Shown here: positions 1 to 33,902 of the stretch, piece by piece
Layout of the letters: each line of letters starts with the position of its first letter
How positions within the stretch are numbered: the stretch's first letter is position 1
From: Planctomycetota bacterium
GTDB taxonomy: Bacteria > Planctomycetota > UBA1135 > UBA2386
NCBI GenBank assembly: GCA_036724695.1
Contig: DAIMFJ010000001.1
Span: 1 to 33,902, forward strand
DNA length: 33,902 nucleotides
Reading direction: 5' to 3'
The notes under the pieces: generated by a model
Seen by the model: only the letters and a program-made list of their open reading frames with translations
What the model was told of the DNA's origin: nothing
Databases searched by the model: none
Made by a program: the position numbers and the translations under genes

Positions 1-102
1 CGCCAGGGCCGCACCGACGAGGCGCGCGGCCTCGTGCAGCGCGCGTTGGCCGCCGAACCGGGCAACCGCGAAGCGCAACAGCTGCAGGCCCAATTGCGCT
101 GA
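1..102 (+). CDS. 3' end of a TPR-like protein; the 5' end lies outside the window
   Basis: Frame 1 reads RQGRTDEARGLVQRALAAEPGNREAQQLQAQLR then TGA at 100-102. G/C-rich third positions. The sequence looks like a terminal TPR helix pair. Not in the ORF track because it is edge-truncated. Confidence 0.4.
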   Translation, partial: RQGRTDEARGLVQRALAAEPGNREAQQLQAQLR

Positions 103-104
103 CG

Positions 105-123
105 GACGCGCCTCCCGCGCGTC
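105..123. terminator. Short GC hairpin between convergent genes (GACGCGC-ctccc-GCGCGTC)
   Basis: A perfect 7-bp inverted repeat (105-111 / 117-123) with a 5-nt loop fills the 19-nt gap between two convergent stop codons. No U-tract follows. Confidence 0.3.
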
Positions 124-1588
124 ACTTGCCGCCGGCGAGGCGCTCGACCTGTTCGAGGTACTGGGCGACGTTGTCGCGCGGTTTGACCGCCTGGGCGCGC
201 TCGAGCAGCGGCAGCGCGTCACGGTACTTGCCCTGGCCGATCAGCAGCTGGGCGTGGCGCACCTTGGCGTCGGCCTCGTAGCTCTCGATGCCGGCGGCGC
301 GTTCGTAGTAGAAGATCGCCTTCTCGGGATTGCCGGTGCGCTGGCTGTGCTGTCCGAGCAGCAGCAGCGCCTCACCGTCGAGCGGATCGAGCGCGACGAT
401 CTGCTCGAGCACGCGCGCTTCCTCCTCGCCGGCCCCTTCGGCCATCGCCAGCCGCGAGCGCAGGAACAGGAGTTCCTTCTTCTGCGCATCGGCGAGCTTG
501 GGCCCGTAGACGGTGTCCAGGACGCCGAGCAACGCGCGGGTCTCCTCGAACGCGCCGCGCGCGATCAGCACACGCACCGCCCGGATCGCCCGCTCGGGAT
601 TCTGCTGGCCGGCGTCGATCGCGCGCATGTACGCGGCGACGGCGAGGTCGAACAACTCGTCGTTGACGTAGATGTCGCCGAGCGTGTTCAGCGTGTCGGG
701 CGTCGACTGGCCGAGGCGATCGACCATCTCGAGGCATTCCGCCGCCTTGGCGGCCTGGTTCAGGCCGAGGTAGGCGTTGCCCTGCAGCATCCAGAAGTCG
801 CCGCGGTCCGGATCCCGCTTCAGCAACGGGTCGAGCAAGGCAGCCGCTTCGGCGAAGCGTTGCTGCTCGAACAGGCTGCGGGCCAGGCCGAGCTGCCAGT
901 CGAGCAGTTTCGGGTCGAGCAGGCAGGCCATCCGGTAGGCGGATTCCGCCGCCAGGTGCGAGCCCTGGTTGGCGTGGCTGTAGCCGAGCAGGCCGTAGAC
1001 GGTCGAGTCGCCGCCGCCGAGTTCGAGCACGCGCACGAAGCCGTCCGCGGCGTCGACGTACTCGGTGCGGCGCACGTGGATCAGCGCCATGTTGCGCCAC
1101 GCGCGGCGGAACTTCGGGAACTTGTCGACGGCAGCGCGGTAGGCGAGCAGGGCTTCGTCGAGGCGTTCCTGCTGGAAGTGCAGGTTGGCGATCGTGAAGT
1201 CGACGACCGCCGAGGTGTTCGGACCGGCAGCGGCTTCGAGGAGGCGCTGCGCCTCGCCGGTCTTCTCGGCTGCGATCAGGTCGAAGACCTTCTGCATCAG
1301 GTCGCGCTCGCTGACCGACAGCCGCGGCTCGACCTCGCTCTCGGCGGCGTAGCTGAGCGTGAACTGGCGCCGGAACGCCTCGCTGCGCCAGATCGCGGTC
1401 TCCTGCGGGGATTGCGGGGGCAGCGGCGCGCTGGCGCTCGCCGCAGCCGACGGCGCGGAGGCGGCCGCGGTGGTCGCCGGACGCTCGGCAGGTGCCGTGC
1501 GAACCACGAGACGGGACAGGCGTTGGTCGGCATCGGCCGCACAGGCGGCGAGCAGCAAGGTCACGAGGATCGGAGCACGCATGGTCAT
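122..1588 (-). CDS. TPR-repeat lipoprotein, last gene of the Ton cluster (TtpD-like position)
   Basis: ORF 122-1663, trimmed to ATG 1588 (MTMRAPILVTLLLAAC, signal peptide plus lipobox LAAC). This ATG overlaps the TonB stop as ATGA. The body consists of many TPR-like helix pairs. A TPR protein follows tonB2 in Vibrio TonB2 loci. Confidence 0.75.
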   Translation of the reverse strand: MTMRAPILVTLLLAACAADADQRLSRLVVRTAPAERPATTAAASAPSAAASASAPLPPQSPQETAIWRSEAFRRQFTLSYAAESEVEPRLSVSERDLMQKVFDLIAAEKTGEAQRLLEAAAGPNTSAVVDFTIANLHFQQERLDEALLAYRAAVDKFPKFRRAWRNMALIHVRRTEYVDAADGFVRVLELGGGDSTVYGLLGYSHANQGSHLAAESAYRMACLLDPKLLDWQLGLARSLFEQQRFAEAAALLDPLLKRDPDRGDFWMLQGNAYLGLNQAAKAAECLEMVDRLGQSTPDTLNTLGDIYVNDELFDLAVAAYMRAIDAGQQNPERAIRAVRVLIARGAFEETRALLGVLDTVYGPKLADAQKKELLFLRSRLAMAEGAGEEEARVLEQIVALDPLDGEALLLLGQHSQRTGNPEKAIFYYERAAGIESYEADAKVRHAQLLIGQGKYRDALPLLERAQAVKPRDNVAQYLEQVERLAGGK

Positions 1589-2241
1589 TTCGGGAAGGTG
1601 AAGGGTTGGCGCACACGGAACCGGACCGGCTGGCCCTTGCGCTTGCCCGGTTCGAAGCGCCATTGCTTGACGGCGGCGATCGCCGCATTGTCGAACTGTG
1701 GGTCGCCGGGGCTCTGCACGACCGGGTTCTCGACGCGGCCGAGTTCGTTGACGGTGAACAGCACGTAGACCGTGGCGCCGCCCTTCTTGCGCATCTGCGG
1801 CGTCAGCTGCGGCTGCGTCTGCACGATCGCGCGCGGCTTCTGGTCGAGGTCGGCGAGCGAGAAGATCTGGTCGACCTCACCGGCGCGGTTGGCGATGCCG
1901 TCGAGCTTGATCGCGAAGTCGCCGCCGATGCCACCGCCCATGCCGGGATTGAGCGCCAGCTCGAGCTGCGACAGGTCGAGCGGCTGCGGGGCATCCGAGA
2001 GCTGCGGCGGCGGTTCGTCGGGCTCGTCCGGTTCGGGCTCGGGCTCGGGCGGCGGCGGTGGCGGCGGCAGGTTGGCGACGTCCACGTCGCGCACCAGCAA
2101 CAGGTCCTCGCGCACGCTGCCGATGACCTGGGTCAGCGGCAGCACGAAGAAGAACACGGCCGTCAGCAGCACCGCGCCGAACAGGGTCTTGGCGGTGCGC
2201 CACAGCGCGTTCGGTCGTTTGTGGTAGGTCGGTTCGAGCAC
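1585..2241 (-). CDS. tonB: TonB energy transducer
   Basis: 218 aa. It has an N-terminal TM anchor (LFGAVLLTAVFFFVL), a Pro-rich spacer (PPPPPPPEPEPEPDEPDEPPP) and a C-terminal TonB_C-like domain (NPVVQSPGDPQFDNAAIAAVKQWRFEPGKRKGQP). It lies directly after exbB-exbD. Confidence 0.85.
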   Translation of the reverse strand: MLEPTYHKRPNALWRTAKTLFGAVLLTAVFFFVLPLTQVIGSVREDLLLVRDVDVANLPPPPPPPEPEPEPDEPDEPPPQLSDAPQPLDLSQLELALNPGMGGGIGGDFAIKLDGIANRAGEVDQIFSLADLDQKPRAIVQTQPQLTPQMRKKGGATVYVLFTVNELGRVENPVVQSPGDPQFDNAAIAAVKQWRFEPGKRKGQPVRFRVRQPFTFPK

Positions 2242-2248
2242 TGGCGCC

Positions 2249-2662
2249 TCAACTGCGTTTGGCGACGGTCGCGACGCTGACCTTCTCGGCGCCGGCGAGC
2301 TTGCACTCGTCGATCACGCGCACGACCAGTCCGTAGTTCGCGTTCGTGTCGCCTTGCAGGATCACCGGCAGTTGTTCCTTCTGGATCTTCTGCTTGACCA
2401 TCGGCTGCACACCACCGATGCCGATGTTGCGGCCGTCGAAGATCACCTCGCCGTTGGCGGTGATCGCGATCAGGATGCTGGTCTTCTCGAGGCGAGATGC
2501 CGACGCGGCCTGCGGTTTGTCGACCTCGACACCGGTCTCCTCGACGAACGTCGTGGTGACGATGAAGAAGATCAGCAGGATGAAGACGCAGTCGATCATG
2601 GGACCCATGTCGATCTGACCTTCGTTGCCGTCGTCGCTGGCGACTTCGCGGAATCTGCCCAT
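2249..2662 (-). CDS. exbD: ExbD/TolR biopolymer transport protein
   Basis: 137 aa. It has the characteristic single TM (MIDCVFILLIFFIV) and a periplasmic domain (ILIAITANGEVIFDG...PVILQGD...VVRVIDECKLAG). Confidence 0.9.
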   Translation of the reverse strand: MGRFREVASDDGNEGQIDMGPMIDCVFILLIFFIVTTTFVEETGVEVDKPQAASASRLEKTSILIAITANGEVIFDGRNIGIGGVQPMVKQKIQKEQLPVILQGDTNANYGLVVRVIDECKLAGAEKVSVATVAKRS

Positions 2663-2686
2663 GGTGGTCGGTTCGTTGGGAGCGGC

Positions 2687-3331
2687 TCAGGCCGCCGGTT
2701 CGCGCCGCCGGCTGGCGAGGCGCTTGTAGAGGTCTTGGGTGCACACGGTCTCGACGTGCGCGAGGAACGACTGGTAGGCGTCGAACTGCCGGCTCAGCAG
2801 GTACCCGAAGAAGACGCCCGGCAACGCGACGATCAGGCCGGTTTCGGTGGTGATCAGCGCCTCGCTGATGCCCTTGGCGACCTGGCCCATCGTCTGGTCG
2901 CCGCCGGCCCCGCCGGCCAATGCCTTGAAGGTGCCGAGCATGCCGGTCACCGTGCCGAGCAGCCCGAGCAGCGGCGCTGCGGCGACACACACCTTCATGA
3001 CCCGCAGGTCGCGCCGGAACGGCGCCAACTCCGTGGCGCGCAGTTCCTCGAACGCGAGCGCCATCTGCGGCACCGTCTGGATGCCGGCGACGCTGTGCAG
3101 CAGGCGGCCGATCGGCCCTTCGCGATCCTCCGGGATGCGCAGCCAACGCCGCCAGACGTTCTCGGGCACCGATTGGAAGCCCTTGTCCGCGAAGCGAAAG
3201 CGGATCCGCAGCCCCAGATGGAACATCAGGATCGCGATGCCGGCGATCGGGACCATGCACCAGCCGCCGCCGACCCAGACGCGCAGCGCCTCGGACCAGA
3301 GCCGTGCCAGTTCTTCGGTGAGGTTGTCCAT
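2687..3331 (-). CDS. exbB: ExbB (MotA/TolQ/ExbB proton channel)
   Basis: 214 aa with the family signature APLLGLLGTVTGM...GISEALITTETGLIVALP. Confidence 0.9.
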   Translation of the reverse strand: MDNLTEELARLWSEALRVWVGGGWCMVPIAGIAILMFHLGLRIRFRFADKGFQSVPENVWRRWLRIPEDREGPIGRLLHSVAGIQTVPQMALAFEELRATELAPFRRDLRVMKVCVAAAPLLGLLGTVTGMLGTFKALAGGAGGDQTMGQVAKGISEALITTETGLIVALPGVFFGYLLSRQFDAYQSFLAHVETVCTQDLYKRLASRRREPAA

Positions 3332-3355
3332 CGCGTTGACGGGTCGGGCGCGGGA

Positions 3356-4795
3356 TCAGGCCGACAGGGCTTCGACCGGCGTGGTCGGCAGCTGTGGCTG
3401 CTTGGCGATCTGGTTGACGAGAGCCACCGCCGACTTCTCCATGTCGTCGAGCACGGCCTTCGCCTTGCGCGACAACAGTGCGTGCAGCAGCAGCGACGGG
3501 ATCGCCACGTAGAGGCCGAGTTCGGTGGTGATCAGCGCCTCGGAGATACCGCTCGACAGCGTCTTCACGTCGCCGGTACCGAACAGCGTCATCAGCGAGA
3601 ACGTGTTCATGATGCCGGTCACCGTGCCGAGCAGTCCGAGAAGCGGCGCCGACGACGCGGTGATCGCGATGAACGGCAACCAGCTCTGCACCTTCAGCTT
3701 GGTCGACAGCACCTTCTCGTACATGACCTCTTCGATCAGCTCGCGCGGTTCGTGCAGGTGCTCGACGCCGACCGCGAGCATCTCGCCGGACGGTCCAGCC
3801 AGCACTTCGGAGATTCGCCGCGCCGCGGGCAGATCGCGCTGGGCGACGGCGTCGAGCAGCTGTCGGACCCGCTTTGGCGACGGCTTGCGGACCGCCAGCA
3901 GCGACAGCCACTTGGCGAGCGCGACCAGCAGCGCCAACAACGCGATGCCGACGATCGGGTAGACGACCGGGCCACCCTTCTTCAGGTGCTCGAGGAACGA
4001 ATCGTCGATCGCCGCGACCTTGTGGGCGTTGCCGAGCGTCGGATCGAGTGGCAGCAGGCCTTCCTGGTTGGCCAGCATGTGGTCGGCGTGCTTGACCAGT
4101 TCGGGATCCTGGAAGGCGAGCACCGCCGGTTCGCTGGAGTCGAGGCGCTGTTCTGCGGTGCCGAACGTCTTGCCGTCGACGCCGCGGAAGAACAGCAGCG
4201 GCCCGATCGCCGTGAAGTTGCCCTGATTGACCAGACCGGTGCCGTCGGCGGCGTGGCCGGGGAACCGCGCGCCGCCGCCCGCCTCGAGCAGGCGGTCGAT
4301 CGACGCGGCGACCAGTGCCGTCTGGGCGGACCAGACCTCGCTCGGCGCAGCCGCGGAGTTCTCGGCGGCCAGCTTGGCCCGCGCGAGGGCCTCGGCCTGG
4401 TGCTGCCGTTCGGCGACGTGCAGGCCCGACTCGAAGTTGCGTACGTACTCGGCGAGCAGGTTCGACAGGTACGCCGCTTCGTCCTGCCGCAGCTTGATCT
4501 CGGTGCGCAGATTGCCCAGGTCCAGCGTGCGGCTGTCGAGCAACCGGGTCTTGGCCTGGAAGTCGGCGCGCACCTTCTGCAGCTCGGCTTCGAGTTCGGC
4601 GATCCGCCTGGTCATCGGCACCTTCTCGTTGGCGATCTCCTCGCGGAGCGCTGCCAGCTTCTGCACGCTTTCGGTGAGTTGCCGCTCGAGGTTCGTGGTC
4701 GCCTGTTCGAACGGGATCTTGTCGATTTCGCCCTGCGCGGTCAGCGCGGTGCCGGCGAACAGGACGGCGAGCGATGCGTTACGGAATGCTCTCAT
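3356..4795 (-). CDS. Long MotA/TolQ/ExbB-family protein with a large N-terminal periplasmic coiled-coil domain (TtpC-like)
   Basis: ORF 3356-5470, trimmed to ATG 4795 (MRAFRNASLAVLFAGTALTAQG signal peptide). The part upstream of that ATG is R/G/P-rich junk overlapping the neighbouring gene. The C-terminal third carries the ExbB signature (APLLGLLGTVTGIM...GISEALITTELGLYVAIP). 479 aa. Confidence 0.8.
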   Translation of the reverse strand: MRAFRNASLAVLFAGTALTAQGEIDKIPFEQATTNLERQLTESVQKLAALREEIANEKVPMTRRIAELEAELQKVRADFQAKTRLLDSRTLDLGNLRTEIKLRQDEAAYLSNLLAEYVRNFESGLHVAERQHQAEALARAKLAAENSAAAPSEVWSAQTALVAASIDRLLEAGGGARFPGHAADGTGLVNQGNFTAIGPLLFFRGVDGKTFGTAEQRLDSSEPAVLAFQDPELVKHADHMLANQEGLLPLDPTLGNAHKVAAIDDSFLEHLKKGGPVVYPIVGIALLALLVALAKWLSLLAVRKPSPKRVRQLLDAVAQRDLPAARRISEVLAGPSGEMLAVGVEHLHEPRELIEEVMYEKVLSTKLKVQSWLPFIAITASSAPLLGLLGTVTGIMNTFSLMTLFGTGDVKTLSSGISEALITTELGLYVAIPSLLLHALLSRKAKAVLDDMEKSAVALVNQIAKQPQLPTTPVEALSA

Positions 4796-4812
4796 GGGAT
4801 GGACTCTCGCGC

Positions 4813-5604
4813 TCACAGCAACTTGACCGGCAGCGGCACGAACGCGGCCACCTGCTCGCCCTTCTTGATCGCCACGGCCGTCGCGATCGCCGCGGCGAAC
4901 CCGGGCGTGGCCGTCCACACGAAACCCTGGTCGCCCGGCGCCCCGGTGCCGGCCTCCTTGCCGTCGTCGGTGACGTCGTAGGCCAGCGCGATGCCGAAGT
5001 AGAGCACGTTGACCTCGGCGGTGCGGCCGCCCTGCAGGTTGCGGACCTCGCGGGCCAGATGGATGTCGCGCTGGAACTTGTTGACCTCGTTCAGCACGCC
5101 GACCACGTTCTGGAAGCGCTCGCTCAGCGAGAGCTTGGTCTCGGTGGCCGTGGTCGGGATGCGCTGGCTCAGCGGCGCGATGCGCTGCCGCAGCGGGTCC
5201 GGCAGGCGGCCAAGCAGAGTCCGCGTCTTCTGCTCGAGGACCACCACCTGTTCGGCGAGGACCTTGGCGTTCTGCTGCAGCTGTTCGTTCTGCGTGGCGA
5301 GGTCGCCGCGCTTCTGGTCGGCCTCGCCGATCGACTGCTCGGCCTCGCCGATGCGCTTCTGCAGCGACTCGGTCTCGCGTTGGATCAAGTCCATGCGATC
5401 GCGCAGCAGCTCGCGGCCGACGCGCCACTCCTGCTTCTCCTGCGAGTACAGGCGGCTCGTCGCCACCCATTGCTGCAGGGTCGAACGGGTCGAGGTGACG
5501 CGGTCGGGGGCGGCCGGATCCTGCTGGCCGTGCGCGAAGCCGACGCAGCCGAGGGCGAACGCCAGGGCGGCGACTCGGCTGCTGGCGCTGGTGGAGAAGG
5601 TCAT
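4813..5604 (-). CDS. DUF3450-like periplasmic coiled-coil protein (TtpB-like)
   Basis: ORF 4813-5670, trimmed to ATG 5604 (MTFSTSASSRVAALAFALGCVGFAHG signal peptide). A long coiled coil is followed by a globular C-terminus ending in PLPVKLL. It occupies the position before the TtpC-like gene, as in TonB2 loci. Confidence 0.7.
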   Translation of the reverse strand: MTFSTSASSRVAALAFALGCVGFAHGQQDPAAPDRVTSTRSTLQQWVATSRLYSQEKQEWRVGRELLRDRMDLIQRETESLQKRIGEAEQSIGEADQKRGDLATQNEQLQQNAKVLAEQVVVLEQKTRTLLGRLPDPLRQRIAPLSQRIPTTATETKLSLSERFQNVVGVLNEVNKFQRDIHLAREVRNLQGGRTAEVNVLYFGIALAYDVTDDGKEAGTGAPGDQGFVWTATPGFAAAIATAVAIKKGEQVAAFVPLPVKLL

Positions 5605-5650
5605 CGTCGTGGGTCCTGGAGTGCTTGGAGGTTCGACTGCCGCATGCGGC

Positions 5651-8611
5651 TCAGAAGCGGATCTCGCCACCGATCGACAGCGTGTAGTCGACGCCTTCGT
5701 GGTAGGAGGTCTTGGTGACGTCTGCCCCGATCGTGTCGCCGCGGTAGACTTCGCGGATCGACGGGTCGGTGAGGTTCTTGGCCTGGAAGACCAGCTTGAC
5801 GCCGCGGCCGAGGTTCTGGGTCAGGCTGAAGTTCAGGCGGTCGGTCTCGGTGGCGTACACGGTCGGTACGTAGCGGCCGTTCGACTCGCCGGCACCGGCG
5901 ACCAGCGTGTCACCGGTGACCGTGTAGAACAGGCCGAACTGCGTGCCGGTCGCCGCCAGATCCCAGGTCAGGAACACGTTGTAGAGGTGTTCCGGCGCGT
6001 TGGTCATCGGCCGTTCGGACATCGGCGCCTGGATGTTCGGCGCCTGGAACGCGAGTTGCTCGTCCTCCGGCAACTGCACCTTGCTGTCGATCAGGGTCGC
6101 GTTCGCACCGACGCCGACGCCTTCGAGCACGTCGACGAAATGACCCAGACTGTGGCGCGTCTCGAACTCCCAACCGCTCAGGCGACCGCTCGGGTAGTTC
6201 ACCGCCGTCGTGAAGTCGAACGACGAGATGCGCTGCACGTACTCGATCGGGCCTTCGAGGTCCTTCTGGAACCACGACACCGACCAGAGTCCGCCGTCGT
6301 ACGGCGTGTGGTCGAGCCGCACGTCGTAGTTCTTCAGGGCGCTCATCTGCAGGTCGGGATTGCCGATGAAGATCGGCCCGCCGGCGTACTCCTGCTGCAG
6401 GATCGGCGACAGTTCCTTGAACGTCTGGCGGGCGATCGTCTCGCTGTAGCCGAGCCGCAACGTCCACTTCTCGGCGGGCGTCACCACCATGCCCAGCGAC
6501 GGCAGCACGTCGTCCTGCGAGAAGTCGACGTCGGCGTCGCCAGGGTTCAGTTGCGTCGGTGCGGTGCTGCCCGGCGGCAGCCAGGTCGCGAAGGCCTCGG
6601 CCTCGTTGACGATGCCGATCCGCGTCGACTCGAAACGCACCCCGCCGATCAGGCTGACCGCGTCGAGCACCGGCACGTCGAGCATCAGGTAGCTCGCGTC
6701 GACGCGCATGCGGCCTTCGTAGTCGACGTCGAACTCCGATGCGCTGATCGGGTGGTTCTCGTACGGGAACGTCAGCGTCCAGCGCTGTTCCCACGGCGCG
6801 TTGAACGTGCTGTTGTCGCTGAAGTTGCTGAACGTGTCCTGGTCGAACGTGCGTTCGACGCGATCGCTGAACCAGCCGGTCTTGAAGTAGCCCTTCTCGT
6901 CCTCGCCGAACCGGAACGGCACCTTGAAGTTGACGTTCGCCTGTTCGCTGGTCTCCTCGATGACCTCCCAGACGCGCTGCAGGTTGCCGAGGGTGAACAC
7001 CGCGCCGGGCTTGAAGCCGACGTACGCCGGCGGGAACACCAACCCACCACCGGCGTCGAACCCCGGCGTCCACAGCGACCCGAACTGCCGTTTGTCCGGC
7101 TCGTTCGACTCGGCGCGCGACTTCGCGACCGTCCAGTCGAACACCGGGGCGAGGTCGTCGGCGAGCGTGCCGAGCTGCAGCGAGTGCCGACCGGACAACT
7201 GCAGCGTCTCGGTCGTGCGTTCCTGGTAGTTCAGCGTCTCGAGGCGCAGGTAGGGCGCCGAGTTGAACTGGAAGAAACCCGGCGACGCCTGGTTGGTCGG
7301 ATCGTAGCCAGGGTAGTAGTACTGCTTGCCGCGCGTGTCCTCGGCGATCGTCGCACTGTCCTCGGCACTGTGCGTGTACAGCTGCACGAACGTGATCGCG
7401 TGGTGCTCGCTCTCGATGCCGAGCGTCGCCAGTTCGCTCCACTGCACCGATTGCTTGCCCTGGCGCACGTCGAACAACGACGTCTTGAAGTCACCGTCCT
7501 GTGGCGTGCCTTGCACCGTCTTCGGCGACATCGGCTGGCCGGGGCTCTCGACCAGCCACGAGTCGTCGACGCCTTCGGTCAAGGCACTGTCGCGCTCGTA
7601 GAAGGCGCTGAACATGCCGCCGACCCGCCAACCGTCGGCGACCTCGAAGCTGGTCCCGAACGCGGTCGACAACTTGTAGTCGAGCGGGGCTTCGCCGTCG
7701 TCGACGCCGACCGCGCCGGCCCAGTTCTGGCCGAGTTTGTCGAGCTGCTGCGAACGGCGCGACGTGCCGCGCCCGAACGTGTCGAGGCCACCACCGTCGT
7801 AGGTCAGGAAGTCGGTGCGTCCGGTGACCTGCGTGTTGTGCTGCGTCTGCACGCGGTAGCGGAAGAACGACTCCTTCGGCACGCCCTTGAGGCGCACGTC
7901 GACGGCGCCGCCCGACGCATCGCCCTGCTGGTCGGGCGTGAACGTCTTGCTGACCTGGATGCTCTCGACCACCTCGGACGGGAACTGGTCGAGATCGACG
8001 GCGCGCTTGTCGGCGTCGGCGGTCGGCATGCGCACGCCGTTGAGCTGTGAACTGACATAGCGATCCGGAAGACCACGGATGACCGCGGACTTGCCGTCCT
8101 GCAGCGAGGCCCCGGCGACCAACCGCAGCGCCGCCGCCGCGTCGCTGGCGCCGGCCCGACTCATCAGGTCGGCGCCGACGCTGTCGAGCAGGGCTGGACT
8201 CTCGAAGCGCAACGCCAACAGCCCGGCTTCGCTGCTGCCCCCGACCGCGAGCACGTCCTGCACGACGAACTCCTCGAGGTCGGTGAAGTCCCCGGCCAGC
8301 TGGACGTCCAGATCGGTCAATTGGCCGCTCTGCACGACCACGCCGCTGCGCACGAGGCGCACGTAGCCTTCCTTGGCGAACACCAGCGTGTAGCGCCCCG
8401 GCGGCAGCTGCGGGATCGAGTAGTTGCCCTGGTCGCTGGTGACGACCACGAGGCCGGTCTCGACGACCGTGACCTGCACGCCCGGCAGCGAGTCGTCGAA
8501 GTCCTGGTCGCGCACCGAACCACGCACCGCACCCTGCTGCGCAGCGGCGGACGCGGCGATCGCCGCCGCGACGGCCGCGGCGAACAGATTGCGGATGCCG
8601 AGGTCTACCAC
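5651..8611 (-). CDS. TonB-dependent outer-membrane receptor with an N-terminal carboxypeptidase-regulatory-like domain
   Basis: This is the C-terminal 986 codons of ORF 5651-9838. The proposed GTG start at 8611 overlaps the upstream stop (GTGGTAG) and gives the signal peptide VVDLGIRNLFAAAVAAAIAASAAAQQ. A CarbopepD_reg-like segment (GYSIPQLPPGRYTLVFAKEGY) is followed by a plug (SAVIRGLPDRYVSSQLNG...ESIQVSKTFTPDQ), a long barrel and a terminal aromatic residue (...GGEIRF). The exact start is less certain than the gene call. Confidence 0.85.
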   Translation of the reverse strand: MVDLGIRNLFAAAVAAAIAASAAAQQGAVRGSVRDQDFDDSLPGVQVTVVETGLVVVTSDQGNYSIPQLPPGRYTLVFAKEGYVRLVRSGVVVQSGQLTDLDVQLAGDFTDLEEFVVQDVLAVGGSSEAGLLALRFESPALLDSVGADLMSRAGASDAAAALRLVAGASLQDGKSAVIRGLPDRYVSSQLNGVRMPTADADKRAVDLDQFPSEVVESIQVSKTFTPDQQGDASGGAVDVRLKGVPKESFFRYRVQTQHNTQVTGRTDFLTYDGGGLDTFGRGTSRRSQQLDKLGQNWAGAVGVDDGEAPLDYKLSTAFGTSFEVADGWRVGGMFSAFYERDSALTEGVDDSWLVESPGQPMSPKTVQGTPQDGDFKTSLFDVRQGKQSVQWSELATLGIESEHHAITFVQLYTHSAEDSATIAEDTRGKQYYYPGYDPTNQASPGFFQFNSAPYLRLETLNYQERTTETLQLSGRHSLQLGTLADDLAPVFDWTVAKSRAESNEPDKRQFGSLWTPGFDAGGGLVFPPAYVGFKPGAVFTLGNLQRVWEVIEETSEQANVNFKVPFRFGEDEKGYFKTGWFSDRVERTFDQDTFSNFSDNSTFNAPWEQRWTLTFPYENHPISASEFDVDYEGRMRVDASYLMLDVPVLDAVSLIGGVRFESTRIGIVNEAEAFATWLPPGSTAPTQLNPGDADVDFSQDDVLPSLGMVVTPAEKWTLRLGYSETIARQTFKELSPILQQEYAGGPIFIGNPDLQMSALKNYDVRLDHTPYDGGLWSVSWFQKDLEGPIEYVQRISSFDFTTAVNYPSGRLSGWEFETRHSLGHFVDVLEGVGVGANATLIDSKVQLPEDEQLAFQAPNIQAPMSERPMTNAPEHLYNVFLTWDLAATGTQFGLFYTVTGDTLVAGAGESNGRYVPTVYATETDRLNFSLTQNLGRGVKLVFQAKNLTDPSIREVYRGDTIGADVTKTSYHEGVDYTLSIGGEIRF

Positions 8612-9867
8612 GGGGCGCTGAGCTCCGACGCGATCGCCTCGACGCGCTGTACGAGGTCGGCGGGCGGAACGAAGCCACTGGCGAGCATCGCCAGGGTGGT
8701 CTTCGCGAGGTCTTCGACGCGCGGCCGACCGTTCGGGTTGGCCATGCCTTCGGTCAGCGCGAGGCGGAACGCGCTCGCGGCGCGGTCGCGATCGCCGAGC
8801 ACTGCGTAGCCGATCGCGATCGGGCGCAGCGCGTCGCCTCGGAACACGTCGACGATGCGTTCGCGCGTCGCTTCGTACTGCGCCATCGCGTCGTCGAGGC
8901 CGGCGCGTGCACCAGCCATGTCGCCGGCGCGGGCCAGCGAAGTGGCGACGCGCGCCCGCAGCGCCACCTGATCCTCGGGCAGCCAGCCCTTGCCGAGCAC
9001 CAGCGTGGTGCAGCGGTTGGCGAGCAGGCGCGCCACCTCGCGCTGCTCGGCGGCGGTCGCCGCGTCCGCGGCGGCGAGCAACACGTCGATGCGCATCGTC
9101 AGCGGCAGTTTCGGATAGGCGTTCTGCAACAGGTCGAGCAACCGCTCGCGCGCCGTTTCGTCGCCGGCGAAACGGGCCAACAGATGCACGCAGAGCTGCA
9201 ATGCGGGCTGCGCGCGGTCGACGTTCTCGCTGGCCAGCATCTGCTGCAGGTCGGCGATCTGGCGTTCGAGGTCCTGCGGGTCGAGCTGCGCGGCGCGCAC
9301 CTCGGCGAGGTTGGCCACCTCGGCGTCGACCAGCCCCTTGGTCAGTTCGCCGGCCGCTTCGTGGCGGCCCTGCGCCAGCCGCACCGCGGCGACCTTGGCG
9401 CGGATGCGGTCGCGACGCCACGCCTGCGCGTCGTCGCCGCGCATCGCGTCGTCGGCGATCTGCAGAGCCGAGGCCAGGAGCGCCTCGACGTCGGCGTCGA
9501 CCCGGTTCGCCACGCAATGGTCGGCGAGCTCGGCCAGGCACTGGCCGCGCTCCCAACCGCTGATGTCGGCACTCCAGGTGCGGGCACGCTCGAGCAGTCC
9601 GGCCTCGATGCAGCCGCCGACCAGCAACGCCTGGATGCGATTGCGGTTCTTGCGATGCGGGGCATCGGGCAGCAGGCCTGTCGCACGCCATGCTGCGGCG
9701 AGCAGCGCCTGGTGCTCGGGAGCGATCGCCGCGTCCGCGAAGGCACGCAACGCGGGCCCGGCCGTGGCAGGTGCCGCGACCGGCGAAGGCGACGTCGTAG
9801 CAGGTTCGCCGCAGGCCACCAGGGCCACGGCAGCGCACCTGGACTGGCTCTTGTGGTATATTCTCAT
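8605..9867 (-). CDS. Helical-repeat lipoprotein of unknown function
   Basis: ORF 8605-9978, trimmed to ATG 9867 (MRIYHKSQSRCAAVALVAC, canonical lipobox LVAC). The body is alpha-helical and Ala/Leu/Arg-rich with no recognisable catalytic motif. Its stop overlaps the receptor start. Confidence 0.7.
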   Translation of the reverse strand: MRIYHKSQSRCAAVALVACGEPATTSPSPVAAPATAGPALRAFADAAIAPEHQALLAAAWRATGLLPDAPHRKNRNRIQALLVGGCIEAGLLERARTWSADISGWERGQCLAELADHCVANRVDADVEALLASALQIADDAMRGDDAQAWRRDRIRAKVAAVRLAQGRHEAAGELTKGLVDAEVANLAEVRAAQLDPQDLERQIADLQQMLASENVDRAQPALQLCVHLLARFAGDETARERLLDLLQNAYPKLPLTMRIDVLLAAADAATAAEQREVARLLANRCTTLVLGKGWLPEDQVALRARVATSLARAGDMAGARAGLDDAMAQYEATRERIVDVFRGDALRPIAIGYAVLGDRDRAASAFRLALTEGMANPNGRPRVEDLAKTTLAMLASGFVPPADLVQRVEAIASELSAPW

Positions 9868-9941
9868 TCGGGCCCGGGGCGTGGCCCCCGGCAACGGACG
9901 GCTACGCGGCCGGCTGCCGCGCCGCGCGTTACTACTAACGT

Positions 9942-9966
9942 CGGCCGCGGCTCTGGGCCGCGGCCG
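9942..9966 (-). terminator. All-GC 10-bp hairpin just after the beta-helix gene stop; candidate attenuator or partial terminator inside the operon
   Basis: CGGCCGCGGC-tctgg-GCCGCGGCCG is a perfect inverted repeat lying 9 nt downstream of the stop at 9975-9977. On the mRNA strand it is followed by ACGUUAGUAGUAA, which is only weakly U-rich. Confidence 0.3.
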
Positions 9967-9974
9967 GCGGCAGC

Positions 9975-11879
9975 TCACGGCAGGATCTTGGTGACCGCGT
10001 TGGTCGCGGCGATGCCACCCGGGGCGGCGTTGTCGAACACCAGCGCCTGCGCGTAGACCGGAATGCCCGAGAAGCCGTTCGGGAAGGTCAGGTTCTGCGA
10101 GCCGCTCAGCGTGCCGACGTAGCCGAACGTGTTGATGTTCGGGACCAGCGTGACCGCCGGGATGCCGATGCCGCCGAGGTTGAAGTCGGCGCGGGCGAAG
10201 CCGAAGCAGAACGCGTTGAAGCTGATCGCCGGCCCGTTGGCGATCGAGAACGTGGTCGGCTGGCCGGCCGCGGCCGTGCCGGCGACCTGCAGGACCGGCG
10301 CGCCACTGCCGCCGCGAGCCGAGGTGCCGAGGTCGGTCCAGTTGTCACCGCGGACCATGAAGCCGTAGGCGTCGGCAGCGGTCCAGCCGAGCGTCCAGTT
10401 GGTGGTCGGCGCGAACGCACCGCGGTAGCGGGCGGCGTCGAAGAACGAGTCGACCGCGTAGTTGGCCGAGACGAGCGCGTCGGCGGCCGGGCGCGGGTCG
10501 AGCGAGTTGACGTTGGCGACCGTGTTCGAGCCGCTGACGATCACCGCGGCGGCGCGACCCAGCGACTGGATCGGCATCGACGTGGCCTGCACGTTGTTGT
10601 TGCCGGCCGCGAACACGTTGTTGGCGTTGGCGGTCGTGTAGGCCTGGGCGTGCTGGTTGCGGTAGAAGACGTTGTCGGTGAACTCGATCAGGTTGCCCGA
10701 GGTCTGGGCCGTGTAGAACGCGGCCGGGTTCGCCGGGGCGTTGACCGTCGAGTAGGTGTTGTACGGGGTCGTCCACAGCGCGGCGAACGACAGCGTGCCG
10801 TTGTGGCCGTAGCCGAGGCCACCGTCACCGTCGACGTTGTCGTTGCGGATCACCTGCTCGCCGAGGTCCAGGAAGATCGAGTTGCGGACCTGCAGACGCG
10901 CGTTGTCGCGGAACGCGACGCCGTGGTCGCTGCCGCCAGCACCACCGGTGACCGGGGTCGTCGGCGCGCCGATGACGGTGAAGTTGTAGAGGGCCGCGGT
11001 CGTGACCGGCTGGTAGTCCGATTGCTCGGCGCCGTCGATCTCGATCGCGTTGTCGCCCCAGCCCGAGCCCTGGCTGCCCGGCACGCTGTAGCCCTGGACG
11101 ATCAGGCCGTATTGGGCCTTGCCGCGCCAGCCCTGGTCGACGTCGAAGCTGTCGTCGCCGATGTTCCAGATGCTGATGTTCTTCAGGTTGACCGTGCCAC
11201 CCCAGATCTCGATGCCGTCGTCGACATTGTTCATGATCTCGACGTGGTGGATGTCGGTGCCGCGGCCGATGCCGCCGAGCGACAGGCCGTTGAGCTCGTT
11301 GTTCAGCCCGATCACGCGGCCGCCGTAACGGAACGACACGTAGCTGAGCGTGCCGCTGTCGTCGTTGTCGTTGCCGCCGCCGTACAGGACCTTGGTGTCA
11401 CCGGGGAAGCCGGCGACCAGGCCTTCCATCGTGCCGACGTTGTTGGCGTTCGGGGTGGCGGTGTTGGTGTTGGGGTTCAGGTTCTCGCTGATGTACGCGG
11501 AACCCATGATCGTCAGGTTGCCCCACTCGTTGGCGGCGGCGCGCCAGGTGCCGGTCTTCGGGTCGTTGTTCGTCCAGGTCGCGACGTCGGCCTTCGAGGT
11601 GAAGATCACCGGCGCCTTCTCGGTGCCGTTGACGAAGATCTGCGCGCCGCGGGTCACCGCGAGGCTGCCACCGAGGCCGGTGTCGCTGGCGATGATGGTG
11701 CCCGCTTCGATGGTCAGCGTGGCGCCGGGCAGCACGTAGATCTGCTGCTGCAGGTTGTAGCGGTTGTTCGCCGTCCAGGTGGTCGACGTGGCGATGTTGC
11801 TCGTGACGAGCACTTCGGTCTGGGCGAGGGTCGCGCTGGTCAGCGCGGCGGTCGCCAGCAGGAGCTTGGTAGCGTTCAT
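9975..11879 (-). CDS. Secreted protein with a parallel beta-helix-like core, first gene of the receptor cluster; function unknown
   Basis: 634 aa with a signal peptide (MNATKLLLATAALTSATLAQ). Conserved blocks are NEWGNLTIMG, DDSGTLSYVSFRYGG, ELNGLSLGGIGRGTDIHHVEIMNNVDDGIEIWGGTVNLKN and DDSFDVDQGWRG. I recognise these from an uncharacterised family that I recall being found next to TonB-dependent receptors. There is a separate ~110-aa C-terminal domain. Confidence 0.8.
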   Translation of the reverse strand: MNATKLLLATAALTSATLAQTEVLVTSNIATSTTWTANNRYNLQQQIYVLPGATLTIEAGTIIASDTGLGGSLAVTRGAQIFVNGTEKAPVIFTSKADVATWTNNDPKTGTWRAAANEWGNLTIMGSAYISENLNPNTNTATPNANNVGTMEGLVAGFPGDTKVLYGGGNDNDDSGTLSYVSFRYGGRVIGLNNELNGLSLGGIGRGTDIHHVEIMNNVDDGIEIWGGTVNLKNISIWNIGDDSFDVDQGWRGKAQYGLIVQGYSVPGSQGSGWGDNAIEIDGAEQSDYQPVTTAALYNFTVIGAPTTPVTGGAGGSDHGVAFRDNARLQVRNSIFLDLGEQVIRNDNVDGDGGLGYGHNGTLSFAALWTTPYNTYSTVNAPANPAAFYTAQTSGNLIEFTDNVFYRNQHAQAYTTANANNVFAAGNNNVQATSMPIQSLGRAAAVIVSGSNTVANVNSLDPRPAADALVSANYAVDSFFDAARYRGAFAPTTNWTLGWTAADAYGFMVRGDNWTDLGTSARGGSGAPVLQVAGTAAAGQPTTFSIANGPAISFNAFCFGFARADFNLGGIGIPAVTLVPNINTFGYVGTLSGSQNLTFPNGFSGIPVYAQALVFDNAAPGGIAATNAVTKILP

Positions 11880-11936
11880 GTGTCTCTTGGCAGTTGGGTT
11901 GGTCCGGGAGGTTGACGGCCAAGAGAGTGACGCTGG

Positions 11937-11968
11937 TGTGTGCAGCGATCGTTAAGACTGTGTGCAGC
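11937..11968. promoter_or_regulatory. Perfect 10-nt direct repeat (TGTGTGCAGC x2, 22-nt period) in the leader or promoter region of the Ton/receptor operon
   Basis: Copies lie at 11937-11946 and 11959-11968, which is 58-89 nt upstream of the ATG at 11879. On the mRNA strand the sequence is GCTGCACACA-N12-GCTGCACACA. Confidence 0.25.
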
Positions 11969-12036
11969 TTCGGGGTCCGCCCGGCCAAGGAATGCGGTGC
12001 AGCGCAGCGTCACGCAACCGCTGGTGCGGTCGGGAG

Positions 12037-12068
12037 TTCGGCGCGGTTTGGCGCGATTCGGCGCGGTT
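12037..12068. repeat. Perfect 12-nt direct repeat TTCGGCGCGGTT x2 (20-nt period) abutting the stop of the AlkC-like gene
   Basis: Copies lie at 12037-12048 and 12057-12068. A third partial GGCGCG lies between them. Confidence 0.5.
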
Positions 12069-13198
12069 CAGCGCACGAAGGTGGGCGCGGCGACGGCGAC
12101 GGTTTTCCCGTTGGCGCGCAGTTCGAACCGGTGCACGCCCGGGTGATCGCGGCGCACGGTGGTCGGCCGCAGGCTGTGCTTCTTGGTCAGCGCGCGGCGT
12201 TCGCCGGCGGCGAGCTCGACGACCCAGCCCTTCCAGACCTTCGGACTGGTCGAACCGTCGGCGAGCACACGGTGCACGACGTAGTCGAGGACCAGACGCT
12301 GCGATCGTCGGCTGCGGGAGTGCAGCTCGACGTGCAGGGTGCAGTGGGCGCCGAGGCGCGGCCGCTGCGGATCGACCCGCAGCGTCGCGGTGCCGGCGAA
12401 CGGCTCGCCGACGCCGAATGCCGCAAGGGCGCCGGGATGACCGTCCTTGACCAAGGTGCGGGCAGCGCGCTGCAGCAACGCACGGCGCGGGGTGTTCGCG
12501 GTGGGCAGGTGGTCGCGCAGCCACGCGACGACGAGGTCGGGGTGGTCCTTGGCGATGTCGTTCAGGTGGTTGGCGACGCTGCGGCGCACGTACTCGCTCG
12601 GATCGTCCTGCAGTGCGCGCAGCAGCGGCAGGGTCGGCGACGGGTCGGCGACCAACGCGGTCAGCCGTTCGCCCCACGGCAGGCGCGGGCGTGAGCCTTC
12701 GCTGACGAGGCGCCGCACGTGCGGGCTCGGGTCGTCGCACCAGCGGGTCAGCTGGGCGAAGGTCAGGTCGGGGTGCAGGCGCAGGAACGGCCGGATCGCG
12801 AACTCGGCGGTGAAGCGCTGGGTCAGCGCGTGCAGGGCGGCGAGGGCGCGTGCGGGTTCGGCGAGGCCGCGGCGCGCGACGAACTCGGTCAGTGGCCAGA
12901 CCACCCAACCGGCGAGGCCGGCGTCGCTGGTCTGCAGCGCGGCGAGGTCGTCGTCGGCGGGTGCAGGGGCGAGGGCGCGTTCGAGCTGGTCGCAGGCGGC
13001 GGCGAAGTCCGGCGCCAGGCACTCGGCCAGCGCGTCGGCGACCTGCAGCACGCGGGCTTTCAGTTCGAGTTCGTCGAGCCCAGCGGCGGCGCGTCGCACG
13101 AACCGCGCGCGCGGAAACCGGCTGTCGACGCGTTCGAGGTGGGCGGCGAGCTGCTGCAACAACGCCCGATCGACCCTGTTCTTGAACGGCTCTGCCAT
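12068..13198 (-). CDS. DNA alkylation repair protein, HEAT-like repeat family (AlkC/AlkD/YhaZ-like) with a C-terminal beta-rich domain
   Basis: 376 aa. Family-typical segments include HVRRLVSEGSRPRLPWG, DDPSEYVRRSVANHLNDIAKDHPD and the tail HRFELRANGKTV. Confidence 0.7.
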   Translation of the reverse strand: MAEPFKNRVDRALLQQLAAHLERVDSRFPRARFVRRAAAGLDELELKARVLQVADALAECLAPDFAAACDQLERALAPAPADDDLAALQTSDAGLAGWVVWPLTEFVARRGLAEPARALAALHALTQRFTAEFAIRPFLRLHPDLTFAQLTRWCDDPSPHVRRLVSEGSRPRLPWGERLTALVADPSPTLPLLRALQDDPSEYVRRSVANHLNDIAKDHPDLVVAWLRDHLPTANTPRRALLQRAARTLVKDGHPGALAAFGVGEPFAGTATLRVDPQRPRLGAHCTLHVELHSRSRRSQRLVLDYVVHRVLADGSTSPKVWKGWVVELAAGERRALTKKHSLRPTTVRRDHPGVHRFELRANGKTVAVAAPTFVR

Positions 13199-13217
13199 AA
13201 GGACTTACGCCAACGCG

Positions 13218-13249
13218 TGCGCATACTGTACCGGGTGAGGTATGCGCAG
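13218..13249. repeat. REP-like palindromic element, copy 1 (TGCGCATAC-N13-GTATGCGCA, containing ACCGGGTGAGGTATGCGCAG)
   Basis: A 9-bp inverted repeat lies in the divergent intergenic region between 13198 and 13266. The 20-nt unit ACCGGGTGAGGWATGCGCAG recurs twice at 14872-14937. Confidence 0.6.
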
Positions 13250-13265
13250 GCGGTAGGATTTGGGG

Positions 13266-14855
13266 ATGCGCGGCATCGTGATGCGGTGGTGTTCGGCGGT
13301 GGCTCTGTCGGCGGCGCTGGCCTGCGGCCAGACGGCGGCGGTCGAGCGACCGGTTTTCGAGGTGACGACGGTTGGGCCGGCTGGCTGGCGGGCTCGGCTG
13401 GGGCCGACGAACGTCGGCTCGCTGCTGGCCAGCGCCACCGGGGAGCGGCTGTGGCAGCCGCTGGTCGCGTCGTTGCGCACGGTGCTGGCCGACAACGAAG
13501 CGGTCGACGCCGATCTGCTGGCGAAGTGGCGCGACTACCACGGGCAGGTGTGGCTCGCAGTCTGGTCGGATCCCTTCGACCGGACGTCACCTACCGTGGC
13601 GATCGTTCTGCATGGCGACGGCAAGAGCGACCTGGCCGCACTGGCCAAGGACACGGCGCGCGTGCTGGGTACCGACCTGCAGGCCCCGATGCGCCTCTGC
13701 GGCCCGGTGATGGGCGACGACCGCGTCGGCTTCTACCTGACGTCCGCCGCCGAGGTCGACGCGGCCCTGGTCACCTACCAGTCCTTTGCCGATCGGCCGC
13801 GCGCGCCGCTGCCGCCGCAGGCACCAGCCTTGTCTGCCTCGCTCGACCTGGCGCAGCTGGTGACGGCCGCGACCGAGCGCGCCGACGACCAGGACGGCAA
13901 CCGCGCGCTCGGCCTACCCAGCCTGCAGCGCCTCGGCCTGGCGATCGGCGCGGCAGGTCCGCAGGTGCACTTCCGCACCGACCTGCAGTTCGCCGACCAG
14001 CCGCTGGGCATCTTCGCCGGCATCTTCCCACCGGCAACGCAACAACCCAACCTGCTGCACCTGGTGCCAGACGACGCGCGGCTGTGGCGCGCGACCCGCT
14101 TCGACCTGGCCACCGTCGCCAAGGCCGGACTCGACGCCTTTGCCGCGTACGAAGGCGTGCCGCCTGCCGAACTCCGCACGCGAGTGCGCGACGACCTCGG
14201 CTTCGACCTCGAGCAGGACCTGCTGGCCCACCTCGGCGACGAAGTCTTGTTCGCCATCGTGCCCGAAGCCGACGCCAGCGACGACGACGAATGGCAAGCC
14301 GATCGCGTCAACTGGACCCTCGGCTGGCGCCTGCGCGACGCCACCGCCTTCGCCGCGGGCTGGCAGAAGCTGCTCGACAGCGCCGGGCCGAACGTCACCA
14401 ACGCCGCCACCATCGACGTCGACGGAGCGCAGGCCCATCGCTGCGGCACCATCTTCCTCTACGACATCTGGTGGTCGACCGCCCACGGCATGCTGACCCT
14501 CGCCGGTGGCCGCGACGCCGAAGCCCTGATCACCCAACAGCTGACCCGCCTGAAGCAACCGCCCCCCGCGGCCCCCAAGCCGCCGCCCGCGTTCGCGAAC
14601 CTGCAACGCCACCTGCCACCCGGCACCTACGGCCTGGGCAGCAGCAACCTCTACTGGCTCGGGCTGGCCCCGGCCGGCCTGTTCGGCCTGCTCGCCGACG
14701 ACCTGCTGCTCCTGGGCCCCGCCCGCCACCTGTTCGACGACCCCGAACTCGACCGCGACACCCTGCTCGACCTCCTGCAGGTCCACCACCTCGACCGCAC
14801 CCACCTCGCCGTCGCCCGCCTCGCCAACACCTTCTCCTATCACCTTTTCTGGTAA
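13266..14855 (+). CDS. Secreted hypothetical protein
   Basis: ORF 13260-14855; I prefer ATG 13266, with AGGA 9 nt upstream. It has a signal peptide (MRGIVMRWCSAVALSAALACGQ) and strong G/C3 bias throughout. No motif was recognised. Confidence 0.7.
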   Translation: MRGIVMRWCSAVALSAALACGQTAAVERPVFEVTTVGPAGWRARLGPTNVGSLLASATGERLWQPLVASLRTVLADNEAVDADLLAKWRDYHGQVWLAVWSDPFDRTSPTVAIVLHGDGKSDLAALAKDTARVLGTDLQAPMRLCGPVMGDDRVGFYLTSAAEVDAALVTYQSFADRPRAPLPPQAPALSASLDLAQLVTAATERADDQDGNRALGLPSLQRLGLAIGAAGPQVHFRTDLQFADQPLGIFAGIFPPATQQPNLLHLVPDDARLWRATRFDLATVAKAGLDAFAAYEGVPPAELRTRVRDDLGFDLEQDLLAHLGDEVLFAIVPEADASDDDEWQADRVNWTLGWRLRDATAFAAGWQKLLDSAGPNVTNAATIDVDGAQAHRCGTIFLYDIWWSTAHGMLTLAGGRDAEALITQQLTRLKQPPPAAPKPPPAFANLQRHLPPGTYGLGSSNLYWLGLAPAGLFGLLADDLLLLGPARHLFDDPELDRDTLLDLLQVHHLDRTHLAVARLANTFSYHLFW

Positions 14856-14871
14856 CCACTTCCACCGCCCC

Positions 14872-14937
14872 CTGCGCATACCTCACCCGGTCCCGAATGC
14901 GCACGTGAGCATTTGGGACCGGGTGAGGAATGCGCAG
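14872..14937. repeat. REP-like element, copies 2 and 3, forming a 23-bp imperfect hairpin between convergent genes; possible bidirectional terminator
   Basis: CTGCGCATACCTCACCCGGTCCC (14872-14894) pairs with GGGACCGGGTGAGGAATGCGCAG (14915-14937) with one mismatch. The 20-nt loop itself contains AATGC...GCATT. Confidence 0.6.
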
Positions 14938-14948
14938 ACCGGGGGGGG

Positions 14949-15623
14949 TCAACGCGTGCTGGAGCGGCGGTAGACCATCAGGCGGCCGCGGAAGGCGGCG
15001 CGGTCGGCGTTGGCCGTGGCGTCGCACCGTTCTTCTTCCCTGGCGAACCCCTGGCCATGCATGTGGCGATGGAAGGCGCTGCGGTTGCCGCGGTCGGGAT
15101 CGACGATCCAGACCTCGGCGTCGGCCGCCGCGTGGCGAGCCAGGAACTGCGCCAGCGTGCCGCGCGCGTCGGGCTCGTAGAGCAGGTCGCTGCCGATCAC
15201 CAGATCGAACGGCTGCCCCACCTGGCGGGCCACTTCGGCCCACGGTCCGTGCCGGTAGCGCAGCGGCGCCATGCCGTTGAGGCGCACGTTCTCGCGCAGG
15301 AAGGCCGCCGCCAGGGGGTGCACATCGCACGCCGTCACGTCGGCGCCGCGGCGATGCCCGACCATGCTCGCCAGCGCGAGCCCGCAGCCGACCTCGAGGA
15401 TGCGCTCGCCAGCCCGCACCGGCCGCCGCGCCATGCGATCGGCGAGCTGCAGCCCGGACGGCCACACCAGCCCGAACAGCGGCCAATTGGCCGGCGAGAT
15501 GCCGCGCGCCGCCGCCAGGCCGTTCGGGTCGCAGAACTGCTGGTCGTCGAGCAGCGAACGCACGACCAGGTCGTCGACGCCGAGGATCGGAATGCGCTGC
15601 TGTTTGGTCGCGTACTGGGTCAT
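14949..15623 (-). CDS. Class I SAM-dependent methyltransferase (protein-lysine methyltransferase-like)
   Basis: 224 aa. It has SAM motif I (ILEVGCGLALASM) and a post-I acidic residue (VTACDV), then DLVIGSDLLY, typical of the Methyltransf_16-like group. Confidence 0.8.
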   Translation of the reverse strand: MTQYATKQQRIPILGVDDLVVRSLLDDQQFCDPNGLAAARGISPANWPLFGLVWPSGLQLADRMARRPVRAGERILEVGCGLALASMVGHRRGADVTACDVHPLAAAFLRENVRLNGMAPLRYRHGPWAEVARQVGQPFDLVIGSDLLYEPDARGTLAQFLARHAAADAEVWIVDPDRGNRSAFHRHMHGQGFAREEERCDATANADRAAFRGRLMVYRRSSTR

Positions 15624-15742
15624 CGCAGGAGCGAAGCCCAGGGGGGCGACTTCGTAGCCGTCCGACGCACGCTACGCCAACCGCGACCGGGCGAAGCCAA
15701 CCATCTGCGCCGATTCCACCACTGGCTCCGCCACCCAGCGGC

Positions 15743-17692
15743 TCACCGCCCAGCCGCCGCGCCGGGCAACGCGGCGAAGAACGCCCAGATCGCCGCAGTC
15801 GCATCCCACGGGAACGGCTGGTCGGCGCGCCGCGTGGTCCGCTCGGCCGCCCCCGGCCACGCATGCCCGCCACCCTCCAGCTGCACGACGCGCACCGGCG
15901 CCCCGCCGCCCGCCGCGGGCGCGTACTCGTCGACGACCACCTGGCCCTCGACGCTGCGCTTGGCCTCGGCCGCGCAACCGTTGCGCCGCACGTAGTAGTC
16001 GATCGCCGCCTGCAACGACGCGTCCAGGCGATCCCCAGCCTTGCCGATCGCGACCTCCGGAACGCCCCCCTCGATGCGCACGTGCCGATCCGCGGTACCG
16101 TGGATCAGCAAAGCTGCGATCGGCGTCGCCGCCTCGACCGCGGTGAAGTTCATCGCTCCCGCCACCGCCGCGAACCCCGCGAACACGTCCGCCGCCTCGC
16201 GCGCCAGCCGGTGGCACAGCATCGCCCCGTTGCTGTGCCCGACCGCGAACACACGCTGCGGATCGATCGCCGTGCGCCGCTGCACCGTGCGCACCACCTC
16301 GCGCAGGAATCCGACGTCGTCGACGCCCTGTTCGCTCGCGTAGACCTTGATGCCCCCGGCGTTCCAGGTCAGCAGCCGCCCGCGCAGCGGCCCGGTCCCG
16401 TCCGGAAACGCCACCACGAACCCCTCCCGCGCCGCCAGCTCCGCGAACCGCGTCGTCGCCGCGACCTGCTCGCCGTTGCCACCACCACCGTGCAGCACGA
16501 CGACCAACGCCGCACCGACCCCCTGCGGCCCCAGCTGCGGCTTCGCCGGCACGAACAGCGAGAACCGCCGCGTGCGGCCACCGTGCTCGAGCTCGACCAC
16601 CACCGATTCGCCAGCCTGTGCTGGCCCCTGCAGCACCTCACGCACGACCGCCTGCACCGTCTCCAACCGCGGCAGCACGCGCGTCGCCCGGTCGCGGATC
16701 GCCAGCACCCCGCCGATGCCCAGATCGAGGTCCAACCACGGCGTGAACCCGAACGCGCCCGGATCGCACGCGCGCAGCCACGTGCCTTCCGGCCGCACCA
16801 ACCACGAACCGAACCCATAGCGCACGCCCGCGAACGCCTCGCCGTAGTCGTTCGGCGTGCGCACCAGGACCGGCTCGGGCACCTGATCGCGCAGCAACGC
16901 CGCCACCGATTCGCGCGTCAACACCCGCCGCCCGCCGAACTCCCCCTCGGCGAGCAACATCTGCACGAACCTCGTGTAGTCCGCCAACGTCGACACCGCC
17001 GCCCCGGCGACCCCCGGCAACTTCGTCGTGCCCGGATCCGCCCCGAACGGCAGCATCGCCGCGAACTTCGTCGCCGCCATGCCCAGCGGCCCGCCGACGC
17101 GTTCGGCGAACAGCGTGTGCCAGTCCTTGCCGGTCACCCGCTCCGCCGCGATGGCCGCGATCTGGAACGTCACGCCGCCATACCGGAACGCCGTGCCCGG
17201 GGCATCGCGCAGCGACGCATCCGCCGCCACCGCCGCGAACTTCGCATTGTCCCAGTCGCGCTGGTTGCCCGGCAGCCGGCTCGGCCACCCGGCACTGCAC
17301 GACAGGCACTGCCGCAGCGTCACCGCCCGCTTGTCCGGGCGATCGAGTTCGACCACGTAGCGGCCGATCGGCGCATCGAGGTCGAGCAAGCCCTCGTCGA
17401 CGACCGCCAGCACGGTCGCCACCGCCAGCCACTTGCTCGCCGACGCGATCGGCATCGGCTCGTCGGCCAGCAGCCCGCGGTGCAGGCTCTGGTGCACGAC
17501 CTCCTGGCCACGCAACACGACCAACCCGGCCGGCGCGCGCCCGAGCCCGTCGAGCATCGTGTCGACGGCGGCGGCGATCGCCTCGACGCGCGGCGGCTCG
17601 ACCGGCGCACCCGGCGCGACCGGCCGCCCTGGCTCTTGTGCCAGCACCACCGCACCCAGCACCCCCGCGACGAAAATCGACCTGCGCAGCAT
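15743..17692 (-). CDS. Fusion protein: beta-lactamase-fold serine hydrolase (N-terminal) plus PHB-depolymerase/LpqC-type alpha/beta esterase (C-terminal)
   Basis: ORF 15743-17968, trimmed to ATG 17692 (AAGGA 7 nt upstream; MLRRSIFVAGVLGAVVLAQ signal peptide). The N-terminal half has the S-x-x-K motif (IASASKW). The C-terminal half has LVVVLHGGGGNG, DDVGFLREVV and the nucleophile elbow GHSNGAM. Confidence 0.8.
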   Translation of the reverse strand: MLRRSIFVAGVLGAVVLAQEPGRPVAPGAPVEPPRVEAIAAAVDTMLDGLGRAPAGLVVLRGQEVVHQSLHRGLLADEPMPIASASKWLAVATVLAVVDEGLLDLDAPIGRYVVELDRPDKRAVTLRQCLSCSAGWPSRLPGNQRDWDNAKFAAVAADASLRDAPGTAFRYGGVTFQIAAIAAERVTGKDWHTLFAERVGGPLGMAATKFAAMLPFGADPGTTKLPGVAGAAVSTLADYTRFVQMLLAEGEFGGRRVLTRESVAALLRDQVPEPVLVRTPNDYGEAFAGVRYGFGSWLVRPEGTWLRACDPGAFGFTPWLDLDLGIGGVLAIRDRATRVLPRLETVQAVVREVLQGPAQAGESVVVELEHGGRTRRFSLFVPAKPQLGPQGVGAALVVVLHGGGGNGEQVAATTRFAELAAREGFVVAFPDGTGPLRGRLLTWNAGGIKVYASEQGVDDVGFLREVVRTVQRRTAIDPQRVFAVGHSNGAMLCHRLAREAADVFAGFAAVAGAMNFTAVEAATPIAALLIHGTADRHVRIEGGVPEVAIGKAGDRLDASLQAAIDYYVRRNGCAAEAKRSVEGQVVVDEYAPAAGGGAPVRVVQLEGGGHAWPGAAERTTRRADQPFPWDATAAIWAFFAALPGAAAGR

Positions 17693-17790
17693 GGTTGTTC
17701 CTTTCGGCATTCCGCCGGCGAGCCCCTGTAACGCCACCCCGGGCCGTCCGCCCACCTGCGGTCCGACCGCCGTCCCACTACGGTACCCCG

Positions 17791-18183
17791 ATGCGCCCCT
17801 CCACCACGCTCCGCGCCGCCGCCCTGCTCGCCGGCACCGCCGTCGCGCTCGGCGCGTTCGCCGCGCACGGCATGAAACCCCACTACGAACCCGCCCAACT
17901 GGCGACGTTCGAAACCGGGGTCCGCTACCAGATGTACCACGCGCTGGCGCTGGGCCTGTGCGCGGCACTCGCCGCCGCCGGCTGGCGCACGCGCGGCGCC
18001 GAACTCGCGTTCCTGGCCGGCATCGCGTTGTTCTCGGGCTCGCTGTACGGGCTGGTCTGGCTCGACGCGCGCTGGCTCGGCCCGGTGACCCCGCTCGGCG
18101 GGGTCGCGTTCCTGGTCGGCTGGCTGCTGCTGGCCCTGTCGCGCCGCGATCCGACCTTGGTGGCCGACCGGGCGGCGTCCTAA
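17791..18183 (+). CDS. DUF423 (YgdD/TMEM256-like) small membrane protein
   Basis: ORF 17638-18183, trimmed to ATG 17791. 130 aa with four hydrophobic helices and the family-typical AAHG and YQMYHALAL segments. Confidence 0.75.
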   Translation: MRPSTTLRAAALLAGTAVALGAFAAHGMKPHYEPAQLATFETGVRYQMYHALALGLCAALAAAGWRTRGAELAFLAGIALFSGSLYGLVWLDARWLGPVTPLGGVAFLVGWLLLALSRRDPTLVADRAAS

Positions 18184-18198
18184 ACTCCCGGACGCACC

Positions 18199-18429
18199 AT
18201 GCACATCACGATCGACTACTGCGTCGTTTGAAACTACCGCCCCACGGCAGCCAGTCTGGCCGCCGCGATCACCGCCAAGCACCCGGCGGCCAAGGTCGAA
18301 CTGCGACCCGGCGGCAAGGGCGACTTCGTCGTCAAGGCCGGTGACCGCCTGCTCTGGGACAAGAAGGGCCGCGACGGCGGCGAGTTCCCGGAGCCCGAGC
18401 AGATCCTGAGCCAGCTCGCCAAGGCCTGA
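18199..18429 (+). CDS. selW: SelW/Rdx-family selenoprotein with an in-frame UGA (Sec) at 18229-18231
   Basis: Not in the ORF track. Translation: MHITIDYCVV-U-NYRPTAASLAAAITAKHPAAKVELRPGGKGDFVVKAGDRLLWDKKGRDGGEFPEPEQILSQLAKA, with the stop at 18427-18429. The TGA falls on the second redox position of the Rdx C-x-x-C/U motif. G/C3 bias continues on both sides of the TGA. A SECIS-like hairpin lies downstream. Confidence 0.85.
18245..18265 (+). promoter_or_regulatory. Candidate bacterial SECIS hairpin
   Basis: CGGC-A-GCC-AGUCU-GGC-C-GCCG begins 14 nt after the UGA. The apical CAGUCUG resembles my recollection of the E. coli fdhF SECIS apex (CAGGUCUG). This was folded by eye only. Confidence 0.5.
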
Positions 18430-18431
18430 GC

Positions 18432-19394
18432 GTGCCCCCGCGGGCCCTCATCGTCACGCCGGCAGCGCGCGGCAGCCGCAGCGGCAACCGCACGACGGCT
18501 CTGCGCTGGGCGGCGATGCTGCGCCAATGCGGCCTCGCCGTCGCGGTGCGCGAGCAGTGGCGCGGCGAACCCGTCGACCTGCTGGTCGCAGTGCACGCGG
18601 TCAAATCGCGCGACAGCGTGCTGGCGCACCGCGCCGCGCATCCGCACGGCAAACGCATCGTGCTGCTGGCCGGCACCGACGTCTACCCGACGTTCGCGCC
18701 CGACGCGACGACGCTGGCCGCGCTGGCCGCCGCCGACGCGATCGTCACGCTGCAGCCACTGGCGCAGCAGGTGTTGCCGGCCGACCTGCGCGGCAAGGCC
18801 CGCACGATCGTGCAGTCGGCCACCACGATCGCCAGCGCTGCACGGCCGGCGCACCCCTTCGCGGTGCTGGTGCTGGCGCACCTGCGCGCGATCAAGGACC
18901 CGCTGCTGCCGTTCGCGGCGCTGGCGTTCGTGCCGCGCGACCTCGACGTCACGATCACGCTGGCCGGGCAGGCCCTCGACACGGCACTCGGGCACGCCGC
19001 GACCGCTTGGGCGGCGCGCGACCCGCGCGCCCGGTACGTCGGCGAACTCGACCGGCGCACGGCCCGGCAGCAGATCGCCTGCAGCCACCTGCTGGTCGTG
19101 CCGTCGGCCGCCGAAGGTGGCGCCAACGTCGTCAGCGAAGCGATCGCCGCCGGCACGCCGGTGGCCGCCACCGCGGTGCCGGGCAACCTCGGGCTGCTCG
19201 GCGCCGACTGGCCGGCCTTGTTCCCGGCCAACGACGCCCGCGCCCTCGGCACCCTGCTGGCGACGCTCGCCAGCGCGCCAACGCAGTACGCGGCACTGCT
19301 GCAGCGCACGCTGGCCCTGCAGGACATGGTGGCGCCGGCGACCGAACTCGCCGCGTGGCGGCAGCTGCTGCGCGAGCTGGGTCTGGCGAACTGA
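18432..19394 (+). CDS. GT-B fold glycosyltransferase resembling the SenB (TIGR04348) selenosugar-synthase family
   Basis: 320 aa. The GTG start lies 2 nt after the selenoprotein stop. The N-terminus is IVTPAARGSRSGNRTTALRWAAML. Other blocks are LLAGTDVY and AHLRAIKDP, plus a C-terminal GT4-like block HLLVVPSAAEGGANVVSEAIAAGTPV. The CDS call is strong. The SenB-type assignment is from memory of family motifs, at about 0.5. Confidence 0.8.
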   Translation: MPPRALIVTPAARGSRSGNRTTALRWAAMLRQCGLAVAVREQWRGEPVDLLVAVHAVKSRDSVLAHRAAHPHGKRIVLLAGTDVYPTFAPDATTLAALAAADAIVTLQPLAQQVLPADLRGKARTIVQSATTIASAARPAHPFAVLVLAHLRAIKDPLLPFAALAFVPRDLDVTITLAGQALDTALGHAATAWAARDPRARYVGELDRRTARQQIACSHLLVVPSAAEGGANVVSEAIAAGTPVAATAVPGNLGLLGADWPALFPANDARALGTLLATLASAPTQYAALLQRTLALQDMVAPATELAAWRQLLRELGLAN

Positions 19395-19597
19395 CGCGGC
19401 GGACCATCGGCACAGGCGCTGCCGAGACGATTTTTCGGCCGACCCGACAACTCGCGACACCGCCAGCCAGCGCCACGCGGCGGCGCCAGAACCACAACCT
19501 GTAGTGGTATCCGCCAGATTGCCCCGCTACCGCTCCGTCAACCATGGCAAGCCACCTGCCCCCCGGTGCGCGACTCCAGGCAGTCCCCCTCCATGCC

Positions 19598-19873
19598 ATG
19601 AACATCCCCACCAAACACAGCCCCTCCCAACGCACCGCGATCTGCGACTCCCTGCGCCGCCTGTCCGCGCCGCACGCGCTGCACTTCGGCAACGAACTGC
19701 TGGCCCGCAGCAACGACGGCACGATCGCGTTCGGCACGTTCCTCGACATCGCGCGCGAATGGGTCGCGCACCTGCCCGACGAGACGGCCTTCTACCTGGC
19801 CTCGCTGATCGCGCTCGACATGAGCGACGACCTGACCGAGTTCCGCACCCCGGTCGAGCCGTCGCGGAACTGA
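19598..19873 (+). CDS. Small hypothetical protein (91 aa)
   Basis: ORF 19544-19873; I prefer ATG 19598 (MNIPTKHS). It has strong G/C3 codon bias and no recognised motif. Confidence 0.55.
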   Translation: MNIPTKHSPSQRTAICDSLRRLSAPHALHFGNELLARSNDGTIAFGTFLDIAREWVAHLPDETAFYLASLIALDMSDDLTEFRTPVEPSRN

Positions 19874-19889
19874 GCCCGGCCCCACCGCC

Positions 19890-21368
19890 CTACACGATCA
19901 ACTCGTGGATCGGCTCGGCCCCTTCGGTGCCCACCAACCGCTGGTCCAGACCGGCATAGAAGTACGCCAACCGGTTGGGATCCAGGCCGAGCTGCTGCAG
20001 GATCGTCGCGTGCAGGTGTTTGACGTGGAACGGCTGGTCGACGGCGGCATAGCCGAGCTCGTCGGTGCTGCCGACCGACACGCCGCCCTTGATGCCGCCG
20101 CCGGCGAGCCACATCGTGAACCCGGCCGAATCGTGGTCGCGGCCGGTGCCTTCGGCGTATTCGGCGGTCGGCTGCCGGCCGAACTCGCCGCCCCAGACGA
20201 CGATCGTCGAATCGAGCAGGCCGCGTTGTTTGAGGTCGGTCAGCAGGGCGGCGATCGGCTTGTCGGTGTCGCCGGCGTGCTTCTCGTGATTGCCGATCAG
20301 GTCGCCGTGCGCGTCCCAGTTGTGGTCGTTGTGATTGCCGCCACTGTAGATCTGCACGAACCGCACGCCGCGCTCGACCAGCCGCCGCGCCAGCAGGCAC
20401 TTCTTGCCGAAGTCGGCGGTGCGCGGGTCGTCGAGGCCGTACAGCGTGCGCGTCGCTTCGTTCTCGCTGGCGATGTCGATCGCCTCGGGCGCGTGGCTCT
20501 GCATGCGGTAGGCGAGCTCGTAGCTGGCGATGCGCGCGGCGAGGTTGCTGTCGTCGGCGCGCCCGCGCAGGTGGCTGTGGTTCTGTTCGGCGAGCACGTC
20601 GAGCAACAGCCGCTGTTCGCTGTCGCTCATGCCGTCCGGGCGCGCCAGGTCGAGGATCGGCTCACCCTGCGAACGCAGCACCGTGCCCTGGTAGACCGCG
20701 GGCATGTAGCCGCTGTTCCAGTTCTTGGCGCCCGAGATCGGCCCGCCACTCTGGTCGAGCATCACGACGAAACCCGGCAGGTTCTCGTTCTCGCTGCCGA
20801 GGCCGTAGGTGACCCACGAACCCATGCACGGCGCCCCCGACAGGATGCGGCCGCTGTTCATCATCAGCATCGCCGAGCCGTGCAACGGCGAGTCGGCGTA
20901 CATGCTGTGCACGAACGCCATGTCGTCGACGCAGTGGGCGAGGTGCGGGAACAGCTCGCTGACGTGTTTGCCGCACTGCCCGTATTGCTTGAACTTCCAC
21001 TTCGGACCGACCACCCGCCCCTGGTTCTTGCTGCCGCCGCGGCCCTTGGTCTGGATGTCGATGGTCTTGCCGTCGAGCCCGTACAGCTTGGGTTTGTAGT
21101 CGAACGTGTCGACCTGGCTCGGCCCGCCGTACATGAACAGGAAGATCACCGCCTTGGCCTTGGCCGGGAAGTGCGGGGCCTTCGGCGCCAGTGGATTGTC
21201 GCCGCCATTGGGCAAGGCCGCGGACGGCGCCACGGACGGCGCCGCCGACAACACCCCGTCGCGCGACAACAGGTCGACCAGCGGCAGCGCCGTGAACGCG
21301 CCGCCAGCCTGCCACAGGAATTCGCGGCGCGTGCGGCCGCAGAAGGAATGCAGGTTGCGCAGTGACAT
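19890..21368 (-). CDS. DUF1501 protein (sulfatase/alkaline-phosphatase fold) with a twin-arginine signal
   Basis: This is the C-terminal 492 aa of ORF 19890-24041, starting at ATG 21368 (MSLRNLHSFCGRTRREFLWQAGGAFTALPL, a Tat motif). Family blocks are FLFMYGGPSQVDTFDYKP, GRDHDSAGFTMWLAGGGIKGG and HATILQQLGLD. Confidence 0.9.
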   Translation of the reverse strand: MSLRNLHSFCGRTRREFLWQAGGAFTALPLVDLLSRDGVLSAAPSVAPSAALPNGGDNPLAPKAPHFPAKAKAVIFLFMYGGPSQVDTFDYKPKLYGLDGKTIDIQTKGRGGSKNQGRVVGPKWKFKQYGQCGKHVSELFPHLAHCVDDMAFVHSMYADSPLHGSAMLMMNSGRILSGAPCMGSWVTYGLGSENENLPGFVVMLDQSGGPISGAKNWNSGYMPAVYQGTVLRSQGEPILDLARPDGMSDSEQRLLLDVLAEQNHSHLRGRADDSNLAARIASYELAYRMQSHAPEAIDIASENEATRTLYGLDDPRTADFGKKCLLARRLVERGVRFVQIYSGGNHNDHNWDAHGDLIGNHEKHAGDTDKPIAALLTDLKQRGLLDSTIVVWGGEFGRQPTAEYAEGTGRDHDSAGFTMWLAGGGIKGGVSVGSTDELGYAAVDQPFHVKHLHATILQQLGLDPNRLAYFYAGLDQRLVGTEGAEPIHELIV

Positions 21369-21385
21369 GGCAGGCCTCGTCGTCG

Positions 21386-24109
21386 TCAGTCCACGTAGAG
21401 GAATTCGTTGCTGTTGAGCAGCACCAGGCAGATGCGTTGCAATGCCTGGGCCGGGGATCGACCGTGTTCGGTGCACAGCCGCGTGTGCAGTGCGACGAGC
21501 CGCGCGACGTCGTCGGCGCGGGCCGGGCGCTGCGTCACCAACGCCAGCCCGAACTCGATCTGGGCCTTGGTCTCCTGGTGCGCGGCGGCGAGGCGCTGGG
21601 CCATGCGTTCGGCCTCCTGGTGGGCGAACTCGCCGTTCCACAGCGTCAGGGCCTGGGTCGGCTGCACGGTCGCGAAGCGCACCGGACAGCTGTTGTCGGT
21701 GTCGGCCTGGTCGAACCCGGCCAGCAGCGGCATCTGCAGCGAACGTTTGTTGTGCACGTACAGCGTGCGGCGCACTTCGTCGGCCGGCTTGGACTTGCCC
21801 CAGGCGTCCTCGGGCCGCGACGCGGTGGCCAGCACCGCCGCCGGCATCGGCGGGAACACCGTCGGCCCGCCGAGCTGCAGGTTGAGCGCCCCGGACACGG
21901 CGAGGATCGAGTCGCGGACCTCTTCGGCGGTCAGGCGCCGCCGGTCGAAACGCCAGAAGCGGTCGTTGGTCGGGTCGAGGTCCGACGCCGCCTGGTTGGG
22001 CGACGAGTCCATGCGGTAGGTGCGCGAGGTGACGATCAGCCGGTGCATCGCCTTCCAGCTGCCGCCGCGTTCGAGCAGTTCGGCAGCCAGCCAGTCGAGC
22101 AGGGCTGGATCGGTCGGCAGGTCGCCGAGGCGGCCGAACTCGCTGGTCGAACGCACGAGGCCGCGGCCGAAATGGTGCTGCCAGATGCGGTTGGCGGCGA
22201 CCCGCCAGGTCAGTGGATGGTCGGGGCGCACGATCCACTCGGCGAGCGCCGTGCGCCGCCCCGAACTGGTCCGCGTCGGCGTCGCCGTGACCGGCGCCTG
22301 GCCGATCGCGCCGAGCATGCTGGGGAAGCCCGGCTCGACCTGTTCGCCCTTGCTGTGCACGTTGCCGCGCAAGCGCAGGTAGCTGGCCGGCGGGTTCGGG
22401 CCGCTCTCCTGCACGGCGAGCACCTCGACGGTCTTCTGGCTCGGCCGCCGCAGCGCCGCGAGGTCGGCGAACGCGCCGCCGGCCGGCAGCACGTCGGGAC
22501 CGCCGACCTCGGCCAGCACGCGCGGCGCGGCGAGGCCACCCGGCAACTGCAACGCCAAGGCGGCGACCTCGGCGGCGTCGAGCGCGCGATCGTAGAACTG
22601 CAGTTCGTCGAGGTCGCCGCGGAAGCCGCGCCCGCCGGGCTGCAGCCGCCCGACCAGCAGCTTCGGCGGCGCGCTGAGCGGTGCCTTGGTGGCGATCGCG
22701 TCGCCCGCCAGCACGCCGTCGACGTACAGCGCGATCCGACCGCTCGCCATGTCGCGCGTGAACGCGACGTGGTGCCAGACGCCGTCGTGGTAGCCCGGTG
22801 CGGAGGTCAGGAACCTCTCGGGATTGCCGACGCCGGCGACGACGTGGCCGTCGCTGTGCCAGGCGATGCCCCAGTCGTGCACGATGCCGGGCACCTCGCC
22901 GTCGACGAGGCCGGTGCCGGTGAACCAGCGCCGGTCGACCGGCAGGCCGTCGCCGCGGTGCGTCGTGCGCACGAAGAACGACACCGAGAACGACTCCTCG
23001 ACCAGCCGCGGCAACACCACCGCGTCGTCGCCGTCGAAGCGCATGCCGCTGCCGACCACGCCGTCGCAGGGCACCACCTGGCCGTGGATCTGCCCGGCCG
23101 GGCCGCCGCGCGCGTCGCGCAGTTCGCTCGGGTGCGACGGGTCGCCGGTGAACGCCGCGCGCAGCGGTTGTTCGTGCTGCGCCTGCCACGCCGCGCGCGC
23201 CGGTTCGCCGAGCTGCTGCCAGGCGTGGTCCGCGGCACCGCGCAGCTTCGCGACCAGTTCGCCGCGCCGCGCCTCGAAGGCGGCCAACGCCGCTTCGTGG
23301 GCGCCGACCGCGCCGTCGGCCGGCACCGGGCGCGCGTTGAGGTCGTACGGCTTGAGGTTCTCGAAGAACGCCAGGAAGCCGTGGTACTCGCGCTGCGACA
23401 GCGGGTCCTTCTTGTGGTCGTGGCAGCGCGCACAGCCCATCGAGATGCCGAGCATCGTGCGCGCCGTCGTGTCGGCGATGCCGTCGAGGTCGTCGTAGCG
23501 GTGCTGTTCTGGATCGGTCGGCTCGTCGTCCCAGATGCCGAGCCGGTAGTACGCGGTGGCGACCAGGTCGCCGACGGTCGCGTCGGGGCGTTCGTCGCCG
23601 GCGAGCTGCCGGCGCACGAACTCGGCGTACGGCAGGTCCTGGTTGAACGCGTCGACGACCCAGTCGCGGTAGCGCCACACGAACGGCTTCTTGCGGTCGC
23701 GTTCGTAGCCGTCGGTGTCGGCGTAGCGCACGAGGTCGAGCCAATGGCGCGCCCACTTCTCGCCGTAGTGCGGCGAGGCGAGCAGGCGGTCGACGACCTT
23801 GGTCCAGGCGTCGGGCGAGGCGTCGGCGACGAACGCGTCGATCTCGGCGGCGGTCGGCGGCAGGCCGGTCAGGTCGTAGGTGAGGCGGCGCAGCAGCGTG
23901 TGGCGGTCGGCCTCGGCGGCCGGTCGCAGGCCGTGGGCCTCGAGGCCGGCCAGCACGAACGCGTCGATCGGGTTGGCCGGCCAGTCGGCGGCCGCGACCG
24001 GCGGCACGGCCGGCCGCTGCAGCGGCTGGTAGGCCCACCACGAATCGGCCGCCTGCGCGGCGAGCGGCGCCACGGCGACGAAGAACGGGACCAGCCAGTG
24101 CGCAACCAT
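21386..24109 (-). CDS. DUF1549 (PSCyt2) - LamG - DUF1553 (PSD1) protein
   Basis: ORF 21386-24157, trimmed to ATG 24109 (MVAHWLVPFFVAVAPLAAQA). DUF1549 block: NPIDAFVLAGLEAHGLRPA...LTYDLTGLPPT...SPHYGEKWARHWLDLVRYADTDGYE. The central LamG-like segment ends in FRGDLDELQFYDRAL. DUF1553 block: RRTLYVHNKRSLQMPLL..FD..D...SC..R..T.QAL.L.N. Confidence 0.9.
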   Translation of the reverse strand: MVAHWLVPFFVAVAPLAAQAADSWWAYQPLQRPAVPPVAAADWPANPIDAFVLAGLEAHGLRPAAEADRHTLLRRLTYDLTGLPPTAAEIDAFVADASPDAWTKVVDRLLASPHYGEKWARHWLDLVRYADTDGYERDRKKPFVWRYRDWVVDAFNQDLPYAEFVRRQLAGDERPDATVGDLVATAYYRLGIWDDEPTDPEQHRYDDLDGIADTTARTMLGISMGCARCHDHKKDPLSQREYHGFLAFFENLKPYDLNARPVPADGAVGAHEAALAAFEARRGELVAKLRGAADHAWQQLGEPARAAWQAQHEQPLRAAFTGDPSHPSELRDARGGPAGQIHGQVVPCDGVVGSGMRFDGDDAVVLPRLVEESFSVSFFVRTTHRGDGLPVDRRWFTGTGLVDGEVPGIVHDWGIAWHSDGHVVAGVGNPERFLTSAPGYHDGVWHHVAFTRDMASGRIALYVDGVLAGDAIATKAPLSAPPKLLVGRLQPGGRGFRGDLDELQFYDRALDAAEVAALALQLPGGLAAPRVLAEVGGPDVLPAGGAFADLAALRRPSQKTVEVLAVQESGPNPPASYLRLRGNVHSKGEQVEPGFPSMLGAIGQAPVTATPTRTSSGRRTALAEWIVRPDHPLTWRVAANRIWQHHFGRGLVRSTSEFGRLGDLPTDPALLDWLAAELLERGGSWKAMHRLIVTSRTYRMDSSPNQAASDLDPTNDRFWRFDRRRLTAEEVRDSILAVSGALNLQLGGPTVFPPMPAAVLATASRPEDAWGKSKPADEVRRTLYVHNKRSLQMPLLAGFDQADTDNSCPVRFATVQPTQALTLWNGEFAHQEAERMAQRLAAAHQETKAQIEFGLALVTQRPARADDVARLVALHTRLCTEHGRSPAQALQRICLVLLNSNEFLYVD

Positions 24110-24202
24110 GGGGAGAACCCCGAGATTGCAGCCCAGAACCCAGGGCAGCGCAAGCACCCCGGCGGGCGTTGCGCCGGATGCAAATTCCTTACGTCCGGCG
24201 GA

Positions 24203-26413
24203 TCAGCGCTCGGCAGGGGCCGGCGCGGCCGGTGGCGCCGTCAACAGGCGCTGCAGGGCGACCACGCGCGGGTTGCGCGGGTCGACGCCGAGTTCGAGGG
24301 CCTGCTGCAGCGAGACGTTCGCGGCGTCGGTCTGACCGGTCGCCCACTGCGCGTAGGCGAGGTTGGCGTGCAGTTCGGGCGGCACGCCGTCGCCGGCCAG
24401 CGGGGCCAGCAGGTCGCGCGCCTCGGCGGTGCGGTCGAGCGACAGCAGCGCCGCCGCGAGGTTCAGCGCGGTGGTCGGCGACTTCGCCAGTTCGTGGGCG
24501 CGGGCGAAGTAGCGGCGGGCCGAGTTCGGGGCCCCGTCGGCGAGCTCGAGCACGCCGCGCGCGGTCAGCGCGATCGCGTCGTCGCCGCGCAGCGCCAACG
24601 CCCGATCCAGGTGCGTGCGGGCCGCCGGCACGTGGCCGACACGTTGCTGCAACACCCCGGCGGCGACCAGACCGGTCAGGTTGGACGGCTCGAGGGCCAG
24701 CGCGCGTTCGATCGCGGTGACGGCCGCCGCGACGTTGCCGGCGTCGAGTTCGCCCTGGGCGAGGTGCAGCCAGTGCGCGGCCAGACCGCGGCGCGTGACC
24801 GTCAAGCCGGCATCGGCGGGCAGCAGCGCCGGCGGCCGCTCGGCGGTGCGGGCCGACGGGGCGGGCGCGGATTCGGCCGCTCCCTGCAGCTCGCCGCCCG
24901 ACCAGTCCTCGCCGCGCAGGTTCTCGATGCCGAGCGGGCTCCACTGGAACCCGCGGCGCAGGTCGGCGAGGCGGTGGGCGCCGCGGCGCACGCCTTCGGC
25001 GATCCACGCGTCGTCGAGCACGCGCGGCACCAGCACGATCATCAGTTCGACCTCCTGGCGGCCCTGCACGGTGCTCGAGAAGAGCTGCCCGAGGTACGGG
25101 ATGTTCATCAGGAACGGCACGCCCTGACGCGTCTCGTCCTTGCGCGTGCTGCGCAGACCGCCGAGCGCGATCGCCTGACCGTTGGCGACGCGCACCAGGG
25201 TGGTCGCCTGCCGCTCGCTGATCACCGGCACCGTGATCAAGCCGTCGGGAGTCACCACCGTGCCGGTCTGTTCGCGCACCTGCGGGGTCACGGCGACGGT
25301 CAGGAGACCGTCCTCGCCGATCATCGGGCGCACGTTGAGGGTCACGCCGGCTTCGACGAACTCGACGCCGTACTCGGTGCGCGCCACGCCCTGGTCGTCG
25401 ATCACCTCGCGGGTGATGTACGGCACCTGGTCGGTGATCGCGATCGAGGCGACCTGGTTGTTCATCGTCGACACGCGCGGGCTGCTGAGCACACGCACCT
25501 GGCCTTGCCGTTCGAGGGCGTCGACGAACACCGAGAAGTCGTTGGAGTCGAGCACGCCGAAGGTCAGCGCGGTGCCGCCGGAGGCCGCCACCTGCCGCAC
25601 GATCGCGCCACCACCGGCGAGGCCGGCCTGCGACGTGTTGGCGCCACCGGGCAGCAGGGCCCAGTTGACGCCGAGGCTGTGCGCGTCGTCGAGGCGCACC
25701 TCGAGCAGACGGGCCTCGATCGACACCTGGCGGTTGGCGCGGCCGACCGTCGTCGAGACGATCTCGCGCAGGCGCGCGATCGCGCTCGGCCGGGCGTCGA
25801 CGTGGATCGTCGAGGCGGCGCGGTTGACGACGATCGTGCCGTCCTCGCCGAGCAGGTTCGGCAGGCTGTTCTCGAGCACCGCCCAGAAGCTGTCGGTCTC
25901 GGCGCCGGAGCCGCTGTCGCCGCTCGAACCGCTGCTACCCGAGTCCCCGCTGCCGGTGTTGCTGCTGGCGGCGTCCATCAGGTCGACGTGGACCGTCTCG
26001 CGGACGCGTTCGACGATGCGCAGGTAGTTGCCGTCCCACTCGTAGCCGAGGTCGAGCGAACGCAGCACCGCCGCGAACGTCTCCTCGACGGTCGACCGCT
26101 TGATGTCGAACGTGCACTCGCGCGCCTGCACCGCCGCGTCGACCAGCAGGTTGATGTCGGAATCGCGGAACAGCGTCAGCAGGACGTCGCCGATCGGCGT
26201 GTTGCGGGCCTGCAGCGCTTCGACCGCGCGCTGGCCGGCTACCGGTGCGCCGAGATCGGGCATCGGCACGACCAGCATCGGCTCGAAGCTGGGTTCGCCC
26301 ATCGCCGAGTCCTGGTCGCGGACGGGCGGGGCGGCGCCGGAACCGGTCGCACAGGCGCCGGCGAGGATCGCGGCGGCACAGGCCGCCAACTGGGTGGGCT
26401 TGCGGGGCATCAT
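24203..26413 (-). CDS. Secretin (GspD/PilQ/MshL-type) lipoprotein with a C-terminal TPR extension
   Basis: ORF 24203-26986, trimmed to the ATGATG at 26413 (MMPRKPTQLAACAAAILAGAC, lipobox). Secretin core: RQVSIEARLLEVRLDD...VLSSPRVSTMNNQ...GVPFLMNIPYLGQLF...ELMIVLVPRVL. This is followed by a 268-aa tail with four to five TPR-like repeats. Confidence 0.9.
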   Translation of the reverse strand: MMPRKPTQLAACAAAILAGACATGSGAAPPVRDQDSAMGEPSFEPMLVVPMPDLGAPVAGQRAVEALQARNTPIGDVLLTLFRDSDINLLVDAAVQARECTFDIKRSTVEETFAAVLRSLDLGYEWDGNYLRIVERVRETVHVDLMDAASSNTGSGDSGSSGSSGDSGSGAETDSFWAVLENSLPNLLGEDGTIVVNRAASTIHVDARPSAIARLREIVSTTVGRANRQVSIEARLLEVRLDDAHSLGVNWALLPGGANTSQAGLAGGGAIVRQVAASGGTALTFGVLDSNDFSVFVDALERQGQVRVLSSPRVSTMNNQVASIAITDQVPYITREVIDDQGVARTEYGVEFVEAGVTLNVRPMIGEDGLLTVAVTPQVREQTGTVVTPDGLITVPVISERQATTLVRVANGQAIALGGLRSTRKDETRQGVPFLMNIPYLGQLFSSTVQGRQEVELMIVLVPRVLDDAWIAEGVRRGAHRLADLRRGFQWSPLGIENLRGEDWSGGELQGAAESAPAPSARTAERPPALLPADAGLTVTRRGLAAHWLHLAQGELDAGNVAAAVTAIERALALEPSNLTGLVAAGVLQQRVGHVPAARTHLDRALALRGDDAIALTARGVLELADGAPNSARRYFARAHELAKSPTTALNLAAALLSLDRTAEARDLLAPLAGDGVPPELHANLAYAQWATGQTDAANVSLQQALELGVDPRNPRVVALQRLLTAPPAAPAPAER

Positions 26414-27024
26414 CGGGAGGTCTCCAGGGATGGGGTCGCGGTGGCGGGCGCGCGTCTGGCGTGTTCGGCGCGGTATTCGACGGGCACGGGCTCGGCGAGC
26501 TCGTAGGTGAGGCGACGGTCGCGCCACTGCAGCTGCACGACGGCGCGTTCGATGCGCACGACGATGGCTTCGCCGATCGCATCGCCGACGCCGACGACGC
26601 GGCCGGCGACGACAGCGCGGCGGCTGTCCTCGCTGACCATCACGACGCCGACCGTCAGGAACGGTGGCGCGTCGCCGCTCCAGGCGCCGGCGGGCCTGGT
26701 CTCGGCCAGTGGTGCTGGCACAGGGGCGGCTGCCTCCGGAGCAACCGCGAACAACGCCGGCAATTCGGCGGACTTGCGCCAGACGCCGAACTCGGCGACC
26801 AGATCGCGGCCAGGGCCGCTGTCCGCCTCGACGGTCGTTTGCTCGTCTGCGTCGGCTTCTGGATCCAGCCACTGCTGCACGGCATCGGCGACCGCGGCCG
26901 TCTTGGCCCCGAGGTTCCCGCCCGAACCGGCGAGCGAACTCCAGGCGACGTACCCGCCGACGGCCAACAGGCACGCGGCGAACCACGGCTGCTGGGTCAG
27001 ACGCTTCTTGACGGGTTTCTTCAT
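26410..27024 (-). CDS. Single-pass membrane protein, PilP/GspC-HR/MshK-like position and shape
   Basis: ATG 27024 (MKKPVKKRLTQQPWFAACLLAVGGYVAW). The C-terminal beta-rich block is GVVMVSEDSRRAVVAGRVVGVGDAIGEAIVVRIERAVVQLQW. ATGA overlaps link it to genes on both sides. Homology is inferred from architecture only. Confidence 0.6.
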   Translation of the reverse strand: MKKPVKKRLTQQPWFAACLLAVGGYVAWSSLAGSGGNLGAKTAAVADAVQQWLDPEADADEQTTVEADSGPGRDLVAEFGVWRKSAELPALFAVAPEAAAPVPAPLAETRPAGAWSGDAPPFLTVGVVMVSEDSRRAVVAGRVVGVGDAIGEAIVVRIERAVVQLQWRDRRLTYELAEPVPVEYRAEHARRAPATATPSLETSR

Positions 27025-27524
27025 CGTTTGGCCTCGAGGTGGTAGGCCGCGACGACGAAGTCGAAGTCGACGCGATCGCCGGGGACCGGGCGGAGCTTGA
27101 CTGTGCCGATCGAGAACAGCCGGGAGTGACCCTCGAGCTCGGCGAGGAACGCGCAGCACGCGGGCAGTGCCGCGGTACCGCTGAACTGGAACGAGGTGCG
27201 ACCGGCCTCGGTCGACGGATTCGGACGGCAACCGCGCGAGGTCACGGCGTGGCGTTCGGCCAGCGACAGCACGAGGTCGAGCGTCTCGGCGACCGCCGGT
27301 TGATCCGCGAGTCGGGGCCCGACCGGCTTGGTCTCGACGACCGGGGCCGCGGCCTCCGGCGCCGGATCGGGTTCGAGTCCGGTCGGACCGACGTCGACCA
27401 CGGTGGACTGCAGGCGGGCGGCGGCGTCGTGATGCAACCAGGACATGGCCCCCGCAGCGAGCACGGCCAGGCCGGCGCAACCGTAGGTGACCGCGGACCA
27501 GACCGTTTGACGATCGAAGCGCAT
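27021..27524 (-). CDS. PilO/GspM/MshJ-like bitopic assembly protein
   Basis: ATG 27524 (MRFDRQTVWSAVTYGCAGLAVLAAGAMSW, TM segment). A Pro/Ala linker is followed by a ferredoxin-like C-terminal block (FQFSGTAALPACCAFLAELEGHSRLFSIGTVKLRP...FDFVVAAYHLE). Confidence 0.6.
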   Translation of the reverse strand: MRFDRQTVWSAVTYGCAGLAVLAAGAMSWLHHDAAARLQSTVVDVGPTGLEPDPAPEAAAPVVETKPVGPRLADQPAVAETLDLVLSLAERHAVTSRGCRPNPSTEAGRTSFQFSGTAALPACCAFLAELEGHSRLFSIGTVKLRPVPGDRVDFDFVVAAYHLEAKR

Positions 27525-28927
27525 CAGCCGTTCCTCCACTGCAGTTCCGCGGTGAACCGGTAGCCGTGCGGCAGCCCGGTCCATTCGACGATCTCCTCGC
27601 CACTGCCGCTGCGCACGTACGGCAAGGCCCGCACGCCGCGCAGGAACCGCGCCAGCTTGTCGAGGGCCTCGCGACGCGAGGCCCCACCGACGTAGCCGCC
27701 GATGCGGATCCGGTCGTCGTTGCCGGTCTCGAAGTTGTCCAGACGGACTTCGCCGGCGTCGCCGGCGAGGTCGGCCAACAGCAGGCTGTAGGGGCGGCGG
27801 CGGCCCAAGGCGCGCGCGAGTTGTTCGGCGTGGGCCTGTTGCGCCGGATCGACCGCAGCCTCGGCATCCGGACCGGCGAGGCGGCTGGCCAACGCCTCCT
27901 CCTGCAGCCTCGCGATCTCCTGCAGCTGCGCTTCGGCGGCGCGCCAGGCGCCGTGCTGTTGCGCGCCGAACCACGCGGCGGCCCCGAACACCGCGATCGC
28001 GCCGGTCATGCCGAGCACGCGGCCGACCGAGACCGGCACGATGACCCGTTGCGTCGACAGCATCGAGCCCGGGGCGACACCGCGGCAGATCGCGTTCAGG
28101 AGGGCGCTGGTGGCCAGCGATGGCCGCGCCGAGCCTTCGTCGACGGGGATGTCGATGTCGACCCCTCTCGTCGGCGGCAGCGCCGTCGGATCGGCCTGCA
28201 CGGCTTGCAGCGCCGCATGGGCGCGCGGACCGAGGGTCATGCCGGCGATCTCGCCGAGGCCGGCCTCGCGCAGCCAATCGAGCGTGCGCGGCAGTTCGAG
28301 CTGCAACTGCATCCCGGCCGCTTCCGCGTCGGCACTGCCGTTGCCGGTCATGAAGCGCCGCACCTGCACGACGTCGCCGCCGTCGCAGACGACGAAGCGG
28401 GTGCGGCCGCACCCGGTCTCCACGACGGCGGTGCGTTGCTTGCCGGTCGCCGCCAGGGCGAGACAGGCCTCCGTCGAGTACGCGCCGACCGCGGTGAGCT
28501 TGGCGGCCTGCAGCATGCGCAGCACCGGCTCCCAGACCTGCTTGGGCATCGCCGCCAACGCGAACTGCAGCTTGCCGCCGCGCCGCTGCACGGGGCCGAC
28601 GCCGCGCAGCACCTCGGTCGGCGCGCCGACCGAGCAGAGGCGCATCGCCTCGCGGGCGACCAGTTCCTGCAGCTCGGCGGCGGGCAGGTTGGGCACGTCG
28701 CAGCGATGGTGCTGGATGCGGCGATCGCCGAGCACGACGTGCACCGGGGCACCCTCGGGCAGACGGTCGACACGCAGCGCCGACAAGGCGCCAGCCAACG
28801 TCGCTGGCGATTGGTCGGTCAGCGGCACATACGACGTGAAGGACGAGACGATCCGACGACCGCGGCGTTGGGCCACGGTGACGGTCAGCGCCCCTTCCTC
28901 CAGTTCGACGACGGCGAGGATGTTCAT
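27524..28927 (-). CDS. PilM-PilN fusion (GspL/MshI-like) assembly protein
   Basis: 467 aa. An N-terminal ~300-aa actin-like cytoplasmic domain is followed by a TM segment (VLGMTGAIAVFGAAAWFGA), a coiled coil and a PilN-like periplasmic domain (VRLDNFETGNDDRIRIGGYVGGASRREALDKLARFLRGV). A TGATG overlap links it to the next gene. Confidence 0.75.
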   Translation of the reverse strand: MNILAVVELEEGALTVTVAQRRGRRIVSSFTSYVPLTDQSPATLAGALSALRVDRLPEGAPVHVVLGDRRIQHHRCDVPNLPAAELQELVAREAMRLCSVGAPTEVLRGVGPVQRRGGKLQFALAAMPKQVWEPVLRMLQAAKLTAVGAYSTEACLALAATGKQRTAVVETGCGRTRFVVCDGGDVVQVRRFMTGNGSADAEAAGMQLQLELPRTLDWLREAGLGEIAGMTLGPRAHAALQAVQADPTALPPTRGVDIDIPVDEGSARPSLATSALLNAICRGVAPGSMLSTQRVIVPVSVGRVLGMTGAIAVFGAAAWFGAQQHGAWRAAEAQLQEIARLQEEALASRLAGPDAEAAVDPAQQAHAEQLARALGRRRPYSLLLADLAGDAGEVRLDNFETGNDDRIRIGGYVGGASRREALDKLARFLRGVRALPYVRSGSGEEIVEWTGLPHGYRFTAELQWRNG

Positions 28928-28937
28928 GCGAGGATGC

Positions 28938-29591
28938 TCAAAGGGTGATGTCGTCCGCCGTACCCAGGGTGCGGTCCGGGCCGCCGCTGCGCAGCGTGTA
29001 GGTGGTGGCGTCCCACGCGAACGAACGGCCCCAACCGTCGTTCTGGTACTCGTTGCCGAGCCCGAGGTTGGTCCGCACGGTGGTCCAGTTGCCGGTGACC
29101 ACGCCGCCGGCCTCGATGTGGTCGGCGAGCCGTTCGACGATCAGCCGCAGCTTCTGCGCGGTGCGGCGCATCGCCGGGGCGGCGCCGTGCACGACGAGAA
29201 CGAGGTCGTCGCCGGCACCGGCGTTGTCGCGGCGGTTCTCGCCGATCGCGTGCACGGTGGCGGTGTTCGCGACGGTGTCGATGCGGTAGCGGTAGGGTGC
29301 GCTGGCGGCCGCGAACGGATCGGCGATCGCGGTCGTACCGACCCGCGGCTGCAGGTGCACGCCGAGGAATCCGGCGTCGGCGAGCGACGGCGGGAACGCC
29401 GCGCGTTCGAAGTAGTAGGCCTCGAGCGCTTCGCCGATCGCCGCCAGTTCGGACTGGGCCTCCTGGCGACGGTTGGCGTCGAGCGCGGCATTGGCCAGCG
29501 GGGCGGCCGCCCCGATCAGGATGCCGAGCACACCCAGCACGACGACCAGTTCGACCAAGGTGAAACCGCGGGAACGTTCACATGTCGTCAT
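28938..29591 (-). CDS. Pseudopilin / type IV pilin-like protein with a prepilin N-methylation motif
   Basis: ORF 28938-29762, trimmed to ATG 29591 (GGAGGA 5 nt upstream). The N-terminus MTTCERSRGFTLVELVVVLGVLGILIG has the G/F cleavage site and Glu at +5. The GspG-like tail is LRSGGPDRTLGTADDITL. Confidence 0.85.
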   Translation of the reverse strand: MTTCERSRGFTLVELVVVLGVLGILIGAAAPLANAALDANRRQEAQSELAAIGEALEAYYFERAAFPPSLADAGFLGVHLQPRVGTTAIADPFAAASAPYRYRIDTVANTATVHAIGENRRDNAGAGDDLVLVVHGAAPAMRRTAQKLRLIVERLADHIEAGGVVTGNWTTVRTNLGLGNEYQNDGWGRSFAWDATTYTLRSGGPDRTLGTADDITL

Positions 29592-30405
29592 CGGTTCCTC
29601 CAGCGCGGTCCCCGCCGCGCGCCACGAAGCCGAGCACCGGGTCGACGGCCATCGCTTGTCCGAGCGCGCCGACGGCGCGGGTGTCGGGCAGCCCGAGCGC
29701 CGCCAACAAGCCGGTTCCGCCATGCATGCCCACCGGCAGCGGCGACAGTCCGAACGACGCACTGGTGTCGACGACGAACTGCTGCCCTGCCGCGATCTGC
29801 GTGGTCAGCGCAGCGCGGGTCGCAGGATCGGCGAAGTACCAACTGCGCCTGGCAACCGCCAACTGGCGCATCGCCGCGACCATCTGCTGGCGCGTCGCGG
29901 TCGGCATGAAGACACTGTTCCGGAACGAGCTGTCGGTCAGCACGGCCTGTACTTTGGTGGCGTCTTGCCCGGCCCGTTGTTGGCGCTGGCGACCGTGGTG
30001 GCGTTGGCGCTTTTGCGCGTAGGCCTGCACGACCAGCACGTCGTCGTCGGCGGTGCGCAAGCGACCGTCCGGACCGCGGCTGCGCAGTTCGAGGTTGCGT
30101 TGCCGGATCCGGTAGTCGAGGTCGGTGCCCGCCCCCCAGGGATCCCGCCGCCATTCGGCGTTCGCGGCGCCGTTCGGCAGGGCGGCCAGGTTGGTCGGCA
30201 AGACGCCGGTCAACCGATATTGGCCGGCAGCCGTCGCCGCGACCGCGACGAGCCGCTCGGCGGCGACCGCCGGCAACGCGGTGGATCGACACACGAGGCC
30301 GTCGAGGGCCACGGCGCCGACCAACCCGACCACGCTCGTCAGCACGAGCAGGGCCACGTAGGCGAACCCGCCCTGGCTGGCGGTGCGTGCTGCGGGCGCG
30401 CTCAT
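29578..30405 (-). CDS. Atypical minor pseudopilin-like protein (no Glu5, basic low-complexity insert)
   Basis: ATG 30405 overlaps the gspF-like stop as ATGA. The N-terminus is MSAPAARTASQGGFAYVALLVLTSVVGLVG, with GF followed by a hydrophobic helix but Ala at +5. There are two GspG-tail-like motifs (RSRGPDGRLRTADDDV and ARGGDRAGGTDDDM) and the insert KRQRHHGRQRQQR. Confidence 0.6.
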   Translation of the reverse strand: MSAPAARTASQGGFAYVALLVLTSVVGLVGAVALDGLVCRSTALPAVAAERLVAVAATAAGQYRLTGVLPTNLAALPNGAANAEWRRDPWGAGTDLDYRIRQRNLELRSRGPDGRLRTADDDVLVVQAYAQKRQRHHGRQRQQRAGQDATKVQAVLTDSSFRNSVFMPTATRQQMVAAMRQLAVARRSWYFADPATRAALTTQIAAGQQFVVDTSASFGLSPLPVGMHGGTGLLAALGLPDTRAVGALGQAMAVDPVLGFVARGGDRAGGTDDDM

Positions 30406-31604
30406 TGGCCGATGCCTCGCAGGGCCGAGTAGATGGTGCCGATGACGATCACCGCGACGCCGCCGACCACCAGGCCCAGACCGACCGTGACGATCGGCTC
30501 GAGCAGCGACAGGGCTCGTTTGACCTTCTCCTTGACCTCGCGATCGTAGAGCTTGCCGAGCCGTGCGAACGTGGTCGGCAGGCGGCCCGCCTCCTCGCCG
30601 ACGCGCACCATGCTCAGCGCCACCGGCGGCAGCAGCTCGTACTGGCCGACGGCCTCGCCGAGGCGGGCCCCACCGAGGATGCGGTCGTGGACCTGCTTGA
30701 TGCGTTCGCACGGGCCGCGCATGCCGACCGTCGCCGCGGTCAGGTCGAGCGCATGCGGCATCGACAAGCCGGCTTGCAACAGCACGCCGAAGGTGCGACA
30801 GAACTGGGCGATGGCGAGCGTTTCGAGCACCGGGCCGAACAGTGGCGCGCGCGCTGCCAGGCTGGCCAGGGCAACGCGCGATGCGTCGACCCGCATCGCC
30901 TGGAGGAAGGCCACGATCGCCACGGCGGTGCCGACCAGCACCATCGGCAGGTTGGTCGAGATGAAGTCCGAGGCGGCGAGCAGCATCTTGCTCGCCGGCG
31001 GCAGTTCGCCCCCCAGCTTGTCGAGCACCGTGCCGATGCGCGGCACGACGAACGACAGCAGGAACAGGATCATCGCATAGCCGGCGAACGCGACGACCAG
31101 CGGGTAGACCATCGCCTGGCGCACGACGCCGGTGATCTCCAGGCGCCACTCCAGGAACCCCGCCAGCGACTCGAGCACCTGCGGGAGGCTGCCGGACTGC
31201 TCGCCGGCCTTGACCAACGCGCAGTAGACGAACGGGAAGGCCCGCGGGTGCTCCTGCAGGGCTTCGGCCAGCTGCTGACCACTGGCGATGCGACGCCCGA
31301 GATCCTCGAGCATCGCCTTGTAGTCGGCTTCCTCGGTCTGCTCGGCGATCGCCGAGAAGGCGACCAGCAGCGGCACGCCGGCGTCGAGCGCGTCGCGCAG
31401 CGACTCGGTGAACAACAGCAGCCGTCGCGGCGTCAAGCGCACGCTCTGGGTCGCGGCGGTCTGGCGTTCGGCGAGCGGTTCGGCGCGCAACAGCACACGC
31501 CCCTGGCGGTGCAGTTCCTCGTGCAGCGACTGGGCGTCGGCGGCCTCGAGGTCGAGGACCGCCGTGCTGCCGTCACGTTCGAGGATCTTCGATTGGAAGC
31601 GCAT
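30402..31604 (-). CDS. gspF: GspF/PilC-family inner-membrane platform protein
   Basis: 400 aa with two T2SSF repeats (FTESLRDALDAGVPLL...AGEQSGSLPQVL and FCRTFGVLLQAGLSMPHAL...GEEAGRLPTTF) and three TM segments. Confidence 0.9.
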   Translation of the reverse strand: MRFQSKILERDGSTAVLDLEAADAQSLHEELHRQGRVLLRAEPLAERQTAATQSVRLTPRRLLLFTESLRDALDAGVPLLVAFSAIAEQTEEADYKAMLEDLGRRIASGQQLAEALQEHPRAFPFVYCALVKAGEQSGSLPQVLESLAGFLEWRLEITGVVRQAMVYPLVVAFAGYAMILFLLSFVVPRIGTVLDKLGGELPPASKMLLAASDFISTNLPMVLVGTAVAIVAFLQAMRVDASRVALASLAARAPLFGPVLETLAIAQFCRTFGVLLQAGLSMPHALDLTAATVGMRGPCERIKQVHDRILGGARLGEAVGQYELLPPVALSMVRVGEEAGRLPTTFARLGKLYDREVKEKVKRALSLLEPIVTVGLGLVVGGVAVIVIGTIYSALRGIGQ

Positions 31605-31646
31605 GGGGGCTGGCCGCGTGGTGGGGCGCGGTGGCGCGGCGCTCGC

Positions 31647-32294
31647 TCAGCGCCGCTGGCTCATCAGGAAGCCGATGTCGTCGCCGGTGATCTCGGTGGT
31701 CGCCGTGGCCGTCGCCGGCGTCTCGATCTGGCCGTTCGGGCCAGCCGACAGCACGAACACCTTCTTGTGGTTGGTCGCGTGCGTCTGGAACGCCGACAGG
31801 ATGTTGACGAGGTACGGGCGACCCCACGGGTCGAGCGGCGTGGCGCCCATGTACGGACCGCGCCACTGCGAGGTGCCGGTGGTCGGGTACGCCCCCGAGG
31901 TCTGGCCCTGCGGGCGGTTGTGCAGGATCTGGTTGTCGATCAGGTCGCCGCGCTGCGCGCTGGCGCCCCACGTGTACCACTGGTGGTTGCCCGTGAACGG
32001 ATTGCTCGTCGGCACGGTCGGTCCGCTGAGCAGCACGTACACCTGGTTGTTGGTGCCGGCGCCGTTGCGGGCGGCGTTGACGCCGACGTCCTTGTTCAGC
32101 GACACGAGCGACGCGGCGATCGTGCGCACCTCGCTCTGGGCGCGGGCGCGACGGCCGTCCTCGATGTAACTGCTCAGCATCGGCACGGCGATGCCGGTCA
32201 GCAGCAGCACGACGGACAGCACGACGATGACCTCGACCAGCGTGAAGCCAGCCTGGCCGTTGACGGGACGACGGTGGTTCGCAGAGGTGCGCAT
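31647..32294 (-). CDS. gspG: Major pseudopilin, GspG-like
   Basis: ORF 31647-32423, trimmed to ATG 32294 (MRTSANHRRPVNGQAGFTLVEVIVVLSVVLLLTGIAVP). GspG hallmarks are WRGPYM, DPWGRPY and the tail SAGPNGQIE...GDDIGF. Confidence 0.85.
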   Translation of the reverse strand: MRTSANHRRPVNGQAGFTLVEVIVVLSVVLLLTGIAVPMLSSYIEDGRRARAQSEVRTIAASLVSLNKDVGVNAARNGAGTNNQVYVLLSGPTVPTSNPFTGNHQWYTWGASAQRGDLIDNQILHNRPQGQTSGAYPTTGTSQWRGPYMGATPLDPWGRPYLVNILSAFQTHATNHKKVFVLSAGPNGQIETPATATATTEITGDDIGFLMSQRR

Positions 32295-32409
32295 GCAAAG
32301 CGCATCGGCGAACGGAACTTCTCGACTTGAGAGTGCCCCGGGAGGCGGAGCGGGGGGCTGCGTGGAGGCCTCGCTAAGGTCCCGCCGGCGATCTTGTCGA
32401 TGCGATGGC

Positions 32410-33902
32410 ATGGCCCGGACCACGCTCGACCTGCTGGATGTCGTCGCCGCCCACCTCGGCGAGGAACGCGCGTTCCTCGAGCACCTGCTCGGTGAAAACC
32501 CTACCTCGGAAGCGGAACTGATCGATGCCTTGCATGCGCGCGGCCTGATCCAGATCGAGCAGGGCTACCGGCTGTGGGCCGAGAGCCTCGGCATGCCGTT
32601 CCATGCCCTCGAGCCGGCCTCGCTCGATCCGCGCGAACTGCACCGCCTGCCGCTGGACGCCGCCAAGCGCCATCGCGCGGTCTCGGTCGGTTTCGACGAC
32701 GGCGTGCTGCAGGTGGCCATCGGCAACCCGTTCGACCTCTTGGCGGTCGACGACTTGCAGGAGGTCGTCGGCCAGCCGATCCAGGTGGTGGTCGCGCCAC
32801 CCGCCGCGATCGATCGCACGCTGGAACGCCTCGGCCGCAGTTCGACCGGCATCGAAGGCCTGATCCAACGCCTGCTGAAGGCCGAGATCGCGGTCGACGC
32901 GGTCAACGACGCCGACAAGCTGCGCCGCATGGTCGGCGACGACGCCGTCGTGCAGCTCGTCGACCACCTGATCGAGGAGGCACTGCGGGCCCGCGCCAGC
33001 GACGTGCACGTCGAACCGCGCCGCGAAGGCCTGCGCATCCGCATCCGCGTCGACGGCGACCTGGAGACGCTCTACGAACTGCCGGCCGGGCTGCACCGCG
33101 CCGTCGTCGCCCGCATCAAGGTGATCGCCGGCATGGACCTCGGCGAGAGCCGCAAACCGCAGGACGGCCGCATCGGCGTCAGCACGACGATCGAGCTGCG
33201 CGCCTCGGTGTTGCCCAGCGTGCTCGGCGAAAAGGCCGTGCTGCGCGTGCTCGACCGCAGCGGCAAGGCGGTCGCGCTCGACGACATCGGCCTGTCCGAC
33301 GCCAACAAGGCGATGTTCCGACGCGGCTTCACCGCGCCGAACGGCGTCGTGCTGCTGACCGGTCCGACCGGCAGCGGCAAAACCACCACGTTGTACGCCG
33401 CGATGCGCGAGCTGAATCGCGACGACTGCAACCTGATCTCGGTCGAGGACCCGGTCGAGTACGAACTGTCCGGCGCGACCCAGGTGCAGGTCGACGTCAA
33501 GGCCGACCGCACGTTCGCGAACGCCCTGCGCGCGATCCTGCGTCAGGATCCCAACGTCGTGATGGTCGGCGAGATCCGCGACGAGGAGACCGCCGGCATC
33601 GCGATCCAGGCCGCCTTGACCGGCCACATGGTGCTCAGCACGCTGCACACCAACGACGCGCTGGCGACGATCCACCGCCTCGTCGACATGGGCGTCGCGC
33701 CGTACCTGCTCGGCGCCGCGCTGCGCTGCGTGGTCGGCCAGCGGCTGGTCGCGCGCATCTGTCCCGACTGCGCCGTCCCCCACCAGCCCGCACCCGAACT
33801 GCTGCGCGAATGCGGTCTCGATCCGGCGACCACCGGGTTCCGTCGCGGGGCCGGCTGCAAGGCCTGCCGCAACCGCGGCCGCCGCGGCCGCGGTTGCGGC
33901 AG
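32410..33902 (+). CDS. gspE: GspE/PilB/MshE-type secretion ATPase; the 3' end lies outside the window
   Basis: Not in the ORF track because it is edge-truncated. ATG 32410 opens MARTTLDLLDVV... with a T2SSE N-terminal domain (AVSVGFDDGVLQVAIGNPFDLLAVDDL). Walker A is GPTGSGKTT at 33361. Further motifs are VVMVGEIRDEET, GHMVLSTLHTND and the tetra-Cys motif CPDC...CKAC. The start codon has no clear SD sequence, so it is uncertain. Confidence 0.9.
   Translation, partial: MARTTLDLLDVVAAHLGEERAFLEHLLGENPTSEAELIDALHARGLIQIEQGYRLWAESLGMPFHALEPASLDPRELHRLPLDAAKRHRAVSVGFDDGVLQVAIGNPFDLLAVDDLQEVVGQPIQVVVAPPAAIDRTLERLGRSSTGIEGLIQRLLKAEIAVDAVNDADKLRRMVGDDAVVQLVDHLIEEALRARASDVHVEPRREGLRIRIRVDGDLETLYELPAGLHRAVVARIKVIAGMDLGESRKPQDGRIGVSTTIELRASVLPSVLGEKAVLRVLDRSGKAVALDDIGLSDANKAMFRRGFTAPNGVVLLTGPTGSGKTTTLYAAMRELNRDDCNLISVEDPVEYELSGATQVQVDVKADRTFANALRAILRQDPNVVMVGEIRDEETAGIAIQAALTGHMVLSTLHTNDALATIHRLVDMGVAPYLLGAALRCVVGQRLVARICPDCAVPHQPAPELLRECGLDPATTGFRRGAGCKACRNRGRRGRGCG
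33864..33902. repeat. Perfect 18-bp inverted repeat with a 3-nt spacer, ending on the last base of the window
   Basis: CTGCCGCAACCGCGGCCG-ccg-CGGCCGCGGTTGCGGCAG, inside the gspE coding frame. Confidence 0.6.

Follow-up and report, generated by a model that had tools for sequence, protein, structure and literature searches.

A SelW-like selenoprotein gene adjoining a SenB-family glycosyltransferase gene in one lineage of Planctomycetota

A gene for a SelW-like selenoprotein lies directly upstream of a gene for a SenB-family glycosyltransferase in the 33.9-kb stretch of Planctomycetota DNA analysed here (the window), and throughout one monophyletic clade of Planctomycetota SelW precedes SenB, in all 30 loci that are informative. 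Judged from sequence comparison, the locus looks like a variant of the selenoneine (sen) locus specific to this lineage and not a proven new selenium pathway, and functional coupling of the SenB-type enzyme to the selenoprotein is plausible. SenB is among the very few known enzymes that form Se-C bonds.

Gene organisation and the selenocysteine codon

Three plus-strand genes encoding a DUF423 protein, a SelW/Rdx-like protein and a glycosyltransferase were found where a first-pass annotation of the DNA had placed them, separated, as it had reported, by gaps of 15 nt (18184-18198) and 2 nt (18430-18431). The features of the region are as follows.

17791-18183, plus strand: DUF423 (YgdD/TMEM256-type) small multi-pass membrane protein, 130 aa; ATG start, TAA stop; PF04241
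18199-18429, plus strand: SelW/Rdx-like selenoprotein gene, 76 codons, CVVU redox motif; ATG start, TGA stop; PF10262, TIGR02174, NF041051
18229-18231, plus strand: in-frame TGA read as selenocysteine, codon 11; kept in clade orthologues and metagenomic homologues
18246-18264, plus strand: putative bacterial SECIS hairpin; stems 18246-18253 and 18257-18264, loop GUC 18254-18256
18432-19394, plus strand: SenB-type Se-glycosyltransferase of the TIGR04348 family, 320 aa; GTG start, TGA stop; 2 nt past the SelW stop
19407-19435, plus strand: terminator-like hairpin and T-run 3' of the glycosyltransferase stop; consensus scan, weak
19598-19873, plus strand: conserved 91-aa protein with no function assigned, C-terminus PS-x-N, probably helical; orthologues in clade loci

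Coding is supported by a GC3 of 0.85-0.93 in the three frames (~0.9 for the DUF423 gene) and by conservation of all three proteins across ~30 other genomes, and the GTG of the glycosyltransferase is the sole in-frame start downstream of the preceding stop. The three genes are probably co-transcribed in this high-GC Planctomycetota genome, and the transcription unit may extend to the downstream 91-aa gene. A consensus scan gave two terminator-like hairpins in the region against 0.7 expected, and a scan for sigma-70-type promoters gave no site, including between SelW and senB, a result that is uninformative for a planctomycete of 70% GC. The absence of senA and of a selD-like senC from the window, remarked on in the first-pass annotation, was confirmed by tblastn, while ARAGORN detected no tRNA(Sec) in the window and an Rfam scan of it returned zero matches, with no SECIS model among them. 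Of the Sec-decoding genes selA, selB, selC and selD, the window contains none.

The DUF423 protein matched PF04241 with 90.9 bits (cut-off 25), sharing its Pfam family, size and multi-pass membrane character with E. coli YgdD and human TMEM256. Different from YgdD, the gene here is the first of a probable operon that also encodes a selenoprotein and a selenosugar synthase, and it is dispensable in four of 29 clade loci: an orthologue stands upstream of SelW in the other 25 informative loci and has been lost from L003, L007, L024 and L033, all of which keep SelW and SenB. We know of no selenium link for YgdD. Of the 33 clade loci informative for the 91-aa gene, 27 have it downstream of the glycosyltransferase, L033 with its differing flanks among them, and it is annotated as such on other contigs. 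Its product had zero Pfam or NCBIfam matches, and the AF2 single-sequence model was of low confidence (pLDDT 62); the gene is a possible fourth member of the cluster.

Read with Cys in place of Sec, the SelW-like protein scored 60.9 bits against PF10262 (cut-off 22.6), 49.9 bits against TIGR02174 (cut-off 34.2) and 73.3 bits against NF041051, and the in-frame TGA gives the motif C-V-V-U. This UGA is kept in 31/31 clade orthologues, with conserved sequence on either side, and also in 80 metagenomic SelW-like genes from other lineages; a DNA motif scan revealed the nucleotide core TGARACTAC...CCRGTYTGG as common to more than 120 metagenomic SelW-like genes. A hairpin with an 8-bp stem and the loop GUC begins 15 nt past the UGA. 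Support for it comes from explicit pair counting only, by which 83.7% of cells in a 30-sequence alignment were paired, compared with 22-52% when the partner was slid, and three pairs carried compensatory changes; RNAalifold retained only the three apical pairs, and the single-sequence fold of the post-UGA region was no better than shuffles (z = -1.19).

On this pattern of conservation, the SelW-like gene is a genuine Sec-encoding selenoprotein gene, and the Sec-containing thioredoxin-fold protein of the first-pass annotation is upheld by both the invariant UGA and the conserved hairpin after it. The gene resembles bacterial SelW-like genes (Rdx, TIGR02174; Zhang & Gladyshev; PMC1088965, PMC1794560, PMC2398784) in its product of ~75 aa, its N-terminal CxxU and the hairpin after UGA, and differs from those of other lineages in its adjacency to SenB, which is peculiar to this Planctomycetota clade (80 loci examined, ~45 with enough flank). 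The Sec gene was skipped by gene callers, and a protein homologue search with SelW (U read as C) gave only two fragments, because Sec genes are truncated in protein databases.

The SenB-family enzyme and its ties to the selenoneine locus

The first-pass annotation had assigned the glycosyltransferase to SenB from sequence motifs, all of which occur in the translation (LIVTPAARGSRSGNRTTALRWA, LLAGTDVY, AHLRAIKDP and AEGGANVVSEAIAAGTPV), EGGANV being the commonest form of its motif among senA-linked enzymes. The comparison with general GT4 models that it had proposed put the SenB model far ahead: TIGR04348 matched with 295.6 bits (E 3.5e-88, profile positions 2-309 of 310), 4.4 bits short of the equivalog cut-off of 300, and the runner-up family reached 91 bits, some 200 below. 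The clade straddles this cut-off, and its sister proteins are named by NCBI as SenB, as "TIGR04348 family" or plainly as "glycosyltransferase". Solved SenB chains matched with E values from 2.5e-49 to 6.3e-48, the alignment spanning residues 3-316 of 320 for 8jjn, 8jjq and 8fbx and residues 3-279 for the top-scoring 8k5u.

The residues on which SenB catalysis depends are likewise in place. In SenB, N20, T23 and E231 contact the sugar, K158 serves Se-P cleavage and E239 the ribose, and H58, R61, T83, T85 and R155 form the SeP pocket (PMC10891094). N20, T23, H58, T85, D86, R155, K158, E231 and E239 are conserved in the window enzyme, in which the equivalents of the positions with assigned roles are N19, T22, E228, K155, E236, H55, K58, A80, T82 and R152. 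Among the listed positions it has substitutions at just two, K for R61 and A for T83, and the same residues occur in senA-linked SenBs (K in 11/35, A in 3/35); T83 to A is the sole clade-typical change. Across 33 clade and 35 senA-linked sequences the mutagenesis-defined residues are conserved, the one exception being a clade sequence with T at the K158 position. With the SenB model so far in front and the catalytic residues intact, the glycosyltransferase belongs, as far as homology can tell, to the SenB family and not among ordinary GT4 enzymes, as first proposed.

A neighbour-joining tree of SenB placed the SelW-linked proteins in one monophyletic clade, with the senA-linked L032 as sister and L027/L029 basal. 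Two early-branching clade members, L027 and L083, have the order DUF423-SelW-methyltransferase (minus strand)-SenB-SenA, with senA overlapping senB. The SenA of L027 matched NF041186 with 486 bits (cut-off 420), and the downstream gene of L083 encodes a 71%-identical homologue with the same DinB_2 and FGE-sulfatase domains. The proposal in the first-pass annotation that the module acts independently of selenoneine is thus not established.

senA is absent within 10 kb in 28 of the 30 clade loci, and tblastn found no SelD-like gene (senC) in L001-L034. Among 46 senB loci outside the SelW-linked clade, mostly senA-linked, only 12 have a SelD-like gene within 10 kb, so its absence nearby is common. 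The nearest relatives of the clade's SenA include products of orphan senA genes with no senB nearby (L081, L082 and L207), and a senA could therefore sit elsewhere in the window's genome. L027 SenA has a single close relative (71%), the rest, Chloroflexota SenAs included, being at most 65% identical, and a large clade-specific SenA group is therefore not evident, at identity levels that cannot tell orthologues from other SenAs.

With the senABC selenoneine cluster (Kayrouz & Seyedsayamdost 2022; bioRxiv 10.1101/2022.04.13.486033) the locus shares a SenB/TIGR04348 enzyme of GT-B fold with the same catalytic residues, an expected dependence on selenophosphate and, in L027 and L083, the overlapping senA. 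It differs in that the window has neither senA nor senC and in the SelW-like and DUF423 genes before senB and the 91-aa gene after it, none of which is described as a component in the sen-cluster literature, as far as searched. The ovs (ovoselenol) cluster, in which ovsA and ovsM occur with senB/senC (PMC11030361), is alike in its reuse of the senB(/C) cassette with other partners, and there senB/senC are sometimes chromosomally separated from the partner genes (PMC11030361); the partners here are neither an NHISS enzyme nor an OvoM-type methyltransferase. The literature search also agreed with the earlier remark that no SenB wired to a selenoprotein had been described, as no account of a SenB-selenoprotein link was found.

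Conservation of the linkage and alternative readings

Neighbourhoods were scored by tblastn with the window's real genes, as generic ORF clustering was swamped by spurious high-GC ORFs. Conservation of the adjacency in related genomes, a check named in the first-pass annotation, was obtained in part: the adjacency recurs in ~30 species-level genomes, but these represent a single Planctomycetota lineage in which the whole neighbourhood is syntenic, the clade loci sharing ~15-20 kb. The suggested survey of SenB homologues for neighbouring Rdx/SelW and DUF423 genes gave a similarly divided answer, positive within the clade and negative for all 46 SenB loci of other lineages (L031-L032, L035-L080), which lack both and mostly carry senA instead of SelW. 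Conversely, 80 metagenomic SelW-like loci of other lineages were sampled, of which 44 had 1.3 kb or more of downstream flank and 45 as much upstream, and none of these had a SenB, senA or DUF423 gene beside SelW.

The spacing of the pair varies within the clade. Among the 16 loci without the methyltransferase, 12 have -4 to 13 nt from SelW stop to glycosyltransferase start and four have 46-87 nt, while in 15 of 30 clade loci an antisense methyltransferase gene of ~700 nt lies between SelW and senB. The co-translation proposed earlier for the window is permitted, but not demonstrated, by the 2-nt gap, and as the antisense gene intervenes in half of the clade, such coupling is not common to all members. 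The inserted methyltransferase is a class I, lipoprotein-like enzyme with a lipoprotein-type signal peptide and no close named family, its best but weak matches being of ArsM/UbiE type; its patchy distribution across the tree suggests repeated deletions. The window has a methyltransferase gene of its own at 14949-15623, which was considered as the counterpart of the inserted one and rejected as a different gene.

It is a serious possibility, to which we give somewhat less than even credence, that SelW and SenB are neighbours by descent: a general-purpose redox selenoprotein and a housekeeping DUF423 protein preserved next to senB since one ancestral rearrangement, with no functional interaction, the SelW and senB frames having simply closed up after loss of the methyltransferase, as its repeated deletions would suggest. 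Unrelated genes are retained in the same syntenic block (beta-lactamase/esterase 24/25, unk531 19/21, DUF1501 16/30), and with the esterase kept in 24/25 loci against 30/30 for SelW, the conserved adjacency is hardly above background and says little on function. Other lineages have abundant SelW-like genes that share the UGA and hairpin core, of which those flanked by 1.3 kb or more have no SenB; SelW is in turn missing near SenB in the 46 loci of other lineages, and the four losses of DUF423 left SelW and SenB behind. Against simple descent, however, SelW-SenB is the sole adjacency kept in 100% of informative clade loci, and L033, the only locus with the pair in another context, has had both flanks replaced and yet retains SelW, the glycosyltransferase and the 91-aa gene. 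The shared strand and close spacing in most methyltransferase-less loci imply co-expression, and the coincidence that both products depend on selenophosphate suits a functional theme.

Unlikely, in our estimate, is the selenoneine-independent module of the first-pass annotation, in which senA has been lost from most members and the selenosugar is an end product for storage, detoxification or export, with SelW as reductase or carrier, DUF423 for membrane passage and, in some genomes, the methyltransferase possibly modifying the selenosugar. The scarcity of senA near senB in the clade and in the window, the single close relative of L027 SenA and the ArsM/UbiE-type matches of the methyltransferase are in its favour, as is E. 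coli YgdD, for which a part in the import of peptides through the inner membrane is reported. Two clade members nevertheless have senA joined to the cluster, orphan loci supply some of the SenAs most closely related to that of the clade, identity levels cannot separate SenA orthologues from others, and a lipoprotein-type signal peptide is odd for a SAM-dependent cytoplasmic reaction.

More doubtful still is a selenium-gated arrangement, in which ribosomes would reach senB mainly by finishing SelW and thus need Sec-tRNA(Sec) at codon 11, so that the selenophosphate-consuming SenB would be made only once selenoprotein synthesis is satisfied. The early position of the UGA, 198 nt upstream of the senB start, the short gaps of the window and of most methyltransferase-less loci, and the lack of a sigma-70-like site between the genes in the uninformative promoter scan are consistent with such gating. 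However, senB must have its own promoter and start in the half of the clade with the antisense insertion, four further loci have gaps of 46-87 nt, and the rules of planctomycete translation initiation are poorly known. Finally, it is highly improbable that the enzyme is an ordinary GT4 sugar transferase without a selenium role, since the small shortfall from the TIGR04348 cut-off and the matches to generic Pfam GT1-group domains are set against a SenB score ~200 bits above any other family, full-length alignment to solved SenB structures, conservation of mutagenesis-tested SeP-, UDP- and sugar-binding residues and clade relatives that adjoin a verified SenA.

Proposed roles and significance

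The reading that we prefer, at about even credence for the whole, is a derivative of the sen locus with a SenB-type synthase and SelW as accessory partner. The SenB-type enzyme would make a 1-seleno-sugar from selenophosphate and a UDP-sugar, which in characterised SenBs is UDP-GlcNAc or UDP-Glc; the selenophosphate would be supplied by a housekeeping SelD, which any Sec-decoding bacterium must have. The SelW-like protein would most likely be an accessory redox partner, which might maintain in reduced form the air-sensitive selenol of the selenosugar or of selenoneine, or resolve intermediates of the SenA reaction in which Se is oxidised, and DUF423 may be a component for membrane passage. We know of no established function for bacterial SelW-like proteins and of no experiment that ties Rdx proteins to selenosugars. 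A bolder version, in which the selenoprotein and the selenometabolite pathway are wired together, with SelW as dedicated selenol reductase or carrier or with UGA decoding gating the synthase, and in which the selenosugar is perhaps the end product where senA is missing, seems unlikely.

As automatic annotation leaves the Sec gene uncalled, it hides the SelW-senB link. The present data justify SelW-SenB coupling as a hypothesis for one lineage only. If true, the tight SelW-SenB operon would offer a testable hypothesis on what keeps selenosugars or selenoneine reduced and on the targets of SelW-like proteins, and it would for the first time connect genetically two branches of selenium use, that of selenoproteins and that of selenometabolites.

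The SenB-family glycosyltransferase and its neighbours

The trio proposed in the first-pass annotation, with three plus-strand genes at 17791-19394 separated by gaps of 15 nt (DUF423/SelW) and 2 nt (SelW/glycosyltransferase), was confirmed, the GTG of the glycosyltransferase being the sole in-frame start past the upstream stop.

Features of the trio and its borders
15743-17692, minus strand: secreted beta-lactamase-fold/PHA-depolymerase-like esterase gene, divergent, immediately 5' of the trio
17791-18183, plus strand: DUF423 gene (ATG to TAA), 130 aa; PF04241, 90.9 bits
18199-18429, plus strand: SelW/Rdx-like gene (ATG to TGA), 76 codons; PF10262, 60.9 bits; TIGR02174, 49.9 bits against a cut-off of 34.2
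18229-18231, plus strand: in-frame TGA of the SelW-like gene, yielding C-V-V-U
18246-18264, plus strand: putative hairpin of 8 bp with loop GUC, beginning 15 nt past the UGA
18432-19394, plus strand: glycosyltransferase gene (GTG to TGA), 320 aa
19407-19435, 3' of the glycosyltransferase gene: terminator-like hairpin and T-run
19598-19873, plus strand: 91-aa protein gene, with homologues ~100 nt downstream of the glycosyltransferase in the related loci L001-L034

The glycosyltransferase matched the NCBIfam model TIGR04348 ("selenoneine biosynthesis selenosugar synthase SenB") with 295.6 bits (E 3.5e-88, profile positions 2-309 of 310), 4.4 bits under the 300-bit equivalog cut-off, the next family reaching 91 bits. 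The solved SenB structures 8k5u, 8jjn, 8jjq and 8fbx matched with E values of 2.5e-49 to 6e-48, and three of the four alignments covered residues 3-316. Key SenB residues established by mutagenesis and structure (PMC10891094) were retained, the only departures among the mapped residues being R61 to K and T83 to A, variants also seen among senA-linked SenBs.

Key SenB residues and their counterparts in the window
Sugar binding: N20, T23, E231; window N19, T22, E228
Se-P cleavage: K158; window K155
Ribose binding: E239; window E236
Selenophosphate pocket: H58, T85, D86, R155; window H55, T82, D83, R152

All four SenB motifs named in the annotation were located in the enzyme, and "EGGANV" is the majority form of its motif in senA-linked SenBs. 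The model score, structure matches and retained residues led to rejection of an ordinary GT4 identity, upholding the earlier assignment; judged by its sequence, the glycosyltransferase is a SenB-family enzyme with predicted activity.

Outside the trio, the window (70.6% GC as a whole) holds ordinary planctomycete genes without a selenium theme. TPR, TonB, ExbB/D and TonB-receptor genes, unknown genes, a HEAT-repeat protein and a methyltransferase lie 5' of the trio, while the 91-aa unknown gene, DUF1501, a PSCyt2/PSD1 protein, secretin and type II secretion/pilus genes follow 3'. The esterase protein combines a beta-lactamase fold (PF00144) with a C-terminal esterase scoring 149.7 bits against NF050058 (extracellular short-chain PHA depolymerase; cut-off 150). 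As had been claimed, the window contains neither senA nor selD/senC homologues by tblastn; tRNAs and Rfam matches were likewise absent from it. Four genes encoding 457-634 aa, each with a strong coding signal, gave no match in Pfam or NCBIfam (8605-9978, minus; 9975-11879, minus; 13260-14855, plus; 27524-28927, minus), the second and third being conserved in position in related MAGs.

The selenocysteine codon of the SelW-like gene

The TGA occurs at the identical codon in orthologous SelW genes of 29 genome loci and one Logan contig, with strong protein conservation on both sides ("EYCVV-U-NY"). Across 30 sequences the post-UGA hairpin was paired in 83.7% of cells versus 22-52% in slid controls, with compensatory changes in three pairs, and it was not convincing by single-sequence folding or RNAalifold alone. 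The core TGARACTAC-N3-CC-N4-GC-N2-CCRGTYTGG retrieved >120 metagenomic stretches, and all 80 examined loci carrying it encoded ~75-aa CxxU proteins 35-51% identical to the window SelW, which represent the bacterial SelW-like family of the Zhang and Gladyshev surveys (PMC1088965, PMC1794560, PMC2398784). The conserved TGA and flanking protein, the hairpin and the metagenomic homologues together mark the UGA as a Sec codon, in line with the selenoprotein proposed earlier.

The DNA motif TGARACTACNNNCCNNNNGCNNCCRGTYTGG, consisting of the Sec codon and hairpin core, is common to >120 SelW-like genes from lineages with 35-51% protein identity (L086-L165), and offers a convenient way to find members of this selenoprotein family, which lacks annotation.

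An organism that decodes Sec must have selD, selA, selB and selC. We infer from the Sec codon that all four are present here, and hence that selenophosphate is available to SenB.

Automatic gene calls leave a gap at the SelW position (locus L208), no called gene of the Logan contig L083 covers SelW, and in the protein database it is represented only by fragments of 42-49 aa. Since gene callers miss SelW, its adjacency to SenB is invisible in standard annotations. No paper was found linking SenB/TIGR04348 to an Rdx/SelW selenoprotein or DUF423, in agreement with the view that the link was undescribed.

Conservation of the trio

Scanning 185,579 species genomes yielded 346 SenB relatives, of which the best 80 were examined. 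L001-L034, all Planctomycetota MAGs, encode enzymes ~49-64% identical to that of the window, except the senA-linked L031 (47%). The SelW-linked enzymes were monophyletic in an NJ tree, with the senA-linked Planctomycetaceae L032 as sister and L027/L029 basal. Among informative loci of this clade (L001-L034 minus L031 and L032, plus L083), SelW was located at most 1.3 kb upstream of the glycosyltransferase gene in 30/30, DUF423 was found in 25/29 and the 91-aa gene downstream in 27/33. The adjacency described in the annotation held within the clade but not beyond it: in the 46 SenB loci outside (L031-L032 and L035-L080, among the best 80 of 346), which span many phyla, HMM search detected no Rdx or DUF423 genes, and senA was directly adjacent, usually upstream, in most.

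Clade loci share the entire neighbourhood with the window, in the order HEAT protein, unk531, esterase, the trio with the 91-aa gene, DUF1501, PSCyt and secretin. As the evidently unrelated esterase is kept in 24/25 and unk531 in 19/21, the 30/30 of SelW barely exceeds background synteny, and clade-wide conservation is weak evidence for function. Pure inheritance of neighbouring genes is a credible, though less than probable, account of the SelW-SenB pairing. One locus discriminates: L033 keeps SelW, the glycosyltransferase and the 91-aa gene together though both flanks are replaced (response regulator, RluD-like, histidine kinase and EamA upstream; a different large ORF downstream). The 91-aa gene may therefore be a true cluster member. 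Its product belongs to no family, has the core "..SLRRL.xPHAL.FG..LL.RG..G.I.F.EF..VARE......P.Q.A.YLAALVALDM", always ends in PS-x-N, and was modelled as four helices at low confidence (AF2 single-sequence, pLDDT 62).

In the reverse direction, 80 SelW-like loci of other lineages were inspected, and no SenB, senA, DUF423 or methyltransferase gene lay beside SelW where at least 1.3 kb was available (44 downstream, 45 upstream). A phosphofructokinase-like gene lay just downstream in 14 of the 80, and a selD-like gene ~1.2 kb away in three (L088, L125, L158). The absence of SenB indicates that SelW-like proteins are of general use, the pairing with SenB having been acquired specifically in this lineage. 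Comparison of loci gives little evidence that SelW and SenB are functionally coupled.

Proposed role and relation to selenoneine

In the proposed mechanism, DUF423, SelW and SenB would be co-expressed, as their common strand, their spacing and the terminator-like site suggest. SenB, from its family and conserved residues, would convert selenophosphate, supplied by housekeeping SelD, and a UDP-sugar to a 1-seleno-sugar. Speculatively, the CxxU protein may maintain the selenols in reduced form or act on oxidised Se intermediates to resolve them, with DUF423 possibly helping membrane passage; these roles are drawn only from co-location, Rdx chemistry and the reported contribution of E. coli YgdD to peptide uptake. 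The package as a whole is held with moderate confidence.

A selenosugar as a selenoneine-independent end product would be compatible with this package; senA is not nearby in 28/30 clade loci, nor in the window. The MAG locus L027 and L083 are ordered DUF423, SelW, antisense methyltransferase, SenB and SenA, with senA overlapping the senB stop by 4 nt in L083. The L027 SenA scored 486 bits against NF041186 (cut-off 420) and its L083 homologue is 71% identical, so in the members that branch earliest the SelW/DUF423 association occurs alongside a genuine selenoneine synthase. The closest relatives of L027 SenA include the canonical senA-senB pair L206 and the orphan senA loci L081, L082 and L207 (64-65% identical to the clade SenA; senB absent within 6-8 kb). 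A context of MarR, Polyketide_cyc2, senA, peptidase M1 and BrxC-like genes is common to L082 and L207; L081 has a divergent, unrelated methyltransferase beside senA. Such orphans indicate that senA and senB are often unlinked, and senA could well sit elsewhere in clade genomes. Only one SenA in the database exceeds 65% identity to that of L027, so widespread senA loss in the clade is also conceivable. A selenoneine-independent end product is rated as rather unlikely.

In 15/30 clade loci the antisense gene (~235 aa) separates SelW from senB and is transcribed divergently from the latter.

Antisense methyltransferase genes
L003, 1444-2148, minus strand
Equivalent position: L005, L006, L007, L011, L013, L015, L019, L020, L021, L024, L027, L028, L030, L083

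Its product is class I SAM-methyltransferase-like with a lipoprotein-type (lipobox) signal peptide, e.g. MRSILLALSLLLMAAC, and its best NCBIfam matches are weak (ArsM/UbiE-type). An exported SAM enzyme, as predicted from the lipobox signal, is odd. The patchy distribution on the tree suggests ancestral presence with repeated loss. The window trio lacks this gene, and the SelW stop lies -4 to 13 nt from the senB start in 12/16 methyltransferase-less loci (2 nt in the window). The tight spacing emphasised in the annotation is real in the window, yet a derived, non-universal state, which limits the appealing possibility that Sec decoding controls SenB translation. Such control, though compatible with the co-expressed package, is quite improbable.

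Work on ovoselenol shows that the senB cassette also combines with different partner genes (PMC11030361). The locus is a sen-type locus of a planctomycete in which a Sec-encoding gene lies beside senB and, with its SenB chemistry predicted, a source of hypotheses for the function of bacterial SelW-like proteins.

Follow-up and report, generated by a model that had tools for sequence, protein, structure and literature searches.

A predicted SelW-like selenoprotein gene with a candidate SECIS element in its coding region in an uncultured planctomycete

A gene that standard annotation leaves out very probably encodes a selenoprotein in an uncultured planctomycete. The gene lies at positions 18199 to 18429 of the forward strand of the window, by which we mean the whole stretch of DNA that was analyzed (33,902 nucleotides). 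We think it highly likely that it is functional, that its product is a 76-residue SelW-like protein of the Rdx family, and that the UGA at its codon 11 is decoded as selenocysteine (Sec). The product belongs to the Rdx family, its UGA falls on the redox cysteine column of that family and is conserved among orthologues, the hairpin that follows the UGA is under selection at the level of RNA, and UGA is otherwise an ordinary stop codon on the contig.

Results

The reading frame of selW continues through a TGA codon. From the ATG at 18199, codons 1 to 10 read MHITIDYCVV, codon 11 is a TGA (18229-18231, +) that we propose as the selenocysteine codon, and 65 further sense codons run to a stop TGA at 18427-18429, giving a predicted gene of 76 codons plus the stop. 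Translation of 18199-18429 (+) as read is MHITIDYCVV*NYRPTAASLAAAITAKHPAAKVELRPGGKGDFVVKAGDRLLWDKKGRDGGEFPEPEQILSQLAKA*, and the predicted product is that sequence with U in place of the first asterisk. The initial annotation, made from the sequence alone, had placed the ATG, the internal TGA, the 65 codons, and the stop at these positions, and translation bears it out in each. The bias toward G or C at third codon positions, said there to continue past the TGA, does so: of codons 1 to 10, nine have G or C as their third base, and GC3 is 0.91 downstream of the internal TGA. No in-frame ATG, GTG, or TTG was found 3' of the internal TGA in the selW frame, and the frame therefore has no listed open reading frame (ORF) of at least 40 amino acids, just as the gene had been described as missing from the ORF list. 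Gene callers had also been expected to skip or fragment the gene. Indeed, no gene is called between the flanking DUF423 and glycosyltransferase genes in two other assemblies of the identical DNA, and fragments of 42 to 49 amino acids are called elsewhere.

In principle, the TGA could have arisen through faulty sequencing or assembly, or a Cys-form Rdx gene could recently have acquired a nonsense mutation, with the downstream hairpin a by-product of Ala-rich, G+C-rich coding. We find this improbable in the extreme. Two independent assemblies built from different sequencing runs (Logan assemblies SRR30418096 and SRR1702227; loci L084 and L085) carry all 231 nucleotides of selW unchanged, and the TGA therefore is not an assembly error. 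The downstream glycosyltransferase sequence in both assemblies is likewise exactly identical to that of the window. Moreover, the same TGA is present in all 83 orthologues described below. A pseudogene or a sequencing error was considered as an explanation of the locus and was ruled out by that conservation together with the identical independent assemblies.

Within the window, UGA behaves as a stop codon. TGA terminates 11 of the 13 confident (Pfam-supported) window genes and is internal to none of them, and we conclude that a reassigned code is excluded. When the window was scanned for further in-frame TGAs flanked on either side by coding signal, the only matches were adjacent genes that share a frame, and no CxxU or UxxC motif was present in any of them. 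These observations bear on the reading that the UGA of selW is translated as a standard amino acid (Cys, Trp, or Arg by a near-cognate tRNA, or through reassignment of UGA) and not as Sec. Other systems are known to insert Cys or Trp at Sec UGA codons at a low level under selenium shortage, and thus the reading has a precedent. We nevertheless give it very little credence, as UGA ends genes on this contig, no orthologue carries a Cys codon in its place, and the hairpin that follows at a fixed distance is of the bacterial SECIS type and under RNA-level selection, which is the signature of SelB-dependent decoding.

The predicted product is a member of the Rdx family. When U was written as C for profile and structure searches, Pfam Rdx (PF10262) matched with 60.9 bits against a cut-off of 22.6, and NCBIfam TIGR02174 (CXXU_selWTH) matched with 49.9 bits against a cut-off of 34.2. 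The Pfam match places residues 2 to 73 on profile positions 1 to 72 of 74 and spans the UGA. With both scores above curated cut-offs, the family identity first proposed for the product is upheld. The top-scoring NCBIfam model was NF041051 (SelTWH_Campy), a Campylobacter-type equivalog to which the product is not assigned because its 73.3 bits fall under the cut-off of 88. Rdx proteins of solved structure were also matched, namely, 3DEX (E value, 2.3e-8), 2LJK/MIEN1 (E value, 7.6e-8), 2FA8, 2OKA, 2OBK, and 2OJL, and homology to these structures suggests a thioredoxin-like fold for the selW product.

The UGA is at the redox position of the family. The motif C8-V-V-U11 (TGC GTC GTT TGA; 18220-18231, +) aligns with the CxxC of solved Rdx proteins, and in the four alignments inspected (3DEX, 2LJK, 2FA8, and 2OKA), U11 falls on the second Cys of that motif. 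YCVVU is aligned with YCTQC in 3DEX, 2FA8, and 2OKA and with YCEPC in 2LJK. The initial annotation had predicted that the UGA would occupy the Cys/Sec column and had named a TGA off that column as grounds for abandoning the idea; the TGA is on it. Structures of the Cys form (3DEX [SAV_2001], 2FA8 [Atu0228], 2OKA, 2OBK, and 2OJL) can be aligned with the product over 67 to 70 residues and share with it the blocks YCxxC/U, PGxxGxF, and FPEP. They differ in having Cys where the window gene has the Sec codon, in being approximately 25 to 30 residues longer, and in the Trp of the helix (RAAWLAQ), in place of which each of the 83 Sec forms carries S, G, or R.

Orthologues conserve the UGA. A word-indexed search of protein databases gave only two matches, both of them fragments truncated at the UGA: a 42-amino-acid JGI product with the source name "predicted Rdx family selenoprotein" and a 49-amino-acid NCBI "Rdx family protein" from a planctomycete (Planctomycetota) metagenome-assembled genome (MAG). 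Matches were so few because protein databases hold Sec forms only up to or from the UGA. The DNA upstream of both fragments shares with the window its ATG, its first ten codons, and its in-frame TGA. A four-sequence alignment was then used to scan bacterial genomes, one for each species and without the window's own genome among them, which provided 80 genome loci, the closest of them 72% identical, and these together with three metagenome or MAG loci make up the 83 orthologues. The 80 loci are distributed over Planctomycetota, many Gemmatimonadota, Acidobacteriota, Holophagae, Fibrobacteraceae, Alphaproteobacteria, Desulfuromonas, Myxococcales, and Krumholzibacteriia. Codon 11 is TGA in 83 of 83 orthologues with homologous sequence on both sides, and a Cys codon (TGY) occurs at that position in none of the 83, which argues that Sec and not Cys is wanted there. 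Conservation of the N terminus is partly circular, since the pattern M[HR]ITI[DE]YC was used to retrieve the 80 genome loci; the TGA three codons past the pattern and the homology downstream of it were not built in by the pattern.

A hairpin follows the UGA. It had been reported at 18245-18265 (+), and we recovered it there as the minimum-free-energy fold of the 47 nucleotides from 18229 to 18275 (-13.4 kcal/mol; -12.6 kcal/mol on 24 nucleotides). This candidate bacterial-type SECIS element, CGGC-A-GCCA/GUC/UGGC-C-GCCG, pairs 18245-18253 with 18257-18265 around the loop G18254 U18255 C18256, which is closed by A18253-U18257, and its stem is interrupted by a single A.C mismatch (18249/18261). 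The mismatch is real, because it is identical in the two independent assemblies. By itself the hairpin is unremarkable. Its stability was not unusual against dinucleotide shuffles of the window sequence alone (z = -1.1), and 47% of synonymous recodings of TAASLAAA, drawn with the codon usage of the window, fold at least as well (p ~0.47). An Ala-rich helix in DNA of 70% G+C yields hairpins for free. That figure of 47% is also what speaks for the hairpin as a coding by-product, and the evidence that the hairpin exceeds chance comes from comparison of orthologues and not from the window sequence alone.

The hairpin has the form of known bacterial SECIS elements. The published consensus calls for an apical loop of 3 to 9 nucleotides on an upper stem of 4 to 16 bp, a G within the first two loop positions (mostly as N1-G-[G/U]-N-N2 with N1 and N2 paired), a distance of 16 to 37 nucleotides from UGA to loop, and a minimum free energy of -7.5 kcal/mol or lower (PMC13188914). 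The window hairpin conforms to that model in all four respects. The loop is GUC (3 nucleotides) or AGUCU (5 nucleotides), with 4 bp above and 4 bp below the A.C mismatch, and A-G-U-C-U, with A18253 paired to U18257, fits the loop pattern. Spacing is 21 to 22 nucleotides (18232 to 18252/18253), and -13.4 kcal/mol lies below the energy threshold. Rfam returned no SECIS family, either over the whole window at gathering score or over 18150-18480 at an E value of up to 10, where only chance-level small RNA matches appeared. The Rfam result carries little weight, as the hairpin is only about 20 nucleotides long and the bacterial SECIS models of Rfam are lineage specific and short.

Resemblance of the apex to the SECIS element of Escherichia coli fdhF, which the initial annotation had noted, is real. 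The fdhF SECIS string that we used for the comparison matched fdhF at 100% in 5419 of the 5426 E. coli genomes. At its apex it reads GGUCUG, identical to the consensus of the SelW-like orthologues, and the window apex is AGUCUG. Like the fdhF element, the window hairpin lies immediately 3' of the UGA and presents G-U in a small apical loop. It differs in that the G-U is at positions 26-27, counting the U of UGA as 1, and thus is 3 nucleotides farther from the UGA than in fdhF (positions 23-24), and in that the SelW-like stem is without a conserved bulged U.

Across orthologues the hairpin evolves as RNA. We aligned the 45 nucleotides from the TGA, gap-free, in 83 sequences, 79 of them distinct, with the U of UGA as column 1. 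In the helix formed by columns 17-25 and 29-37, 85% of cells were paired, compared to 19 to 53% when the 3' partners were slid by one to three columns. The covariation score, computed on sequences that are related and coding, was 0.325 compared to 0.150 in column shuffles, was reached by none of 500 shuffles, and fell to 0.03 to 0.13 in the slid controls. Five of the nine hairpin pairs have changed on both sides. Pair 21-33, which joins two third-codon positions, occurs as CG (49), GC (19), UA (5), AU (2), UG (2), and GU (1); pair 22-32 occurs as GC (57), UA (5), AU (4), and UG (3); and pair 18-36 occurs as GC (49), AU (6), CG (4), and UG (4). The window is the sole sequence of the 79 with a nonpair, A.C, at pair 21-33. 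Even amino acid changes are paired such that the stem stays, as in GCC-UCC...GAG-GCC (A-S...E-A), GCU-ACC...GUA-GCC (A-T...V-A), and GCC-GUC...ACG-GCC (A-V...T-A). A six-pair core was recovered independently by RNAalifold.

The loop also constrains the codon written across it. The loop G (column 26; window position 18254) is invariant in 83 of 83 sequences. The codon of the loop (columns 25-30; window region 18253-18258) is AGT in 29, GGT in 42, and AGG in 12 of the 83 and is never AGC, TCN, or GGC. In the genes of the window, AGT makes up 2.5% of Ser codons and GGT makes up 11.8% of Gly codons. Thus, the SECIS element appears to dictate the amino acid at the loop position, which is S, G, or R by way of AGT, GGT, or AGG. 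The exclusive use of these loop codons, like the covariation at synonymous sites, cannot be the outcome of protein coding alone and argues against a hairpin that is a mere by-product of coding. Compared to synonymous recodings, hairpins of the family are also more stable (median of -13.65 versus -9.66 kcal/mol), with p <= 0.05 in 41% of sequences and p <= 0.2 in 79%. Cys-form Rdx DNA was sought as a control for the hairpin, and tblastn against PLSDB plasmids gave no match.

A covariance model built without the window finds the window. The initial annotation had suggested that an Infernal SECIS model be run on the UGA region, and we built one for the purpose from the UGA and hairpin of 70 loci (L014-L083) that are almost entirely nonplanctomycete, leaving out the window and its close planctomycete relatives. 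The model gave a single significant site in the window, 18229-18273 (+), with 38.6 bits and an E value of 1.6e-7. The runner-up, at 12.9 bits, was the reverse complement of the hairpin itself. A sequence-only model from the same alignment scored 32 bits, and the base pairs therefore add approximately 6.6 bits.

Genes for Sec decoding were not encountered near selW. ARAGORN found no tRNA gene in the window and no tRNA-Sec in any orthologue locus, including 1.2 Mb of flanks, and no sel gene was found among the Pfam-annotated ORFs of the 33.9-kb metagenome contig. A tblastn search of the window and the 83 loci with the same 1.2 Mb of flanks, using E. coli SelA, SelB, and SelD as queries, gave no homologue of the three and only one weak GTPase match, in L035. 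Complete selA/selB/selD sets have been reported in several Planctomycetes, among them Gemmata obscuriglobus, Isosphaera pallida, and a Rhodopirellula (PMC4807772). The supplements of that paper make no mention of SelW or Rdx.

The locus could be a relic, in which UGA terminates translation after a 10-residue peptide, or nothing is made, in a lineage that lost or never had the Sec machinery. The failure to find sel genes or tRNA-Sec in the window or in orthologue flanks is in keeping with a relic, as are the A.C mismatch carried by the window alone and a window hairpin that is not statistically unusual by itself. A relic would be expected to decay, however, and selW has not. All 65 codons downstream of the UGA remain open and keep their G/C bias, and the Rdx match extends to the end. 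Compared to 88%-identical orthologues, selW has 11 to 12 synonymous and 9 nonsynonymous codon differences, such that synonymous changes are at least as frequent, and codons 1 to 10 have no amino acid change at all. Moreover, the rare AGT loop codon is retained, the gene is packed between two others with spacers of 15 and 2 nucleotides, and the surrounding block is kept with the same TGA in seven related planctomycete loci. We conclude that a relic is very unlikely and that selW is very probably a working selenoprotein gene.

The neighborhood of selW is conserved within one planctomycete clade. Upstream is a gene for a DUF423 membrane protein (17791-18183, +; Pfam DUF423, 88.8 bits), the stop codon of which is 15 nucleotides before the selW ATG, and downstream is a family 1 glycosyltransferase gene (18432-19394, +; Pfam Glyco_trans_1_4 and Glycos_transf_1), the GTG of which is 2 nucleotides after the selW stop. 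Spacers this short suggest a single transcript, and the three genes are probably cotranscribed. A terminator-like hairpin with a T-run at 19407-19425 (+) may mark the end of the transcript; it is a weak candidate from a consensus scan that gave two sites where 0.7 were expected. The glycosyltransferase gene after selW is syntenic in L001, L002, L005, L007, and L011. The larger block consists of a beta-lactamase/alpha-beta-hydrolase gene (-), DUF423, selW, the glycosyltransferase gene, and a small conserved ORF (19544-19873; no Pfam match) and spans 15743-19873. It is present in the window, L001, L002, L004 to L007, and L011 and is absent in other phyla. Being confined to one clade, the block reflects lineage synteny and not a family-wide functional link. 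The neighborhood in Gemmatimonadota differs from the planctomycete one, which argues against a universal operon partner. We note that in several Gemmatimonadota (L042, L043, L055, L068, and L075), the gene right after selW begins MRIAISTGGGD, a start that we take to resemble the N terminus of 6-phosphofructokinase.

The rest of the contig looks planctomycete by content. A gene for a PSCyt2/PSD1 protein with a Laminin_G_3 domain (21386-24157, -; Pfam) is followed by one for a DUF1501 protein (19890-21383, -; 506.8 bits), and this pair (19890-24157) is typical of Planctomycetes. A TonB-system cluster (1585-9838, -) encodes a TonB_C protein, ExbD, two MotA/ExbB proteins, a DUF3450 protein, and a TonB-dependent receptor with a CarboxypepD_reg domain. 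The receptor ORF, at 1395 amino acids, may have an overextended start, as its first ~430 residues are without a Pfam match. A cluster resembling type II secretion or type IV pilus systems (24203-33900) includes a secretin fused to TPR repeats (24203-26986, -), a pseudopilin that carries an N-methylation motif, T2SSF, and a T2SSE ATPase whose ORF is cut off by the window end. No Pfam match was found for the ORFs at 27524-28927, 27021-28412, and 29578-30390. Strong coding signal without a Pfam family was also seen in a 634-amino-acid ORF (9975-11879, -; GC3 of 0.95) and a 531-amino-acid ORF (13260-14855, +; GC3 of 0.90). In the place of the latter, L001 and L003 have genes of similar length that are likewise without a Pfam match, a likeness of length and position alone.

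Discussion

How selW would be expressed can be predicted from its parts. A ribosome would start at the ATG at 18199 and meet the UGA at codon 11. The apical G-U loop of the 18245-18265 hairpin, 21 to 22 nucleotides 3' of the UGA, would hold SelB-GTP with its Sec-tRNA(Sec), and selenocysteine would be inserted at the UGA in place of release. The product would be a small protein of the thioredoxin fold, in which Cys8-x-x-Sec11 may cycle between a selenolate/thiol and a selenylsulfide, and such cycling would imply a thiol-dependent redox role.

SelW-like selenoproteins have been known since 2004-2005, and the window gene is an unannotated new copy that is otherwise ordinary. Among the selenoprotein families of the Sargasso Sea data, the SelW-like one ranked first in abundance with 48 genes (PMC1088965). 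A genome survey in 2006 listed ten SelW-like members and found Cys homologues to be few or absent in Sec-using organisms (PMC1794560). A 2026 review describes prokaryotic SelW-like proteins as "predicted with high confidence," with Sec not experimentally shown (PMC13188914). Curated Pfam and NCBIfam models already cover the family, and the JGI name of the orthologous fragment includes the word selenoprotein. The window gene is like other bacterial members in its length of approximately 75 residues, in a CxxU motif right after beta-1 near the N terminus, in a SECIS element inside the coding region just past the UGA (PMC1088965, PMC1794560, PMC13188914), and in having few or no Cys forms among close relatives. 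In nothing essential does it differ from them; what sets it apart is its uncultured planctomycete host and the lineage-specific DUF423-selW-glycosyltransferase block.

The relation to the eukaryotic proteins is one of fold and motif. Mammalian SELENOW and MIEN1/C17orf37 are of the same Rdx fold family and carry the CxxU/CxxC motif. Eukaryotic SELENOW differs, however, in how Sec is specified, as it uses a kink-turn SECIS element in the 3' untranslated region together with SBP2 and eEFSec (PMC1088965). The window gene has instead a candidate hairpin of the SelB-bound type in its coding region.

What SelW does in this clade might be sought in its neighbors. One could propose that SelW is the redox component of a conserved operon in which it stands between the DUF423 membrane protein and the glycosyltransferase, and we regard the proposal as unlikely. 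If it were true, the operon would provide the first concrete partner and pathway for bacterial SelW-like proteins, for example, envelope glycosylation or membrane-associated thiol chemistry. Weaker still is a variant in which the A.C mismatch unique to the SECIS element of the window tunes Sec insertion down.

The main importance of the finding is for annotation, and our understanding of selenocysteine decoding itself is unchanged by it. The 83-sequence alignment is a clean example of a bacterial SECIS element written into a protein helix: synonymous sites change so as to compensate for one another, and where Cys forms have Trp, a rare codon (AGU or GGU) is imposed. The alignment could also serve as the seed of an improved covariance model for SECIS elements of the SelW type, which Rfam missed here. 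Finally, gene callers leave selW empty or give a fragment of 42 to 49 amino acids, and the selenoproteomes of uncultured Planctomycetota and Gemmatimonadota are therefore undercounted.
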